From a bacterium (GTDB lineage Bacteria > Electryoneota > Electryoneia > Electryoneales > Electryoneaceae): a stretch of DNA of 64,000 nt. Position numbers and translations under genes: made by a program. Positions 1 through 64,000 of the stretch are shown here, in pieces. The DNA lies in contig CAXXKJ010000002.1 of NCBI GenBank assembly GCA_963675295.2, forward strand, positions 2,528,001 to 2,592,000, in the 5' to 3' direction. How positions within the stretch are numbered: the stretch's first letter is position 1; each line of letters begins with the position of its first letter. The notes under the pieces were generated by a model, which was given only the letters and a program-made list of their open reading frames with translations, had not been told where the DNA came from and searched no databases.

Positions 1-722
1 TTGAGATCGAGCAAGAAACCCATCGCCAGCGTGATCATCTGATGACGTGCGGACGGGTCTCCCGGTCCGCCGAGGGTGATGGTTTCGAAATCGTCGCTGA
101 TGAACAGCTTATGGTAGTCTTCCACGCCGAGGAAGGAACGGATGCCGTGCAGGTAACGGAGTTCGATGTAGCCACGATCACGTCCGGCGGGGAAGGACAT
201 GCGGATACCGGCGATGAAGGACAGGTCAACGCCGTTGATGTTTGAGATTGCACGTGACCCGGTGCGCTTTTTACCCGGAATATCGAGCCCGACACCGCTT
301 CCAGTCAGGGTACCGAAGCTGGGTCCGGCGAACAGATGCGGACGTACGTATTCCTTCGGCATCAGGTCCCATTCGAGGAAGACAGGAATTTCGACGTAAT
401 ACATGTAGGGGTTGAATTCACGGACGGCCTGGCCGTCATCACCAATCAGCCGGTAGCCACGACGTCCGAACAGCAACTCGGAGTGCACCGCGAAATTACT
501 GGTCAGGTTGATCGCGCCGGTGATGCCCGCCATCAGGCCGGTGTCCCATTTGCGGGTGTAGTTATCCACGTCGGTCCAGCTGCCCGTAGCGTTGCTCAGG
601 TTGTACCCGACGACAACGCCCCAGTTGAGCGGAGTCTTTTTCCGGACGCGTGCCGAACTGGAGTCCGCGAGCGTCATGAGCAGTATTCCGATAGCCAGCA
701 GTGTGAAACCAACCCGCTTCAC
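1..722 (-). CDS. Outer-membrane beta-barrel protein (PorT/porin-family-like), 3' end runs off the window
   Basis: Not in the ORF track (no stop in window). Manual translation from GTG at 722 (GGAGG upstream): MKRVGFTLLAIGILLMTLADSSSA...WGVVVGYNLSN...HSELLFGRRGY...YYVEIPVFLEW...PHLFAGPSFG...YIELRYLHG; signal peptide plus amphipathic strands. Confidence 0.75.
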   Translation of the reverse strand, partial: MKRVGFTLLAIGILLMTLADSSSARVRKKTPLNWGVVVGYNLSNATGSWTDVDNYTRKWDTGLMAGITGAINLTSNFAVHSELLFGRRGYRLIGDDGQAVREFNPYMYYVEIPVFLEWDLMPKEYVRPHLFAGPSFGTLTGSGVGLDIPGKKRTGSRAISNINGVDLSFIAGIRMSFPAGRDRGYIELRYLHGIRSFLGVEDYHKLFISDDFETITLGGPGDPSARHQMITLAMGFLLDL

Positions 723-924
723 AGGTTCCTCCGTACGCTGAGGATGAACAGGACCGCGAAAGATACAACTCTGAAGCGCCGGGTGGTGGAAAGATGCAGC
801 CGGAGGTCTCAGCGGAGTGAAGGGTTGGAGAACCTGCCGGGAACGCTGAGAGTCCTGACAATTCGTGGTATGCCGGGATGATGTGGCTCCGATCCGAGGC
901 TCGAGGTAGAGGAGCGGGAGTGTA

Positions 925-953
925 TTGCGCAAGTGGGGCTTTTCTTCTACATT
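925..953 (+). promoter_or_regulatory. Sigma70-type promoter of tRNA-Asp
   Basis: TTGCGC-17 bp-TACATT just upstream of the tRNA. Confidence 0.55.
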
Positions 954-976
954 GTGCGTTCGCTGGAAACAGCTAT

Positions 977-1051
977 GGGGCAGTAGCTCAGTTTGGTTAG
1001 AGTATCGGCCTGTCACGCCGAGGGTCGCGGGTTCGAGTCCCGTCTGCCCCG
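977..1051 (+). tRNA. tRNA-Asp(GTC), CCA not encoded
   Basis: GGGGCAG acceptor pairs with CTGCCCC; anticodon arm TCGGC-CTGTCAC-GCCGA; T-loop GGTTCGAGTCC. Confidence 0.97.
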
Positions 1052-1055
1052 CATC

Positions 1056-1089
1056 AAACGCGTCCATCTCCGGGCGCGTTTTTTGTTTG
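1056..1089 (+). terminator. Intrinsic terminator after tRNA-Asp
   Basis: AAACGCGTCC...GGGCGCGTTT hairpin followed by a T-tract. Confidence 0.75.
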
Positions 1090-1256
1090 CACTCCTGCCG
1101 GAATTGGTCTCCCGAATCGTTTTTTTCTGTCAGTAAGTCAGCTTAGATTCCGCGAGCTGTTGGGGATGGAACGATGATTCGTGACCATCACCCCAGCTCG
1201 GTTTTCCTGCTGGAAAACCTATCTGCACGGGTAAGCCTGATTGTAAGGAGGACGCC

Positions 1257-2483
1257 ATGAGCGACGCGACGAAATCCACTCAGTTCATCGATATGGAAGC
1301 GCAGTACGGTGCGCACAACTACCATCCGTTGCCGATTGTGATTGCAAAGGGTGAGGGCGTCTGGGTCTGGGATCCGGACGGCAACAAGTACATGGACTGC
1401 CTCGCGGCGTACAGTGCGTTGAATCAGGGTTACAACCACCCGCGCGTGATGAAGGCCGCCCGTGACCAGATGGAAACCGGCGTCACCCTGACCAGCCGTG
1501 CTTTTTACAATCCGCGCCTCGGTGAGTTCCTCAAGAAGGTCACCGAGATCACCGGTCACAACCGGGTGCTGCCGATGAACACCGGCGCCGAAGCGGTGGA
1601 ATCCGCGATCAAGCTCGCGCGCCGCTGGGGGTATAGCACGAAGGGCGTAGCCGAGGGTAAGGCCGAGATCATCGTCTTCAATGGCAACTTCCACGGCCGC
1701 ACCACGACCATCGTCGGCTTCAGCTCGGATGATGACTACAAGAAGGGATTCGGACCCTTTACGCCGGGCTTCAAGCTGGTCGATTACGGCAACCTCGAGC
1801 AGTTCAAGCAGGCGGTGAACGAGAATACTGTCGCCGTGCTGATCGAGCCGATCCAGGCCGAAGGCGGCATCCTGATTCCGCCGGCGGGTTACCTCAAGGC
1901 AATCAAGGACATGTGCGAAGAGCAACAGATCCTGTTCATGGCTGACGAAATCCAGACCGGTCTTGGCCGTACGGGCAAGATGTTCGCGGTTGAGCATGAG
2001 GGTGTCAAGCCGGACGTGTTCATGCTCGCCAAGGCGATCAGTGGCGGTTTCATGCCGGTGTCGGTGGTAACGGCGGACGAAGAAGTGATGAAGGTATTCG
2101 ATCCGGGTTCACACGGCAGCACATACGGCGGCAATCCGCTCGGCGCGGCGGTCGCGACGGAAGCGATCCAGGTGCTGATCGACGAGAAGTTGCCGGAACG
2201 TGCGACGGAACTTGGCGCGTACTTCGTGGAGAAGCTGAACGCGATCAATAGCCCGCATGTGAAGGAAGTTCGTGCGCGCGGCTTGCTGGTCGGCGTCGAG
2301 ATCAAGCGTGAAAGCGGAGTCGCCCGTCCCTTCTGCGAGAAACTGAAGGAGTACGGCATCCTGGCGAAGGAGACGCACGAGAGCGTGATCCGTTTCGCCC
2401 CGCCGCTGGTGATCACCAAGGAAGAGATCGACTGGGCGCTTGAACGGATCGAGAAGATCCTGACCACCGATGCCCCGGTTTGA
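1257..2483 (+). CDS. rocD: Ornithine--oxo-acid aminotransferase (class III PLP)
   Basis: GAHNYHPLP, LPMNTGAEAVE, NFHGRT, DEIQTGLGRTG, LAKAISGG, HGSTYGGNPL motifs; AGGAGG RBS. Confidence 0.93.
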   Translation: MSDATKSTQFIDMEAQYGAHNYHPLPIVIAKGEGVWVWDPDGNKYMDCLAAYSALNQGYNHPRVMKAARDQMETGVTLTSRAFYNPRLGEFLKKVTEITGHNRVLPMNTGAEAVESAIKLARRWGYSTKGVAEGKAEIIVFNGNFHGRTTTIVGFSSDDDYKKGFGPFTPGFKLVDYGNLEQFKQAVNENTVAVLIEPIQAEGGILIPPAGYLKAIKDMCEEQQILFMADEIQTGLGRTGKMFAVEHEGVKPDVFMLAKAISGGFMPVSVVTADEEVMKVFDPGSHGSTYGGNPLGAAVATEAIQVLIDEKLPERATELGAYFVEKLNAINSPHVKEVRARGLLVGVEIKRESGVARPFCEKLKEYGILAKETHESVIRFAPPLVITKEEIDWALERIEKILTTDAPV

Positions 2484-2506
2484 TCCTGAATTGACCTGAT
2501 GTTACC

Positions 2507-2545
2507 CGTGCCGGACTGTCCTCGTGATAGTCCGGCACGGCGTTT
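2507..2545 (+). terminator. Stem-loop / probable terminator after rocD
   Basis: CCGTGCCGGACT...AGTCCGGCACGG inverted repeat. Confidence 0.55.
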
Positions 2546-2639
2546 ATCCGACACGAACTTTCCCGTATATTGGCCCCGTCCTCGTACCCTGTGAAAATCC
2601 CCGGGTACATCCTTTTTCATCGAACGTGAGACACGATAT

Positions 2640-5198
2640 ATGCGCCGTCAACACACAATCCGGGTGATGCCGTCCCTGCCCGAACCGATTGAACGTCTGC
2701 GGGAACTGGCGTTCGACCTGCACTGGACGTGGAACTACGATGCCATCGACCTCTTCCGCCGTCTCGACCCGTATCACTGGCGAGAGGTTGGGCAGAACCC
2801 GATCCGTCAGATTGCGGAACTGCCGCAGGAGAAGCTTGAGGACGCGGCGAACGATGACGCGTTCCTCAGCCTGCTCGAGAAGGTGATGGAGGAGTTCGAC
2901 GAGTACCGCAGGGACCCGTCCTGGTTCCAGGCGAAGCATCCGGAGATGCAGGACACCCGCATTGCGTACCTCTCGATGGAATTCGGGCTGCATGAGTCGA
3001 TGCCGATTTATTCCGGCGGGCTGGGCATTCTAGCGGGTGACCACCTGAAGGCAGCCAGCGACCTCGCGATTCCGCTGGTCGGTGTTGGCCTGATGTACCG
3101 CCGCGGCTACTTCCGGCAATATCTCAATGCGGACGGCTGGCAGCAGGAAAACTACCCAGTCTACGACACGTTCAACCTCCCGATCACCCAGGTGATGCGT
3201 GAGGATGGTGAACCGATGTCGTTCACGATGGATGTCGGCGGACGGAATGTCATCATCCAGATCTGGCAGCTCAAGGTCGGGCGGATCACACTGTATCTGC
3301 TCGATTCCAGCCATGTGGACAATCATCCTGAGGATCGCCGGATTACGGAAGTGTTGTACGGTGGCGATTCCGAGATGCGCATCCGTCAGGAAATCGTGCT
3401 AGGTATCGGTGGGATGAAGGCGTTGGTCGAACTGGGCATTCAGTGTAGCGTATTCCACATGAACGAGGGGCACAGCGCGTTCCTCGCCCTCGAACGTATC
3501 CGGCGCCGGATGGATGATCACCAGCTGACGTTCAGCGAAGCACGCGAAGCGACGCGTGTTTCGCACGTGTTCACAACGCATACACCAGTCCCGGCCGGCA
3601 TCGACCGTTTCAGCCAGGAATTGATGACGAAGTACTTCAAGGATTTCTGGCCGCAGATCGGGTTGGACCGGAACGCGTTCATGGATCTCGGTGGTGCGAA
3701 TCCGAACGATCCGGCGTCCCCGTTCAACATGGCGACGATGGCGATCAACCTGGCGTCCTACGTGAACGGTGTCAGCAAATTGCACGGCGAGGTGTCGCGC
3801 AAGATGTGGCGTCACCAGTGGCCGTCGCTGGATCTCAACGAAATCCCGATTGATTCGGTGACTAACGGCGTGCATGCCGCGAGCTGGCTGTCGCCGGAGA
3901 TGGTGCACGTTTTCGACCGTTATCTCGGCCCGGACTGGCAGCATGACGACGCCGACAAGGAAATCTGGAACCGGATCGAGAAGATTTCGAACGAGGAGTT
4001 GTGGCGGGCCAAGGAGCGCGCGCGGCAGCGTCTGGTGGTGTTCGCCCGTGATCGTCTCGCGAAGCAGTTGCAGCAGCGTGGCGAATCCCGCGCGACGGTT
4101 GAACAGGCGTACGACGCGCTCGACATGGAAGCGTTCACCATCGGCTTCGCCCGCCGGTTCGCGACCTACAAGCGCGCCAACCTGCTGTTCCGCGACAAGG
4201 AACGGTTGATCCGTTTGCTCCGCGACAATGATCGTCCGGTGCAGTTGATCCTCGCTGGCAAGGCGCACCCGAAGGATGAGCCGGGCAAGAACATCATCCG
4301 TGAGATCATCCACATCGCTCGCGAAGTGGGTGTGCGTGACCGGATCGTGTTCCTCGAGAACTATGACATCAACGTCGCCCGGCACATGGTCCAGGGCGCG
4401 GATATCTGGCTGAACACACCGCGTGTGCCGATGGAAGCGTCCGGCACCTCCGGCATGAAGGCTGTGCTGAACGGTACGATTCACGTGTCAACGTTCGATG
4501 GCTGGTGGGCGGAAGGCTACAGCCCGGAGATCGGCTGGACCATTGGCCACGGCGAGACGTATGACGAGCCGGAAGAGCAGGATCAGATCGAGTCGGAGCT
4601 GCTGTACGATCTGCTCGAAAAGGAAATCGTACCGCTGTTCTATCATCGCAACCAGGGCCGTGTTCCGCGCGACTGGACGGAGATGATGAAGCGCTCGCTG
4701 TTGCGCAACTGCCCGTATTTCAACACCAGCCGCATGCTGCGTGAATACACCGAGAAGGCGTACCTGCCGAACCATCAGCAGTGGAGCACGATGGTCGGTG
4801 ACGATTTCGCGTCGGCGAAAGAGCTCAGCGTCTGGAAGCAGAAGATGTACCAAGGCTGGAACGAAGTTCGTGTCGCGAATGTCAGCCTCGACAGTTCGGG
4901 CAAGCTGAAGGTTGGCGACGAAGTGCTGGTGCAGGCGGGTGTCCATCTGGGTTCGTTGAAGCCGGACGATGTCCAGGTCGAGATCTACATAAGCCGTGAT
5001 CTCGATGATGAGCATACCGAACGCATCCAGCCAATCGCGATGCAGGCGGGTGACAAGCGGGATGATGGCGCGTACGAATATTCCGGCACGTTTGCGTGCC
5101 AGCGTTCGGGCGCGTACACCATGTCGGTACGTGTGCTGCCGCATCATGATTTATTGCGCAGCCCGCACGACCTTCGCTTGATTGCGTGGGAAGAATAG
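2640..5198 (+). CDS. glgP: Alpha-glucan (glycogen/starch) phosphorylase, GT35
   Basis: YSGGLGILAGDHLK, HMNEGH, FARRFATYKR, EASGTSGMK PLP-site motif. Confidence 0.95.
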   Translation: MRRQHTIRVMPSLPEPIERLRELAFDLHWTWNYDAIDLFRRLDPYHWREVGQNPIRQIAELPQEKLEDAANDDAFLSLLEKVMEEFDEYRRDPSWFQAKHPEMQDTRIAYLSMEFGLHESMPIYSGGLGILAGDHLKAASDLAIPLVGVGLMYRRGYFRQYLNADGWQQENYPVYDTFNLPITQVMREDGEPMSFTMDVGGRNVIIQIWQLKVGRITLYLLDSSHVDNHPEDRRITEVLYGGDSEMRIRQEIVLGIGGMKALVELGIQCSVFHMNEGHSAFLALERIRRRMDDHQLTFSEAREATRVSHVFTTHTPVPAGIDRFSQELMTKYFKDFWPQIGLDRNAFMDLGGANPNDPASPFNMATMAINLASYVNGVSKLHGEVSRKMWRHQWPSLDLNEIPIDSVTNGVHAASWLSPEMVHVFDRYLGPDWQHDDADKEIWNRIEKISNEELWRAKERARQRLVVFARDRLAKQLQQRGESRATVEQAYDALDMEAFTIGFARRFATYKRANLLFRDKERLIRLLRDNDRPVQLILAGKAHPKDEPGKNIIREIIHIAREVGVRDRIVFLENYDINVARHMVQGADIWLNTPRVPMEASGTSGMKAVLNGTIHVSTFDGWWAEGYSPEIGWTIGHGETYDEPEEQDQIESELLYDLLEKEIVPLFYHRNQGRVPRDWTEMMKRSLLRNCPYFNTSRMLREYTEKAYLPNHQQWSTMVGDDFASAKELSVWKQKMYQGWNEVRVANVSLDSSGKLKVGDEVLVQAGVHLGSLKPDDVQVEIYISRDLDDEHTERIQPIAMQAGDKRDDGAYEYSGTFACQRSGAYTMSVRVLPHHDLLRSPHDLRLIAWEE

Positions 5199-5219
5199 CG
5201 GACGAGAAGCTACGGGTGG

Positions 5220-5798
5220 ATGATGGCGACTGAACAGCAGATCATGGACAGCAAGCCGGTGCAGACGAAACCGCGCATCCGCTCGTTTGAGTGGTTGCCG
5301 TTCCGCAAGCGCCGCAGCACGCGCGAACAACGCATCCACTCGGTGTTGAGCGAGACACCGCTGTTCCAGGACATCGGACGCCGTGACTGGCAACTGCTGT
5401 CCAACCTGTTTCACGACCGCAAGTATGAGCAGGGCGAAGCCATCTTCGAGAAAGGCATGCCCGGACTCGGGATGTTTGTCATCCTCGATGGGGAAGTGGA
5501 CATTATCGGTGATGGGGAAGAGGACAGCCCCACATTAGCACACCTGTTGTCCGGCGATTTTTTCGGTGAGATGGCGGTGATTCAGGAGGGGGTGCGCAAC
5601 GCGACCGCTGTTGCCACCACGCACTGTGAGGTGATCGGCATTTTTCGGCCGCAGTTGCGTGAACTGCTGAAAGACCGTCCGAAACTCGGCACTCTGCTTT
5701 ATGAACGTCTGGCACGTGTGCTGGCTGAACGCCTGCGTCGTGCTGACGAAATGCTGCTCGAGCTGACTCATCAGATCGACGAGGGCGACGAAGCATGA
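5220..5798 (+). CDS. Cyclic nucleotide-binding domain protein (no obvious HTH)
   Basis: GDFFGEMAVI...RNATAVA cNMP-binding motif. Confidence 0.85.
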   Translation: MMATEQQIMDSKPVQTKPRIRSFEWLPFRKRRSTREQRIHSVLSETPLFQDIGRRDWQLLSNLFHDRKYEQGEAIFEKGMPGLGMFVILDGEVDIIGDGEEDSPTLAHLLSGDFFGEMAVIQEGVRNATAVATTHCEVIGIFRPQLRELLKDRPKLGTLLYERLARVLAERLRRADEMLLELTHQIDEGDEA

Positions 5799-6889
5799 GT
5801 GCTGAATCGGCTGTTCGGTCGAACCAGGGCAACCCGCTGCTACGTCGCCTGTTGGCGTTGGGCTTCGGGCTGTTCTTTCTGGTATTGCTGATCTGGACCT
5901 TCCCGCTCATCAGCGACATCGTTGGCCTGATTGTCATCTCGATTGTCATCAGCTATGCGCTGCGTCCGGTGGTGAACTACCTCGAGATGCACGGTATCAA
6001 TCGTATTGTCAGTATTCTCGTCATCTTCGTCGTGTTTTCAGGATTGATCGGTCTCGTCGCGGCATTCATGGTGCCGAACCTGATCCAACAGCTGAGTGAT
6101 TTCGGCAGAACGGTGAATCAGCTCGATTTCGCCAAGATTCAAAGCGATGTGGTCAACTGGGTTAGCCAATATATCCCGCAGGCTCGAGATATGATGTCGA
6201 TCGAGGGCGGCGGGCAGGATATGATTTTCAATCGCATGCGCGATCTGTTCGCCAGCGGTTTGGAGAAGTCGGCAAATGTGCTCGCAGGTGTGCTCAATGC
6301 ATTCACCCTGCTCAGCATGCTGCCGATTCTCGTGTTTTTCATGCTGAAGGACGGGCGGGCATTCGCGCATGGTTTCATCTCCCGCATGCCGAATCGTTTT
6401 TTCGAGATGACGCTGTCGCTGGTGTACAAGATCAACCGGGCGATTGGTGATTATATCGTCAGCGTGATCATCTCGTCGTTGTTCATCGGCATCCTGACAT
6501 GGGTTGGACTGTTGTTCATCGGGACCAAGTTCGCGCTCGCTCTCGGTGTGATTTCGGCGCTGTTCAACGTGATTCCGTTCTTCGGACCGTTATTGACGAT
6601 GCTCGTCGTGTTTGCCGTGGTGTTGCTGACGGAATCGGCGGTGTTCTGGCCGTTGATCTGGACGGCAGCGCTGATGTTCACGTTGCAGCAGGTGGAATCG
6701 TTCGTCATCAAGCCGATGTTGCTGTCGCATTCGTTGTCGATCCATCCGGCGGTGGTCGTCCTCGTGGTACTCATCGGCGGACGTTACGCCGGCGCAATCG
6801 GGATGTTTATCGCCATCCCGGTCTATTCGATCATTCACATGTTCATTGTTGACCTGTACGGTCACTTGAAGAACTACCGCATCATCTGA
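5795..6889 (+). CDS. AI-2E family (UPF0118) transporter
   Basis: Multi-TM; [29 protein letters not shown]...IHP, GMFIAIP motifs; ATGA overlap with the upstream gene. Confidence 0.85.
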
Positions 6890-6923
6890 ACCGCAGCCAA
6901 CGCGCTGCCACCATGGAACTGAG

Positions 6924-9188
6924 ATGACCCAGGACCCGTTCTCCGGCCAGATACCAACCCCGATGCCATCCGACCCGCCGGTTGACCGCGAGCTCGCGCA
7001 CGCGCACCAACTGACGGACGACGAATACGACCAGATTATCGGCCTGCTCGGCGGACGCACACCGACCTTCACCGAGCTCGGTGTCTATTCGGTGATGTGG
7101 TCGGAGCACGCCAGCTACAAGAATTCGATCCTGCAGTTGAAGACGCTGCCACGCAGCGGTGGAAAGTTGCTTGTCGCGGCGGGCGAAGAGAACGCCGGGC
7201 TGGTGGATATCGGAGATGGTCTCGCGGTTGCGTTCAAGGTGGAAAGCCACAACCACCCGAGCGCGGTAGAACCGTACCAGGGCGCGGCGACAGGCGTCGG
7301 CGGCATCCTGCGTGACGTCTTCACCATGGGCGCGCGTCCGATTGCGTGTTTGAACAGCTTGCGCTTCGGTCCGCCGGAGGATGATCGTGTACGGTACCTG
7401 GTGGACGGGGTCGTGCGTGGCATCGGCGACTACGGCAACTGTGTCGGCATTCCGACGGTCGGCGGCGAAGTGTATTTCGACGAAGCCTACCGTGGCAATC
7501 CGCTGGTCAACGCAATGGCGGTGGGGATTGTCGAACACAACAAGGTGCTGAAGGCGACAGCGGGCACCGAGCCGGGCAATCCGGTGATCTACATCGGTTC
7601 CCGAACCGGCCGGGACGGCATCCACGGCGCGACCTTCGCCAGCGAAGAATTGAGCGAAGAATCCAAGAGCCGCAAGTCGAACGTGCAGGTGGGCGACCCG
7701 TTCACCGAAAAGCTGCTGCTTGAAGCGACGTTGGAACTCGGCAACACCGACGCCCTCGTCGGGATTCAGGACATGGGCGCGGCCGGGTTGACGTGCTCGT
7801 CCTGCGAGATGGCGGGCAAGGACGGCGCGGGCATTTTCCTCGATCTCGATAAGGTCCCGAGGCGTGAAGAGGGCATGACGCCATACGAAGTGCTGCTCAG
7901 CGAAAGCCAGGAACGGATGCTGGTTGTCGCCAAACGTGGACGGGAACAAGAAGTGTTCGATATCGTCCGCCGTTGGGATCTCCAGGCGGTGGAAGTCGGG
8001 TTTGTGACGGATGATGGCCGCATGCGTGCCAGCGCGGACGGCCAGCTGGTGCTGGATATCCCGGTGGATACGCTGGTGCTCGGCGGTGGCGCACCGCAGT
8101 ATGTGCGTGAGGTCGAAGAACCCGCGCCCGCGCCGGCGTTGAGCGTCACCGAGCCGCAGGACTTCAAGAACGCGACGTTACAGCTGCTTGCCAGCCCGAA
8201 TGTCGCCAGCAAGCGGCATGTCTACCGCCAGTATGACCACATGGTTGGTGCGAGCACACGGCTCGAACCGGGCCGTGGCGATGCGGCGCTGGTCCGTGTC
8301 GCCGGCACGAACAAGGTGCTGTCCACCGCAATCGACTGCAACGGACGCCAACTTTCGTTGAATCCGCGGGAAGGTGCGCGCCAGGCGGTGGCGGAATCGT
8401 GCCGCAATGTCGCCTGTACCGGCGCGCAGCCGCTGGGCATCACCAACTGCCTCAACTTCGGCAACCCGTACAAGCCGAAGATGTACTGGACGTTTGTCGA
8501 GGCGGTCGGTGGGATGGGGGAAGCCTGCCGCGCGTTCGGGACACCGGTCACCGGCGGGAACGTGTCGTTTTACAACGAAAACCCGAGCGGCGCGGTGTAT
8601 CCGACGCCGGTCATCGGCGTTGTCGGCCTGGCCGAAGACGCAGAGAAAACCATCGGCATGGGCTTCACCCGGGAGGGCGACGCCATCTTCCTGCTCGGGC
8701 CGGATCGTGCCGGCTGGGCGGGCAGTGAGTGGCAGAATATCACCGAGGGTTCACCGTCCGGCGAACTCACGCCCATTGATCTTGAACTTGAAGCAAAGCT
8801 TCAGGAATTCCTCATCAAGAGCATCAACCGTGGCTGGATCAGCGCGGCGCATGACCTGTCCGACGGCGGTCTGGCGGTGACGTTGTGCGAGATGGCGCTG
8901 ACCAGTCCGAACCGTTCCATCGGCGCGTTACTTGAACGGGAAGAGGACGTGACTGCCTCGTGGTTGTTCGCGGAAGGCCCGTCACGGGTGGTGGTGACGG
9001 TCTCGCCAGAGGTTATGGATGACTTCGAGGAGGCTACCGAGGCGGCCGGGTTGCCCATCGAGTGGATCGGCACCACTGGCGGCCGGGGTGTTGGTTTCCG
9101 TGGCGTGTTCAGCGTGTCATTCGATGAGATGGCGGACGCCTACGACAACGGCCTCGAACGTGCGCTGGGGCTGAAGCCCAACGCCTGA
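6924..9188 (+). CDS. purL: Phosphoribosylformylglycinamidine synthase subunit PurL (small type)
   Basis: [53 protein letters not shown]. Confidence 0.96.
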
Positions 9189-9207
9189 ACCCGCATCCGG
9201 AACTGTC

Positions 9208-9882
9208 ATGGCCTCGCCCGCATTCGTCCGGCTGTTCCTTCGTCCGCGCACAACAATGCGCTGGGTGTTGGACGATGATCCCAATTTTGGTGTAACCAGT
9301 ATCTCGGTGGTTGCCGGGATCACGGCGTTCCTGCGTTCCAGCGTGCTGCACGGCCTGCACCCGATGCCCGGCCTCGTCGGCCTGCACCCTCAGCTGGATG
9401 CGATCCTCGCGTATGGTGTTGGCGCCACTCCCAACTATCCTTTATTGATTGCCGCGCTCGGCATTGCGGGTGGACTGTTTGGCGTGCTTGGTATTTACCT
9501 CGGCACACTCCCGCTCTGGATCATCGGTAAAATCTTCGGTGGGCGGGGACGGTATACCGAGGTGCGTTCGGCGCTGGCATGGTCGTTTGTACCCTATTCC
9601 TGGCTGCTACCGATGTGGGTGGGAATGGCGTTTCTTGACGGCGCACAATTGCGGCAGGGTGGGTTCGACTACACATCGTTTTTCCCGCCGGACGGTAGTT
9701 CCGTTATGCTCTGGGTAATGTTCGCTTTGGATTATGCGCTGCGCCTGTTCGCGATGGTGTGGCTGGTGCTGAAACTGAGCGTGGCTCACCGCTTCGAGAT
9801 CTGGAAGGCGATTGTTGTGTCGGCGCTCTCCGGATCTGTCCTCATCTACCTCGTGCCACGGTTCTATTCGCTCGGATTCTGA
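9208..9882 (+). CDS. Yip1-like multi-pass membrane protein
   Basis: N-terminal 'LFLRPRTTMR', about 5 TMs, GKIFGGRG...VRSALAWS pattern. Confidence 0.65.
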   Translation: MASPAFVRLFLRPRTTMRWVLDDDPNFGVTSISVVAGITAFLRSSVLHGLHPMPGLVGLHPQLDAILAYGVGATPNYPLLIAALGIAGGLFGVLGIYLGTLPLWIIGKIFGGRGRYTEVRSALAWSFVPYSWLLPMWVGMAFLDGAQLRQGGFDYTSFFPPDGSSVMLWVMFALDYALRLFAMVWLVLKLSVAHRFEIWKAIVVSALSGSVLIYLVPRFYSLGF

Positions 9883-9927
9883 CCTCGGAACAGCCAGCCA
9901 TTCACGCTCGCAATCCCCACCAGCAGA

Positions 9928-10191
9928 TTACTCTGCGTCAACATGATTGTGGCTGCCGTCGCAGAACGGCTTGTTCTTTGTGTGCTTGCACATGCACAGC
10001 GCGACAGTCTTGTCCTCGTCCAAAGTGAACTTGTGGCTGTGCAGTTCACTCTCTTCCCGGTGGGTGCCATCGCAGAATGGCTGATGGCTGCTGAACCCGC
10101 ACGCGCACCAGTAATACTCGCCGGCCTTGCATTCGATGACCGCGGGCTTGGTGTCTGCGGGACGGGGGGTGGAACGGCGGTCGATCATCAT
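9928..10191 (-). CDS. CDGSH iron-sulfur domain protein (two CDGSH motifs)
   Basis: WCACGFSSHQPFCDGTH and LCMCKHTKNKPFCDGSH; start moved to ATG 10191 with GAGGA RBS. Confidence 0.9.
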   Translation of the reverse strand: MMIDRRSTPRPADTKPAVIECKAGEYYWCACGFSSHQPFCDGTHREESELHSHKFTLDEDKTVALCMCKHTKNKPFCDGSHNHVDAE

Positions 10192-10348
10192 CTTCCTCAC
10201 GCTTGGGTTGTTGAGCAACTGTCCAAATATGCGGGCGAGTCCCGGCAGCGTCAACCGGAAGCATGGGCTCCCGCGTCGAATAGAAACGGCTGCACGCGTT
10301 CGCATGCAGCCGTTTCATCCAACACCAGGGGGTCTGGACAGGAATACC

Positions 10349-10936
10349 TTACTCAGCCTTGTCCAGCTCGGCATCGATCACGATGGTAACATCCTCACCG
10401 ACGAGCAGATTGCCCGCTTCCAGAGCCTTGTTCCAGGTCAGGCCCCAGTCGGTACGGTTGATCACCGCTTCCGCGCTGGCGGCGGCCTTGGTGGTGCCCA
10501 TGAAGTTGATCGGGTCACTCGGACCTTCGACCATCAGCTCGATCTCCTTGGTGACGCCACGAATGGTCAGGTCACCGAGCACCTTCAGCTGCTTCTGGCC
10601 GACGGCGGTGATCTTCTTGCTCTGGAAGGTTATCGTCGGATACTTCTCCGCCCAGAAAAAGTCTTCGCTGCGCAGGTGTCCATCACGCTTCTCGTTGCCC
10701 GTATCAATCGAGTTGACGTTGATCGTCACCTTGACGCTTGACTCGTTCGGATTCTCTGCGTTGTAGTTCAATTCAGCGTCGTAATCGGTGAACTCACCCC
10801 AGACGTTGGTCAAAATGTGCTTGACCTTGAACTTGACGGCGGTATGAGACTTGTCAACCAACCACTCACCAGCGACGGCACCCTGCACGGAAACCAGCGC
10901 AAACGCTACGACGAACAATGCAATGAACTTCTTCAT
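10349..10936 (-). CDS. yceI: YceI family polyisoprenoid-binding periplasmic protein
   Basis: Signal peptide; DKSHTAVKF, SIDTGNEKRDGHLRSEDFF, GDLTIRGVTK. Confidence 0.92.
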   Translation of the reverse strand: MKKFIALFVVAFALVSVQGAVAGEWLVDKSHTAVKFKVKHILTNVWGEFTDYDAELNYNAENPNESSVKVTINVNSIDTGNEKRDGHLRSEDFFWAEKYPTITFQSKKITAVGQKQLKVLGDLTIRGVTKEIELMVEGPSDPINFMGTTKAAASAEAVINRTDWGLTWNKALEAGNLLVGEDVTIVIDAELDKAE

Positions 10937-11004
10937 CTCTTTCTCTCCTCGGTTGCAGTTTTCCTGAAATGGAAATGTTGCTTGGTATCGTTTTAAACTG
11001 CTTG

Positions 11005-11466
11005 TTACTTGTTTTCCACTCTGCCATGAACGCTTTCATTCAGCCGCTGATTAAGGGTTTCGAACTGCGACAGCTCGTCTTCGCTCAGCACTGAAAACGT
11101 GTCCAGCAGCAACTTGTCATGGGCCGGAAGCAGGCTGGAAATCAGCGTTTTCCCGTCATCGGTCAGTCCCACCTGCGACACTCGGCGGTCGCTTTCCACG
11201 CTGCAGCGGGTGACCAGTCCACGTTTCTCGAGATTGTCCACGACGACGGTGATATTTCCCGTTGTGCGCTGGCTGTGTTCCGCCAATTCACGCTGGTTCA
11301 TCGGTCCGTACAGGAATAATGATTCCATCACGGTGAACTGCGTCGAGCTGAGCCGGTTGCCGTCTGTGCGGAGGTCACCGTGGTGCTGCAGTGCTTCGGC
11401 GGTGCAACGCATCGACCGGATCAAATCCCGGATTCGGCTGACCTGTTTGGGACAGGCTTCCTTCAT
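11005..11466 (-). CDS. MarR family transcriptional regulator
   Basis: LSSTQFTVME...GNITVVVDNLEKRGLV...DRRV..V.LT wHTH. Confidence 0.9.
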   Translation of the reverse strand: MKEACPKQVSRIRDLIRSMRCTAEALQHHGDLRTDGNRLSSTQFTVMESLFLYGPMNQRELAEHSQRTTGNITVVVDNLEKRGLVTRCSVESDRRVSQVGLTDDGKTLISSLLPAHDKLLLDTFSVLSEDELSQFETLNQRLNESVHGRVENK

Positions 11467-11489
11467 GGCACGGTCCGTTGTGTATCAAA

Positions 11490-11525
11490 GTTGAACGGTT
11501 CAACATTAGAACGTTCAATGTTGAA
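11490..11525. promoter_or_regulatory. Probable MarR operator (overlapping palindromes)
   Basis: GTTGAAC-G-GTTCAAC (11490-11504) and TTCAACATT-N9-AATGTTGAA (11499-11525), 24-60 bp upstream of marR. Confidence 0.55.
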
Positions 11526-11688
11526 TCATATCCACGCAAGTGTTATGCCTGCCTAACTCAGAAGTTCCTGGTTGGAGAGAGGATTGAGAGGCATATGGAG
11601 CGAATGGCTAACTATGAAAGGAGATAAAGGCCCTCGCAGTTGGAGCTGCGAGGGCTGGGGAATGCGTGGGAAAGCGTTGCAGAATGGA

Positions 11689-13224
11689 TCAGGCGTCCAT
11701 GTCGGCCCACTTTTTCGCCATCTGGTTGAAGATGACGAGCGCGACAATTGCGACGACACCGATGGCCGCCAGCGGTAGCCATACGGCGTATTGTGGCTGA
11801 TAAGTATCCCACAGCAGCTTGGTTGTCTGAACGGGATCCATGCCGATCACGCTCTGCAATCGATCCATGGCTTCCGGGCGTGTGACGCCGACCAGATCGG
11901 CCAGTTTGTCTGGATTGCCATCCCACAGGCCAACCTTGCCTTCGCCGACAGCGGTATGCTCGAGCAGGTATTTCTGTGCGAGCACGGCTTTGTCACCAAA
12001 GTGACCGTACAGATAGCCGGCGATCTTCGAACCGGCGAAGCCGCCGATCCCGACCGGGATGTTTACGTAGCCAAGGTACAGGCCTTTCTTTCCGGCCGGG
12101 GCGATCAGGCCGAGGTACTCGTTCTTCTTTGGTCCGGTCAGCATTTCACCGAAGGAGAACCCGGCGACACCGAGCAAGAAGATGTAGCCCGAGGTGGTCA
12201 GCCCTGCGATCAGGATACCTGCTGTCGCGACGGCCATACCGATGATCATCACGGCGAGCACGCGCATGTTGGATACAACCTTGGCCACCACCAGCATGAA
12301 AGCGACGATCAGCAGCGCGTTCAGGTTGAGCAGGATTTCCTGCGGAACCATCAGTCCGCGATCCGTGGCAACCGCCCAACTGTGGAAGAAGGGGATCGGT
12401 GAATTCTGGAACGCGTGCGCGAGGTGACCGGAATCGACCCAGTCGGTGATGAAGTTCGGGTGCAAGTCCCAGAGCTGGTACATCATCAGCCAGAAGCAGC
12501 TCATGATCAGCAGCCAGGCGACCAGGCGCGGCTCGACGATGTTCTTCATCGTGCGCACAAACACCTGGATCGGGCTTTCGGTCTTGTCCGCGCCGGACTG
12601 GAAGTCCTTGAAGGTGAACAACATGCCGTAGTTCAGCGCGGTGATCCCGGCGCCGGTGAGGAACAGCACCTGCCACGAGTATTCAGTACGAATGAACGCC
12701 GCCAGCATCGGAGCAACCGCCGCGCCGACATTCACGATCCAGTAGAAGATGCCCCAGCCAACGGACGAGTTCGACTTGGTCAGGTTCTGTGCGAGCGAAC
12801 CCTGCAGCGAAGGCTTGAAGAACGCCGTACCAGTCGCGAGCACCATGATCGCTGTGAAGAAGCCCCAGAACGAGGTCAGGTAGGCCATCATCACGTAGCC
12901 GGCGATGTTCAGCGTCACCGAGAAGAAGAGGGTCTTTTTGTAGCCATAGCGGTCGGCATACCCGCCGGTGAACATCGGCAGGATCGACTGGAACACGAAC
13001 CACCAGGCGTAAATCGTGCCTTTCTGAGCCGCGGTAAAGTGGAGGCCGTGGACCTCATCCGCCTGCATAATGTAGATCGCGACTACGGAACGGATCAGGA
13101 AATACGCCATCCGTTCGAACATCTCGATTCCGTTGAGCATCCAATAGCCCATCGGAAATCCAAACATCCAGAACCCCTCGCCGGGCTTCTGCATTGGGCC
13201 GCCGGTCTGTGCGGGTGTCGCCAT
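11689..13224 (-). CDS. MFS transporter, POT/PTR-like peptide transporter
   Basis: EMFERMAYF (ExxERxxY), GGYADRYG, FFKPS, FYWIVNVG; about 12 TMs. Confidence 0.82.
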   Translation of the reverse strand: MATPAQTGGPMQKPGEGFWMFGFPMGYWMLNGIEMFERMAYFLIRSVVAIYIMQADEVHGLHFTAAQKGTIYAWWFVFQSILPMFTGGYADRYGYKKTLFFSVTLNIAGYVMMAYLTSFWGFFTAIMVLATGTAFFKPSLQGSLAQNLTKSNSSVGWGIFYWIVNVGAAVAPMLAAFIRTEYSWQVLFLTGAGITALNYGMLFTFKDFQSGADKTESPIQVFVRTMKNIVEPRLVAWLLIMSCFWLMMYQLWDLHPNFITDWVDSGHLAHAFQNSPIPFFHSWAVATDRGLMVPQEILLNLNALLIVAFMLVVAKVVSNMRVLAVMIIGMAVATAGILIAGLTTSGYIFLLGVAGFSFGEMLTGPKKNEYLGLIAPAGKKGLYLGYVNIPVGIGGFAGSKIAGYLYGHFGDKAVLAQKYLLEHTAVGEGKVGLWDGNPDKLADLVGVTRPEAMDRLQSVIGMDPVQTTKLLWDTYQPQYAVWLPLAAIGVVAIVALVIFNQMAKKWADMDA

Positions 13225-13353
13225 GCCTTCCCTCGTCTCTCGGTGGTCGTTGGTTAGTTTGTTTATGTGGAGTGAAGCCTGAATCTAACCGCGTTTTCGT
13301 ACCGGGGCAAATCAGCAAGGCAGAAAGGTTGGAGTGGGCCGGAGCGGGTAAGG

Positions 13354-14727
13354 TCAGCTTTGTTTGTTCAGCAGAGACGGACCAAGGATCAGGATCGATA
13401 AGCCGAGCCCAATGTAGATTGGATGGACCTCCAGCGGATAGCCAGATCCATAGCTGCCGAATGTGCTCCAGATTGCAGTCACACCGCCGCTGATCAGCAT
13501 CGAGAGCAGAACACGACCACGCGGTAGTGGGCGGCTGCGGTACAACGCAGCGACCATCGGCAACAGTAACGCGGAGGTTGCGATGGAGCCGAGGTCATGG
13601 AAGATAACGATCGCTGACTGTTTCCATGCTGCGATCGAAATGGCGGCGATTGAGGCGACAATCAACCCGACGCGCGTTGGAGTGACCGTGTCGCTGACAC
13701 CGGAACGGATGCGTTTCCAGAGGTCGTGGCCCAACGTTTGTCCAGCGAGCAGCATGTAGGAGTCAACCGTCGAGAGGACCACCGAGACCAGCGAGACGAA
13801 GAAAATGCCGAGCAGGCCGACCGGGAGCAGGTGTTCGGCGAGCAGCGGGTAGGACAGCATCGCCTCGGCGTCACCGCCGAGGATCGCGCGGGCGTACAAT
13901 CCGGAGAAGGTGGTCAGGAAGTCGAAGACCAGCCAGAACGCGACTGATACCAACAGCCCGCCACGCGCCACCTTTTCACTGCGTGCGGCGTAGCAGCGCT
14001 GGTAGAAGGTCGGCTCGATCAATGTCTGCAACGCGATGAAGTACCAGACCAGGATGGCAGGCAGACCGAGCCCGCCGGTGGGCGAGAGGGAGGCGTCCGG
14101 CAGGTTGGCTTTCAAAAAGTCCCAGCCACCGTACTGGCTCGCTGCCATTATAATCAGGATAATGAAGCCGACGTACATCAGGATAAACTGCGGCAGGTCG
14201 GTGCGGATCACATTGCGGAACCCGCCGTGCAGGACATACAGCAGGCTGAATGCGCTGCCCGCGATCATCCACAGCAGCAACGACCCACCGAGGAACCACT
14301 GCAGCAACTCGCCGAGCATCAGCACATAGGCCGCCGGAACCGTGATCAGGAAGACGATGAATGTGCCGGTGATTGCGACTGGTTTGCCGTACGCGGCTTC
14401 CAGCTGGTCCGGGATGGAGAGGAACTTGCTGCGGCGGGCGCGTCCCGCGAGAAAGAACGCAAACAGCAGCGCGGCGATGTAGTAGGGCACGCCGAACACC
14501 AGCCAGTTGCTGATGCCATAGAGGTAGGAATACTCACCGACCGCGAGGATGCTGCCGTACCACGTCGACACCAGCGTCGCGACAAACGCCGGGCCGGTCA
14601 GCCGCCGTCCCGCGAGCAGGAATTCCTCCGCGCTCGATCGTTCGCGCCGTTTTGCCCGCAGCGCGATGATCAGCAGGAAGAGGAAGTAGATGGCGACAAT
14701 CGCCGTGTCGATGCTGCCAAGCCGCAT
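13354..14727 (-). CDS. Sodium:solute symporter (probable thiamine/precursor uptake)
   Basis: FLLAGRRL, GGFRNVIRTD..Q, YQRCYAARS, LSTVDS SSS motifs; downstream of the TPP-riboswitch-led TBDT. Confidence 0.88.
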   Translation of the reverse strand: MRLGSIDTAIVAIYFLFLLIIALRAKRRERSSAEEFLLAGRRLTGPAFVATLVSTWYGSILAVGEYSYLYGISNWLVFGVPYYIAALLFAFFLAGRARRSKFLSIPDQLEAAYGKPVAITGTFIVFLITVPAAYVLMLGELLQWFLGGSLLLWMIAGSAFSLLYVLHGGFRNVIRTDLPQFILMYVGFIILIIMAASQYGGWDFLKANLPDASLSPTGGLGLPAILVWYFIALQTLIEPTFYQRCYAARSEKVARGGLLVSVAFWLVFDFLTTFSGLYARAILGGDAEAMLSYPLLAEHLLPVGLLGIFFVSLVSVVLSTVDSYMLLAGQTLGHDLWKRIRSGVSDTVTPTRVGLIVASIAAISIAAWKQSAIVIFHDLGSIATSALLLPMVAALYRSRPLPRGRVLLSMLISGGVTAIWSTFGSYGSGYPLEVHPIYIGLGLSILILGPSLLNKQS

Positions 14728-14734
14728 AAATAGA

Positions 14735-14769
14735 CAGTCGTCAGTGGTCAGTGATCAGTAGTCAGTGAA
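14735..14769. repeat. Heptamer tandem repeat CAGTNNT x5
   Basis: cagtcgt cagtggt cagtgat cagtagt cagtgaa. Confidence 0.8.
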
Positions 14770-14771
14770 AC

Positions 14772-14835
14772 AAAAAAAGCGGCGACCCGGGGGCATCGCA
14801 TGGGGGACGACTGCCCCCGGATCATGGTGTGCCGC
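14772..14835 (-). terminator. Intrinsic terminator between the TBDT and SSS genes
   Basis: CCGGGGGCA/TGCCCCCGG stem extended by GCGGC/GCCGC; T7 tract on the minus strand. Confidence 0.65.
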
Positions 14836-14961
14836 GTGTAACGTGTCATCAAGGCCCGAGTTGATGCCCGCGGGAGCTGGGCTACCGCGGCCTATCCATC
14901 GGTATCGGGTCCGCGTCAGCGAGCTGACACGGGCACGTTCAAGATGGACCATTGCAATCGC

Positions 14962-17454
14962 CTACAACGTCACTTTGATACCAGCGAAGTAGTGTCGCGG
15001 GGCGGCGGGGATGACGTACACACCCCACGCATCCGCACTGCCGGCGATGTTGTACTCCTCATCGAACAGGTTGCGCACGTGCAACGACAGCTCTACCGAC
15101 GGTGCGCTGGCGTAATTGAACAATGCGCGCGACCCATTCGGCCCGATCACCGCCAGACGTGCCTGCAGGTCAACGCGGGTGTACGCGTCAAGCGATCGAT
15201 CCTGGTCAGCGATATCGAGCGACGTCGGGTTGGAGAAGTTGCGTTCCGATTCGATCAAATTTTCGGTATTGGCGACAAAGCGTTCGCCGAAATAATGCGC
15301 GCTGACACGGAAATCATACCACGCGCGTCTAACACCGAACGCGAGGTTGAAAATCTGCTCCGGCGCGTTGATGATCTGCTTGTCGGAGAGGTCCAGCTCG
15401 GCGACCAGCGTGGTGAAGCTGGCATTGTCGTAGAACAGGACATCGGTGGTGTAATCGAGGAACCGGTTCTTTGAGAGAGTAGCGTTTCCTTCCGCGAACA
15501 GGCCGTTATCCCACTGGTAGCGGGCAGCGAGTTCGAAACCGAGGCGCTGTGTGCGGCACGCGTTCTCAATTACCGGCTGGCCGAGCACGTCATACTGGCC
15601 GATGTCGACGATCTCGTCCTCAACGTTCATCAGGTACCCGGTGAGGCCGAGGAACCAGTTACGGCGTGACCATTCCGCGCCGAGTTCGAAATCGTCCAGG
15701 GTCTCCGGCTTGATCTCCGGATCACGGTTAAAATTGTTGTTCGGGTAACGAATCACCGGGTAGCCGGTCTCAGCCCAGTAGTGGTCTTTCAGGCGCGGTT
15801 CGCGGGTGATGCGGCTGTAGCTGCCCCAGAAGCGAATGTCACCGGGTGCGAGGTACGACGCGCCGAGTCGCGGCATGACGAACGTGTACGGCTGGGTGAA
15901 GGTCTTCGCGTTGAACTTGTCGTTGAGCACCTCGTACTCGATGTTCGCGAGCTGCACCGCGCCGGTGACGGAGAGTTGCGGGGAAAGCTGCCACTTGTCC
16001 TGTACATACCCCGAGATGATGCGTTTCCGGCCTTCGTAGTCATACCAGATGTGGTTCGGCGTGGTACCATCCGGCAGTACCGATCCCCAGAGCAGTTCGC
16101 CGTAGCGGCGGCTGCGGTGGCTGATGAACTGGCCGCCGATATCGACGGTATGATCGCCGGTATTCCACGTCAACCGTGGTTGCCAGCCGCCCTGGTTGTT
16201 GTTCACGTGTTGCCGCGCAACCATATCGCCAATGGCGAGCGAGTCCGGCGCGTCCAGCGACCAGAAGTCCCAGCCGTAGCCCCACCAGGACGGGTAGTAG
16301 ACATCGAAGTAGCCGTTGCCCTGGATGTAGAACAACGTGTTTTGCAGGCGGATGCTGTCGTTGATGTCCCACGTATTATGCAGCTGATAATGGGGCTGGT
16401 AGTAGTTGTCGGTCTCGTCGTAATTGCCCAGCTCGGGGTAGGATAGCGGGTTCTGGGTGCGATCCTGTGCGAGCTGTTCGCGAGTGACGCCGGAGTGCGC
16501 CATCCCGTTCTTGATCGGACCACCGAAGAGCACGAGGCGTGTGGTCATATTCTCGTCCACCCGTGCGCCGCTGAGGTAGTAGCTGAAGTAGTCAGCCCAG
16601 GAATCGTCGCGGTAGCCGTCCGAAGTGATCCGTGAGAATCGAGCGTTGAGGAAGTACTTCTCTCCGATCGGGCCGGACTGCAGGTTGACCGAACCGCGCT
16701 GGGTGTTGTAGCTGCCGAGGCCATATTCGGCGGTGAGTGCGGGCTTTCGGCTGAAGGTGGAGGTTTGCACGTCAATCGTGCCACCAACGGCAGGCAGGCC
16801 GAGCAGGGCGGACCCGGCACCACGCTGCACCTGCACGTCTTCCACATTCGCGCCGAAGTCAGCGAGATCAACCCAGTAGACGTAAAAGTCTTCCGGATCG
16901 TTGAGCATCACGCCATTCAGCAGCACGCTTACCCGTTTGAAATCGAATCCGCGCAGGCTGAGGTAGCTGTAGCCGAGGGCGTTGCCGGCGTCCGTGGTCG
17001 TGGTCAAACTGGGAATGCCTTCGAGGGCGACGGGCAAGTCCTGGGCGTAGTAGCGGAGGTCCAGTTCATCGGAGGTGATGTTGGTGAACGGGACCGTCGC
17101 GGTCTTGCGTTCGACACGGTCGATGGTGAGTGTGACATCCTCGCCGAGATACGCTTTCGGGCGCAGCTCGACGCCGATCACGGTCGTCTGGTCGGTGTTC
17201 AGGGTGAACGTTTCCGGCCAATAGCTGACGTGGCTGACGGTCATCGTGAACGCGCCGCCCGGCACACCGAGCAGGGTGAACTGCCCGTCCGCGTCGGTGG
17301 AAGCGCCGAAGGAAACGGTGGATACCAGCACGCTGGCATTTACGACCGGTTCGCCGGTTGCCTGGTCGACCACCGAACCGGTTACAGTTGCGGCCGAAGA
17401 CACGGATACAGCGAAGAGCAGAGACAGGAATACAGCGGTCAAGAGGGTACGCAT
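14962..17454 (-). CDS. TonB-dependent receptor (probable thiamine transporter)
   Basis: Signal peptide from MRTLL (17454), carboxypeptidase-like N domain, plug (SLRGF...VLLNGV..ND...VQVQRG), barrel ending RHYFAGIKVTL. Confidence 0.9.
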   Translation of the reverse strand: MRTLLTAVFLSLLFAVSVSSAATVTGSVVDQATGEPVVNASVLVSTVSFGASTDADGQFTLLGVPGGAFTMTVSHVSYWPETFTLNTDQTTVIGVELRPKAYLGEDVTLTIDRVERKTATVPFTNITSDELDLRYYAQDLPVALEGIPSLTTTTDAGNALGYSYLSLRGFDFKRVSVLLNGVMLNDPEDFYVYWVDLADFGANVEDVQVQRGAGSALLGLPAVGGTIDVQTSTFSRKPALTAEYGLGSYNTQRGSVNLQSGPIGEKYFLNARFSRITSDGYRDDSWADYFSYYLSGARVDENMTTRLVLFGGPIKNGMAHSGVTREQLAQDRTQNPLSYPELGNYDETDNYYQPHYQLHNTWDINDSIRLQNTLFYIQGNGYFDVYYPSWWGYGWDFWSLDAPDSLAIGDMVARQHVNNNQGGWQPRLTWNTGDHTVDIGGQFISHRSRRYGELLWGSVLPDGTTPNHIWYDYEGRKRIISGYVQDKWQLSPQLSVTGAVQLANIEYEVLNDKFNAKTFTQPYTFVMPRLGASYLAPGDIRFWGSYSRITREPRLKDHYWAETGYPVIRYPNNNFNRDPEIKPETLDDFELGAEWSRRNWFLGLTGYLMNVEDEIVDIGQYDVLGQPVIENACRTQRLGFELAARYQWDNGLFAEGNATLSKNRFLDYTTDVLFYDNASFTTLVAELDLSDKQIINAPEQIFNLAFGVRRAWYDFRVSAHYFGERFVANTENLIESERNFSNPTSLDIADQDRSLDAYTRVDLQARLAVIGPNGSRALFNYASAPSVELSLHVRNLFDEEYNIAGSADAWGVYVIPAAPRHYFAGIKVTL

Positions 17455-17573
17455 GGCGCCAATCTCCCAAAAATATGGTTTCGCCGTCGGGGAGTTTGGC
17501 TTGTGAAATGAGTAAACCCACACGGGTTGCTGTGTGGGTTCGTCGCGGCAATGCACATCTACAATGCTTGTCG

Positions 17574-17665
17574 CGCCGAATCCCTACGCCGGTATTACCC
17601 GGATCAGGTTCGTCGGGTGTGATCTCAGGTCCGCATTTTTGAGTTGCGAACCACCCCGAACGGCG
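17574..17665 (-). ncRNA. TPP (thi-box) riboswitch
   Basis: Minus strand GGGGTG...CTGAGA...ACACCCGACGAACCTGATCCGGGTAATACCGGCGTAGGGA, closed by a CGCCG/CGGCG P1. Confidence 0.95.
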
Positions 17666-17727
17666 TTAGACAGAACTTACAAGGGACGAGCCGGGCGGAC
17701 AAGTGCCTGCCTCGGTCGCTGCTCGAA

Positions 17728-18990
17728 TCAGAGGGCGGGCAGCACCTTCCCGCGCACATCTCCGAAGCCGACACGGTACCCATCGCCCTGGCAATAGCCG
17801 CTCATAACCACGGTATCGCCGTCCTGCAGGAACTTGCGGGTCTCACCGTTCGGCAGCTCGAGCGGCTCGGTACCACGCCAGGACAATTCGAGCATCGATC
17901 CGCGCTGGTGCTTCTCCGGGCCACTGATAGTGCCGGAAGCGAGCAGGTCGCCGGTGCGCAGGTTGCAGCCGGTGACGGTGTGATGGGCGAGCTGCTGCGC
18001 CGGGGTCCAGTAAAGATAGTTGAGGTTGGACTCAGCGATGCGATGCGGCTGTTCCATGCCCTCGGCCTGGAGCAGCACGTCCAGTTTGATGTCCAGCGAC
18101 CAGTGGTCTTTCGGTTTAAGGTAGTCGAACGGTTCCGGGTCCTGCTTGGGACCGGGCACGCGGAACGGGTTCAGCGCGTCCAGAGTGACCACCCACGGAC
18201 TGATCGAGGTGGCGAAGTTCTTCGCGTTGAACGGGCCAAGCGGTTGATACTCCCACTTCTGGATGTCACGTGCGGACCAGTCGTTTACGATCACGAATCC
18301 GAAGATGTAATCCTCAGCCTGGTCGATCGGGATCGGGTGTCCGAGTTCATTGTTGCCGGCGGTGAAGAAACCCATCTCGAGCTCGAAGTCGAACAGGCGG
18401 CACGGAGTGTAGACCGGTGTGTCGCTGTCCGCCGGTAGCACCTGCCCCCACGGACGGTGGACATCCTGCCCGCTGACGATGATTGAGGATGCGCGTCCAT
18501 GATATCCCACCGGCAGATGCAGGTAGTTCGGCATCAATGCGTTCTCCGGCCCACGGAACATCGTACCGACGTTGAACGCATGGTGTTTCGATGAATAAAA
18601 ATCCGTGTAATCGCCGATTTTCACCGGAAGATGGAGTGTGACTTCATCCATCGCATGAAGAGCTGCGCGCCGCAGTTCAGCGTTGTCCTTAAGATCCGGA
18701 TCCTCGCCGGTAAGCAACGCCTGGATGGTAGCGCGAGCCTCCAACCATGCCGGACGGCCGAGGTCCATGAACGGGTTCAACGAGTCCTGCGCGAACACGC
18801 TCTTATGGTTTAGCTCCGGACCGTTGAACAGGTTGGCTGCCTCGAGCACGGCGAGGTCGAGCACCTGATCGCCGATCGCGACGCCGACACGTGGCGAATC
18901 ACCGATCTTGATGGTGAAGATGCCGTAGGGCAGGTTTTCAACCGGGAAATGGCTGTCCTTCGGGATATCGATGATGCAAGGCAATGGCAT
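17728..18990 (-). CDS. fahA: Fumarylacetoacetase
   Basis: [67 protein letters not shown]; start ATG 18990. Confidence 0.94.
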
Positions 18991-19037
18991 GGGGAAAAGT
19001 TCCGTGTTTAAAGGTGTCTCGTTGCCGCCAGAACGGT

Positions 19038-20090
19038 TCAGCGCAACAACTTGAGATCGACGAGATCCTCGCGGGGTTCGTCGAAGCTGCAACTGCCGTA
19101 AGAAATGAACTGCGCCGCCCGCGCTTTCTCGAGCTCATCCAACGGTACCGACAGGTTGCGCCAGGTGAACGTGTTGTCATTGAGCGTAAACGCGGACGGG
19201 TCTTCGTCGCTGATGATCTCGATCAATTGCTGAACGTTGAGCTTGTTTGTCCGTCCCAGCAGCGCAGCGCCGAAAACGTTGAGGAATCCGTGCATCTTGC
19301 CGCCGAATTCCGGATAGTACTCCCGCACCGGGTGATGCAGGCCGGCAGTGGCCTTGAACGGGATCTCGCAACGGATTACGTGCGACAGGGCGGAGGCGAC
19401 CACCTCGGGTGCCGGGACTTCCTGCGGATAAACACCGCCGCAACGCAGTTTGAAACCGAGGTGAATCCGTTCGTCCTCGGGCTGTTTATTGTACCACTGG
19501 ATCGCGGTCGCGGCGTGGTCGAACAGATCATCATGGGTGGACTGGAAGTCGTCCTTGAACGTCACCTGCCACGGGATTTCGAAGAACAGATCCAGCGAAT
19601 GGCCGAGTGTATCCAGAGTTGAGCGTTCCACCAGCTCGAAGAACGGCAGCATCTTCTCCGGATTGTCGGGTGCTTTCCCGGGCACTGGAAGGCGCGCTTC
19701 GATCATTTCAATGCGTACCTTCTTACCGTGCTTGCTTTCGAACGAGCGGATCCGTTCCAACGTGCTGTGATAGTTGTCGAGAAAGGAATCGTAGCCGGTG
19801 CCACCCTTGAGGGTGACCGAGAAGCGGAACGGCGGCCGTTCATTGAACAGGTCGGCGTACGCGTCCAGTTCCTGCAGCGCGGTGGACGGTACGATGAAGC
19901 GGGACAGCATCCACGCGTCCTGCTCCGAGCGATAGCGCGCGAAGTTCAGCAGCGCCTGATGCAGCGGCAGGGCGGTCGGGGGAAACATCCCGGCATAATC
20001 GATCAATCCGGACATGAACCGTTGCGCGGCCGGAATTTGTTGATCTACCGTGTACTTTGGAAGCTGTGTCGGACTCATGGTCAGATCCAT
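19038..20090 (-). CDS. Conserved hypothetical protein, upstream of fahA
   Basis: Motifs [46 protein letters not shown]; start uncertain (20078-20108). Confidence 0.75.
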
Positions 20091-20446
20091 ACCTTGGACT
20101 CGTTTCAATTGAACGCGTCATGAAACTGTGTTCGACAGGTGACCGGAAAGTAGGTGTCCCTCACTTTGCCCGCAACCGGCTGCATGGATGCGGACAGGGA
20201 ACAGGGGACGTGAGCGTGGGGTGTAGACAACAGGTGTCGTTGTCACCCCACACGAGTCGCAGAGCTTCTGTTACGATCTCCGAGCCATCGTCACGCACGG
20301 AGTCAGATTAGATCCATGTGAATACGTCAGTTAGCTTATCATCAACTCCACAGGCGCGAACTGGCAACACCTTTGCATGAGGGCAAGACGGAAAGAAGTG
20401 GGAAGGTTCGCTTCAGGGTTCCCTCCCGGCACAGCGAGGTGGAAAG

Positions 20447-21265
20447 ATGCTTCGACCGTATCGACACGCACTGATTGTACTGCTCAGCCTGATGTTGGCT
20501 GGATCCGTTCCGGCCCAGGTGAGCGAAGACGTGAATGGGCATGGTACCATCGACTGGTCTGACCAGGTGGTACGTGCCACCGGGATCTCCGTGCAGGGTG
20601 GAGTCGGCGGACGTGCCGGCCAGATCCGTGCGGCGGAGCTGGATGCTCTGCGTCAGATTCTGGAGACGGTCAAAGGGATTCGCGTTAACAGCGAAACCAC
20701 GGTTGAAGAGTACATGCTGAGTTCGGACCGCATCCAGTCCCGGATTGAGGGTGTGGCGAAGAACTTTCAGCGTGCCGGCGATCCGGTTTACAAGCCGGAC
20801 GGTTCCATCGAGCTGACGGTCGAGATGAACATGGCCGGGCCGGGGCAGTTGTACGCCGAAGTGTTTACCAACGGCAGCTCGACGGCGGGATCTCTTTACG
20901 GGACCAGCACCTCGCTGGGCTCGGGCGTGTACACCGGACTGATTGTTGACGCGCGAGGCCTGGGCATTCGTCCCGCGCTGGCGCCGTCCATCCTCGACCA
21001 ACAGAACCAGGTCATCTACGGCGAACGGTATGTCGAGCGGCAATGGCTGGTGCAGCATGGCATGGTGGAATATGCCCGCGACCTCGCGACCGCGCGTGCC
21101 AACGATCGTGTCGGCTCCAACCCGCTGGTGATCAAGGCGGTGGACGCGAGCGGCGCGAACCGTACCGATGTCGTCGTGTCCAGTGAAAACGCCCGTCTCC
21201 TGCACGCCGTCGAAAAGCACCTCACCTTCCTGCATCAGGCACGTGTTGTCTTCATCGTGGACTAG
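20447..21265 (+). CDS. Secreted LPP20-like domain protein
   Basis: Signal peptide; IDWS..VVRATG, RAAELDA.RQILETVKGIRVNSETTV, YTGLIVDARGL...PAL.P. Confidence 0.65.
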   Translation: MLRPYRHALIVLLSLMLAGSVPAQVSEDVNGHGTIDWSDQVVRATGISVQGGVGGRAGQIRAAELDALRQILETVKGIRVNSETTVEEYMLSSDRIQSRIEGVAKNFQRAGDPVYKPDGSIELTVEMNMAGPGQLYAEVFTNGSSTAGSLYGTSTSLGSGVYTGLIVDARGLGIRPALAPSILDQQNQVIYGERYVERQWLVQHGMVEYARDLATARANDRVGSNPLVIKAVDASGANRTDVVVSSENARLLHAVEKHLTFLHQARVVFIVD

Positions 21266-21268
21266 GAG

Positions 21269-22423
21269 TTGATGATGAACCGCTACAGAATCGCACTCGT
21301 ACTCCCTCTGCTCGTGTTGCTCGCCGCCTGCGGCCCGAAACCGGAACGCAGTGAGTCAGTGCTGGATAATCCGGAATATCACGTCAGCCAGGGCCTGAAA
21401 CACCTGCAGCAAGGCACGTTGGACCAGGCGGAAGCCGAATTCGCCCGCGCCAACGAGCTGGACCCGAAATTCGCCCATGCGTGGGCGGGGATCGCGCTGG
21501 TTCGTGCGCAACAGGGCCAGATTGACGAAGCCGAAGACCTCGCCAACGAAGCGGTCGATAAGTCGAAAAAAGACCCGTTTGTCTGGGCGGCACGTGGCCG
21601 TGTCTACAGCCTGATCACCGAGCCCGGCGACTACGACGGCGACATTGACGATCAGTTCGAAAAGGCTGTCGATCTCGACGCGGACTTCGACCTCGCGTGG
21701 TACTGGTGGGGCCTCGCGAAGAAGCGGGCGTGGGATTTTGATGATGCTGGCGCGAAGTTCGCCCAGGCGATTGCGTTGCGTGGCGAATGGATCGCCGAAG
21801 CAGACGCCGCCTACGCTGAGGTGCAGGACATCCTGCGCGCGGCACCGGCGAGCCGGATCGGAGTGAAAATCGCGCAGGTGGACACGTTGGATCGTGCGGA
21901 TCTGTCCGTCCTGTTCCTCGAGGAACTGAAGCTGGCGGAAGTGATGGAACGGACGATGGGGGTTACGGTCGACCCGAAGTACGTCCCGCCGAAAGACGCG
22001 AACCTGTTGCCGCCGGAGACGGAAGGGAAGGACATGAGCCTGGTTCCGCAGGATGTGCGCGGGCACTGGGCCGAGACTTGGATTCTGCAGGTGATCGATC
22101 TGGGCGTGATGGAGATTGCACCCGACCGCAAATTCTACCCGGATCAACCGGTCACCCGTGGCGAATTCGCCCTGTTCCTGCAGAACATCATGGCCAACGT
22201 GTTACACGACGAAACATTGCCGACGAAATACATCGGTGAGCCGACCCGGTTCAAGGATATGCGCAGCGGAACGGCGACCTACAACGCCGCGGCGTTGGCT
22301 GTGGATCGCGGGTTCATGGACGCCGACATCATGGGCCGGTTCCAGCCGGACGGGTATGTCACCGGGGCGGAGGCGTTACTAAGCATCCGCGCATTCCAGG
22401 ATCATCTGGAGTACGAATTCTGA
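21269..22423 (+). CDS. Lipoprotein with TPR repeats and S-layer homology (SLH) domains
   Basis: Lipobox LLAAC; TPR-like helices; DVRGHWA...FYPDQPVTRGEF and FKDM...FQPDGYVTGAE SLH motifs. Confidence 0.75.
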   Translation: MMMNRYRIALVLPLLVLLAACGPKPERSESVLDNPEYHVSQGLKHLQQGTLDQAEAEFARANELDPKFAHAWAGIALVRAQQGQIDEAEDLANEAVDKSKKDPFVWAARGRVYSLITEPGDYDGDIDDQFEKAVDLDADFDLAWYWWGLAKKRAWDFDDAGAKFAQAIALRGEWIAEADAAYAEVQDILRAAPASRIGVKIAQVDTLDRADLSVLFLEELKLAEVMERTMGVTVDPKYVPPKDANLLPPETEGKDMSLVPQDVRGHWAETWILQVIDLGVMEIAPDRKFYPDQPVTRGEFALFLQNIMANVLHDETLPTKYIGEPTRFKDMRSGTATYNAAALAVDRGFMDADIMGRFQPDGYVTGAEALLSIRAFQDHLEYEF

Positions 22424-22518
22424 CGCTGCTCGGTCTGATGTCGTTTAAGCAGGCACTCCAGTTAGGGTGGCGTTCGATGCTGGTGAGGACTCCGTGAACA
22501 ACCGCGAGAACTCGTCTC

Positions 22519-22547
22519 TTGACACGTTACCCGGGAATGCTTACCAT
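22519..22547 (+). promoter_or_regulatory. Sigma70 promoter of tRNA-fMet
   Basis: TTGACA-17 bp-TACCAT. Confidence 0.75.
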
Positions 22548-22560
22548 TGCAGTCACGCAT

Positions 22561-22645
<85 letters not shown>

Positions 22646-22656
<11 letters not shown>

Positions 22657-22682
22657 AAGAGTTTGGGAGTCCCGTTTTTTGT
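22646..22682 (+). terminator. Terminator after tRNA-fMet
   Basis: ACGGGACTTCCAA/TTGGGAGTCCCGT followed by a T-tract. Confidence 0.85.
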
Positions 22683-22776
22683 TGCCGATTTCCCCGTTCC
22701 AACCATTATTCCAACCTGCGAGGTTGAAATCGGGGCAATCGGAGCACGAATCGGTGCCGTAGTAATCGGACGGAAT

Positions 22777-22980
22777 TTACACCTTGGGATCTATACGTTT
22801 TCCGGCAATCCAATCTTCCACATCCTGAAGATCGTACCGAACGGCACGCCCGAATTTCAGGTAGGGCAATCCCCGATGCTCATGCCGGTGTTTCTGCAGA
22901 GTTTTTGTCGAAATACCTAGCATGGACGCAACTTCACGTTCGGTGATGAAGTTTCTTGGGGGTTTAACTGGCTTCATCAA
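22777..22980 (-). CDS. Excisionase/AlpA-like helix-turn-helix protein
   Basis: ITEREVASMLGISTKTLQKHR...GLPYLKFGRAVRY; AAGGAG RBS. Confidence 0.85.
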   Translation of the reverse strand: MMKPVKPPRNFITEREVASMLGISTKTLQKHRHEHRGLPYLKFGRAVRYDLQDVEDWIAGKRIDPKV

Positions 22981-23032
22981 TGTTTATCTCCTTCAATGCT
23001 GGTTGACCCCCTGAAGTGAAAATGCGGTTCCC

Positions 23033-23296
23033 TTAACCAAGCGCATTGCGTAAGCAAGCCTCAAGCGCTTCTTTCGTGTCCCAGCGAACAACAGCTTCAC
23101 CGGTTTCTGTGTCGATGTAGGTGTTCGAACCGCACAGCACAACGCGCCCTCCCGCCGCTTTCTCCGCAGCTTGTTCATCGCCTCCATGTTTTTGCAGCAG
23201 TGCTTCCCACTCCGGCACGTTCATCAGAATCGGTCCCTGTGGGGATCTTGCTTGTTCCAGCAATTCAAGTCGTCTCCATTGGGACACTTTCATCAC
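23033..23296 (-). CDS. Hypothetical protein (island core)
   Basis: GTGA overlap with the upstream gene, co-oriented. Confidence 0.55.
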   Translation of the reverse strand: MMKVSQWRRLELLEQARSPQGPILMNVPEWEALLQKHGGDEQAAEKAAGGRVVLCGSNTYIDTETGEAVVRWDTKEALEACLRNALG

Positions 23297-23772
23297 GTTT
23301 TCCCACCACGTTCAGCCTTTGCTTCCAGCGCAGCCAACCGTTCTTCAAACTGTTGCGCTTCCAGCGTTCGGCTAACGCCATCCAGCAACGTAGACATCGC
23401 TTGTGCTTCCAATGGCGCCAACAGCCCCGAGGCGACAGCTTCGATGACAGCAGATTTTGCAGCCAGCACATCGGCGGCTGTTTCAACCTTTGGCAGGTCA
23501 AACGAAACCGAGCGTTCTTTTCGTGGCGGCACAAGTCTTTCCAAGCATAGTCGCAACGCTGCAACGTCACCACGAAGCGCCATGTCTACGGCTTTTTGTG
23601 CAAGCTTCTGAGCTTGTCCATCAATCAGGTTTTCAGCGAGTATTGTCGCCCGGTGCTTCGAACCAACAGGACGGCCACCCGGATTGCCGCTTTGGCCGGG
23701 TTTCCATGCCGTCCTGGGTGGCTTCCGTTTCTGGGGTGTCTGTTGACCACCTGTATTAGCAGACTTCTTCAT
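23293..23772 (-). CDS. DUF5681-domain protein (terminase-small-subunit-like helical protein)
   Basis: WKPGQSGNPGGRPVGS motif followed by ALRGDVAALRLCLERL helices. Confidence 0.7.
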   Translation of the reverse strand: MKKSANTGGQQTPQKRKPPRTAWKPGQSGNPGGRPVGSKHRATILAENLIDGQAQKLAQKAVDMALRGDVAALRLCLERLVPPRKERSVSFDLPKVETAADVLAAKSAVIEAVASGLLAPLEAQAMSTLLDGVSRTLEAQQFEERLAALEAKAERGGKT

Positions 23773-23979
23773 CGGTTCAATCCTTTACTTGTTCAACGCC
23801 TACTATCCCGTCCATCTGTCCGCTTCCGGGCTAAGTTGTACTCATATACGACGATAGCCTCGGACAGGCAGTTGTCCGCGCTTGTCCGTTTGTGCATCAC
23901 CACACGGACTGCCCGGGGGTGAAGCGATCTGCAGTTGCGGACAGGGACGGACACGAGGGTGTCCACACGTATCTCAAGA

Positions 23980-25815
23980 CTATGATTCATCATCACCCCG
24001 TTCTGGACAGCCGGACAGGGTATAAAGTCCCTTGCCAGCTTTTTCCACCGAGCCATCTTTGCACAACCGATCGAGCCGTTTGCGTGCCGCGTCTTTACCG
24101 ATATCCAGGTATTCCGCCACATCGGCGGATTTCACAGGTACGCCCAGATGACGAAGTGCATCGACAACTTCCTGCCGTTGTTCGGTCGCCGCCAGCTCAA
24201 ACGCCTTGCCGATAACCTTCCAGCCACCTTCCTCGATGCGATCCAGTGCGTAGGTGTTTTCCGCAACATCGCGGCCCGTGACGTGCAGCAGTGCGCCTTG
24301 TTCGCGTCTTGGATCACGGTTCAGGATGATGATGGTATCTGCTGCACCGGTGAGGCCGTACGTCCCGGAAGCGTCGGCAAAGGGATTGTTGTACGTCTGT
24401 TCTTTTCGGGTGTGATGTACGACGACGACTGCAATTCGTTTGTCAAGCGCAATTTTATGCAACCGCGCAAGCAGATCGGTCTCCACCTGGTAGGGGGTAT
24501 CCCTGCCGGTCTGCGGACCACGGATTCTACCAAGCACGTCAAGCACGACCAGTGTTGTCTCCGGGTGCGTGGACAAGTGGCGGAGGATTTCGTCCTCAGC
24601 ACCCGTTTCCCCGGCGTCACCCTTGATTTTGCCGGTTAACGGGGGAAGGTCGAGTCTGAAGTACAGGTTGGCGGGGGCAGGTGTACCGTCCGCAAGTACG
24701 GTGCGTATGCGTTCCTGCAGCCGACGCTTGCCATCTTCGAAAGCACCGTAGAATACGTGCCCGGGTTCAACTTCTTTCGATCCCAATGCCAATCCGTCTT
24801 TTGCAACAGCAACGGCAATATTCAGTGCGGTATAAGACTTGCCGATCTTCGGCGGCCCAGCAAGGATTGTCAGCCCCTCGGGCAGGATTTCAGGGATAAT
24901 CCATCGAAGCGGTGGAATCTCTTCTTTCATCAGTTCCTCGGCGGTGAAACCACGGTTTCTATCGTTTGGATCAGGGTGATCGCGCCATTCCGGCAGGTGT
25001 TCAGGGTCGAAGTCCAAAGCGCGATTCAGGATGTCGTCCAGCATCTCCGTGATCGCTTGCGGTTCGAGTCCATCACGTGCTCGGTCGTTAGCCCAGTCGG
25101 ATACATCGCCACCCTTGCCTTTGGACGAGTTGAACGGAGGCACAACTCTCACCCGCGCACCTGAATCGTGAAGCTGTTTCGCATGGGTCAGTTGTCGTTT
25201 CAGGCCGGTATCATCGTTATCACATAGGATTGTGACGTTCCTGCCCGCCAACGTCTCCAGGTGATCGTCCCTCAGTTCAGCGATCCCGCCATACGGTGAC
25301 GTGGTGGCAAGCTGAAATCCGAGGCTCTTCATCGTTTCCGCGTCGCGAGCGCCTTCGGTGATGAAGACTTCCGACTCCCGATCCTTTAGCAGCCAGGGAA
25401 GGCCGTAAAGGGGAGGAGTCTCTCCTTTGGGGAGCTTTCGATCCCATTTGTACTTGGCGTTGGGATTATTCACCCGTATCTGTCTTGCGAAAACCGAGTC
25501 ATCAACGCGATGGTAAATGAAAGTTGGTTGGTTCGCAGTCAGGGCTCCCGCACCGTTCAGTTTCGCCTCAGGCATCAGGTCGCGTCTGGACAATCCGAGT
25601 GCAGCAGCGATGCTGTCCTCGGAGCAGTCCTGCGAAAAACAGGTCAGGTGTACGCCACCGGCCTCGTTTTCGACAACGGAACAGGATGTCGGGTTGCTGC
25701 CACCATGCGCAGGGCATGGGAAACGGAAGCCGTTTTTCTGTGGAGTGACCTTCAGACCATTTGCTTCAACGGCTTGCCGGACCTTAGCAAGTGGGGAGTG
25801 TGGGGTGGGTGTCAT
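23980..25815 (-). CDS. Primase-helicase (Zn finger + TOPRIM + AAA_25 ATPase + wHTH)
   Basis: CPAH...CFSQDC; ITEGARDA, LCDNDDTG, GDVSDW; Walker A GPPKIGKS; VVLD; VVHHTRK. Confidence 0.88.
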   Translation of the reverse strand: MTPTPHSPLAKVRQAVEANGLKVTPQKNGFRFPCPAHGGSNPTSCSVVENEAGGVHLTCFSQDCSEDSIAAALGLSRRDLMPEAKLNGAGALTANQPTFIYHRVDDSVFARQIRVNNPNAKYKWDRKLPKGETPPLYGLPWLLKDRESEVFITEGARDAETMKSLGFQLATTSPYGGIAELRDDHLETLAGRNVTILCDNDDTGLKRQLTHAKQLHDSGARVRVVPPFNSSKGKGGDVSDWANDRARDGLEPQAITEMLDDILNRALDFDPEHLPEWRDHPDPNDRNRGFTAEELMKEEIPPLRWIIPEILPEGLTILAGPPKIGKSYTALNIAVAVAKDGLALGSKEVEPGHVFYGAFEDGKRRLQERIRTVLADGTPAPANLYFRLDLPPLTGKIKGDAGETGAEDEILRHLSTHPETTLVVLDVLGRIRGPQTGRDTPYQVETDLLARLHKIALDKRIAVVVVHHTRKEQTYNNPFADASGTYGLTGAADTIIILNRDPRREQGALLHVTGRDVAENTYALDRIEEGGWKVIGKAFELAATEQRQEVVDALRHLGVPVKSADVAEYLDIGKDAARKRLDRLCKDGSVEKAGKGLYTLSGCPERGDDES

Positions 25816-26114
25816 GCTGCCTCCGGGAGGGAATGGTGGTGGGATTGGCCATGGGTGCTGGCCAGGTAGAAGAACCGCAGGACACGGTTCATGATTGGGA
25901 TGGGGTGGAGTACAACCTTCAATTCACCGTGACGGTGCATGGATAGCAGCGCCTGCTGCACGATCTCGGTTGTGAATCCAGCATCACGGAGTTCATGCCA
26001 CAGGCAGGCTTCTCCGGTCAATCTGCGACGTCGCAGTTCATCGCGGATAGCCTGGACACAACGTCGGACTTGTTCGTGGTTCAGGTGATCTGACAAATAG
26101 ATCTGGGAAAGCAT
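25812..26114 (-). CDS. Hypothetical protein (island core)
   Basis: ATGA overlap with the primase start. Confidence 0.5.
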   Translation of the reverse strand: MLSQIYLSDHLNHEQVRRCVQAIRDELRRRRLTGEACLWHELRDAGFTTEIVQQALLSMHRHGELKVVLHPIPIMNRVLRFFYLASTHGQSHHHSLPEAA

Positions 26115-26904
26115 TCGAACGGACCTCGGCGACTACCCTGTCGGGTATGAAGCGTGCCGCTCACCTTGAACGGCATCACGTGCATCGCCTCGAGGTTCGA
26201 CCACCTTGCCTGCGATGCTATGTCGCTTCGCCTTGTTTTCCGTCCGAACTCGTCGGAAGGTGCTCCATCACGAATGTGTCATCCACGGGCCGAAGTGCCT
26301 ACCTGGAATGAATCCATCACGCAGCAGAGGTATGGTTAACGTGACTGAACAAATTTACAGCTCACCACATTGGGATGCAAGCACACGTGGTCGTGCTCGT
26401 CGCATCTCCTGGAGCCATATGGTGTTATCCATAAACAACCAGTGTGCCAATTTCCCATTTCCCATTGCATCACTATCCTTACCTTAATAAAAACAATGGA
26501 TAACAGTCTTCACATCCTGCGAACTGCAGAGAATTGAGATTTACCTCTAGATGTTTCAACGCTGCCAGAGGGGCTGAAGTGTTTACCAATACTGTCAGAA
26601 TGGCAGATGACCGTGTCTGTGGTGCGAAAATAGCGGGCTTCTTGTTGAGCGGAAAGCACGTCGAGAAAATCGGATTCCGAAGAGGGGACGCAAGGCTTCG
26701 TCCGGTTACGGCTCCGCCACACTATCGCGGCATAAGGAAAACGCTACCATCACAAACTTGGACTTCGATTTTAAACACGATACTTCGCGATAGAAGCCAC
26801 GCAGCATACCATTCAAGACACAAACGCCGTCAACGGGTATCCGAAGATACTCCTGACGGCGTTCTTAGAAATCAGCTATCCAGCCCTGACCAATCGCGAC
26901 AAAG

Positions 26905-27270
26905 TTACCTCACCAGCATCGCCTTCTGCACTTCGTCCTGCTTGCCCGAAACAGTGTCGCGGATAAAGTAGAGGCCGCTCGCCAGCGATGATCCGTCGAG
27001 TGTGAACTCGTATGCCCCAGCCGGGTGGCGCCTGATGCCAGCACAGTAATCCACTGCCCGGTCACGTTGTATGCGATCACTGTCAGTTCGGCTGGTTACG
27101 GCAGAGCGATGACTACCGTGTCAGAGAGATTGAACGGGTTCGGGTAAGCAGGGGAGAGTGACCAACTGGCAGGAAGATCTTCAAGTCTGCGTTCTGTCAC
27201 ACCGACATTATGGTGGAAGTAGAACGCGCCGATGTCTGTGATGGTATCGTCAGGACCGAACGGACTTTTC
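26905..27270 (-). pseudogene. Remnant of a T9SS type-A CTD-bearing secreted protein
   Basis: DIGAFYF...WSLSPAYPNPFN...LP*PAELTVIAYNVTGQ [frameshift near 27030] HPAGAYEFTLDGSSLASGLYFIR...VQKAMLVR*; one internal stop and one frameshift. Confidence 0.8.
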
Positions 27271-27456
27271 CGGATCACCATCGTCATTCGACATTGTCTC
27301 GGAGGCAAATCTCAAGAAATAATTTGCTTTTACGGAAACCGCTGCGTACACTGTCATATGACTAAGTCGTTTGATGTTGTCATACGACATAGTCGTACGA
27401 CAGGTCTTCAAAACCGTTAATCCCAGTCACACCTTCAAAAACGGGAGTTTGGGACA

Positions 27457-28275
27457 ATGATTTCTTCTGCAGGAAAGCCCGATTCGAAGGATGGACGTAT
27501 GCCGGTTCAAGATAGTTCTGAGTTGGAAACGCCATTTCAGAGGCCTGCACAGGTGACGAAACCGCATGATCCCTCGACACCTGCCGGGAAGATCTTCTTC
27601 GAAGCGACCCGATTGTTCGCGAAACACGGGTTCAAAGGGGCGAGCACAAGGGCGATTGCCAAAGCGGCCGGTGTAAAACAGGTGATGATCCATTACTACT
27701 TCGGCTCAAAAGAACAGCTGTACGAAGCGGTCTTGAAACACGAAGGCACGACCATGCTGGCGGTCATCTTCGGGGAAAATCCAGAAAAAAAGTCGCCCGA
27801 GGAAATGCTGGTCGACTCTCCGCTCCGTCTGATGACGGTGCTACACGACAATCCGCAATGGGCCTCTCTGTTGAGACGTGAGATTGCGGAAGGTGCTGCC
27901 CACTTGAGGAATGCATTGCGAGACGTTGCAGAACACGGTCCACTTGGTGCCAATCTGCATTTTCACAATGCCTATCAGTTGGCTGTCAAAGAGGGAAAGG
28001 CTGTTGAATTACCGATTGAAGCGGTACGTGAATGCTTGCTGGCTATCGGCTACAGCGCGATTTACCTGGCACCCCTGGTTTCGATGATCAATGAGCGCGA
28101 TATCCATGACGAAACCGTGTGGGATGAGTGGAAACTGACCCTGGGTACGATTCTGAGGCGTGGACTGTTGATTTCCCCTTCGCCATCGCAAGAGGAGGGG
28201 GATAAACTCGACTCGCGAATAGATGGTGCAATTGGTATAGAAACTCCAAGCGTCGATGGCAGATTGAATAAATGA
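27457..28275 (+). CDS. TetR/AcrR family regulator
   Basis: ATRLFAKHGFKGASTRAIAKAAGVKQVMIHYYFGSKEQLY; start uncertain. Confidence 0.9.
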   Translation: MISSAGKPDSKDGRMPVQDSSELETPFQRPAQVTKPHDPSTPAGKIFFEATRLFAKHGFKGASTRAIAKAAGVKQVMIHYYFGSKEQLYEAVLKHEGTTMLAVIFGENPEKKSPEEMLVDSPLRLMTVLHDNPQWASLLRREIAEGAAHLRNALRDVAEHGPLGANLHFHNAYQLAVKEGKAVELPIEAVRECLLAIGYSAIYLAPLVSMINERDIHDETVWDEWKLTLGTILRRGLLISPSPSQEEGDKLDSRIDGAIGIETPSVDGRLNK

Positions 28276-28344
28276 CATTTGACGCTGGATGAGATAGATG
28301 TGATAAACGAATTGAATCTGATCCCGCTAAAAGGAGATAGTAGC

Positions 28345-28458
28345 ATGATCGAGAAATTTGGTTTGTATCCGCTTCTGTCAGGTGCCGTTGCGTTGCTGGG
28401 ACTGTTGCTGTTCGGAACGTGGCTTCTTATGCGTCGTACTGTACTTCATCATGAATAG
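28345..28458 (+). CDS. Small single-TM protein (37 aa)
   Basis: AAGGAG RBS; MIEKFGLYPLLSGAVALLGLLLFGTWLLMRRTVLHHE; below the ORF-track cutoff. Confidence 0.6.
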   Translation: MIEKFGLYPLLSGAVALLGLLLFGTWLLMRRTVLHHE

Positions 28459-28482
28459 GCCGTAGAAGCAGAAGGAGGTTGT

Positions 28483-29172
28483 ATGAAAGCACTAGTGTAT
28501 CGTGGAAAGGGTACATACGCCTGGGAAGATAAACCAAATCCCCCTTTGATAACCGATACGGATGCGGTTATCGCAGTAAAACTGGCAAAGATATTCAGAA
28601 CAAACCCGTCCATATGGGTCGGCGAACACGGTCATGTTAGCGACGGTTTGATTTTAGGAAATGAGGGAGTGGGTGTGGTGCTGGAAATCGGATCCAATGT
28701 TGAAGGCTTCCAGGCTGGCGATGCGGTATACATCTCAGGCACCATTGGATGCGGGAATTGTGGAGCATGCCGAAGCAAGATCTATTCGCGTTGCACTGAC
28801 GGAGAATGGGTTTTCGGAAGCCTGATTGATGGAACACAAGCTGAGTATGTGCGGGTTCCCCAGGCCGACCTGTGTCTGCGCCACATCCCGAAAAAGGCCG
28901 ATGAGGTTGCCACGGTCATGCGTTCGCAAGTATTGCCTGCATGGCTGCGAGACGGGTTTTTTGATATCAACGACAAACTCGGAGATGCAATTGTTATCAC
29001 GAATTGCACACCAAAGGAGCTTGTAGTCGAGAATTGCCAAATCATAGAACATGTTGGAGGATATTATCACCTGTGGGAAGGTGAAAAACATATATACTAT
29101 GGAAAAACCTATGAGAATGACACTACCAACCATATAACGATAGATACATTCCAAAATATAATTGCAGCATAA
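28483..29172 (+). CDS. Truncated/degenerate Zn-dependent alcohol dehydrogenase (GroES domain only)
   Basis: MKALVY, structural CGNCGAC..C, IDGTQAEYVRVP; catalytic Cys/His replaced (FRTN, GNE); no Rossmann domain. Confidence 0.65.
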   Translation: MKALVYRGKGTYAWEDKPNPPLITDTDAVIAVKLAKIFRTNPSIWVGEHGHVSDGLILGNEGVGVVLEIGSNVEGFQAGDAVYISGTIGCGNCGACRSKIYSRCTDGEWVFGSLIDGTQAEYVRVPQADLCLRHIPKKADEVATVMRSQVLPAWLRDGFFDINDKLGDAIVITNCTPKELVVENCQIIEHVGGYYHLWEGEKHIYYGKTYENDTTNHITIDTFQNIIAA

Positions 29173-29425
29173 GAAAAATAGTATCTGCTAATTTATATAG
29201 ATGGTTGATAATAATAAAATTAAAAGAGTGTATTAAAAGTGATTACGTGAAAAGAAAAGCGCATATGCCGTGCATTGTAGCCTCTTTCAAGAATGAGGAG
29301 TCGCTACATTCTTTACCATCAATCTTTATTCTCGCCAACATTCATAATCCGCGAGATAACGGTATTGCAAAGGAGTGTGCGCGCCAGTAATACAGCACAG
29401 CGCACTCAACGTATTGGAGATTAGG

Positions 29426-31060
29426 ATGAAACGTTTTGGATTGATTTGTCTGTTGGCAACGGTTGCGTTATTCACCTTCCAGGTTGCTGACGCACAGTTT
29501 GTTACTCCCGGTTGGGGCTACGGTATCGAAGGCGGCATCGCAAAGGGTGCCAATGGCGGCCCTGAAACGTGGCAGCCGCAATTCCGCGGTTATTTGCAAA
29601 ACAGCATCATGTCACAAATAGGTATACAGGTTGGCTTCAGTTACACGGAACTTCAAGCGACGAACATCTATTCAACGCAAACCGCAATGTTGGATGCGCG
29701 ACTTCTGTTCAGCCCCTTTCAGTTCATGAGCTCCTACCCTTATGTATACGCTGGCGCGGGAGTTTCGAAAGACTGGGGTGGTGCTGCATCAACAGAATAC
29801 TTACCGGTGATACCCGTCGGGCTTGGACTTGAAACCGCCATCGGGCAGGGACTCAGTCTGCAGTTGAACGGCGGCTACAACCTGGTCCTGTCCGACGAAC
29901 TGGATGGCCGTGTCCGCAACGATAACAACCTTAACAGCATCACAAACGGCCAACAGGATGCCTACTACAATTTGATGGTCGGTTTGGTTTACTCGGGTCC
30001 GATCAAACTGCTCGATCCTGATCGTGACGGATTGGACAGCAAGGACGAGAAACTGTACGGCACGAATCCGGACAAAGCGGATACGGACGGCGACGGACTC
30101 AACGATGGCGAAGAACACAACATTCACAACACCAATCCGCTTCTTGCCGATACGGATAAAGACGGCTTAAGCGATGGTGATGAGATCAACAGGTACGACA
30201 CAAATCCACTGGTTGCTGATTCGGACAAGGACGGCCTGGTCGACGGAGAAGAAGTGAATCTTTATCACTCGAATCCGAAGATCGCAGACAGCGACAACGA
30301 CACCCTGGCTGATGGGATGGAAGTCAAGCAGTACCGAACCGATCCGATGAAGTCAGATACGGATGGCGACGGTCTCAGTGACGCGGATGAAGTCAACAAA
30401 TACAAGTCCGATCCTGTCATGGCAGATAGTGACAACGATGGTCTGAATGATGGTAGCGAAATCGCCTACCACTCCAACCCACTGGTTGCCGATACCGACA
30501 ATGACGGTTTGAGTGACGGTGACGAGGTGAACCGGTACAAAACGGATCCGTCCAAAGCCGACACTGATGGCGATGGCCTGAGCGACGCGGACGAGCTGAA
30601 CAAACATCACACCAATCCGCTGATGGTTGATTCCGATGACGGTGGCATGAATGACGGTGCCGAAATTATGGCGAAAAGGAACCCGCTTGACGCAAAAGAC
30701 GACCTTTTCGACATGTCAAAAGGCACAAAGATCGTTTTGAACGGGATAAACTTTGATACGAACAAGTTTGCCGTTCTGTCAACATCTGAAGGGACGCTCG
30801 AAAGGGCCAGGGCTTCCATGGCAGCCAACCCGGATGTGTCAGTGACACTCTCGGGCTATACGGACAGCGTTGGAAGTGAGGACGCGAACCGGACCTTGTC
30901 GCTGAAACGTGCTCAGTCCGTCAAGGATTGGCTTGTTGCACACGGTATCCCGGCGAGCCGGATCAAGGTGGTTGGTATGGGCGAAGCGGAGCCTATCGGA
31001 TCCAACGACACCGCCGAAGGTCGTGCGCAAAACCGACGGATGGAATTCGCCGTTCTATGA
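29426..31060 (+). CDS. OmpA family protein: beta-barrel + ~10 Ca-binding TSP3-like repeats + OmpA-C
   Basis: Signal peptide MKRFG...ADA/Q; DxDxDGLxDxxE...TxP repeats of ~23 aa; GYTDSVGS..N..LS.KRA, GRAQNRR. Confidence 0.9.
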   Translation: MKRFGLICLLATVALFTFQVADAQFVTPGWGYGIEGGIAKGANGGPETWQPQFRGYLQNSIMSQIGIQVGFSYTELQATNIYSTQTAMLDARLLFSPFQFMSSYPYVYAGAGVSKDWGGAASTEYLPVIPVGLGLETAIGQGLSLQLNGGYNLVLSDELDGRVRNDNNLNSITNGQQDAYYNLMVGLVYSGPIKLLDPDRDGLDSKDEKLYGTNPDKADTDGDGLNDGEEHNIHNTNPLLADTDKDGLSDGDEINRYDTNPLVADSDKDGLVDGEEVNLYHSNPKIADSDNDTLADGMEVKQYRTDPMKSDTDGDGLSDADEVNKYKSDPVMADSDNDGLNDGSEIAYHSNPLVADTDNDGLSDGDEVNRYKTDPSKADTDGDGLSDADELNKHHTNPLMVDSDDGGMNDGAEIMAKRNPLDAKDDLFDMSKGTKIVLNGINFDTNKFAVLSTSEGTLERARASMAANPDVSVTLSGYTDSVGSEDANRTLSLKRAQSVKDWLVAHGIPASRIKVVGMGEAEPIGSNDTAEGRAQNRRMEFAVL

Positions 31061-31202
31061 TCGTTAAACTATAGATAATAATAACAGTCTTATATGTCAC
31101 TTAAAGGGGAGATGCACCGGACGTTTTCAATGCTCATGCATCGATATCTGGTAGTATCTCCCCTGCTTAATGGTCGACTGCGCCCAAACGAAAGGATAAA
31201 AC

Positions 31203-31355
31203 ATGTTTTGGATACTTGCAACACTTCTATTTTTCCTCTGGTTCATAGGGTTAATCACATCTTATACAATGGGGGGATATATCCATATAATTCTTATTTT
31301 AGCGGCAATATCTATATTAATTATTTTATTTAAACGGAAACGAATATTATCTTAA
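31203..31355 (+). CDS. lmo0937/DUF5670-family small membrane protein (50 aa)
   Basis: AAAGGA RBS; MFWILATLLFFLWFIGLITSYTMGGYIHIILILAAISILIILFKRKRILS; missed by the ORF track. Confidence 0.75.
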   Translation: MFWILATLLFFLWFIGLITSYTMGGYIHIILILAAISILIILFKRKRILS

Positions 31356-31631
31356 AATATTTAATGCAATTTAGTTAGCATTAATTATATATTTTAAATT
31401 TAATCTATGGAATACGGACTTATAACTAAACTCACTAGTTGGTTTAACGAGATACATATAGTGATAACACATACGACTTGCTGACATGCAAGCAGGTTGC
31501 ATCAATCAAAACGATTTGTCGGTAGCAGTGAATAGGCAAAGCAGGCTCGTTACAAGCGGTGAGACAACAAAAAGCCGTCAAATCGTTTTATTGGCTACTG
31601 ATCACAGCCTTCAAGTAGAAAGGGATATACC

Positions 31632-32594
31632 ATGATAGATCAGAATATCATGTACATCATCGCACTTCTAGTGCTGGTGCTGTTTCTTATTACAGTGGCC
31701 AAAGCTACGTTTTTTACAGTTCAGCAGCGTTCTGTCACAGTCATACAGCGTTTTGGGAAGTTTGTTCGTGAAGCGGGACCTGGCATTCATACGAAGATAC
31801 CTTTCATCGACAGAATCGTCGGCCGGGTCAACATGCGTGTCCAACAACTGGATGTTGAGATTGAAACAAAAACCGAGGACAATGTCTTTGTTCGCATGTT
31901 AGTCTCTGTGCAGTATTATGCACTGCCAGATAAGGTCTACGATGCATTTTACAAGCTGGAGAATGCAAATAGGCAAATAACATCCTACGTGTTCGACGTT
32001 GTAAGGGCTCAAGTGCCTAAAATCAGGCTGGATGACGTATTCGAGAAAAAGGATGATATCGCAAACATTGTCATGAGCGAGCTCGCTCAGGTCATGGAAG
32101 GGTTTGGTTATGGAATCCTCAAAGCTCTAGTCACTGACATTGACCCTGATGCGAAAGTGAAAGAGTCGATGAACGAGATCAATGCCGCACAGAGAATGCG
32201 TGTGGCTGCAACCGAGCGTGGTGAAGCGGACAGGATCCTGAAAGTGAAGTCTGCTGAAGGCGAGGCACAAAGCAAAGCCCTTCAGGGCCGTGGCATCGCG
32301 GATCAGCGGCAGGCAATCGTTGCCGGCCTCCGGGATTCAGTCGATGAATTCCGCAAATCCGTACCTGGTACGACAGCCAAGGACGTCATGAACCTGGTTC
32401 TGATGACCCAGTATTTCGATATGCTCAAAGAAATCGGCGCGTCTACAAGAACGAATGCGATTCTGATTCCGCACTCGCCGGGGAATCTTACGAGCCTTAC
32501 AGAACAGATGCGAAATGCGATGATGGAGTCAGAACTGACCGTAAGCTCGTCCAAAACCGCTACGAACGATGTTCCATTGCCGTCAAAGATATAG
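31632..32594 (+). CDS. SPFH/band-7 domain protein
   Basis: N-terminal TM; QRFGKF, ETKTEDNVFV, YVFDVVRA, MNEINAAQR, TQYFD. Confidence 0.9.
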   Translation: MIDQNIMYIIALLVLVLFLITVAKATFFTVQQRSVTVIQRFGKFVREAGPGIHTKIPFIDRIVGRVNMRVQQLDVEIETKTEDNVFVRMLVSVQYYALPDKVYDAFYKLENANRQITSYVFDVVRAQVPKIRLDDVFEKKDDIANIVMSELAQVMEGFGYGILKALVTDIDPDAKVKESMNEINAAQRMRVAATERGEADRILKVKSAEGEAQSKALQGRGIADQRQAIVAGLRDSVDEFRKSVPGTTAKDVMNLVLMTQYFDMLKEIGASTRTNAILIPHSPGNLTSLTEQMRNAMMESELTVSSSKTATNDVPLPSKI

Positions 32595-32733
32595 AGTGGA
32601 AGAGGTTCGGCAGCGTAGGCTCTGTCTGAACGCAACGGAAGTGCAAAGACAAATACAGGCAATAATACGCAAAAAAGTCGGTCCATGATAAACAGGACGC
32701 AGGTTTTACCTTTAGACAGGATTGGAGTAGTCG

Positions 32734-33222
32734 ATGAATACCAAGCGATTGGTTTTTGGATTGGCAGCGTTGCTTCTGTCCTTCACTGCGGTATATGGCA
32801 CCCAGGCAGCAGAGAACAAGTTTCGACTGGGCTTGCAGGGAACGCAGTTTGCAGCAGGGCTCAGCGGAATCATTGATTTCTCAAGCCCATGGGCAGTTCA
32901 GGGCATCGTGGATTTTGGTGCGGACGCCGCTGCGATTCGGATTTTGAACCGATTTACGCAGAAAGAATTCTGGAACGCCTATGGCCAGGGAACGCTGGGG
33001 TTCTGGAATCACGACAACCGGCGCTCCTGGGGATGGTCGGAAGACGACTATCTGAAAAATCATGATGATGGTTTCGGTGCGGGAGTTGGGATTGGCATCG
33101 AGTACGATTGGCGTGGAATTGAGTCTTCACTTCCCCCGATCGGATGGAATATCGAGTTGGGGGCGAGCGTCGTGCCCGCGTTCTATTTCGATATCGGAAT
33201 CGGGGTACATTGGATGTTTTGA
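32734..33222 (+). CDS. Small outer-membrane beta-barrel protein
   Basis: Signal peptide, amphipathic strands, C-terminal Phe (IGVHWMF). Confidence 0.65.
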   Translation: MNTKRLVFGLAALLLSFTAVYGTQAAENKFRLGLQGTQFAAGLSGIIDFSSPWAVQGIVDFGADAAAIRILNRFTQKEFWNAYGQGTLGFWNHDNRRSWGWSEDDYLKNHDDGFGAGVGIGIEYDWRGIESSLPPIGWNIELGASVVPAFYFDIGIGVHWMF

Positions 33223-33354
33223 ATTGATATCAGGTCTTCTTCCGTAGAATTCGGATAACGTATATCCTGCTACAGAAGAGGCAGTATTTAGATATTACTC
33301 GGTTAAACGGGTAGTGTACGGTATGTGATACACGTGAAGAAGTAAGGAGTATGT

Positions 33355-33993
33355 ATGAATTCCATGACCAAGCATTCTGATCGCTCGCTGAGCCGATGGA
33401 TATTAGTTATTGCCATTATTATAGCATCTGTAGTGATAGGAACTTCGTCATGTCGTTCACAAATGCCACATGAACCGATTCATCCAACAGCATTCTCAGT
33501 TCAGACTCCACCGCTGAATACCAGCGTGCCAAGTTCTGAAATCAATGGAGATGTTCGTTGGATTCCGGTCACTGATCCTGAGCAGGTTGGATTGACAGCC
33601 GCAGCAGTAGCGGCCCTTATCGACGCTGTCTATGCCGGCGAATCCGCTGGTTCGACATTCGCAGCTGTGATTCTCTCTCAGACTACCGGTGATCTGACAA
33701 TCGTATACAACGATACGGCGGGGCAGACACCCGTTCCAGTTGGTGGTGTTTTTATTCCGGAAGTTGGATCATTTGCGGAATTTCGCTGTGTTCCTGCTGT
33801 TTACCAGTGCGATAGCGAGGTGTCCCTGGTTGAATCCAAGGTGACGGCAATGGGTGCTACTGGCTCCGTGTGGGTACTCCTCATCGGATACCAGCGCAAT
33901 GTCACGAACGGTACTCACATCGTGAATGAACTGGAAACCAGCAGCTATCAGACCGAATGGGATGCTCCACTAGTTTGGCCGCTTGATCGCTGA
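33355..33993 (+). CDS. Hypothetical exported protein, possible lipoprotein
   Basis: AAGGAG RBS; hydrophobic N-terminus ending TSSC. Confidence 0.6.
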   Translation: MNSMTKHSDRSLSRWILVIAIIIASVVIGTSSCRSQMPHEPIHPTAFSVQTPPLNTSVPSSEINGDVRWIPVTDPEQVGLTAAAVAALIDAVYAGESAGSTFAAVILSQTTGDLTIVYNDTAGQTPVPVGGVFIPEVGSFAEFRCVPAVYQCDSEVSLVESKVTAMGATGSVWVLLIGYQRNVTNGTHIVNELETSSYQTEWDAPLVWPLDR

Positions 33994-34152
33994 AAATTTC
34001 AATACCACCCGGAAATTGGTGCGGATAGATAGAATCTACGCCAGTCGTTTCGCGTGTAGCGAGTCGGATACAAGGTTTTAACAGCACTGAAGAATCGAAC
34101 GTTGCCAGTTGTGCTTGTTGAGTGCTGAACGAAGACAGGTCCTAAGGAGCAG

Positions 34153-34734
34153 ATGATGGATGGAATACAGTCAGATAGGTCAGATCCGCGTGATGAGGAA
34201 CACGATCTTCCTGTTCAACGCTGGAGGAAAAGGCACCGGTACACGTTTGGTATTGCGCTGGTACTTCTCGGCGTGCTGTTTCTTCTGAAGTTCACTGGGT
34301 TGATCGAGTTCACCTGGCCATTGATTCTACTCGTGATTGGCAGCGCCATTCTCGTGGAAACATGGCTGAACCACCGGTCGGGAGGTGTATTTCCCGGAAT
34401 CCTCCTCTGTCTGCTGGCTCTGATCTTCGTGGCGGACAACAACCAATGGGTAGCCGGGGGAGTAACTCGCAATTGGCCGTTTGTGGTGCTCGCAGTCGGA
34501 CTGTCGTTTCTGATTTCAGCCCCCTTTGTTCAGGCTCAGCGAAAGAACTGGATCCCCGGAGTGATCGTACTTGCCGCTGGCGGTTTCTTTTTGTTGTCGG
34601 AATACGAGTGGATCCAATGGGGTGTGGTCAGCGAAGTGCTGAAATGGTGGCCATCTGTCCTGATTATCGTCGGTATCTGGTACCTGTTCCACAACCCTTC
34701 ACATCTGGTTGGGAAGCGAAAGACCGCCGTGTAG
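34153..34734 (+). CDS. LiaF-TM/DUF5668-like membrane protein
   Basis: Repeated 'G..LI..G..FL' / 'WP.IL..G' helical hairpins. Confidence 0.65.
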   Translation: MMDGIQSDRSDPRDEEHDLPVQRWRKRHRYTFGIALVLLGVLFLLKFTGLIEFTWPLILLVIGSAILVETWLNHRSGGVFPGILLCLLALIFVADNNQWVAGGVTRNWPFVVLAVGLSFLISAPFVQAQRKNWIPGVIVLAAGGFFLLSEYEWIQWGVVSEVLKWWPSVLIIVGIWYLFHNPSHLVGKRKTAV

Positions 34735-34927
34735 CTGGTTTCCGGGCAGGATGAACGTTGACTTCGAAAGATTTCACCACGGATCGGCGTTCTTCTTCCA
34801 AGGGGTGGAGAACGGAACACCTGGCCCGAATTGGGTGGTCATGCAGGATATCTGTTTGTCGAACATGAATTCATGAGGCGAACAGAAACGTGACCACGAA
34901 AAGAATTTCCACAGACAGAGGTTACTT

Positions 34928-36373
34928 TTGAGATTACTGCTGATAAATCCGACGAATCCGATCGTCAGCATCGTGAACGTGAAAGAAAGCAGATGGAACC
35001 GGTTCCGCGTGTGGAAGCCGCTCAGCCTGATGACCATTGCGGGACTTACCCCAACGGACTGGGATGTTACCATCGTGGACGAAAATCTCGGCCTGCCTGA
35101 TTATTGGACGATGCCGCAGCCCGACCTGGTGGGTATAACTGCTTTTACGTCGCAGGCCAACCGCGCCTACGAAATCGCAGCGTACTTTGAGCATCTCGGC
35201 GTTCCGGTTGTCATGGGTGGAATTCATGCGACCATGTGTACCGATGAAGCGTTGGAGCACGTTGCTTCCGTGGTCACGGGTGAGGCCGAATCGATCTGGC
35301 CGGATATTCTGGCCGACGTGAAATCGGGCAACTTGAAAACGCTGTATACCGACGAGCGGACGGATTTGTCGAATATTCCACCTCCCCGTCACGACCTGCT
35401 CCCACCGCGATATCCGTTTGGCTCGATTCAGACCACGCGGGGATGTCCGCTGGATTGCAACTTCTGCAGCGTGACGGCGTTCAACGGCACTCATTACCGG
35501 CAACGGCCGATTGCCGATGTCGTGCAGGAATTCAGCCAGATTCAGGAGAAACGTGTCCTCGTTGTCGACGACAACCTGATCGGGACACGACCAGAGCACA
35601 TCGATCGTGCAAAAGAACTGTTTCGAGCTCTTGCGGATGCCAACCTCGGAAAGGAATGGGTTTCGCAAGCCACGATCAACTTCGCGGACGATGAGGAGCT
35701 GCTGACGCTGGCGGAGAAGGCCGGCTGCAAAGGCGTATTCGTTGGATTTGAAACCCCTTCTACGGAAGGACTGAAAGAACTCGGGAAAAGATTCAACTAC
35801 CGGAAACAAAGAGATTTTCGCGCTTCGGTGAAACGGATTCAGAAACACAAAATACTGGTTGTCGGTTCATTCATTATTGGTCTTGATGTGGACGAACCCG
35901 GGATTGGGGTGCGAATCGCGCAAACAGCCAGTGAGTACGGCGTAGACACTCTCAACGCTCTCTTTCTTACTCCCTTGCCCGGCACACGCCTGTGGGACCA
36001 GATGGCCGTGGATGACAGAATCACGAGACATAACTTTCCGGATGATTGGCAATATTTCACCCTCAGCCTGCCAGTGGCGAAATACAAACACTTTTCCGAG
36101 GCGGAAGTCATGACTGAAATGACCAATTGCTACAGTTACTTCTATTCCCTCCCACGGATGTTTAAACGAATCTGGGATGCCTTCTGGTGTCGTCGTCAAC
36201 CGCTGATTTCCTTTGTCGGTAATTTCTCGTTCAGAAGAAACATCAAGCTGGATACCATCGCGTTCAATGATTTCGCGCGCCAGGGAGATCGTGCAACACA
36301 GCCTGCTCTGGACATGCCTTTTTGGCCGACTGATACAAAGCCTGCAACTCTTGAAGCACGAAGCCAGGTTTAG
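34928..36373 (+). CDS. B12-binding radical SAM protein
   Basis: DEN, VGIT, VMGGIHAT, GEAE B12-binding part; TRGCPLDCNFC; GFET; TPLPGT. Confidence 0.9.
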   Translation: MRLLLINPTNPIVSIVNVKESRWNRFRVWKPLSLMTIAGLTPTDWDVTIVDENLGLPDYWTMPQPDLVGITAFTSQANRAYEIAAYFEHLGVPVVMGGIHATMCTDEALEHVASVVTGEAESIWPDILADVKSGNLKTLYTDERTDLSNIPPPRHDLLPPRYPFGSIQTTRGCPLDCNFCSVTAFNGTHYRQRPIADVVQEFSQIQEKRVLVVDDNLIGTRPEHIDRAKELFRALADANLGKEWVSQATINFADDEELLTLAEKAGCKGVFVGFETPSTEGLKELGKRFNYRKQRDFRASVKRIQKHKILVVGSFIIGLDVDEPGIGVRIAQTASEYGVDTLNALFLTPLPGTRLWDQMAVDDRITRHNFPDDWQYFTLSLPVAKYKHFSEAEVMTEMTNCYSYFYSLPRMFKRIWDAFWCRRQPLISFVGNFSFRRNIKLDTIAFNDFARQGDRATQPALDMPFWPTDTKPATLEARSQV

Positions 36374-36790
36374 AATTTCTTGCCGTAATTCCAAAATCAA
36401 TCGTGAGAATTGCGGCAACTCTTTTGCCACGCTGAGTACTTCTGGCCACAGTTGCTTGGTAACGATTGCGGAATATTCAGTCGCATCATCCACCTGCTTC
36501 TCTTTAAATGCAGTTGAATCTGGCGTGTAAGACGAATGGGCTCCTGGTTGATCTTCTACCTACTCAGGTTCGATTCGTGCAAATCAGCAAGGCTTTCAGA
36601 AACGGCCCCCGTAGTGGAGATACCGCCATGCTGGAAATACCGCCATGTTCGGTACCTACGGAGCCCCGGGGTCGAACGCGATTTTCCATAACTTTTCCTT
36701 TGAGAACCTTCGTATGTAGAGTTACTGAAAAAGGCGCCCCGATGTGACCGAAGCGCCCTCTGCTACCTAACCTGTCCTTGGCTGATGTAG

Positions 36791-38593
36791 CTAACTAACC
36801 AACATCACCTTCTGCACCTGGTCGATGTGGCCGGGAACAACTGCGTGCACGAAGTACACACCACTCGCCAGATGGTTGGCGTCAAACGTAAGACGGTGAT
36901 CCCCGGCAGAATGTTGTCCATTGGCAAGGACAGCCACCTGGCGCCCGAGTACGTCATAGACGGTGACGGTGAGCTCTGCCGGTTCGGGCAGGGAAACCGT
37001 GAGCGAGGCGCTGGCATTGAATGGGTTCGGGTATGCGGGGGAGACGCTGAACTCGGTCGGGAGCGGTTCCAGGTTGGTTACCTGTGCATCTGTTGTTTCC
37101 CATGCTTCGTTGCGCCAATCCTCCACATAATATTCACCTAAGCTTGGAACTTCACTTGGCTCTTGTGATCTCAAATCAGCAGACTTCGTGAAACTAAAGT
37201 CTATTGCAAATGCTACGTCCGGATAATAACCAAGAATGCAGCTGTATAAATACACTCCATCTGGCGCGTAGTTTGGAATATATTGCCTGATCTCGTTGTA
37301 CGATACAGTTTGATATCGATGAATCGTACATGTTTCTAAATTTAGTGCGCCTATTATTTCACCATTGGGCAATAATACTTCATTCCAAAAATTAACATCA
37401 TCGTAAGTAACAGGTCTGCTATTACTAATTATTAGGCTATAACTAATGTACCCTCCATCAGGTCCAATTATCGTGTTTAATGGTGTTACTTTATGTGGTG
37501 TAATAGATTGATCGTAATAGAGTAGCCCTTGTGATGAATTGCTTATTAGTTCAACTAAATCATCTTGATCTAAATTAGCAGAATATATAAGTCTTTGTGA
37601 GGTATATCCATCGATTATATGTTTATTCCATACATCATCGTAACTATTAACGTTTTCCCACCAGGCTAAATCGTGTCCAGGACATTGACTGGATATAATA
37701 TCAATATTACTATCATAATCGATATCAGAACAACTTATATATTGTCCTATTGCATCGTAATCTGTAATAATATGCAAAATGAAACTATCATTACCATTAT
37801 TCTCCCACCATGCAAGCCTATTACCGATAATAGGTATAGTTGTAACTATAGATACAATGTCTATGTAGCTATCATTATTAATGTCAGATAGTACTGTTTG
37901 ATTACAATAAATATTATCCTGAACCGTATGATTAGTAAAACTATTGTCGCCATTATTTTCCCACCACGTTACTTTTTCAAACGACAAGTATGAGCAGACT
38001 ATATCCATATATCCATCATTATTAATATCACCTATATCATAGTCTTCAGCTTCATAATCGGTTTGTACGAGATGATATTCCGTAAACTCGTAAGAACCAT
38101 TGTTAATATAGTAATATATGCCATTTATAGTACTTAAAATAATATCATTATCGTTATCTAAATCCAGGTCGCAAGAATATACCTTCTTTGCATAACTATA
38201 AGGAGTTGGCTCAGTTAGTATATGACTTATAAAAGTATTATTTCCCACATATTCCCACCAGAGCAAATAATAGTCCGGTGCAGCAATTCCTAATATGTCA
38301 ACATCGCCATCGTTATCAAAGTCAATCGGGAAGATATCATATAAATAATCAAGATCATGATATAAATCATGCAGTAAAAATATGCCATCTCCGTTATTTA
38401 CTAATATCTTAATGCTATTCGAAGGGTAATCTGTAAAAAATATATCGTTGTCGCCATCGCTATTATAATCTGCTATCTTTATAATATCAGCCTCAAATCC
38501 TGCGCCAACAACGTTTTCAATCCAAAACGGCTGCGTCTGTGCGAGTAGCAATGTCGGAAATATAAAAATAATAAGCGCAAACCACCGAGTCAT
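36791..38593 (-). CDS. FG-GAP/VCBS-repeat secreted protein with T9SS type-A CTD
   Basis: Repeated DxDxDGDxDI...WWENxG; C-terminal AYPNPFN...VYDVLGRQV...LASGVYFV...QKVMLVS. Confidence 0.88.
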   Translation of the reverse strand: MTRWFALIIFIFPTLLLAQTQPFWIENVVGAGFEADIIKIADYNSDGDNDIFFTDYPSNSIKILVNNGDGIFLLHDLYHDLDYLYDIFPIDFDNDGDVDILGIAAPDYYLLWWEYVGNNTFISHILTEPTPYSYAKKVYSCDLDLDNDNDIILSTINGIYYYINNGSYEFTEYHLVQTDYEAEDYDIGDINNDGYMDIVCSYLSFEKVTWWENNGDNSFTNHTVQDNIYCNQTVLSDINNDSYIDIVSIVTTIPIIGNRLAWWENNGNDSFILHIITDYDAIGQYISCSDIDYDSNIDIISSQCPGHDLAWWENVNSYDDVWNKHIIDGYTSQRLIYSANLDQDDLVELISNSSQGLLYYDQSITPHKVTPLNTIIGPDGGYISYSLIISNSRPVTYDDVNFWNEVLLPNGEIIGALNLETCTIHRYQTVSYNEIRQYIPNYAPDGVYLYSCILGYYPDVAFAIDFSFTKSADLRSQEPSEVPSLGEYYVEDWRNEAWETTDAQVTNLEPLPTEFSVSPAYPNPFNASASLTVSLPEPAELTVTVYDVLGRQVAVLANGQHSAGDHRLTFDANHLASGVYFVHAVVPGHIDQVQKVMLVS

Positions 38594-38746
38594 TTTCCCA
38601 TCCTCCGGTCGGGTGTTGAAGTTTCAATCGATGTTGAAAAGATACGGACCATTGTACGCAGATTCGCGAAAACCCCAACGCTGTTTATCGCTGGGGCTTG
38701 CTTTTGCTCTCGGAGATTAGCTGGTAGGCATCGGTTAGGGGATCGG

Positions 38747-39877
38747 TTATCCAATCCGTTTTTGGTCAGGGAGCACGCCGGAGATCAGATCACTTGCCAG
38801 TTCTGATCCTCGCCGGAGTGCTTCATCCCGAAGGTGAGCGTATCGCTGCGTGGGCTGAGGTGATTTGTGCGTCAGGAGCCGTTGCAGGATGTACAGATCA
38901 ACTTGTCCTGACGAGGCGAGCATGGAAGCGAACACATGCCTCAGACCGTGAAACGGACGGAATTCCTTCGGGAGATCGGCAGCTTCTTTGATTCTATTTG
39001 CTTGTCGTCTCACGTCTACACGTTGTCCGCCGTTCCTGCCGGGAAATACATAGGAGCTGGTGCGAGGCTGTTTGGCAATGATCCGCCAGACTTGCTCGTT
39101 CAAAGGGATCGTTTCGTTCAGGCCACCCTTAGGATCACGAAGAATGATGAAACCTCGCTCGGAGTTCACGTCCTGCCATTCCAACCGTAGAATCTCGCCG
39201 CGACGCATGCCGGTCAGTAGCGCCAGTTTCATCATCGCCGCTACCTGTTGGTCTTCAGCTTCTTCAAGTGCGTTCCACAACCGCCCGATCTGTTCGGGAG
39301 TGAGGTCTTCTGTGCGGACGTTGTTCACGCGAGGCATTTCACCGAGATAGGATGGGGTGGGGCAGAGCCCGCGCTTGGAAGCATAGTTTATCAGCCTACG
39401 TAACAGTTCCATCACATGGTGAACGGACGCAGCCGCAAGTCCCTTAGCTTCCAGTTCCTGCCGGAGCTTGTCAAACTCAAGCGGGGTAATCTGCTTCGGC
39501 TGCTTGTCGCCTACCGTTTCGGCCAAGTGCTTTTCAAACCGGTTCTTGTCCTGAACTATACCCTTCAGGGAACGTGAACCACTGTATTCTTCCCATAAAC
39601 GGTCAATAGTCCAAGGCTCGGTTTGTCGCTCACGTTCACGCCGTTGCCGTACTTCCTGCCGGGATTCGCGTCTACCTTCGATCCGAGCGGCTCTGATCTT
39701 GGCAGCCTTGGCCGGAGTCATGTTATCCGCATGCTGCCGTCCGGCTTTCTCTTCCAGCACCTTGCCGTCTCGTTTGAATATGACGTAGTAGCTTTTCTCC
39801 GTGCCGTTACCACCAGCACGCGGGACCTCGCGATAGAACACGCCAGGGTAGTTTGTCTTGAATCGTTTCCGGCTCAT
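38747..39877 (-). CDS. Tyrosine recombinase / site-specific integrase
   Basis: TGMRRGE (R), PKGG (K), HGLRH (HxxR), LLTH, TQRYAH (Y). Confidence 0.95.
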   Translation of the reverse strand: MSRKRFKTNYPGVFYREVPRAGGNGTEKSYYVIFKRDGKVLEEKAGRQHADNMTPAKAAKIRAARIEGRRESRQEVRQRRERERQTEPWTIDRLWEEYSGSRSLKGIVQDKNRFEKHLAETVGDKQPKQITPLEFDKLRQELEAKGLAAASVHHVMELLRRLINYASKRGLCPTPSYLGEMPRVNNVRTEDLTPEQIGRLWNALEEAEDQQVAAMMKLALLTGMRRGEILRLEWQDVNSERGFIILRDPKGGLNETIPLNEQVWRIIAKQPRTSSYVFPGRNGGQRVDVRRQANRIKEAADLPKEFRPFHGLRHVFASMLASSGQVDLYILQRLLTHKSPQPTQRYAHLRDEALRRGSELASDLISGVLPDQKRIG

Positions 39878-40069
39878 TTTGCTCGCCCCTTTTCAAGCCC
39901 AAAGGTCGGTTGGAATCATCCCGTTCCAACCTCTGTTCCAACCTCCAGCAGAAAGTAAAGGGGAAAAAGAGCGAAAGCAAGAGTAAAACGCTAAGAACAT
40001 AAACAGCGTATTAACAACATAATAGAGTGATACAGGGGAATTCGGAGGGGTGGGGAGGAAGGCAATTTC

Positions 40070-40138
40070 TTGGGCTCATAACCCAAAGGTCGCGGGTTCA
40101 AATCCCGCCCCCGCTACCAAGAAATAGACGGGACTTCC
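40070..40138 (+). repeat. attR direct repeat (3' half of tRNA-fMet)
   Basis: 69-bp identity to 22588-22656; lacks the tRNA 5' half. Confidence 0.95.
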
Positions 40139-40231
40139 GAAGATTCGGGAGTCCCGTTTTGTGTGTTGTGCTTGACGATCCCGCCGAGATTCAACCCGGG
40201 ACCCAGACGCCGTGTGTACGTCCAGTCCGGG

Positions 40232-40705
40232 TCAGTCGCCACTGCGGTACATCGCCCGCGTTTCTTCGATCCAGAACAGTGGCTCTTTGTAGATGGAGCA
40301 TTCCGAACAGGTCTGGCTCAGGCAGCCGCCGGAGTCCCGGTGGTGCGTCCAGCATGGATTTGACGGACTGTTAACGAAGGCGCATTTGTCACGATCTTCG
40401 CTGGAGCAGCTGTGAATCTGCCAGCAGGGAAGCAGGGCGCACAACCGCACCAGTGACTTCAGGTTCAGCTTGTTCGCGTCCATGTATTCACGCAATCGGG
40501 CGATCCGCTCGACCTCGACTCCATTGACCCAACGGTAACCGCGCCGGTCGCGTGGGAACACTGTCAGCCCGATCGAATCGTAGTTTCGCAACGTGGACGC
40601 CGACACGCCCAGCTGTTCCGCGGCATCGCTGATCGGGATGGCATCCGGCAGAATGCCCGGCTCATCCTGAAGCAGAAGTTGATCCCGCGGATCGTTGACC
40701 GTCAT
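40232..40705 (-). CDS. MerR-family HTH regulator with Cys-rich (two-CW-like) C-terminus
   Basis: ISDAAEQLGVSASTLRNYDSIGL..P.R...GYR; CWQIHSC...C...CW...C...CSEC. Confidence 0.8.
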   Translation of the reverse strand: MTVNDPRDQLLLQDEPGILPDAIPISDAAEQLGVSASTLRNYDSIGLTVFPRDRRGYRWVNGVEVERIARLREYMDANKLNLKSLVRLCALLPCWQIHSCSSEDRDKCAFVNSPSNPCWTHHRDSGGCLSQTCSECSIYKEPLFWIEETRAMYRSGD

Positions 40706-41088
40706 GACGGAACGCTCAGCAGGTTGTCGACCAGACGAAGCATTTCGTCCTGATCCACCGGCTTGGCGAGGTAGCCGTCCGGCGCCGGGACCTGCTTGCG
40801 TGTCGAAATAAACGTCTTCATGTCGCGGGCAACACCGCTGATGACGATGATCGGCGTGTGCGGTTCACCCTCACCACGCATCTCGCGGTAAAACTTCAAG
40901 CCGCTAACCTCCGGCATGCTGAGGTCGAGTGTGATCAGGTCGTAGCTTGTCGCGGCAGCTTTTTCCAGGCCGATCTGGCCGTCTTCTGCGGTATCCACGG
41001 AATACCCGTGGTCCTCTAGCAATGCCGCGAAAAACGTTCTCGTATCGGCTTCGTCGTCAACGACCAGGATTCGTGGTTTGTGCTCCAT
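40702..41088 (-). CDS. Single-domain response regulator
   Basis: ILVVDDE, LITLDLSMP, IVISG, YLAKP. Confidence 0.92.
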   Translation of the reverse strand: MEHKPRILVVDDEADTRTFFAALLEDHGYSVDTAEDGQIGLEKAAATSYDLITLDLSMPEVSGLKFYREMRGEGEPHTPIIVISGVARDMKTFISTRKQVPAPDGYLAKPVDQDEMLRLVDNLLSVPS

Positions 41089-41091
41089 CGA

Positions 41092-42564
41092 TCAATCCCC
41101 CGTTTCGATCAGCGCATCCATGCGCTCGAGTGGTGTTGGTTGGTCCTCATTGTCTACGGGCGTGCGTGGCAGCTCAATGGTAAAGCGGCTGCCCTCGCCT
41201 TCGGTGGTGTCCAGCTGAATGCTGCCACCGTGAGAGGTGATAATCTTGTCGGCGATGAACAGGCCGAGACCGGTGCCCTCGTTGCCCTTGGACGAAAAAA
41301 ACAGGCTGAAGGCCTTGTCCCGGGTTTCACGGTCCATTCCAATCCCGTTGTCTTCAATGGTGAAGGTGACCAGCTTGTCGGAACCTTCGACGTTTACGGA
41401 TACCTTGTGTTCGTCCTTTTTCTTGTCAACACGGCATGCGTCCAGAGAATTCTCGATCAGGTTGACCATGGTTGCGCGCAGAGCTTTGCGGTCGGCCTTG
41501 AATTCACCAGCTGACTCATCTGCGTGAATCGACAAATCAATGCCGAGATCGTCCGCTCGTGGTTGCACGACTTCCTGGATCACGTCGGCGAACTCGGTGG
41601 CGTCAATGCTCTCCCGGTCCAGATCACGGTCTTTGGCGTAGTAGAGGATATCCAGTACCATGCTGCGAATCCGGGCAACGTTACGCAGCACAATCTCCCA
41701 GCCCTGTTCGACCCGTTTCTCGTTGCCGTTTTTCATGCCGGAATTGACCAGGTATACTCCGCCGTCGAGCCCGTTCAGCAAGCCCTTGACACCATGCGAA
41801 ATTGAGCTGATCAGCAAGCCGATGTTTGTCAGCTGGGTTTGCAGTTGCCGGATCGGGGTGATGTCGGTGCTGATTTCGATGACGGCGTCAATCTCGCCGT
41901 CCACATTGCGCAGGGGGGAGGTGTGCACGAGTACGTTCAGCTTGAGATCATCCCGCGTGGCGACGACCTCCTCGTGTACATGAACCTCGCCGTCATCGAA
42001 GGTTTTCATGACGATACACGGCATGCAGGCCTCATTACGGTGCTTGTAAAGTTCGTAGCACTTGCCGCCGTATTGTTCGCCAAAGGTTTCCCGGTGAAGA
42101 CGGTTGGCATCGATCACGTTCAAGTCGCGGTCCTGGATTGAGATGAAGCAGGGCACTTCATCAAACAGCATCTGGTAGCGTTGCTGGCTTTCCCGCAATT
42201 GTTTCTGCAGGACTTTCATCTCGGTGACATCGGTCGACATTTCCATGACCGCCTTGATGTCGCCGTTGTCGTCAAGGATCGGGGTTGTGTTCACCAGTAC
42301 GGAGACGGTTTGGCCGTTGAGGCAGGTGACCACTTCGTCGCTGCGATGACCGAGACCGTCGCGGAAGGTGCGTTCAACCGGACACACCTCGCATTTCTCC
42401 GGCCGTTTCTTGTACACCTGGTAGCAATATCTGCCTTCGATGTCACCGAAGTTCTCCCGGAAACGACGATTGGCTGCAACGAGCTTCAGATCCTTGTCCT
42501 GCACGGAAACGTAGCAGGGCATTTCGTCGAAATACGTCTCGAAGTGAGCTTCGTTCATCACCAA
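41092..42564 (-). CDS. Soluble PAS-PAS sensor histidine kinase
   Basis: Two PAS domains each with C-x10-C-x2-C; H-box ISHGVKG; N box NLIENSLDA; DNGIG, GTGLGL. Confidence 0.9.
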   Translation of the reverse strand: MVMNEAHFETYFDEMPCYVSVQDKDLKLVAANRRFRENFGDIEGRYCYQVYKKRPEKCEVCPVERTFRDGLGHRSDEVVTCLNGQTVSVLVNTTPILDDNGDIKAVMEMSTDVTEMKVLQKQLRESQQRYQMLFDEVPCFISIQDRDLNVIDANRLHRETFGEQYGGKCYELYKHRNEACMPCIVMKTFDDGEVHVHEEVVATRDDLKLNVLVHTSPLRNVDGEIDAVIEISTDITPIRQLQTQLTNIGLLISSISHGVKGLLNGLDGGVYLVNSGMKNGNEKRVEQGWEIVLRNVARIRSMVLDILYYAKDRDLDRESIDATEFADVIQEVVQPRADDLGIDLSIHADESAGEFKADRKALRATMVNLIENSLDACRVDKKKDEHKVSVNVEGSDKLVTFTIEDNGIGMDRETRDKAFSLFFSSKGNEGTGLGLFIADKIITSHGGSIQLDTTEGEGSRFTIELPRTPVDNEDQPTPLERMDALIETGD

Positions 42565-42638
42565 CCTCCCGGGTAAATCCTCCAGACAACGGGTTTATCC
42601 CCGGCGAACCCTGTGTTCGCCGGGGAACAAGGCCGAAT

Positions 42639-44426
42639 TCAGTTCGATTCCACCGAATGCGTTTGATCACGCCTGGACAGATCGAGGATCTTCCGCACGT
42701 TTCGCATCAGCATCGCTTCATCGACCGGCTTGTCAACGTATCCCTCCGGTGGCGGAACCGAGCGTTCGTAGATTAATCGCCGCAGCTCGGGTTTACCGGA
42801 AATGATGCAGACAGGTATCTGGCTCGTTGCCTTTTCTTCGCGCAGACGCGAAAACACCCAGCCGCCGTCTTTGCCCGGCATGTTAATGTCGAGCGTGATC
42901 AGGTCAGGCTGCTCACGCATGGCGATTTCGACTGCTTCCTCGCCGTCCGTGGCGGTAAGAATCTTCGCGCCGTTGTCCTCCAGCACGGTGCTGAAGAATG
43001 TCAGGATGTCGGGTTCGTCATCGACGATCAGGATTGTCCGGTTAACCAGCGACTCAGCGTGTGCGACCACCTTTTCAGCCTCCTTCTCCACCGGCACGAC
43101 TACCGGCTTCTCCGGAATCACGAGCGCGTTGGCGACCAGGTTGACCAGCTGCGTGACTTCCATGCCCAGCTCATAGTGCTTGATGCAGTCACTGAGTCCG
43201 TCGACGCAGTTGTGGCATGAGGTGACGACGACCTCTGCGCCCGTTGCTTTCAACTGATCCGCTTTCACTTTCGCTGACTTCAGCCGCCGCGGGGCATACT
43301 CCGACATCGACATCGCGCCGCCGCCACCAGTGCAGCAGTAGTTTTCCGCGCGGTTCGGATACATTTCGCGGAAGTCTTCGCAGACCAGACGCAGCAACTC
43401 GCGTGGTTCCTCGAACAGGCCGCATGACCGGGCGTTGTTGCAGGAATCGTGGAAGGTGACCGGCTGAGGGTTCTTCGACTTGTCAACCTTGATCCGGCCT
43501 TCCTTGATGTAGTTCAGCATGGTGATCACGCTGGATTCCATCTCGAACGGGACATCCTTCTTCGCCCAGTTCGGGCCTTCGCAGCGGGTGGAACGGTAGC
43601 CGTGTCCGCATTCGCTGATCACCAACTTCCGTCCCTTCAGCTCAACCACCTTGTCGTACAGCATCCCGGCGACCGCACCGCCGAGGTCGTCATCACCGGA
43701 AAAGAGACCGAAGTTGGTCATGTCCCAGCCCTCGCTGGGCATGGTCCAGTCTTCACCGGCCATGTGGAAGATCTTTGCTGCGTCGGAGATGGTGCGTGGA
43801 TCATATTTGACTTCGCGCGGGTTGATCGAGTAGACCACGTTCGCGTTCTTCTTGTCGATCGGGATCTGAGCGGACTCATCGTCCAATTCGATCTGCATTT
43901 CGTCGGCCATCCATTCGAGCGTGTCGAGGTAATCTTCCTTCAACACACCCATCTGGTTTCCGATTTCCCATTGGTCCTTCGAAACCACTGCGACGCCTTC
44001 CGGCATCACGCCGACGCTGACCAGCATCCCGCGCAGCATGCGATTGAAGGTGGCAAAGTCAACGCCCATCGGGCAGTTGATCGTGCAGCGGCGGCAGTTT
44101 GTGCACTTGCCGAACGCGATATCCTTCAGCTCTTCCAGGTCCTCGTCGCTGAAGACGCTCTTTGCGCCGACCCACCACGGGAAGACTCGTCCGGTCCAAT
44201 CCACCTCACGCTTGAAGATCTTCCGCAATCGGTCCGCTTTGTACGCTGGCGCATACGTCACGTCTCCCGGATTGGTCTGCACGTAGTGGCAGGACTCGGT
44301 ACACATTCCGCAATGGACACATCCTACCAGCGACCCGACCACCTGACGGTTCAGCTTGCTCTTCATCCGGTTGAGCGCCATCTCCGCCTTGTGGGACCGC
44401 TGTTTACCGTTCGTCTGAACGCTCAT
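42639..44426 (-). CDS. TmcB/HmcF/DsrK-like Fe-S (CCG-domain) oxidoreductase fused to a C-terminal receiver domain
   Basis: CVHCGMCTESC, CTNCRRCTINCP, SECGHG, FHDSC, CCTGGGG, SCHNC; C-terminal ILIVDDEPD...LITLDINMP...KPVD. Confidence 0.85.
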   Translation of the reverse strand: MSVQTNGKQRSHKAEMALNRMKSKLNRQVVGSLVGCVHCGMCTESCHYVQTNPGDVTYAPAYKADRLRKIFKREVDWTGRVFPWWVGAKSVFSDEDLEELKDIAFGKCTNCRRCTINCPMGVDFATFNRMLRGMLVSVGVMPEGVAVVSKDQWEIGNQMGVLKEDYLDTLEWMADEMQIELDDESAQIPIDKKNANVVYSINPREVKYDPRTISDAAKIFHMAGEDWTMPSEGWDMTNFGLFSGDDDLGGAVAGMLYDKVVELKGRKLVISECGHGYRSTRCEGPNWAKKDVPFEMESSVITMLNYIKEGRIKVDKSKNPQPVTFHDSCNNARSCGLFEEPRELLRLVCEDFREMYPNRAENYCCTGGGGAMSMSEYAPRRLKSAKVKADQLKATGAEVVVTSCHNCVDGLSDCIKHYELGMEVTQLVNLVANALVIPEKPVVVPVEKEAEKVVAHAESLVNRTILIVDDEPDILTFFSTVLEDNGAKILTATDGEEAVEIAMREQPDLITLDINMPGKDGGWVFSRLREEKATSQIPVCIISGKPELRRLIYERSVPPPEGYVDKPVDEAMLMRNVRKILDLSRRDQTHSVESN

Positions 44427-44476
44427 GACTTTATCCTCATCGATTCGTCGTTATCCAAGGGTTTGCAACCTGCCTG

Positions 44477-45151
44477 TCATCCAGCCACACCGCCACGGCG
44501 TATCGGGTAGACCCCGCGCCGTCCCATCGTCTTGCCGAGATACCAGCGGGTAAAGGGGTAGTACAGGTAGTGGCTGATCTTGCTGAACGGCACGTACAGC
44601 AGGAAAAACATCGTCATCCAGAAGTAGATGTACTGCGCCCAGCCACCAGCCATGTCCGTAGCAAAAAACGCCAGCCCGAACCAGACCGTCAGCAACCACA
44701 CCGCGAAGTGATCGTCGGGAGTGCTGATCGCACGGACGTACTTGTCGGTCATCCGGCGAACGATTCGAAGCATCCCGACCAGGCAGGCCGCGCCGAGGAA
44801 GATCTTGAACAGCAGATGAACCACCGGTGATGCCGTGAATTCAGGTGCGAAAGGGATGGTGAAAGAAAGCGTAATCCCGGATACCACCCCAAGGTGGAAG
44901 AGGACGAACTGCATATAGAAGAACGGCTTTTTGCGTGTCGACTCCATCGCCCAGGGCATCGCGATGTTCATCAACGAATACATGCTGCCTTTTTTCGGAG
45001 TCGTGTCTGCCGCGCCGGTCGGTGCCTGGCGCTCCTTTCCGGCGGTGAAGCCGAAAAACCAGCGAAGACGAAGTATATACACGATGGCCATCACGATCAG
45101 GGCGTAATGGGCCATCGATTCAGCGAGGTGCATCGATTCAGGCGTTATCAT
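44477..45151 (-). CDS. TmcC/NarI-like membrane anchor (cytochrome b-like)
   Basis: About 5 TMs; FHLG, RAISTPDD, PFSKISH motifs; adjacent to the CCG protein. Confidence 0.75.
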   Translation of the reverse strand: MITPESMHLAESMAHYALIVMAIVYILRLRWFFGFTAGKERQAPTGAADTTPKKGSMYSLMNIAMPWAMESTRKKPFFYMQFVLFHLGVVSGITLSFTIPFAPEFTASPVVHLLFKIFLGAACLVGMLRIVRRMTDKYVRAISTPDDHFAVWLLTVWFGLAFFATDMAGGWAQYIYFWMTMFFLLYVPFSKISHYLYYPFTRWYLGKTMGRRGVYPIRRGGVAG

Positions 45152-45681
45152 GCCGCCACCTCCTTCGTATCCTCGTGCAACAGTTGAGCGAACGGTTGGT
45201 ACTCACGGTTGTTCATGGTGACAATCACGATTTCCTTGATCGACGATCCACGCCGGGCGTGGTCGACGAAGGTGTTGACCATCACCTTGGCACATTCCTG
45301 GATCGGAATGCCGTAGAAACCAGCACCCATCGGCGGGTAGGCGATCCGTGTGATGCCCTTTTCCACCGCAGCCGCAAGCGTGTTCACCAGCGTTGTTTTC
45401 AGCTTGCCGGCCATGTCCGTTTCCTGGAACTTCGGCCCGTTGGCGTGGATGATATATTCCGCTGGCAGGTCGCCCGCGCTGGACACCACAGCCTGGAGCG
45501 GGGCAAGGGGGGCGAGATTGTTGAGTTCCTCCTGCACGGACGGACCTCCGCGCATCGAGATCGCATTCCCGAAGCCGGTGCCGAGCTTCAAATCCTCAGT
45601 CGCATAGAAGGCGATCGCTTCGATCTCAGTCAGTGTCATGTCGCCTTGTTCGACGCGAATCGTTGTCCCGTTTACGTGCAT
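45148..45681 (-). CDS. Macrodomain protein (divergent)
   Basis: QGDMT, GNAI..RGG, AGDLPAEYIIHANGP, IAYPPMGAGFYG; start ATG 45681. Confidence 0.85.
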   Translation of the reverse strand: MHVNGTTIRVEQGDMTLTEIEAIAFYATEDLKLGTGFGNAISMRGGPSVQEELNNLAPLAPLQAVVSSAGDLPAEYIIHANGPKFQETDMAGKLKTTLVNTLAAAVEKGITRIAYPPMGAGFYGIPIQECAKVMVNTFVDHARRGSSIKEIVIVTMNNREYQPFAQLLHEDTKEVAA

Positions 45682-45683
45682 AC

Positions 45684-45935
45684 TCACTCTCCCCCTGATG
45701 ATGTGGGTTGGTTGTCGGTGTGGAGTTCGGGGATGTCCCAATGGCCGGACTGGATGTGCATCGAACGTTCGCGTTCTGCTTCCCGCCGCAGTTTCCACGC
45801 GGCGTCGCGCAGTGTGCCGTACAACACGCCGCAGCTGGAATCAACCCGGTCACGATCCCCGAGGTCAGCGAGAACCATCATTTCGCGCGTGAGGCGCAAG
45901 ACTTCCTGGATGTGTTCGTTGAACGGCTCCGGCAT
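45684..45935 (-). CDS. Small conserved hypothetical protein
   Basis: LADLGDRDRVDSSCGVLYGTLRDAAWKLR; first gene behind the sigma54 promoter. Confidence 0.65.
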   Translation of the reverse strand: MPEPFNEHIQEVLRLTREMMVLADLGDRDRVDSSCGVLYGTLRDAAWKLRREAERERSMHIQSGHWDIPELHTDNQPTSSGGE

Positions 45936-46010
45936 GATTCGCATGCTCCCACGCTCGTGACGAACAGCCCCGGTTGCCGAGCGGCAACCATTTCGTTCAA
46001 TCCTTCACAA

Positions 46011-46027
46011 AGCATGCGGCGTGCCAA
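46011..46027 (-). promoter_or_regulatory. Sigma54 (-24/-12) promoter
   Basis: Minus strand TTGGCACGCCGCATGCT = TGGCACG-N4-(A)TGC with correct spacing; bEBP gene adjacent. Confidence 0.8.
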
Positions 46028-46105
46028 TCTCGAAAAGCGGAGTGCGGCAACGGCGAAAGCTGTGAAATAGAAAGGAGTTAGCTTGTGATGATTCCTGGGA
46101 GAATG

Positions 46106-46306
46106 TGAACACGATTTGTCCAGTGTCCAGCGGGTTTCTGTACACTGTCGAAAGCGGAAACTCAGTTGATGATGTCGGTTTGGATGGATCGTAACAAACT
46201 GTTCGTGTTACAATTAGCAGAGGAGTCTTGAGCGCCGGCAACTGTGGACAGGGGTGTTCAACTATGTTTCTGGACAGATGTGTTCAATGGACAGGGTTGT
46301 TGGACA
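46106..46306. promoter_or_regulatory. Candidate enhancer (UAS) array of TGGACA/TGTCCA/TGTTCA half-sites
   Basis: TGGACA-N4-TGTTCA at 46245 and 46271; further half-sites at 46106, 46117, 46124, 46288, 46301. Confidence 0.5.
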
Positions 46307-46327
46307 GGATGGGACGAGCTGTGGGTC

Positions 46328-46418
46328 GCGGACTACGGACTGCGGACCACAGGATGCGGGCTATTGTCCTGAGCCTAGCGTCGTGAGTCGAGAGACCAGA
46401 GACTAGAGACAAGAGACT
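46328..46418. repeat. Heptamer tandem repeats (CGGACTN x3; AGAGACN x4)
   Basis: cggacta cggactg cggacca; agagacc agagact agagaca agagact. Confidence 0.7.
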
Positions 46419-46430
46419 GCCGTATCAGGT

Positions 46431-46521
46431 GTCATTCTGAACATCGCGAAGCGGTGTGAAGAATCTCCTGACAGGCAGCAGGTTGAACAATCTGGAGATC
46501 CTTCACTTCGTTCAGGATGAC
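46431..46521. repeat. REP-like palindromic element
   Basis: GTCATTCTGAAC...GAAGAATCTCC...GGAGATCCTTC...GTTCAGGATGAC nested inverted repeats. Confidence 0.7.
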
Positions 46522-46554
46522 GTCCTTAATAACTCATCACCCATGACTCAAGAC

Positions 46555-48366
46555 TCACGGCTCATCCAGCATCTTGTACAGCGTGGTCCGGCTGACACCG
46601 AGCAGGCGCGCGGCCTTGGCCTTGTTACCGTCCACCTGGGCCATCACCGCCTGGACTTCGCCGAGGTGCAGTTTTGCCGGTCGGCCGGGCTGAGCGACTT
46701 TCTTCGGTTCGGCCAGTCCCTCCAACACTTCCGGCGGAAGATGGTTGGGCTGAATGACGCCGGTCCGTGTCTTGATGATTCCGTATTGGATCGCGTTTCG
46801 CAGCTCACGCACGTTCCCAGGCCACGGATACCGCATCAGAATGTCCATCGTGTTCTGGGAGACCTGCACCCGTTCCGCGCCGATCTGCGTGGACACCTGA
46901 TCGAGATAGTAGTCCACCAGCGCGGGGATGTCGTCGCAACGCTCACGTAACGGCGGCAGCGTAATCGGCACGACCGCAAGCCGATAGTACAAATCCTCAC
47001 GGAACTTGCCCTGTTGCGTCATCTCTTTCAAGTTGCGGTTGGTTGCGCAGAGGATCTGAACGTCGACCTTGATCGAACGTTCCCCACCAACCGGCACAAA
47101 CTGTGATTCCTGCAGTACGCGCAACAGTTTAACCTGCAAACTCGGTGTGATTTCGCCGATTTCGTCGAGGAACAGGATGCCGCCGTCCGCCAGCTCGAAG
47201 CGTCCCTTCTTGTCACGGATCGCGCCGGTGAACGCGCCGCGTACGTGCCCGAAAATCTCGCTTTCGAGGGTTCCTTCCGGCAATGCCCCGCAATTGACCG
47301 GCACGAATGGTTTGTTCGCCCGTGGGCCAATTTCATGCAGGGCTTTGGCGATCATTTCCTTGCCGGTACCGCTTTCGCCCTGGATCAGGATCGGCACGTT
47401 GACATGCGCCAGCTCCTCCACCGAATCGTAGACCCGCTGCATGGACGGATGCGATCCGATCATGCCGTGGAACCCGCCCTGCCCGGATGATTTCCGCCGC
47501 AATGTGTTGAGTTCGGTCATGTCGCGGAACAGCACCAGTGCACCGATCACGCCGCGATCATCGGTGTCGAGTGTGACCACGGACATTTCGATGTCGCGCA
47601 CGATGCCATCCCGCTTGACGAACGATGTCGGGTAGCGAAGGCGTGCTTCCGAATGGTTGGGGGTGAGGCAGAACGAACAGTCCCCGCCGCAGAAGCGATC
47701 GGGAAACACCTTGTGACAGTCAAGACCGATGACTTCATTGGCGCTGTAACCGGTGATTAATTCAGCAGTTCGGTTCCAGAGGAAGATGCGCCGGTTGCGG
47801 TCGTGCGCCATTACGCCATCGGTGAGGTGATTGATCAGCGAACCGAACGTCAACCGAATCCGCAGGCCGGCCTCGAGCAGGGGATCGTTGAACAGGTCGC
47901 GTAATCGGGCATTCAACAGGTAATCCAGCTCAGGCAGGCGGTCGTTCGATGGCTGATTCGTGTCCATCGGATCCGGGAAACCCAGCTCACTCGGCCGCCA
48001 GCAAATGCGTATCGGCAGCCCTGCGAACACGAGATCCGGTGGCAACGGGTGATTGTTCATCTGGATCACGATGTCATGCGTGGATGCGGTGGCATCCTGC
48101 TGGGAATAGAACACCGGGATCGGGTGGCCGGTAGTTGGATCGGGATGGTCTGCAGCGCCGGCGGTGAAAGAAGCATCCCCCGATTCAGCCGGCTCGGCGG
48201 CGTGCATCAGGGGATGGATAGTTGCTTCAGACGTGGTGCTGGATGGTATGGCATCTGATCCGGCGTACGCTACCTGCCAGACTCGTGGAACAACCTGGCA
48301 GCACAGCCGGGCCGTGCGTTCCGCAAGCCAACCGGCCTCGGTCGAGAAGAACAGGATTCGCGGCAT
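46555..48366 (-). CDS. Sigma54-dependent enhancer-binding protein (degenerate ArsC/LMW-PTP-like + PAS + AAA+ + Fis HTH)
   Basis: GESGTGKE, GAFTGA, LFLDEIGE, FREDLYYRL, WPGNVREL, GNKAKAARLLGVSRTTLY. Confidence 0.93.
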   Translation of the reverse strand: MPRILFFSTEAGWLAERTARLCCQVVPRVWQVAYAGSDAIPSSTTSEATIHPLMHAAEPAESGDASFTAGAADHPDPTTGHPIPVFYSQQDATASTHDIVIQMNNHPLPPDLVFAGLPIRICWRPSELGFPDPMDTNQPSNDRLPELDYLLNARLRDLFNDPLLEAGLRIRLTFGSLINHLTDGVMAHDRNRRIFLWNRTAELITGYSANEVIGLDCHKVFPDRFCGGDCSFCLTPNHSEARLRYPTSFVKRDGIVRDIEMSVVTLDTDDRGVIGALVLFRDMTELNTLRRKSSGQGGFHGMIGSHPSMQRVYDSVEELAHVNVPILIQGESGTGKEMIAKALHEIGPRANKPFVPVNCGALPEGTLESEIFGHVRGAFTGAIRDKKGRFELADGGILFLDEIGEITPSLQVKLLRVLQESQFVPVGGERSIKVDVQILCATNRNLKEMTQQGKFREDLYYRLAVVPITLPPLRERCDDIPALVDYYLDQVSTQIGAERVQVSQNTMDILMRYPWPGNVRELRNAIQYGIIKTRTGVIQPNHLPPEVLEGLAEPKKVAQPGRPAKLHLGEVQAVMAQVDGNKAKAARLLGVSRTTLYKMLDEP

Positions 48367-48687
48367 GGTTCATCCAGAAGTGGGGGCTCCTGCCGCAAAT
48401 ATAGGAAAATGTGTCACCCAACCTCTAGTGAAGTTGATCAAAAAACAAACTTTTACCGGACGGATCGGACGATGGTTGCTGATTGTACCCGTTCGGTAGG
48501 GCGGCAAGATCGGCTGGGACGCACCTGATTTTGCCTGGCAGCATGCCGGGGAATGGAAAAACCTGGTTTTTATATCCTTGTTAAATCAACAATTACAGAG
48601 TAGTGAACGGTTACGAATCCCCGGCACATGAGTTGCATTCCTCACGGTGGATACGTTTCTCCGAACGTGAAGCTGGCTGGAGCAGAC

Positions 48688-49599
48688 ATGCGCAAGACCC
48701 TCGTGCTGCACATCGGGATGCACAAGACCGCGACGACCTCGATTCAGTCGCACCTGCTGCACCATCGAGCAATGTTGCGGCAGATGGGGGTGGAGTATAT
48801 CCCCGGGTTGGTCAAGATCGCGAGATTGATCCGCAACCGCGCCCCGATGACAGAAGAAAGCGTGCGGGAGCTGCAGGCGCACATCGAACCACTGCTATCC
48901 CTGCAGGCACCGATTCTACTTGGCAGCGCGGAAGCGTTTTTCGGGCGTTTCATGGCGAAACCGCCGGTGATGATTAACTCGCACGCATGCGCGTCCGACT
49001 TGAAGCGTATTCTCGAACCGTTCGGCCTGGATGTGAAGCTGTTCGCGGCAGTCCGGCGGCAGGATACATGGCTGGAGTCGGCGTATCAGCATTCAGTGAA
49101 GTGGAATTATGACCTGACGTTTGACGAATGGCACGCTCAGCTGGACCTCGATCTGTTTCACTGGGATCGCCTGCTCGACGGGTTCGCAGAACAGTTCGGG
49201 AAGGCCAATCTGCACGTACACCCATACGAACGCTTGTTCAAGCCGGATGGAGAGGGTGTGCGACGGTTGTACCGCCTGTTTGGAGCGGAACATCTCGCCG
49301 ATCCGAAGACCTTTCCGCGCAGCAATCCGGGTATCTCGAAACGCTGGCTGGAGGTGTTACGCCGGGCGAATTCGCTGATCGACCGCAAGGAATGCCAGCG
49401 GCTGCGGTTCTTCCTGGAACACGAATTTCCGCGCAAATCGGGCGACAAGACGATCTATTTCAGCGACGAACAACGGGTAGCGTTGCTCGAGCACTTCAGC
49501 GAATCAAATCAACGACTGTTCGACGAGTACGTTCCGGAAGGGATCGACAACAGGTACACTGTCGCGGCGGTGATGGGACGGGAAACGTTGACCGTGTGA
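48688..49599 (+). CDS. Sulfotransferase-like P-loop protein
   Basis: LHIGMHKTATTSIQ, SAE, VRRQD.WLESAYQ; start ATG 48688 with GGAG. Confidence 0.6.
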   Translation: MRKTLVLHIGMHKTATTSIQSHLLHHRAMLRQMGVEYIPGLVKIARLIRNRAPMTEESVRELQAHIEPLLSLQAPILLGSAEAFFGRFMAKPPVMINSHACASDLKRILEPFGLDVKLFAAVRRQDTWLESAYQHSVKWNYDLTFDEWHAQLDLDLFHWDRLLDGFAEQFGKANLHVHPYERLFKPDGEGVRRLYRLFGAEHLADPKTFPRSNPGISKRWLEVLRRANSLIDRKECQRLRFFLEHEFPRKSGDKTIYFSDEQRVALLEHFSESNQRLFDEYVPEGIDNRYTVAAVMGRETLTV

Positions 49600-49614
49600 T
49601 GGATGAAGGTCTGC

Positions 49615-50742
49615 TCAGAAGCGCTCTTTCTTCGCGTACATCCCGTGCAACCCTTCAGTGCAATTGGCGCACATTGGCGGGCGTTCGCCGGTGAGGATGC
49701 GTTGCCGGAATGCACGGAAGGCGTCTGATCGCCAAACCGCCGGGAAACCGGCATCGTGGGCGTTCCCGATGACAAACTCACCGTCCTTGTCGAAACAGCA
49801 GGGCACCACGGTCCCATCCCACTGCACCACCGCGCTGCCGTAAATGCGGGCACAGAAGGGCCGTTCCGCACGTTTCAGCACCCAGCGATCCTCTTTCAGC
49901 ACATAGCGCCGCAGTTTCGGATCGTCCGGCAGCCAGCGCTCGCCTTCTTCCTTTTCGAACGCTTCCAGTTGCGCTGTCTTGAACACCAGCTCGTTGGCGC
50001 CCCATTCACGCGCGAGGCGCAACGCGTCGTCGCGTTCGTGCAGGTTGTGCTTGAAAAGCAGGAACTGCCACTGCAGCACGGGGAATTTGCGGTTCAGCTT
50101 GCGTTTGATCTCGGCGACATTACGCACACCGCGTTCGACTCGATCCCATTTGCCGCCGACACGATACTGCACGTGACTTTCCGCGGATGCGCCGTCCAGC
50201 GACAGGATCAGCGTGTGCAGCCCGGAGCGGACAATCGCTTCGGCTGTGCGTGGGTTGGCGAGTGCTTCGACGTTGGTTGAGAGGATGACCCGGCTGCCAG
50301 ACGCGGTCGCGTGGCGGATGATGCCCGGAGTATCCGGATGGACCAGCGGTTCGCCCTGATTCCACAGCTGCAGCCGAATTGGGGCGGGGTGGATGCTGTC
50401 CCAGAGTGTGCGAAACTTCTCCAGTGTCATGCGTCCGCCGGGCCGGCCCAGTTCACCACGGCCGGTCGGGCAGTGCGGACACTTGAGTTGGCAGGCGGTG
50501 GTCGGTTCCAGCATCAGCATCGTCGGCGATCCCCACACCTTCGCGCGCCGGGTGACGGCTGTCGCGGCAACGGCTGCGGTGATCCTGCCGAGGTTGATGA
50601 GTTGCGGGAAAGTGATCAGCTTGATCGGATTGAGGGGGACGAGTTCATGCCAGCGTATCCGGGTACGTGACGCGGTCCGGACAGAGGTGGCGGTGCCATT
50701 GGATGTTTCGCGGGAAACGGTTGACAGTTCAGTTGACTTCAA
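49615..50742 (-). CDS. Radical SAM protein with SPASM/twitch domain
   Basis: CQLKCPHC, NQGEP, SLDG, C...WDGTVVPCCFD...C.NC. Confidence 0.88.
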   Translation of the reverse strand: MKSTELSTVSRETSNGTATSVRTASRTRIRWHELVPLNPIKLITFPQLINLGRITAAVAATAVTRRAKVWGSPTMLMLEPTTACQLKCPHCPTGRGELGRPGGRMTLEKFRTLWDSIHPAPIRLQLWNQGEPLVHPDTPGIIRHATASGSRVILSTNVEALANPRTAEAIVRSGLHTLILSLDGASAESHVQYRVGGKWDRVERGVRNVAEIKRKLNRKFPVLQWQFLLFKHNLHERDDALRLAREWGANELVFKTAQLEAFEKEEGERWLPDDPKLRRYVLKEDRWVLKRAERPFCARIYGSAVVQWDGTVVPCCFDKDGEFVIGNAHDAGFPAVWRSDAFRAFRQRILTGERPPMCANCTEGLHGMYAKKERF

Positions 50743-51535
50743 TGAACTCCACCTCGTACAAACGTGGCCACAGCTTGCCAGTCAGATAAATCTGGCCGGT
50801 CTTATGGTTGATCGCGATTCCGTTCAACACATCCGGCTTACGGATCGTGTTCACGTCCAGCAGGCCTTCGAGATACATCCACGCGACCACTTCGCCGGTT
50901 TCCGGGTCGATCTTCGCGATCAGGTCGGACGGGATCACGTTGGCGTAGATGAACCCGTCGATGTATTCCAGCTCATTCAACCCGCGTACGCCACCGACAG
51001 CATCCCATACTGGCAGGGTGTGGGTGATGCGGAATGTTACCGGGTCACGGAAGTCGATCTCGGATGTCCCATTGCTCATGATCAGCTCCGTGCCATCATC
51101 CGTCAACCCCCAGCCTTCGCCCTGGTAACGGAATTCGCCGACCCGTTCTAAGGTATCCGCGTCATACAGATGCGCGATCCCCGCTCGCCAGGTCAGTTGG
51201 ATAATCCTCCCGTTGAACAGGGTGATGCCTTCACCGAACTGATCCTTCGGAACGTCCACCTGTTTCAGCACTTCACCCGTTTCGAGATCCACGATACGTA
51301 AGGTGGATTCATTAAACTGGCCGGTGCTCTCGTACATAACACCGTCGTGAATCAGCAGGCCCTGAGTGTAGGCGGTTGTGTCGTGTGGGTAGCTGTTGAG
51401 CACGTCATAGGTGTACACCGGCGCGCCGCGGAACGTGCCCGGAATACCGTTCTGCGCATGGGACGTACCCGGATTGATGATCATGCCCAGGCAGAAGAAG
51501 AGTATCAGCGAAACAAATCGTGTCCAGAGGTTCAT
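50729..51535 (-). CDS. Glutaminyl-peptide cyclotransferase (plant/bacterial beta-propeller type)
   Basis: YPHD..AYTQGL, YESTG, FGEGIT, LTW, EGWGLT, LNELEYI, VLNGIA, TGKLWP; signal peptide. Confidence 0.92.
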   Translation of the reverse strand: MNLWTRFVSLILFFCLGMIINPGTSHAQNGIPGTFRGAPVYTYDVLNSYPHDTTAYTQGLLIHDGVMYESTGQFNESTLRIVDLETGEVLKQVDVPKDQFGEGITLFNGRIIQLTWRAGIAHLYDADTLERVGEFRYQGEGWGLTDDGTELIMSNGTSEIDFRDPVTFRITHTLPVWDAVGGVRGLNELEYIDGFIYANVIPSDLIAKIDPETGEVVAWMYLEGLLDVNTIRKPDVLNGIAINHKTGQIYLTGKLWPRLYEVEFIEVN

Positions 51536-51547
51536 GACCGTTCCGGC

Positions 51548-52696
51548 TTAACGCGTTGCCATGCGTTGTTGAAGTTTCCAACGATTGGCCAATTCGGTCA
51601 ACCGTTCGTCCGCATGCTCGAAAAACATCTTCATCGACGTACAGAAGTGGTTGCTACCATGGTCGGCGGGGTCATGCCGACGGTCCTTGGTGCAGCCGCC
51701 ATAACAGTATTTCAGCCATTTGCAGTTCGTGCACTCCGGTGGAAGATCCGCCTTCATTCTGCCGAATTCACGTTGCCGTGGTGAATTCAGCATCTCGATC
51801 AAGCGGTCCTGCATGATGTTGCCTAGCTTCCACTCCGGCTCGACGAAAAAGTCGCAGGAGAAGACGTCCCCATTGTATTCGACAACGGTGTAGCTGCCGC
51901 ATTCCGGCTGCAAATTGCAATCCGGCGGTTCCGCACCAACGTACGAATGGAACACGGAATCGAAGAAGCGGACTGTGGTGTTTTTCTTGCTGTGCTGAAA
52001 ATCGTGATACCACAGGTCGAAGACAGTCTTAAGAAATTCGCCGTATTCGTCCGCACCCACAGACCACGGGGCGGTTTTGGACGGATCATTCGGATCGAGC
52101 TCGACGCACGGAATGAACTGCATGTAGGTCAGTCCGAGGTCGCGCAGGTAGGTATAAATCTCTTCGGCGTGCTGCACCGAATAGTCGGTTACGACCGTCA
52201 GCGCGTTCGTCGCGACACCGCGATCAAGCAGCAGCTTGGCGGCGTCGGTGACGTTCTGCCACGAGCCCTTCGTCGGACTTTGGTGTCGGTAGTGGTCGTG
52301 AACGTGCTTCGGGCCGTCCAGCGACAGGCCGACGAGGAATTTGTACTTGTCGAGAAACGCAGCCCACTTGCGTCCGATCAGCATTCCGTTGGTCTGCAGG
52401 CCGTTGCCGACGATCTGGCCGCGTCCATACTGCTGCTGAAAGTCGACCGCTTTTTGGAAGAAGGGGATACCCATCAACGTCGGTTCGCCGCCCTGCCAGC
52501 CGAATGTGACCTGGCGGGTGCCGTCGCGCATCACCTGCCTGACCAGTTCCTCGAGCACTTCCTCACGCATCCGGTGCCGCTGATGGTCCTTGAACAGCTC
52601 CGCTTTCTTCAAGTAAAAGCAGTAGCTGCAGGCCATGTTACAGTCAGGGCCGGCGGGTTTGACGAGGACGGCTTGCAGGGGACGGCGAAGGGACAT
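51548..52696 (-). CDS. Anaerobic sulfatase maturase (anSME, radical SAM/SPASM)
   Basis: VKPAGPDCNMACSYCFY, WQGGEPTLMG, QTNG, GLSLDGP, SCDFFV, C.NC...CYGGC.KDR. Confidence 0.92.
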   Translation of the reverse strand: MSLRRPLQAVLVKPAGPDCNMACSYCFYLKKAELFKDHQRHRMREEVLEELVRQVMRDGTRQVTFGWQGGEPTLMGIPFFQKAVDFQQQYGRGQIVGNGLQTNGMLIGRKWAAFLDKYKFLVGLSLDGPKHVHDHYRHQSPTKGSWQNVTDAAKLLLDRGVATNALTVVTDYSVQHAEEIYTYLRDLGLTYMQFIPCVELDPNDPSKTAPWSVGADEYGEFLKTVFDLWYHDFQHSKKNTTVRFFDSVFHSYVGAEPPDCNLQPECGSYTVVEYNGDVFSCDFFVEPEWKLGNIMQDRLIEMLNSPRQREFGRMKADLPPECTNCKWLKYCYGGCTKDRRHDPADHGSNHFCTSMKMFFEHADERLTELANRWKLQQRMATR

Positions 52697-52823
52697 GGAG
52701 ATGACGCTTCGTTGTTAACAGTTCCGTGCTGGAAGATACACCATCGGAACGGGGGAGAGTTCCGCTGTGAGCGTGAATCAGGCAAATCTCCGGGGGAAAA
52801 TCAGGAAACAGCAGGGTGGTGGC

Positions 52824-54632
52824 TCACTCTTCGAGCTCAACCACCACCGTGCTGGGAAGAATGCAGCGGAAACCGATTGTTGAGGCGTACCAACTGGCCG
52901 GATATGCCGTCTCCGGCGGGACTTCCTCAATCAGATCAACTGGCGTGGAGAACGCACCCCCGACGGCAAGGCGTCCATCCGGCGGAACCTTGTCCTGCAC
53001 CCATTCGGAGGCGTTCCCGATCAAATGCACCATGGTCGTTGGGTTGATGACCAGGCCAAGGCCGGGTGCCATCCAGCTGAAGCCGTCCTGCGGGCCTAGC
53101 AGGTTGGCGTATTCACGCGAGTTGATAATCCCACCCGACAGCAGGTCGATCGCCTGCGTGAAGATCTCCTTGCTCGGAAGCCGGAAACCGCCGTTGGGAT
53201 TGACCACAGCGCCAGTATCATCGTACGCCGGCTCAAGCCCGAGTGATTCGGAACGCCAGTTGCAGAAGTCGATCGCGTCCTGCCAGGTTACCATGACCGC
53301 TGGCATGTTGTTACGCTGACTCCAGAACCCACCGGACGCATGATCCGGTTCTTCCGGCAGTTGCCGTTCGGTTTCTTCACAGAAACGTGAATACTCGGCT
53401 GCGGAAACCTCGTCGGCGTCCACGAACCACGATTCACCATTCGGCAAGTCCATCTGCATCATGCCATACGCGACCGTGCGCACAGCCTGCGAAACGGCTT
53501 CAGAAATGGCTTCATCACCGAGGCTGTTCGCACTGATGATGCGGTACGATACATTCAACCCACGGCGGGGCAGATAGTCGGTATAGGTGTTGACATCGGC
53601 GGGTAGCTCGGCAATCGTCTCAAAGTCGCCGCCGTTGATCGAACGTTGCACGAAATACGTGGTCGTAATCGGTGCCGGTTCGTCCCATGTCAGCCCGACG
53701 ACGAGGTCTTCGACCTTATCAACCTGCAGGTTTTCGACGGTGTTCATCTGCAGTCGCGCGGACACAACTTCGCTGTAGTCGCCGATGTTTTCGCCCGCCA
53801 TGCCGCGCACCCGGTAGAAGGTGGTGCGGTCGAAGTCGACGTTTTCATCGACCCAGAAGGTGTCGCCGTACGCCACATCGAAGTACATCGTGTCGAGGCC
53901 TTCCAACTTTTGCACCTCGTACTTGTGTGGCCAGTCGGTCGGCGGTGTCCAGTTCAACTGGATACTGTGGTCGCTTAGCGCGCGCACATACGGACGTGTC
54001 GGCGGCGGGAAGGACAGGTACACCGTGTCCGCCACGGACGGTTCGCTGCGGTTGAAATCAGAAACGTAGAACAAGCGGAACAGCTGTGGTTTGAACGTTT
54101 CCAGGTTCTCCACGCGCACGGTGGTGTCACCCGAGGTGATGCTGCCAACGACGTTATAAACGCCCTTGACTCGCATCTCAACGTCGATGTGGCCTTCCCA
54201 CTGCAAGCTGTCCTGCGGTGCGGTAACGACAACCTGGTCGATACCATCACGTGTCACCAGCGGCGGGGCGGGCGGAGGAAGGTCGAATCGTGCTTCGTGT
54301 TCACCGCCGTACTCGTCCAGGTACCAGACCGGTTTCGGACGCAGGCGGTAGATGTAGTTGGTGTTGACGGTCAGACTGTCATCGAGGTACTCGTTCTCAT
54401 CCTCGAACTCAGCGATTGGCTTGAAATACTTAGCGTCGCCAATTTTGCGTTCGAGAACGACGGTATAGCGCGGACGATCCCACTCGAGCAGCAGCTGATG
54501 ATCAGACAGCCACTCGGATGTGATTGCCAGCGACTGATTGCCGCCCTCGTCGGCTGCTACTGCGGAGCCCGAGGGGAACAAACAGAGGAGACAAAGACTC
54601 AGCAGCAATATCGCGCTGAACTGTCTCATCAT
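52824..54632 (-). CDS. Secreted FN3-repeat protein with C-terminal FGE/SUMF1-fold domain
   Basis: Signal peptide; FN3-like W..P / Y.YR repeats; EVSAAEY..F, VTWQDA..FCNW, FRLP, GNASEW, GFRC. Confidence 0.8.
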   Translation of the reverse strand: MMRQFSAILLLSLCLLCLFPSGSAVAADEGGNQSLAITSEWLSDHQLLLEWDRPRYTVVLERKIGDAKYFKPIAEFEDENEYLDDSLTVNTNYIYRLRPKPVWYLDEYGGEHEARFDLPPPAPPLVTRDGIDQVVVTAPQDSLQWEGHIDVEMRVKGVYNVVGSITSGDTTVRVENLETFKPQLFRLFYVSDFNRSEPSVADTVYLSFPPPTRPYVRALSDHSIQLNWTPPTDWPHKYEVQKLEGLDTMYFDVAYGDTFWVDENVDFDRTTFYRVRGMAGENIGDYSEVVSARLQMNTVENLQVDKVEDLVVGLTWDEPAPITTTYFVQRSINGGDFETIAELPADVNTYTDYLPRRGLNVSYRIISANSLGDEAISEAVSQAVRTVAYGMMQMDLPNGESWFVDADEVSAAEYSRFCEETERQLPEEPDHASGGFWSQRNNMPAVMVTWQDAIDFCNWRSESLGLEPAYDDTGAVVNPNGGFRLPSKEIFTQAIDLLSGGIINSREYANLLGPQDGFSWMAPGLGLVINPTTMVHLIGNASEWVQDKVPPDGRLAVGGAFSTPVDLIEEVPPETAYPASWYASTIGFRCILPSTVVVELEE

Positions 54633-55915
54633 CGGGTGCCCTCACGCCTGACACAACGGAAACCGACGTACTGGTAACGTTCATGCGGGAAGCGCGTTGC
54701 CCGCCGGTTTAACTGCACATTTGCCGGCGGATCGAGGTAGCTGCCACCCTTGATGACAAAGCGGACGGTGGTGTCGACTTCTTCTTCAGCCGCTTGCGGA
54801 CCGACGTTGATCACGTTCAAGCTGTCCGCACCCGTCGAATCCGGAAGTAAAGATTGTTCGCCGACCAGGTTCGGGTTTTCATACTCGGCAGTTTCTTCGT
54901 CCATGGTTGGTTGCGCACGGACTTTGAAGTTCGTCAGTGTCCATTCGGACACGTTCCCGGCCATATCGTACAACCCGGTCGGAGTGATCGAGCTGGGATA
55001 ACTCCGCACATTTTCAGGCGCGCCAATCCGAGTTACATCCAACAGGTTGGCCTGGATCGAATCTGGCTTCGTCTGACCCCACGGATAGAACATGGTCAGG
55101 TCGTTGTCGTCGTAGCTGCCGAGGCAGGCGAGAATCCACTCTTCTTCGGTCGGCAGACTCTTACCAACCGACTGGGAATAGGCGAATGCACCGAACCAGC
55201 TGACAAAGCTCACGGGCAGGTCTTCGCGGCCTTCATCCGCCACGAAGACACCGTCCTCGACCTCGGTGATATACATCCGTTCGTCGAAGAAGACCCGGTT
55301 TTCGTAACCACTGGAAAGGAAGTCCGCGAACTCAGCGTTCGTAACTTCGTTTTCGTCAATGTAGAAACCGTTCGTCCACGCGACTTCCTGCTCCGTGTCG
55401 CGGAACTTGCGGAGTGGATCCGGCAGCGGTCCCGCTGAAATCCACTTCATGTTCGCTGGCGCCATCATTGCCGGTGGGGGCGTCATCACCTGGCCGTAAA
55501 TCGGCATGCCGAGACTGTCGACCATGACCGAATCGGGCATGGTTCCGAATCCACCCAACGAGTCCTGCATCAATGAATCCGGCATCATCATGTCCATCAT
55601 CATTGTATCAGACATCGTGGTGTCCGCCATCATCGAATCAGCGTCCATCGGTTCGGTGTCTTCGTCAAACATCTCGAACACGTCGGGGGCGAGGCTGTCG
55701 CCCGGCTGCTCTTCGAACATCATCATGGTATCGGCAGCCGTCCCAGTGGTGTCCGGTTCCTGCGCGAGGATGCCAGGAGCTGTTCCGAACAGCAGGATCA
55801 CGGCCGCCAGCAGCGACACGCCGGCGGTCAAACGTACCGGCCCGGTGTTTCGGCTCATGCGCATGGTTCGACTCTCTACCATCATGGTCGTCTTCGTGCG
55901 TTTCAAATGGCTCAC
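54629..55915 (-). CDS. Secreted FGE/SUMF1-fold protein with Met/Asp-rich N-terminal region
   Basis: EVTNAEF, VSWFGA..Y, LPTEEEW, YPWG, LYDMAGNVSEW, KGGSY, GFRC. Confidence 0.82.
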   Translation of the reverse strand: MSHLKRTKTTMMVESRTMRMSRNTGPVRLTAGVSLLAAVILLFGTAPGILAQEPDTTGTAADTMMMFEEQPGDSLAPDVFEMFDEDTEPMDADSMMADTTMSDTMMMDMMMPDSLMQDSLGGFGTMPDSVMVDSLGMPIYGQVMTPPPAMMAPANMKWISAGPLPDPLRKFRDTEQEVAWTNGFYIDENEVTNAEFADFLSSGYENRVFFDERMYITEVEDGVFVADEGREDLPVSFVSWFGAFAYSQSVGKSLPTEEEWILACLGSYDDNDLTMFYPWGQTKPDSIQANLLDVTRIGAPENVRSYPSSITPTGLYDMAGNVSEWTLTNFKVRAQPTMDEETAEYENPNLVGEQSLLPDSTGADSLNVINVGPQAAEEEVDTTVRFVIKGGSYLDPPANVQLNRRATRFPHERYQYVGFRCVRREGTR

Positions 55916-56844
55916 TGGGCGGGATCTCCTCCGCCAGGCTCAGGTTCCGTGTTCGTCGTATCCACACCGGCGGCAGCGCCTGCTGGATCCGGCGACTCAT
56001 CTTCGGCAGGCGTTGTTTCCGCCTCTGCGCCACCAGTCTGATCCTCGGGCTGTGCAATGGCTTCACCCGTTCCGGGCTCGGTCGTCGCCGCATCCGGCGT
56101 CATCATCGTGTCCGGTGCAATCGTGGTCGTTCCGGAGGTAGCATCATCAAGTGGAATGCCAACGCCCGGGAAGACCGGCGAATCCATGTCTTCCTGCGAA
56201 ACGAGCACGGGTACGTAAACCGTATCCGTAGTCAGCTCACGGATATACACCTTGAGCAAGTCATAGTTCAGCAGGGTATCGGCGATACCGGACGGGCTAC
56301 CCGCGGAATACCGCATGTCCTCTTCGGAGTAGTTCCAGAGGGTCAGCGTCGCGACATCCCTGTCCTTGGTAATGCGGAACAGTCCCTGGATGTAATTCCC
56401 GGTGTAGTAGTACTGCACACCCTTGACAACGGTTGCGAGAATGCCAGCGAACGGCGATTCGAGCACACGCGCGTCTTCCTGAATCTGGGTGACATTCAGC
56501 GTCGGAGCGGAATACGTCTTGTTTTCCTCGAACTCGTACAAGTTGAGGATCGACCGTTCCGTCTCGTTGATCTCGAGCAACGGGAACACTCGTTCCTGCG
56601 GATAGACGATCATCAGATCGCCCTGTCCGAAGCCGTTCCGGGTCACATCGATGAACTCGACAGAGTCAATCGCAATGGTGGGGCTGATCAACTGTCCCCG
56701 CCGGAACGTCTCAATGACTTCCGAATCAGCCACCTTGACCGAGTGGACTTCCTTCGGCTTCACTTCTTCATCCTGCGCCAGCAGGAGGGAGGAGGAGGCC
56801 AGAAGGAGCATGATGGCTATCAATCCCCCAAGCCTGCGCGTCAT
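55912..56844 (-). CDS. Hypothetical secreted protein with acidic tail
   Basis: Signal peptide ...LLLA/QDEE; coupled on both sides by 4-nt overlaps. Confidence 0.75.
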   Translation of the reverse strand: MTRRLGGLIAIMLLLASSSLLLAQDEEVKPKEVHSVKVADSEVIETFRRGQLISPTIAIDSVEFIDVTRNGFGQGDLMIVYPQERVFPLLEINETERSILNLYEFEENKTYSAPTLNVTQIQEDARVLESPFAGILATVVKGVQYYYTGNYIQGLFRITKDRDVATLTLWNYSEEDMRYSAGSPSGIADTLLNYDLLKVYIRELTTDTVYVPVLVSQEDMDSPVFPGVGIPLDDATSGTTTIAPDTMMTPDAATTEPGTGEAIAQPEDQTGGAEAETTPAEDESPDPAGAAAGVDTTNTEPEPGGGDPAQ

Positions 56845-58547
56845 CCTGTCTCCTCGAGCAAGTGGAAGTAGTGCTCAGCTCGGTTGAGATCGTTGAGATT
56901 TCGATATGCGGTGACAAGCAACTCGTAGAGGATTCGCCGGTCCGTAGGCGCAAGTTGGCTTGGCAGCTCCTGTGCGAGGGCTGCTTCACCGTAGCGCACC
57001 GCCCGTGTTGGATCCTGCTGGCTCATATTCGCCAGCGCCATCAGTGCGAACGCCTGATCCTTGTGCGGAAGCAGGGCGGACTGATAGTAGTAGACAAACG
57101 CTTTTTCACGTGTCCGGTCGTTCTTTTCAAGCCGGTTGGCGTAAATGGTTGCGAACGAGCCATACAGCTCGAGGACGCGTTCCATTTTGCCTGGCAGCTG
57201 GGTCAGCTGCGAGGTCATCAAGCGGCCGAAACCATCTTCGCCATTGTGAACCAGCAGCGTATCGAGGCTGGAGTCGATTTCGGTGTAGCCGACGCCGACC
57301 AGCATGTTGCGCAGACGGTCGAGCGCGGCTTCCGGTTCGTCGAGGTAACCGAAATCCAGCACCGCGGCCAGCGTATCCATCTCGAGCTGGGCGTTCCCGG
57401 CGACGAGGTCGTCACGAATCCCGCGGATTGCCTTCCGCGCTTCTTCGTGCTGGCCTTCGTTGATCATCTCGATGATCGGGATGCGAGCGGAGGCTGTGTA
57501 GATGTTGCCTTCGTCCCAGCCGATCCACTCGAGCATGTCCTTGGCGGTTGCGGCGAATACGGTGTCCGAAGGTACGCCGGGCCGGGCCATCGCCTGCAGC
57601 CGATTGGCATTGCTGATGAGGTCATTCCCCATCATCAGGTCCTGTTCGAGGTACATCTGTTCTCGAACGAGTAACAGCCAGTCGAGATACTCCAGGGAAT
57701 CCAGCTGGGTACGGCGTCTCAGCGGTTCGCCCGACAACCCGAACTGCGAGATCGGCGCCCAGGTCAGCAGCAGATCCTCTGACCGGCGGTACATGCGCAG
57801 GGCAGAAAGTGAATCCCCTTGCAGCATGTAGCGGTCACCCAGGTGCAGGGCGGTCAGGTAGTCGGATTGGTTGGTGCCGAACAGAATTTCTGTCTGTTCA
57901 ATCGCCTTGTCGAGGTTGTCGAGTGACTGGTGCAATTTCGCCAGGTCTTCCAACACTTCGATAAGACGGACACGTGACCAGTTGTCCCACGGGTTGTAGG
58001 TCAACGCTTCCTGCAGGAAGTCGCGAGCGGTTTCCAGGTGTCCGGCAGCCCGTTCGCGGATGGCGGGGCGGATGCGATCCAACTCCGTCATCGACAGGAC
58101 ATACACCGGTTCCCCGAGAATATCCTCGACGGCGACAATCTGCTCATCGACTTCGAGCGTAATCTCGAAGGCGCGCATGGTGTCGGCCGGATCCGGCGGA
58201 ATGTCAGGGGGAGTTGCACCCTTTTCCCAGAGTTCGACCAGCGGATGGCCTTGCGCGCGCACCTTTTCGGCTCGTTCGAAGTACGAACCGCTGATCGAGT
58301 CGGCCTCAGCGCCGACCATGACATGGCGGGCCGCTCGTGTTGCTTCACGTGCGACAGCCGTGTCAACCCCGGTGAATGCGACCAGGCTCAAGTCCATGGT
58401 ATCCGCCACGGATATGTCGCCGGGTTCCAGTGGCTCGGGCGGCGGTTCACGCCGTACCTCGCCTCCGGACGTGCAGCCATACATCCATAATGCAGCCAGG
58501 ATGAGGATGGCTGGGATCAGAGTTCGGAAGAATGCTGGTTGTTTCAT
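56841..58547 (-). CDS. TPR-like alpha-helical lipoprotein
   Basis: Start MKQPA (58547), lipobox MYGC; TPR-like motifs (ALTYNPWD, LGDRY...GDSLSA...Y, AYRNLNDLNRAEHYF). Confidence 0.7.
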   Translation of the reverse strand: MKQPAFFRTLIPAILILAALWMYGCTSGGEVRREPPPEPLEPGDISVADTMDLSLVAFTGVDTAVAREATRAARHVMVGAEADSISGSYFERAEKVRAQGHPLVELWEKGATPPDIPPDPADTMRAFEITLEVDEQIVAVEDILGEPVYVLSMTELDRIRPAIRERAAGHLETARDFLQEALTYNPWDNWSRVRLIEVLEDLAKLHQSLDNLDKAIEQTEILFGTNQSDYLTALHLGDRYMLQGDSLSALRMYRRSEDLLLTWAPISQFGLSGEPLRRRTQLDSLEYLDWLLLVREQMYLEQDLMMGNDLISNANRLQAMARPGVPSDTVFAATAKDMLEWIGWDEGNIYTASARIPIIEMINEGQHEEARKAIRGIRDDLVAGNAQLEMDTLAAVLDFGYLDEPEAALDRLRNMLVGVGYTEIDSSLDTLLVHNGEDGFGRLMTSQLTQLPGKMERVLELYGSFATIYANRLEKNDRTREKAFVYYYQSALLPHKDQAFALMALANMSQQDPTRAVRYGEAALAQELPSQLAPTDRRILYELLVTAYRNLNDLNRAEHYFHLLEETG

Positions 58548-58596
58548 CTCGCTCTCGCTGTGCGGGAACGTTCTGCCTGTTGTAGCATGGCGTTTT

Positions 58597-59613
58597 TCAC
58601 TGGGACGAGTTCCACCAATCGATGAAGATGTCCATGGACTCACCGGCGCGCGGATCGCCAGGGCTGATCTGGCTCATCTGCAAGCTCATACGATTGCCGC
58701 GAACCAGTACTCGACCTGCCTGGAAGCTCTCGCTGCGAGAGCCTTTTGCGCCAATGTCTGTTAGCAGGACGCCGTTAGTTCCTTGCACAAGGAAAATCTT
58801 GATCTCGGGCGGATTACCGTCACGTCCGAGCAGGTAAATCGTGTACTCCGTACCGTTGGGCGCCTTGTATTCAGCCGTTGTCGTCAGGTCGCCCGCCTGG
58901 TAGTTGAAATATTCCGGTTCTTTCAAGTCCTGCGGGATCTCGCGCTGATTGTCCCGCATCCACTCGATAATGGGGGAGACGTCTGATTCGATACTCCCCG
59001 TCGCGGCTTCATCTTCCAGTGTTGGTACGCTCGGACCTTCGCCAACGTCGAGAGACGCACGTCCAGCGGAACGATCAGAGCGGTTTCGTACGGAACCGCG
59101 ATCACCACGTCCCAGGCTGGCACGTGAACCGGCACCGACTTCGACGGACGCGTCACCACGCGGCACGACGATCGCAGAGGTGGAAGCGCGATCTGTTTCA
59201 CGCCGTGCGCCGAGGTCCCGGTCACGTCGCATATCCTGACGGCTGCTGCGTTGCCGCTCCAGATTCAGATCGATTTCCTGCTGCAGCGCGACTTCCTGCT
59301 GCCGCATGCGTTCGCGATCCATCGGTTCACGTTCACGCCGTTCTTCACGCCGTTCTGTCTGCCGGCGTTTAGGGGCTTCTTCCTTCTCTTCCTCTTCCTG
59401 CTCGTCTTCCTGCCGGACTTCCTCGCGTTCTTTCGCCTTGACGATGTCCACAATCACTTCACGGAGTGCTTGCGGCATCTGGGGCGACGTCACGAGGACT
59501 CTCAGCATTGGGAAGACCGTGAACAGGAACAGCATGATCAGGCCGCCCAAAGCGAGCGAGATCCATAAGGCTCGCTTCCGCTTTTTTTGTTCTGGTTCAA
59601 TATCCCAGAGCAC
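58597..59613 (-). CDS. TonB/TolA-like energy-transducer candidate (single TM, charged linker, novel C domain)
   Basis: N-terminal TM after KKRKR; E/R/Q-rich extended linker; directly after the exbD pair. Confidence 0.55.
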   Translation of the reverse strand: MLWDIEPEQKKRKRALWISLALGGLIMLFLFTVFPMLRVLVTSPQMPQALREVIVDIVKAKEREEVRQEDEQEEEEKEEAPKRRQTERREERREREPMDRERMRQQEVALQQEIDLNLERQRSSRQDMRRDRDLGARRETDRASTSAIVVPRGDASVEVGAGSRASLGRGDRGSVRNRSDRSAGRASLDVGEGPSVPTLEDEAATGSIESDVSPIIEWMRDNQREIPQDLKEPEYFNYQAGDLTTTAEYKAPNGTEYTIYLLGRDGNPPEIKIFLVQGTNGVLLTDIGAKGSRSESFQAGRVLVRGNRMSLQMSQISPGDPRAGESMDIFIDWWNSSQ

Positions 59614-59615
59614 AA

Positions 59616-60152
59616 TTACTCCCCGGCTGAAGCTTCGTCTTCAGTAGGCGAATCGCCGGACAGGTCGACACCCGGGAAGGGTAGTTCGAGCTGCTGAGCG
59701 ATATCGTAAATATCGATCGTGCCGCTGACCGGTGACAATTCTGTCGGGATGACGTTGACGGCTTCGATTTCCTTCCCGAATTCGTCCATCAACGATCGTA
59801 GTTCCCGCTTCAGTGCCGCCGGGCTGTCAGCCACACGGTTTACGTCGACCTCGTCACCCTGCCGCCAATTGATCAGGTACTCCGGGTTGAAGAGTTCGAC
59901 GGTATACTGGCGAACCTGGCCGTCTTCGTCAAGTCGTTCACGGTTTTCCGCGCGCATGTTCTCCACGGTTGCCGTGACGATGATGCTGATGATCGCCAGA
60001 TTCTGCTCTTCCTCGGACTGTTCCTGCGCTTCCTTTTGAGTATAGGGGAAGCGTATCCGGGATTTTTCAGACAGGTCTGCGATGGAAACAAAGCCGACGA
60101 GGATGATCAGCACCACGTCGATCAGGCGCAGGATTGTTCCTTGGCCTCCCAT
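59616..60152 (-). CDS. ExbD/TolR-like protein 2 (divergent)
   Basis: ILRLIDVVLIILVGF TM with conserved Asp. Confidence 0.7.
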   Translation of the reverse strand: MGGQGTILRLIDVVLIILVGFVSIADLSEKSRIRFPYTQKEAQEQSEEEQNLAIISIIVTATVENMRAENRERLDEDGQVRQYTVELFNPEYLINWRQGDEVDVNRVADSPAALKRELRSLMDEFGKEIEAVNVIPTELSPVSGTIDIYDIAQQLELPFPGVDLSGDSPTEDEASAGE

Positions 60153-60165
60153 GGCTCACCTCTCG

Positions 60166-60549
60166 TTAGCGTTGATCGTGGAAGACGACAATCAAGCTGC
60201 GTGCGAGATCATGTCTGTCGGCAGCCTGAATCACCTTCTTGACTTGTCCCATCGGCGCGCCTTCATCAGCCCGAATGCGAATGTGGAGACTGTCGCCGAA
60301 AACCGACGTTTCGCCAGCGCTGGACAGGTACCGCTCCAGCCTGACAAGGTCCCACGGTTCGCGCTCGTCCTGGAAGAAGATATCTCCCCAGACATCGACG
60401 CTGATCGTAACATTGCCCTCGGTACTGATGTCCGGGGTTCGAACAGTTTCGGTTTCCGCGAGTTCCAGTTTTCGCTGGTTCTCGATGGTTGCCATGCTGA
60501 TGAACCCGAAGAGCACGATCAACACAATGTCGATCAGGCGCAAAATCAT
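60166..60549 (-). CDS. exbD: ExbD/TolR biopolymer transport protein
   Basis: LRLIDIVLIVLFGF; IRIRADEGAPMGQVKKVI. Confidence 0.82.
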   Translation of the reverse strand: MILRLIDIVLIVLFGFISMATIENQRKLELAETETVRTPDISTEGNVTISVDVWGDIFFQDEREPWDLVRLERYLSSAGETSVFGDSLHIRIRADEGAPMGQVKKVIQAADRHDLARSLIVVFHDQR

Positions 60550-61310
60550 TTCGCGCTCTCCTCAGACTTCTGTTGCTGACGCTTCTGCTGTGCGCGGTTG
60601 ACGAAGTGGAAACGAAGATCGTCGGCCTTGTTGTACATCTGCTCGAGCTGACGTTTGAACATCGCTTCCAAGGTCGTAGCAAACAGGTTCAGCATCACGG
60701 AAATCGCAATACCGACAAGGGTGGTAACCAACGCAGTACCCATCCCGGCGAGGGTGGTCTGGGTATCCAGAACGCCGCCGGTGAAATAGAATACCTGGTA
60801 CATGCCCCAGACGGTACCCAACAGACCAAACGAACCAGCCGAGTCGGACAGGAAGATCATCCAGGACCGGAAGGAGGCGAAACGCTCTTCACGCACCTTG
60901 GTGATCAAATCGACTTCCGCGTGGAAGTTCAGGTCCCCTCGAATCCCCATCGCGTACAGAATCGCGAGCAGACGTCCCATTTCGCCCTTGTTCGCGCGGC
61001 TACGCACGAGCTTGTCAACCTCTTCGGGGTTGCCACGGGCAAAACGGAAGCCGATCAGAGGCTTCGAGTTATTGGTTTCCATGGTCAGCGTGCCGAACTG
61101 ATAGAAGCTGACTACCAGACCGGCGAAGAGCGCGAGCCCCAACGGCCAGACAAAGCCCTGAAGCTGGTCGATCAGGTCACCGACCGTGAAGTTGCGGGTC
61201 GTATCCGCAGCATCCGAGGTTTCCTGTGCGTACCCCATGGACGCCAGCAGAACCAGGCCGGCAACCATACCGCCGACTCCGAGGAGCCGCTTCACTTGCT
61301 CTGTTCTCAC
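60546..61310 (-). CDS. MotA/TolQ/ExbB proton channel protein with signal peptide
   Basis: GSFGLLGTVWGM and GMGTALVTTLVGI channel motifs. Confidence 0.9.
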   Translation of the reverse strand: MRTEQVKRLLGVGGMVAGLVLLASMGYAQETSDAADTTRNFTVGDLIDQLQGFVWPLGLALFAGLVVSFYQFGTLTMETNNSKPLIGFRFARGNPEEVDKLVRSRANKGEMGRLLAILYAMGIRGDLNFHAEVDLITKVREERFASFRSWMIFLSDSAGSFGLLGTVWGMYQVFYFTGGVLDTQTTLAGMGTALVTTLVGIAISVMLNLFATTLEAMFKRQLEQMYNKADDLRFHFVNRAQQKRQQQKSEESAK

Positions 61311-61349
61311 TGCACCACCTCTTCGATTCGTGACTCTATGTGACGTGTT

Positions 61350-63212
61350 TTACTCGTTCGCTTCCGTGTCCTCAACTTCATCTTGAACCGGAAGTGGGCG
61401 ATTTCGTTCAGGATTCAGGATCAGCTCGAAATCGGTCGCTGTCCGGTCACCCCCAGCCAGAGCTTTACGAATATCGATATTCCGATGGACCTCGTGGTGA
61501 ACAACTCGCATCCGTCCTTGTCCACCGAGCATCGTTACACCATCTGGCCGGTCATACGTAAACATGTATTCGTAAACTCCCGGCGGGAGCAGGGAGCCAT
61601 CAGCCGCGCGTCCGGTCCACACGATCTCATCCGGCATCGTTGTGGGCGATCCGAGGTCCAAGATAACCTCATTAGCCCCCAGATCGCGAATAGTAAATCT
61701 CCAATCAGCAGAAAACTCATTACTGAAAGCTTTGACGATGTAAAATGGGACCTCACCGACGAAGCGATCTTCAATAAATACGGGGCCTTTGCCCATCAGA
61801 GAGTCGACCGTGGCCAAGCTGAGTTCGTTCGTAAACTCGTTCTTAATCGGGACTTTCTTCTGAACTTGATAACCCCCACCGGTGATCACCTGCTCGAGCC
61901 CCTTGGCGCGGAACACGGATAACTGCGGTGCGATCACCTCGGCCTCGACATCATCCTTCTTCAGATAATGGCCCATCGTTTCCAGAGCACCGAGGTACTC
62001 CGGGGTGTACATCCCGACAGGCGGACGGCTGCGCACACGGTTCGCGCCGGGAATTTCCGCTTCGGCTCGAACGCTGATCTGGCGTTCGTCACCGAAGTCG
62101 CGGGGGCGCAGGTTCATCCGTTCCACCTGACCAAGCGCATCATCCACACGTGCCGTGGTATTGATGTGGCGGATGTTCAGCTCCGTATCCGGCGTGTACA
62201 GATAGATCTGGCCACGAGGGTCTGGAATCGGCCATTCGACACCCTTCGGGTCGTGCAACGGAATCGCGGGGAGGTCCTTGACCTCCGGCAGCGGACGCCG
62301 CTTGTAGGCATCGTAGACAAAGCCGAAACGGTGCGTACCATCCGACAGCAGATCGATCTCTGTCATCGGGTAGTCGTACCGGTAATTGAAGTACCAATTG
62401 TCAACGAGGTGGAACTCAACTTCCGACCAGATGGAACGCTGCCCGCCGTTCAATCGGATCATTGCGCCGTTCCCGATTACCCGGGCGACACCAAATTCCA
62501 GCCGGTCCTGCAGCTCAGTCCAATAGGATGTCTGTCCTGCGGAGCTGAAGTGCGCGTTTTCGACGCTGACCATCGCGGCGCGTAGCTGCCACCACTGGTT
62601 GATACGAAAGACCGCACCACCGCTGAAATGCCAACGTTCCTTCCACTCGCGTTCGCCGACACTCAGGTTCGGCCTGTTGATATCCTCCCACACCGCTGCG
62701 ATCTGCAGGCTCGGAATGGGGCGGAGGAAGATGCCGACGCTTGTGGACCAGTTGACCTTGAAGTCTGCTTCCTGAATGATCGGGTCGCTGAAATCGAACC
62801 GGTAGAATTCCAGCTGATCGTAGTCCATCATAAATGCGTCGAAACTGGCACCCACCGACAGTTGCCGCATGATGGGAATACCCAGTGACGCGCGCCACTG
62901 CGTTTCGCGGTACAAACCGGATTGCAGGTATTGAATGCCCGTTGCCAGCCCACGCCACTTCCACGGGAAGTGATAGCCGAGCATGCCCCCGTGAACCGTC
63001 GTGAAGTTGTCCGTCAGCGACGGATGGTAGAACGTACCCGTGATGCTGAATTTGTCACGGATCCAAGGGTTCAACGCCGGGTTGACAAAAACCGACTCGA
63101 GCAGGTTCAACTCCGCCGGATTCTGCCCATAACGATTGTACGCATGGGCAGTCGTTGCTCCGAGCTGGAGCAAAAACGGCAGTAGCAGGATTCCGAGGAG
63201 TTGTCGTCGCAT
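61350..63212 (-). CDS. PorP/SprF-like T9SS outer-membrane barrel with C-terminal extension (FlgD-Ig-like)
   Basis: Signal peptide MRRQLL; FVNPA, DINRPNLS, YRYDY...DGTHRFG; C-terminal WTGRAADGSLLPPGVYEY. Confidence 0.7.
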   Translation of the reverse strand: MRRQLLGILLLPFLLQLGATTAHAYNRYGQNPAELNLLESVFVNPALNPWIRDKFSITGTFYHPSLTDNFTTVHGGMLGYHFPWKWRGLATGIQYLQSGLYRETQWRASLGIPIMRQLSVGASFDAFMMDYDQLEFYRFDFSDPIIQEADFKVNWSTSVGIFLRPIPSLQIAAVWEDINRPNLSVGEREWKERWHFSGGAVFRINQWWQLRAAMVSVENAHFSSAGQTSYWTELQDRLEFGVARVIGNGAMIRLNGGQRSIWSEVEFHLVDNWYFNYRYDYPMTEIDLLSDGTHRFGFVYDAYKRRPLPEVKDLPAIPLHDPKGVEWPIPDPRGQIYLYTPDTELNIRHINTTARVDDALGQVERMNLRPRDFGDERQISVRAEAEIPGANRVRSRPPVGMYTPEYLGALETMGHYLKKDDVEAEVIAPQLSVFRAKGLEQVITGGGYQVQKKVPIKNEFTNELSLATVDSLMGKGPVFIEDRFVGEVPFYIVKAFSNEFSADWRFTIRDLGANEVILDLGSPTTMPDEIVWTGRAADGSLLPPGVYEYMFTYDRPDGVTMLGGQGRMRVVHHEVHRNIDIRKALAGGDRTATDFELILNPERNRPLPVQDEVEDTEANE

Positions 63213-63216
63213 ATGC

Positions 63217-63939
63217 TTAACGGAGTACGTAAATGACACCGGAAGCTAGAATTTCCAAGTCTTCTTCCACGATGATGAAGTAGGGGCCGGGACGAACTTC
63301 ATGCCCGAGCCTGTCCACTCCATCCCAGATAATCTCGCCGTTCCGCAGGCTGCGTTTGCCCAGCGACATCACTCGGATGCCGTCCAGCCCAAAGATCCGC
63401 ACCAGCGGCTTCGTGAAGCCCTGGCCCGGACGCGCAACATGCAGCTCGTCGTTATACCCATCCCCGTTCGGCGTGAACGGAAGGGGATACACCTCAACAC
63501 CGTTTTCAAGGTACCCGTCCGCCTTGGTTTCACGCGTCGGGGCTTTCTGCATCGCCTGTTCGATCTCGTCCCACTTATCGCCCTGCACGAACAACGTCAA
63601 TGTGGAAGGACCGGAATATGGGCGTCCCTGCAGGCGGAATGTCGTGTCCAGGGTCACGGTCAGCCGGCTGTTCTTCGGCCATGTTCCAACCGGCCGCAGT
63701 AGGAGATTGTTGCCAGACACGGTCACAGACGCAGGAACATTCTCGTCGGTTGCCGTCGTGACGACGACAGCGGAGCTCACACCATCTGCCATCACCGGGC
63801 GGTCGAACTGCACGATCACGGGGTCGCCGGGCTTGACGATTCCTTCGGTCGCGCCGCCGGCTTCCGGCTGCAAGGTGACTGGCCACGCCAGCACCGGCAG
63901 CAGGCAGATCAACAGTATATATAGAGGAGTGCGAACCAT
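63217..63939 (-). CDS. Ig-like (Big_5) protein with T9SS type-B (gliding-motility-associated) CTD
   Basis: VQFDRPV...L.P...W Ig fold; PFTPNGDGYND...WDG...GPYF...GVIYVLR. Confidence 0.8.
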   Translation of the reverse strand: MVRTPLYILLICLLPVLAWPVTLQPEAGGATEGIVKPGDPVIVQFDRPVMADGVSSAVVVTTATDENVPASVTVSGNNLLLRPVGTWPKNSRLTVTLDTTFRLQGRPYSGPSTLTLFVQGDKWDEIEQAMQKAPTRETKADGYLENGVEVYPLPFTPNGDGYNDELHVARPGQGFTKPLVRIFGLDGIRVMSLGKRSLRNGEIIWDGVDRLGHEVRPGPYFIIVEEDLEILASGVIYVLR

Positions 63940-64000
63940 TACGGACGCTCCAACTGAATGCGAGTTGTGTCAACTGGCGCGTAATCGCGCGGCGTCATCA
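63939..64000 (-). CDS. 3' end of the upstream operon gene (partial)
   Basis: ...MTPRDYAPVDTTRIQLERP* with a TAATG stop/start overlap at 63937-63941. Confidence 0.55.
   Translation of the reverse strand, partial: MTPRDYAPVDTTRIQLERP

Follow-up and report, generated by a model that had tools for sequence, protein, structure and literature searches.

The window (the whole stretch of 64,000 nucleotides that was analysed; its numbering is used throughout, and values above 64000 lie beyond it) ends in an operon of eleven genes, A to K, all on the minus strand and running from 65072 to 52824 with overlaps or short gaps (Table 1). A first-pass annotation had claimed at least 11 co-oriented genes spaced in this way, and all are present. 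The partial gene that it placed at the window end also exists, and we identified it as the 3' end of the TPR lipoprotein gene A, of which only the last 62 bases lie in the window. The operon starts with A, upstream of which are a terminator-like hairpin (65572-65549) and a promoter-like site (65184-65157). Three further co-oriented genes follow K, coding for an anaerobic sulfatase maturase, a glutaminyl cyclase and a radical SAM/SPASM protein.

Table 1. Genes of the cluster in window numbering.
Gene	Position	Strand	Product and evidence
A	63939-65072 (in the window 63939-64000)	-	TPR lipoprotein, 377 aa; ORF and Pfam TPR matches
B	63217-63939	-	Secreted, 240 aa; signal peptide, Big_5 Ig and CHU_C-like type-B CTD
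C	61350-63239	-	PorP/SprF-like outer-membrane barrel with tail of ~320 aa
D	60546-61310	-	ExbB/TolQ-type stator protein; signal peptide and three TM helices; PF01618
E	60166-60549	-	ExbD/TolR paralog 1; Asp in TM helix; PF02472
F	59616-60152	-	ExbD/TolR paralog 2, divergent; acidic C-tail, Asp in TM helix
G	58597-59613	-	Bitopic inner-membrane protein; TM helix, charged linker, family-less C-domain
H	56841-58643	-	TPR lipoprotein; longest ORF 600 aa; weak TPR matches
I	55912-56844	-	Secreted protein; signal peptide; family-less
J	54629-55915	-	Secreted FGE-fold protein; PF03781
K	52824-54632	-	Secreted; FN3-like repeats and FGE-fold domain; PF03781

Gene order in relatives

The cluster was counted as present in 12 of the 79 genomes of the phylum, the same number in which a full-length C profile was found. 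Gene order is shared with relatives at 27-97% identity. The order A to K is complete in G001, G002 and G007; in G010 A to H are visible before the locus is cut, and in G078 (locus L027) B to H are followed by the contig end. G049 (L025) has B to K including the motor genes D-E-F and no A-like gene upstream of B, while in G020 and G030 the cluster lacks D-E-F. Compared with the nearest relative, G001, dN/dS is 0.025-0.15 for ten of the eleven genes (all but E). RNA-library contigs of a relative that is ~92% identical span I-H-G-F-E-D and H-G-F-E-D-C, although these contigs are assembled and DNA carry-over is possible.

We also fetched 46 metagenome loci with distant members, and the counts given here refer to those of 9 kb or more, 26 in number. 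Each of them has the same one-strand order, with the core A-B-C-(D-E-F)-G-(H)-I at ~17-21% identity. C is present in 22, the remaining four being cut at the locus edge, I in 25, and H and D-E-F in 21 each; B has a TPR gene upstream in each of the seven distant loci tested. Distant C proteins are 16-21% identical to that of the window, and the named relatives are Balneolaceae and KSB1; a Rhodohalobacter and a Balneolaceae isolate are listed by NCBI among the cultured carriers. The conserved gene order expected from the first-pass annotation thus holds among both near and distant relatives, and the genetic coupling of a Ton/Tol-type motor to a PorP/SprF-like barrel and a type-B-CTD protein is borne out by the order B-C-D-E-F-G-H-I across very distant loci. 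The kept order and the dN/dS values indicate that the arrangement is beyond chance.

Products of the cluster genes

B scored 27.1 bits against Big_5 (cut-off 23.6). With CHU_C the window copy scored 23.5 bits, below the cut-off of 27, and its CTD is under both cut-offs; B is nevertheless the top CHU_C match genome-wide (25.8 bits), no protein of the genome being above the cut-off. CHU_C was above cut-off in four of the seven copies tested (the window copy and six orthologs), and the long orthologs carry FG-GAP, Ig and CHU_C domains. Judging from these sequences, the window B is a short form of an FG-GAP/Ig surface protein of 790-1400 aa. Its shortening in this genus to 240 aa, without FG-GAP repeats, makes an adhesin role doubtful for the window copy.

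C, for which 63212 is the probable true start, had been taken for a PorP/SprF-like protein, and its score of 28.4 bits against PorP_SprF (PF11751; cut-off 22.3) agrees. TIGR03519 matched across nearly the whole model at 36.2 bits, under its cut-off of 90.55. The predicted barrel occupies residues of about 1-310; the tail that follows (about 310-330 aa) is kept in 21 of 21 aligned relatives and ends in a FlgD-like Ig domain (match to FlgD chain 3osv, E 6.9e-4). The window C contains no Cys, and the tail has no conserved Cys among relatives. C is the sole clear PorP_SprF protein of the genome, with one other borderline match at 20.7 bits (22.8 summed over the frame), and a genome search found no paralogs of C, of the C-domain of G or of I. 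In G074 a stop codon lies within the C gene.

Of the motor genes, D matched MotA_ExbB (PF01618) at 51.6 bits and is one of five such loci in the genome. E matched ExbD (PF02472) at 35.5 bits and F at 18.1 bits, under the cut-off; F is retained as a second ExbD gene in relatives, and the TM Asp motif is present in both. The R-L-I-D motif of E recurs in every one of the 42 ExbD-like ORFs from the distant loci; a regular expression matched 36, and the other 6 were recognised by eye. Elsewhere the genome has a separate ExbB-ExbD-TonB locus, a TolQ-TolR-TolA-TolB locus that includes a TolB-like PD40 protein, and one MotA-type match at a locus that reads as flagellar.

G has a TM helix at its N-terminus, then ~170 aa of charged linker and a C-terminal domain of ~125 aa. 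This domain had no match in Pfam, among PDB chains or to a TonB_C profile, and hhalign against TonB gave a probability of 0.3%, which sets G apart from a plain TonB_C protein; a weak TolA match is restricted to the TM helix and linker. A profile of the C-domain retrieved 170 representatives among 1.84 billion proteins, nearly all of which are 320-410 aa long and end in the domain, and among them it was seen only in the TM-linker-C-end architecture. The TonB-type S-x3-H is present in the TM helix of G in all seven clusters without motor genes and in none of the 26 clusters with them (the window G lacks this His), and on the C-domain tree this state changed independently at least two times. Where the motor genes were lost G still adjoins C, with an altered helix. 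In TonB and TolA the helix His serves docking on the motor. Since SxxxH is present without adjoining motor genes and absent with them, we read G as a force transducer with a TonB/TolA-like layout and a new C-terminal domain.

A lipobox was found by regular expression in 11 of the 13 A orthologs or analogs listed and in eight of 15 H orthologs (one inside an N-terminal extension); six more of these H orthologs show, by eye, a Cys after a hydrophobic stretch. A conserved P-x-G-V-D-S/T motif follows the H lipobox in eight of the 15. The lipobox of H comes after an internal Met, making a start at ~58547 likely, and the distant ortholog at L055 gave clear TPR matches. I (dN/dS 0.054) combines a conserved ~220-aa core with a low-complexity tail and matched nothing in Pfam, NCBIfam or the PDB.

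J matched FGE-sulfatase (PF03781) at 119.9 bits, has a Met/Asp/Ser-rich N-region and is apparently non-catalytic; K matched the same family at 45.3 bits and fn3 at 21.9 bits, under the cut-off. K is kept in G002, G007, G020, G030 and G049, and both J and K are missing from 26 of 26 distant loci. They are lineage-specific add-ons outside the conserved core, and our results show that this lineage adds two or three apparently non-catalytic FGE-fold proteins to the cluster. J and K were tried as GldK/GldJ members and rejected, having no lipobox and falling far under the GldK and GldJ cut-offs (J scored 71.3 bits against the GldK model, cut-off 350). The idea that the motor acts on GldK/GldJ-like FGE proteins is not supported, given these same points and the absence of J and K from the core, which leave the analogy without basis here.

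Known systems and possible function

The operon probably encodes a self-contained envelope machine, in which a private, proton-driven, Ton-like force line would serve one T9SS type-B cargo-carrier pair. B would be exported via the SprA translocon and stay attached to its carrier C in the manner of type-B cargo in Bacteroidota. Ion flow through ExbB5 and an ExbD/ExbD' heterodimer would move G, which would span the periplasm and, with its C-domain, engage the periplasmic tail of C or a scaffold of H, I and A beneath the outer membrane; the link of G to C, H or I rests on gene order. G would thereby pull the carrier-adhesin complex, and the pull may either set this complex free from the translocon or shift the surface adhesin or alter its shape. 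Points that speak against this reading are the sub-cut-off matches of C (TIGR03519), of the B CTD and of F, the missing docking His in the window G, the shortened B of this genus, the stop codon in the C gene of G074 and the two cluster-bearing genomes without an SprA match.

The Ton system resembles the cluster in its ExbB, its ExbD with a TM Asp, a long-linker bitopic transducer encoded just downstream and the SxxxH helix of the motor-less variants. The cluster differs in having two different ExbD proteins, a G C-domain without likeness to TonB_C and a PorP-like barrel as partner rather than a plugged 22-strand transporter. The Myxococcus Agl-Glt system, with one TolQ-like and two TolR-like proteins, TonB-like proteins, TPR proteins, outer-membrane barrels and a surface adhesin, is alike in these parts only, whereas the adhesin of the cluster has a T9SS type-B CTD and a PorP-like carrier.

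The SprB-SprF and GldJKLMN system of Bacteroidota, as presented in the sections of PMC12635249 and PMC9143113 drawn on here, likewise has a type-B-CTD surface protein encoded beside a PorP-like carrier, a periplasmic C-terminal tail on the carrier (in C this location is predicted) and an inner-membrane 5:2-type ion motor, and in the present lineage FGE-fold proteins lie nearby. In those sections of PMC12635249 the SprF tail connects the adhesin carrier with an energised periplasmic structure. However, the motor of the cluster is of ExbB/ExbD type and not GldLM, a TonB-like transducer stands between motor and outer membrane, and the FGE proteins are not lipoproteins, fall well short of the GldK/GldJ cut-offs and do not occur in most of the family. 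The known tail is short, twin-Cys and bonded to GldK, unlike the long tail of C without conserved Cys. In the corresponding parts of PMC12204202, force transducers with a vWA C-domain are encoded after TPR, tolQ-like and two unlike tolR-like genes, and have the TM-linker-globular layout with a C-domain that is not TonB/TolA-like. The C-domain of G has no vWA or other Pfam match, the cluster adds a T9SS cargo-carrier pair, and the G family is not described in the portion of the PMC12204202 main text considered. PorP-PorE-PG1035 of Porphyromonas gingivalis (PMC9143113, in part) is similar in that a PorP barrel and a type-B cargo occur together with a TPR-bearing lipoprotein beneath the outer membrane, but A and H show TPR and neither a beta-propeller nor an OmpA domain, and the unit described here includes a motor and a transducer.

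That the cluster replaces GldKLMN, as a general energy chain that drives SprA-based export of every T9SS cargo while its FGE proteins take the place of GldK/GldJ, is very improbable. The genome does have SprA (830 bits) and a PorV-like gene, together with 150 or more type-A CTD proteins, and SprA occurs in 75 of the 79 phylum genomes; G007 and G078, with the cluster and no SprA match, are 91% and 88% complete. GldL, GldM and GldN were above cut-off in none of the 79 genomes, and the own genome had no match to these three and no GldK above cut-off. The canonical GldKLMN that would have spoken against the first-pass annotation was therefore not seen, although the Gld models also matched nothing in 14 control genomes and, lacking a positive control, may have missed divergent GldLM. 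The cluster offers a 5:2-type motor and FGE-fold proteins for such a role; yet its presence in 12 genomes, against 75 with SprA, shows that it does not serve as a phylum-wide T9SS engine, its FGE proteins are neither lipoproteins nor present in the distant loci, and a cargo and carrier of its own always accompany it, suggesting that its function is private. Still less credible is a chance pairing of the cargo-carrier pair with an ordinary Ton system for transporters elsewhere. Runs of ExbB-ExbD-ExbD-TonB-TPR genes are common in the FCB group, but here the order is kept in all 22 loci with the upstream side in view, with C at 16-21% identity, the C-domain of G occurs in this architecture only and is not TonB_C, and after motor-gene loss G stays beside C with a changed helix.

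An uptake device, in which G opens C as a gated channel for import and B is a surface binder (as SusD is to SusC), seems unlikely. C has no plug or TonB-dependent-receptor domain, the C-domain of G is unrelated to TonB_C, B bears a T9SS sorting domain and C falls in the family of carriers for cargo of this type, and the conserved core holds no inner-membrane transporter or binding protein; these points outweigh for us the Ton-system layout of ExbB-ExbD-ExbD-transducer, the TonB-type helix of the motor-less variants and the ligand-binding-type FG-GAP and Ig domains of B. We rate as quite unlikely a Tol-Pal-like tether or assembly aid that holds or places the carrier-adhesin complex, or stabilises the outer membrane, and does no work on the adhesin. 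The run of TolQ-like, TolR-like and TolA-like proteins and TPR lipoprotein recalls tolQRA-cpoB, and a precedent for cell-wall anchoring exists in PorP, which binds PorE, a TPR-bearing lipoprotein anchored to the cell wall (PMC9143113, in part); the separate Tol locus with its PD40 protein, the lack of TolB, Pal and OmpA domains in the cluster and its patchy distribution, unlike that of a housekeeping tether, argue the other way.

We found no description of such a motor-carrier system in the literature searched, in line with the first-pass annotation, which named no described system of this composition. As a genetic coupling, the proposed hybrid of a Ton/Tol motor and T9SS parts is supported for the motor and the B-C carrier pair, which are conserved together, and not for the FGE proteins, which are not core. 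Transducers with non-TonB C-domains that adjoin TPR, tolQ and two tolR genes have precedents (PMC12204202, in part). With a private force line for one cargo-carrier pair as the favoured reading, the cluster suggests that these little-studied bacteria have a powered surface machine of a kind not yet described.

Gene content and conservation of the cluster

The cluster lies on the minus strand and consists of 11 successive genes, A to K, which overlap or are separated by gaps of a few bases. What the first-pass annotation had called a partial gene at the window end is the 3' end of gene A.

Genes of the cluster and the co-oriented genes after K, with coordinates in the window
Gene	Coordinates	Strand	Product and features
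A	63939-65072	minus	377-aa TPR lipoprotein, mostly past the window end
B	63217-63939	minus	signal peptide; Big_5 Ig domain, 27.1 bits; CHU_C-like type-B sorting domain
C	61350-63239	minus	PorP_SprF match; about 320 further residues after the predicted barrel
D		minus	ExbB/TolQ-like, 51.6 bits
E		minus	ExbD, 35.5 bits
F		minus	divergent ExbD, 18.1 bits
G		minus	one TM helix, charged linker, 125-aa C-domain without any family
H		minus	TPR lipoprotein
I		minus	secreted protein without family
J		minus	FGE-sulfatase domain, 119.9 bits
K		minus	FGE-sulfatase domain, 45.3 bits
Three genes after K	49615-52696	minus	sulfatase maturase, glutaminyl cyclase, radical SAM/SPASM gene

A strong terminator-like hairpin behind the upstream tricorn-protease gene and a promoter-like site ahead of A give the operon plausible upstream boundaries. 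Promoter and terminator scans within the operon returned nothing above shuffled sequence, the sigma-54 pattern sought upstream of A matched 14 times in the locus, fewer than expected by chance, and 0 times in the intergenic stretch, and no Rfam families were found in 49000-64000. Contigs from an RNA library, derived from a relative about 92% identical, span I-H-G-F-E-D (56049-60893) and H-G-F-E-D-C (57675-61757). These bridging contigs are consistent with expression; they do not establish one shared transcript, and DNA may have been carried over. They give no cover over 49600-52000 and parts of K, a gap from which we draw nothing. In comparison with G001, the closest relative at 85-97% protein identity, ten genes (all but E) have dN/dS values of 0.025-0.15, B being the least constrained. 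Beyond the cluster, the upstream sequence (3600-9482 of locus L001, window 65600-71482) encodes a 1094-aa tricorn-type protease and a subtilase carrying a type-A Por_Secre_tail domain. Window positions 26000-40000 have a G+C of only 0.44-0.53, compared with about 0.58 in the rest of the window, and may be a foreign island.

A full-length C was detected by profile in 12 of the 79 species genomes that GTDB places in this phylum (G000-G003, G007, G010, G013, G020, G030, G049, G074 and G078). Relatives in the phylum appear in NCBI titles and protein names as Calditrichaeota, Zixibacteria, 'Candidatus Electryonea' or LCP-89. The order A-K is intact in G001, G002 and G007; it runs from A to H in G010, where the locus is cut, from B to H in G078, where the contig ends, and from B to K in G049, with no A-like gene found upstream. 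The three motor genes, D-E-F, are absent from the cluster in G020 and G030, and there G directly follows C. A Zixibacteria-titled locus (L025) was considered as evidence of spread to a second phylum and rejected, as it is a contig of G049 and belongs to the same GTDB phylum.

The cluster extends well beyond these genomes. A profile of the G C-domain matched 170 cluster representatives among 1.84 billion proteins, 17 of them at E 1e-30 or better, and nearly all are 320-410 aa long with the domain at the C-end. We fetched 46 metagenome loci with distant G members and examined the 26 of at least 9 kb, in all of which the one-strand cluster order is identical (26/26). C is present in 22, the remaining four being cut at the locus edge; I is present in 25, D-E-F and H in 21 each and B in 19, and all seven distant loci tested have a TPR gene upstream of B. 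The survey gives A-B-C-(D-E-F)-G-(H)-I as the conserved unit. The G+C of the distant loci is 0.34-0.55, and their C proteins are only 16-21% identical to the window C, with the entire tail still aligning. Relatives of these distant C proteins named at NCBI are from Rhodohalobacter sp., a Balneolaceae isolate and candidate division KSB1, a range made up of three named proteins. Five low-G+C metagenome loci (L059, L061, L062, L064 and L067) have no H; two DUF4388 response regulators come right after I in at least L061, and ORFs of the same sizes occupy that place in the other four.

The putative cargo-carrier pair and its type 9 background

B is directly upstream of C in the window and in 19/19 distant loci with a detected B. 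The window B scores 23.5 bits against PF13585 (CHU_C; cut-off 27) and 17.2 bits against TIGR04131 (cut-off 35), and CHU_C is above the Pfam cut-off in four of seven B copies, namely the window copy and six orthologs taken together. Outside the window's genus and G007, B is 1230-1406 aa long, with FG-GAP repeats and a CHU_C domain. C, earlier assigned as PorP/SprF-like, is above the cut-off of Pfam PF11751 (28.4 bits, cut-off 22.3), and its TIGR03519 score of 36.2 bits, from an alignment spanning model positions 6-291 of 292, is under that model's cut-off of 90.55. As a member of this family C would form a 14-strand FadL-type outer-membrane barrel. Distant C orthologs score 32.9 and 24.7 bits against PF11751, and relatives of C are named PorP/SprF at NCBI.

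In the tail of C, a Pro-rich linker and a middle domain precede a final domain that matches the Ig-like domain of FlgD (3osv, E 6.9e-4). Only 4 close relatives came back from a word-based protein search with the tail. According to PMC12635249, SprF has a short twin-Cys tail that is disulfide-bonded to GldK. In contrast, Cys is absent from the window C, and the tail is Cys-free in 15 of 19 parsable relatives with no Cys conserved; the absence of a conserved Cys sets C apart from SprF and its short twin-Cys periplasmic tail. A complex prediction for the C tail (residues 311-629) with the G C-domain scored 0.00, was run without controls and is given no weight either way. In G074 (L035; G074:C75, 2932-4764) a TAG divides the C gene into two ORFs, one of 195 and one of 405 aa, and the match to C in G049:C41 includes a TGA, yet the ORF is whole as read in L025; these stops may reflect pseudogenes or assembly errors.

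The genome has a type 9 secretion background, with SprA at 830 bits, a PorV-like gene that follows a 1314-aa ORF, and type-A CTD proteins numbering at least 150 (of 421 candidates, 150 were scored). C is its one clear PorP_SprF protein. GldK is not above cut-off in this genome, and the GldL, GldM and GldN models have no match above cut-off in 79/79 genomes of the phylum; they were silent also in 14 control genomes, where no T9SS is expected, so the models are without a positive control. A literature search for T9SS in Calditrichaeota, Caldithrix or Calditrichota found nothing. A phylum with SprA, and in this genome at least 150 type-A cargo proteins, yet no GldL, GldM or GldN match, poses the sharper question of what powers its T9SS.

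The suggestion that the FGE-fold proteins are GldK/GldJ-like was not borne out. J and K score 71.3 and 19.3 bits against the GldK model (cut-off 350), J scores 27.9 bits against GldJ (cut-off 458), and neither has a lipobox. The formylglycine-generating enzyme has a catalytic cysteine pair near its C-end; both J and K are Cys-free from the conserved G-G-S/A stretch up to the final F-R-C motif. FGE proteins are absent from 26/26 distant loci, and J and K are an add-on of the window's phylum. FGE-fold genes elsewhere in the genome that match the GldK model were considered as a hidden gldKLMN operon and rejected, as their neighbours look like kinase fusions and unrelated genes. The best of these matches are two ORFs (frames of 933 and 529 aa) in a row of five outside the window (G000:C2:3363827-3372187) whose N-termini read like Ser/Thr protein kinases.

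The anaerobic sulfatase maturase after K scores 425 bits against TIGR03942, above cut-off, and stays with the cluster, as do the cyclase and radical SAM/SPASM genes, only in G002 and G007. A formylglycine-making enzyme beside apparently non-catalytic FGE-fold proteins is curious, and is not conserved more widely. In D, I, J, the cyclase and the orthologs of C, many of the predicted signal peptides end in A-Q, which would give a mature N-terminal Gln; together with the nearby glutaminyl cyclase gene, this pattern is reminiscent of the Bacteroidota "Q-rule" for pyroglutamate.

The motor and the putative transducer

D and E are above their family cut-offs and F is below; the TM Asp is kept in both E and F, and in 42/42 distant ExbD-like ORFs. 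Elsewhere the genome has an ExbB-ExbD locus with two TonB_C proteins, a TolQ-TolR-TolA-TolB-like locus, and a further MotA-type match adjoining genes that, judged from N-terminal sequences only, read as MotB and a flagellar switch. The ExbB-ExbD and TolQ-TolR-TolA-TolB-like loci would cover the usual motor jobs. No paralogs of C, the G C-domain or I were found in the genome.

G has a TonB/TolA-like layout and the position of tonB, after exbB-exbD-exbD. Its C-domain is of another kind: none of 24 members matches any Pfam family at E < 0.1, and hhalign against a TonB alignment gave a probability of 0.3%, not alignable, which disposes of the possibility that G is a plain TonB_C protein. The C-domain profile has no match among PDB sequences, and profiles of G and I returned nothing meaningful there. 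The ESM Atlas places the C-domain (0.82) and a distant member (0.94) in unnamed clusters, and cluster look-ups of 10 distant G proteins returned no names.

The TM helix of G differs with the presence of motor genes. The window G has the helix with no His, and so lacks the S-x3-H motif, by which TonB and TolA dock on their motors (PMC12204202). The motif is present in 7/7 clusters without motor genes (G020, G030, L047, L048, L051, L053 and L057) and in 0/26 clusters having their own. Clusters lacking the motor genes occur on either side of the deep split in the C-domain tree, and well-supported branches force at least two independent changes; since kin are not independent, the true number of helix-change events is small, two or three. 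Such a dichotomy is what a requirement of G for a 5:2 motor would predict, whether that motor is its own or the housekeeping one.

Proposed working, alternatives and significance

The proposal builds on the gene content, its conservation, the motor residues and the helix dichotomy, all of which are observed. B would leave via SprA and remain on its carrier C, as type-B cargo does (PMC9143113). The ExbB/ExbD/ExbD' stator would drive G, and the G C-domain would grip the predicted periplasmic tail of C, or a lipoprotein scaffold (A, H) with I, thus passing force to the carrier-adhesin complex. Of two possible outputs, one is that the loaded carrier is ejected from the translocon, the energy-requiring step of type 9 transport (PMC12635249); the other is that the adhesin is moved or re-shaped on the surface. 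In its general form, that a Ton-like motor and G transmit force to a carrier-adhesin complex, we consider this reading probable.

Other readings fit parts of the same evidence. The placing of G as a tonB would suit a TonB-dependent-like gate, which we consider unlikely given a C-domain that does not align with TonB. The TolA-like layout would suit a Tol-Pal-like tether, and this too we hold to be quite unlikely; PD40 and OmpA domains, looked for within the cluster as marks of Tol-Pal membership, were not found. That the cluster is the general T9SS engine would answer the lack of Gld matches, but SprA is present in 75/79 genomes of the phylum and the cluster in only 12, so it is not the phylum's general engine in any likelihood we would put above slight. 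Chance neighbourhood, with the order held in every distant locus examined, is extremely improbable.

Returning to force transmission by a Ton-like motor through G, the parts of the cluster are of known kinds (ExbB/ExbD, a PorP/SprF carrier, type-B cargo, TPR lipoproteins). The nearest concept is that of vWA-tipped force transducers encoded beside TPR, tolQ and two tolR genes, as described in PMC12204202. No description of the assembly was found in titles and abstracts, and the supplements of PMC12204202 might list further transducer families.

A sister run occurs in the same family (L030, G008:C1:4136000-4155999, at 2241-11454; also L031 of G012 and L032 of G011), in the order FliG-like protein (501-543 aa, FliG_M and FliG_C at the C-end), MotA, MotB/OmpA, FG-GAP/Big_5/CHU_C protein (1543-1556 aa) and, last, a PorP_SprF barrel in fusion with TPR repeats. 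Full-length copies of this PorP-TPR protein occur in 9/79 genomes, all of family f1, and not in the window's genus; G010 and G013 have both the cluster and the FliG-MotA-MotB system.

To our knowledge, GldLM/PorLM is the sole accepted power source for T9SS and gliding, and Ton-type motors are known mainly for import and Tol-Pal. A bolder reading, which we regard as doubtful, is of a third, independently built machine for surface motility or adhesin actuation in Gram-negative bacteria, in which a Ton-like motor and a new transducer class drive a T9SS-delivered FG-GAP adhesin via a PorP-like carrier. It would be to this phylum, KSB1 and Balneolaceae what GldLM-SprF-SprB and Agl-Glt gliding are to their hosts. 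If true, the FliG-MotA-MotB sister clusters would show type-B carrier pairs wired to 5:2 motors more than once. Because cultured Balneolaceae are among the NCBI-named carriers, the system is testable. The cluster offers a natural experiment on motor-transducer matching, dedicated helix versus SxxxH helix, and its new C-terminal domain family joins the short list of periplasmic force transducers. The cluster also raises the prospect of a Ton-like motor with an outer-membrane T9SS cargo carrier as its client.
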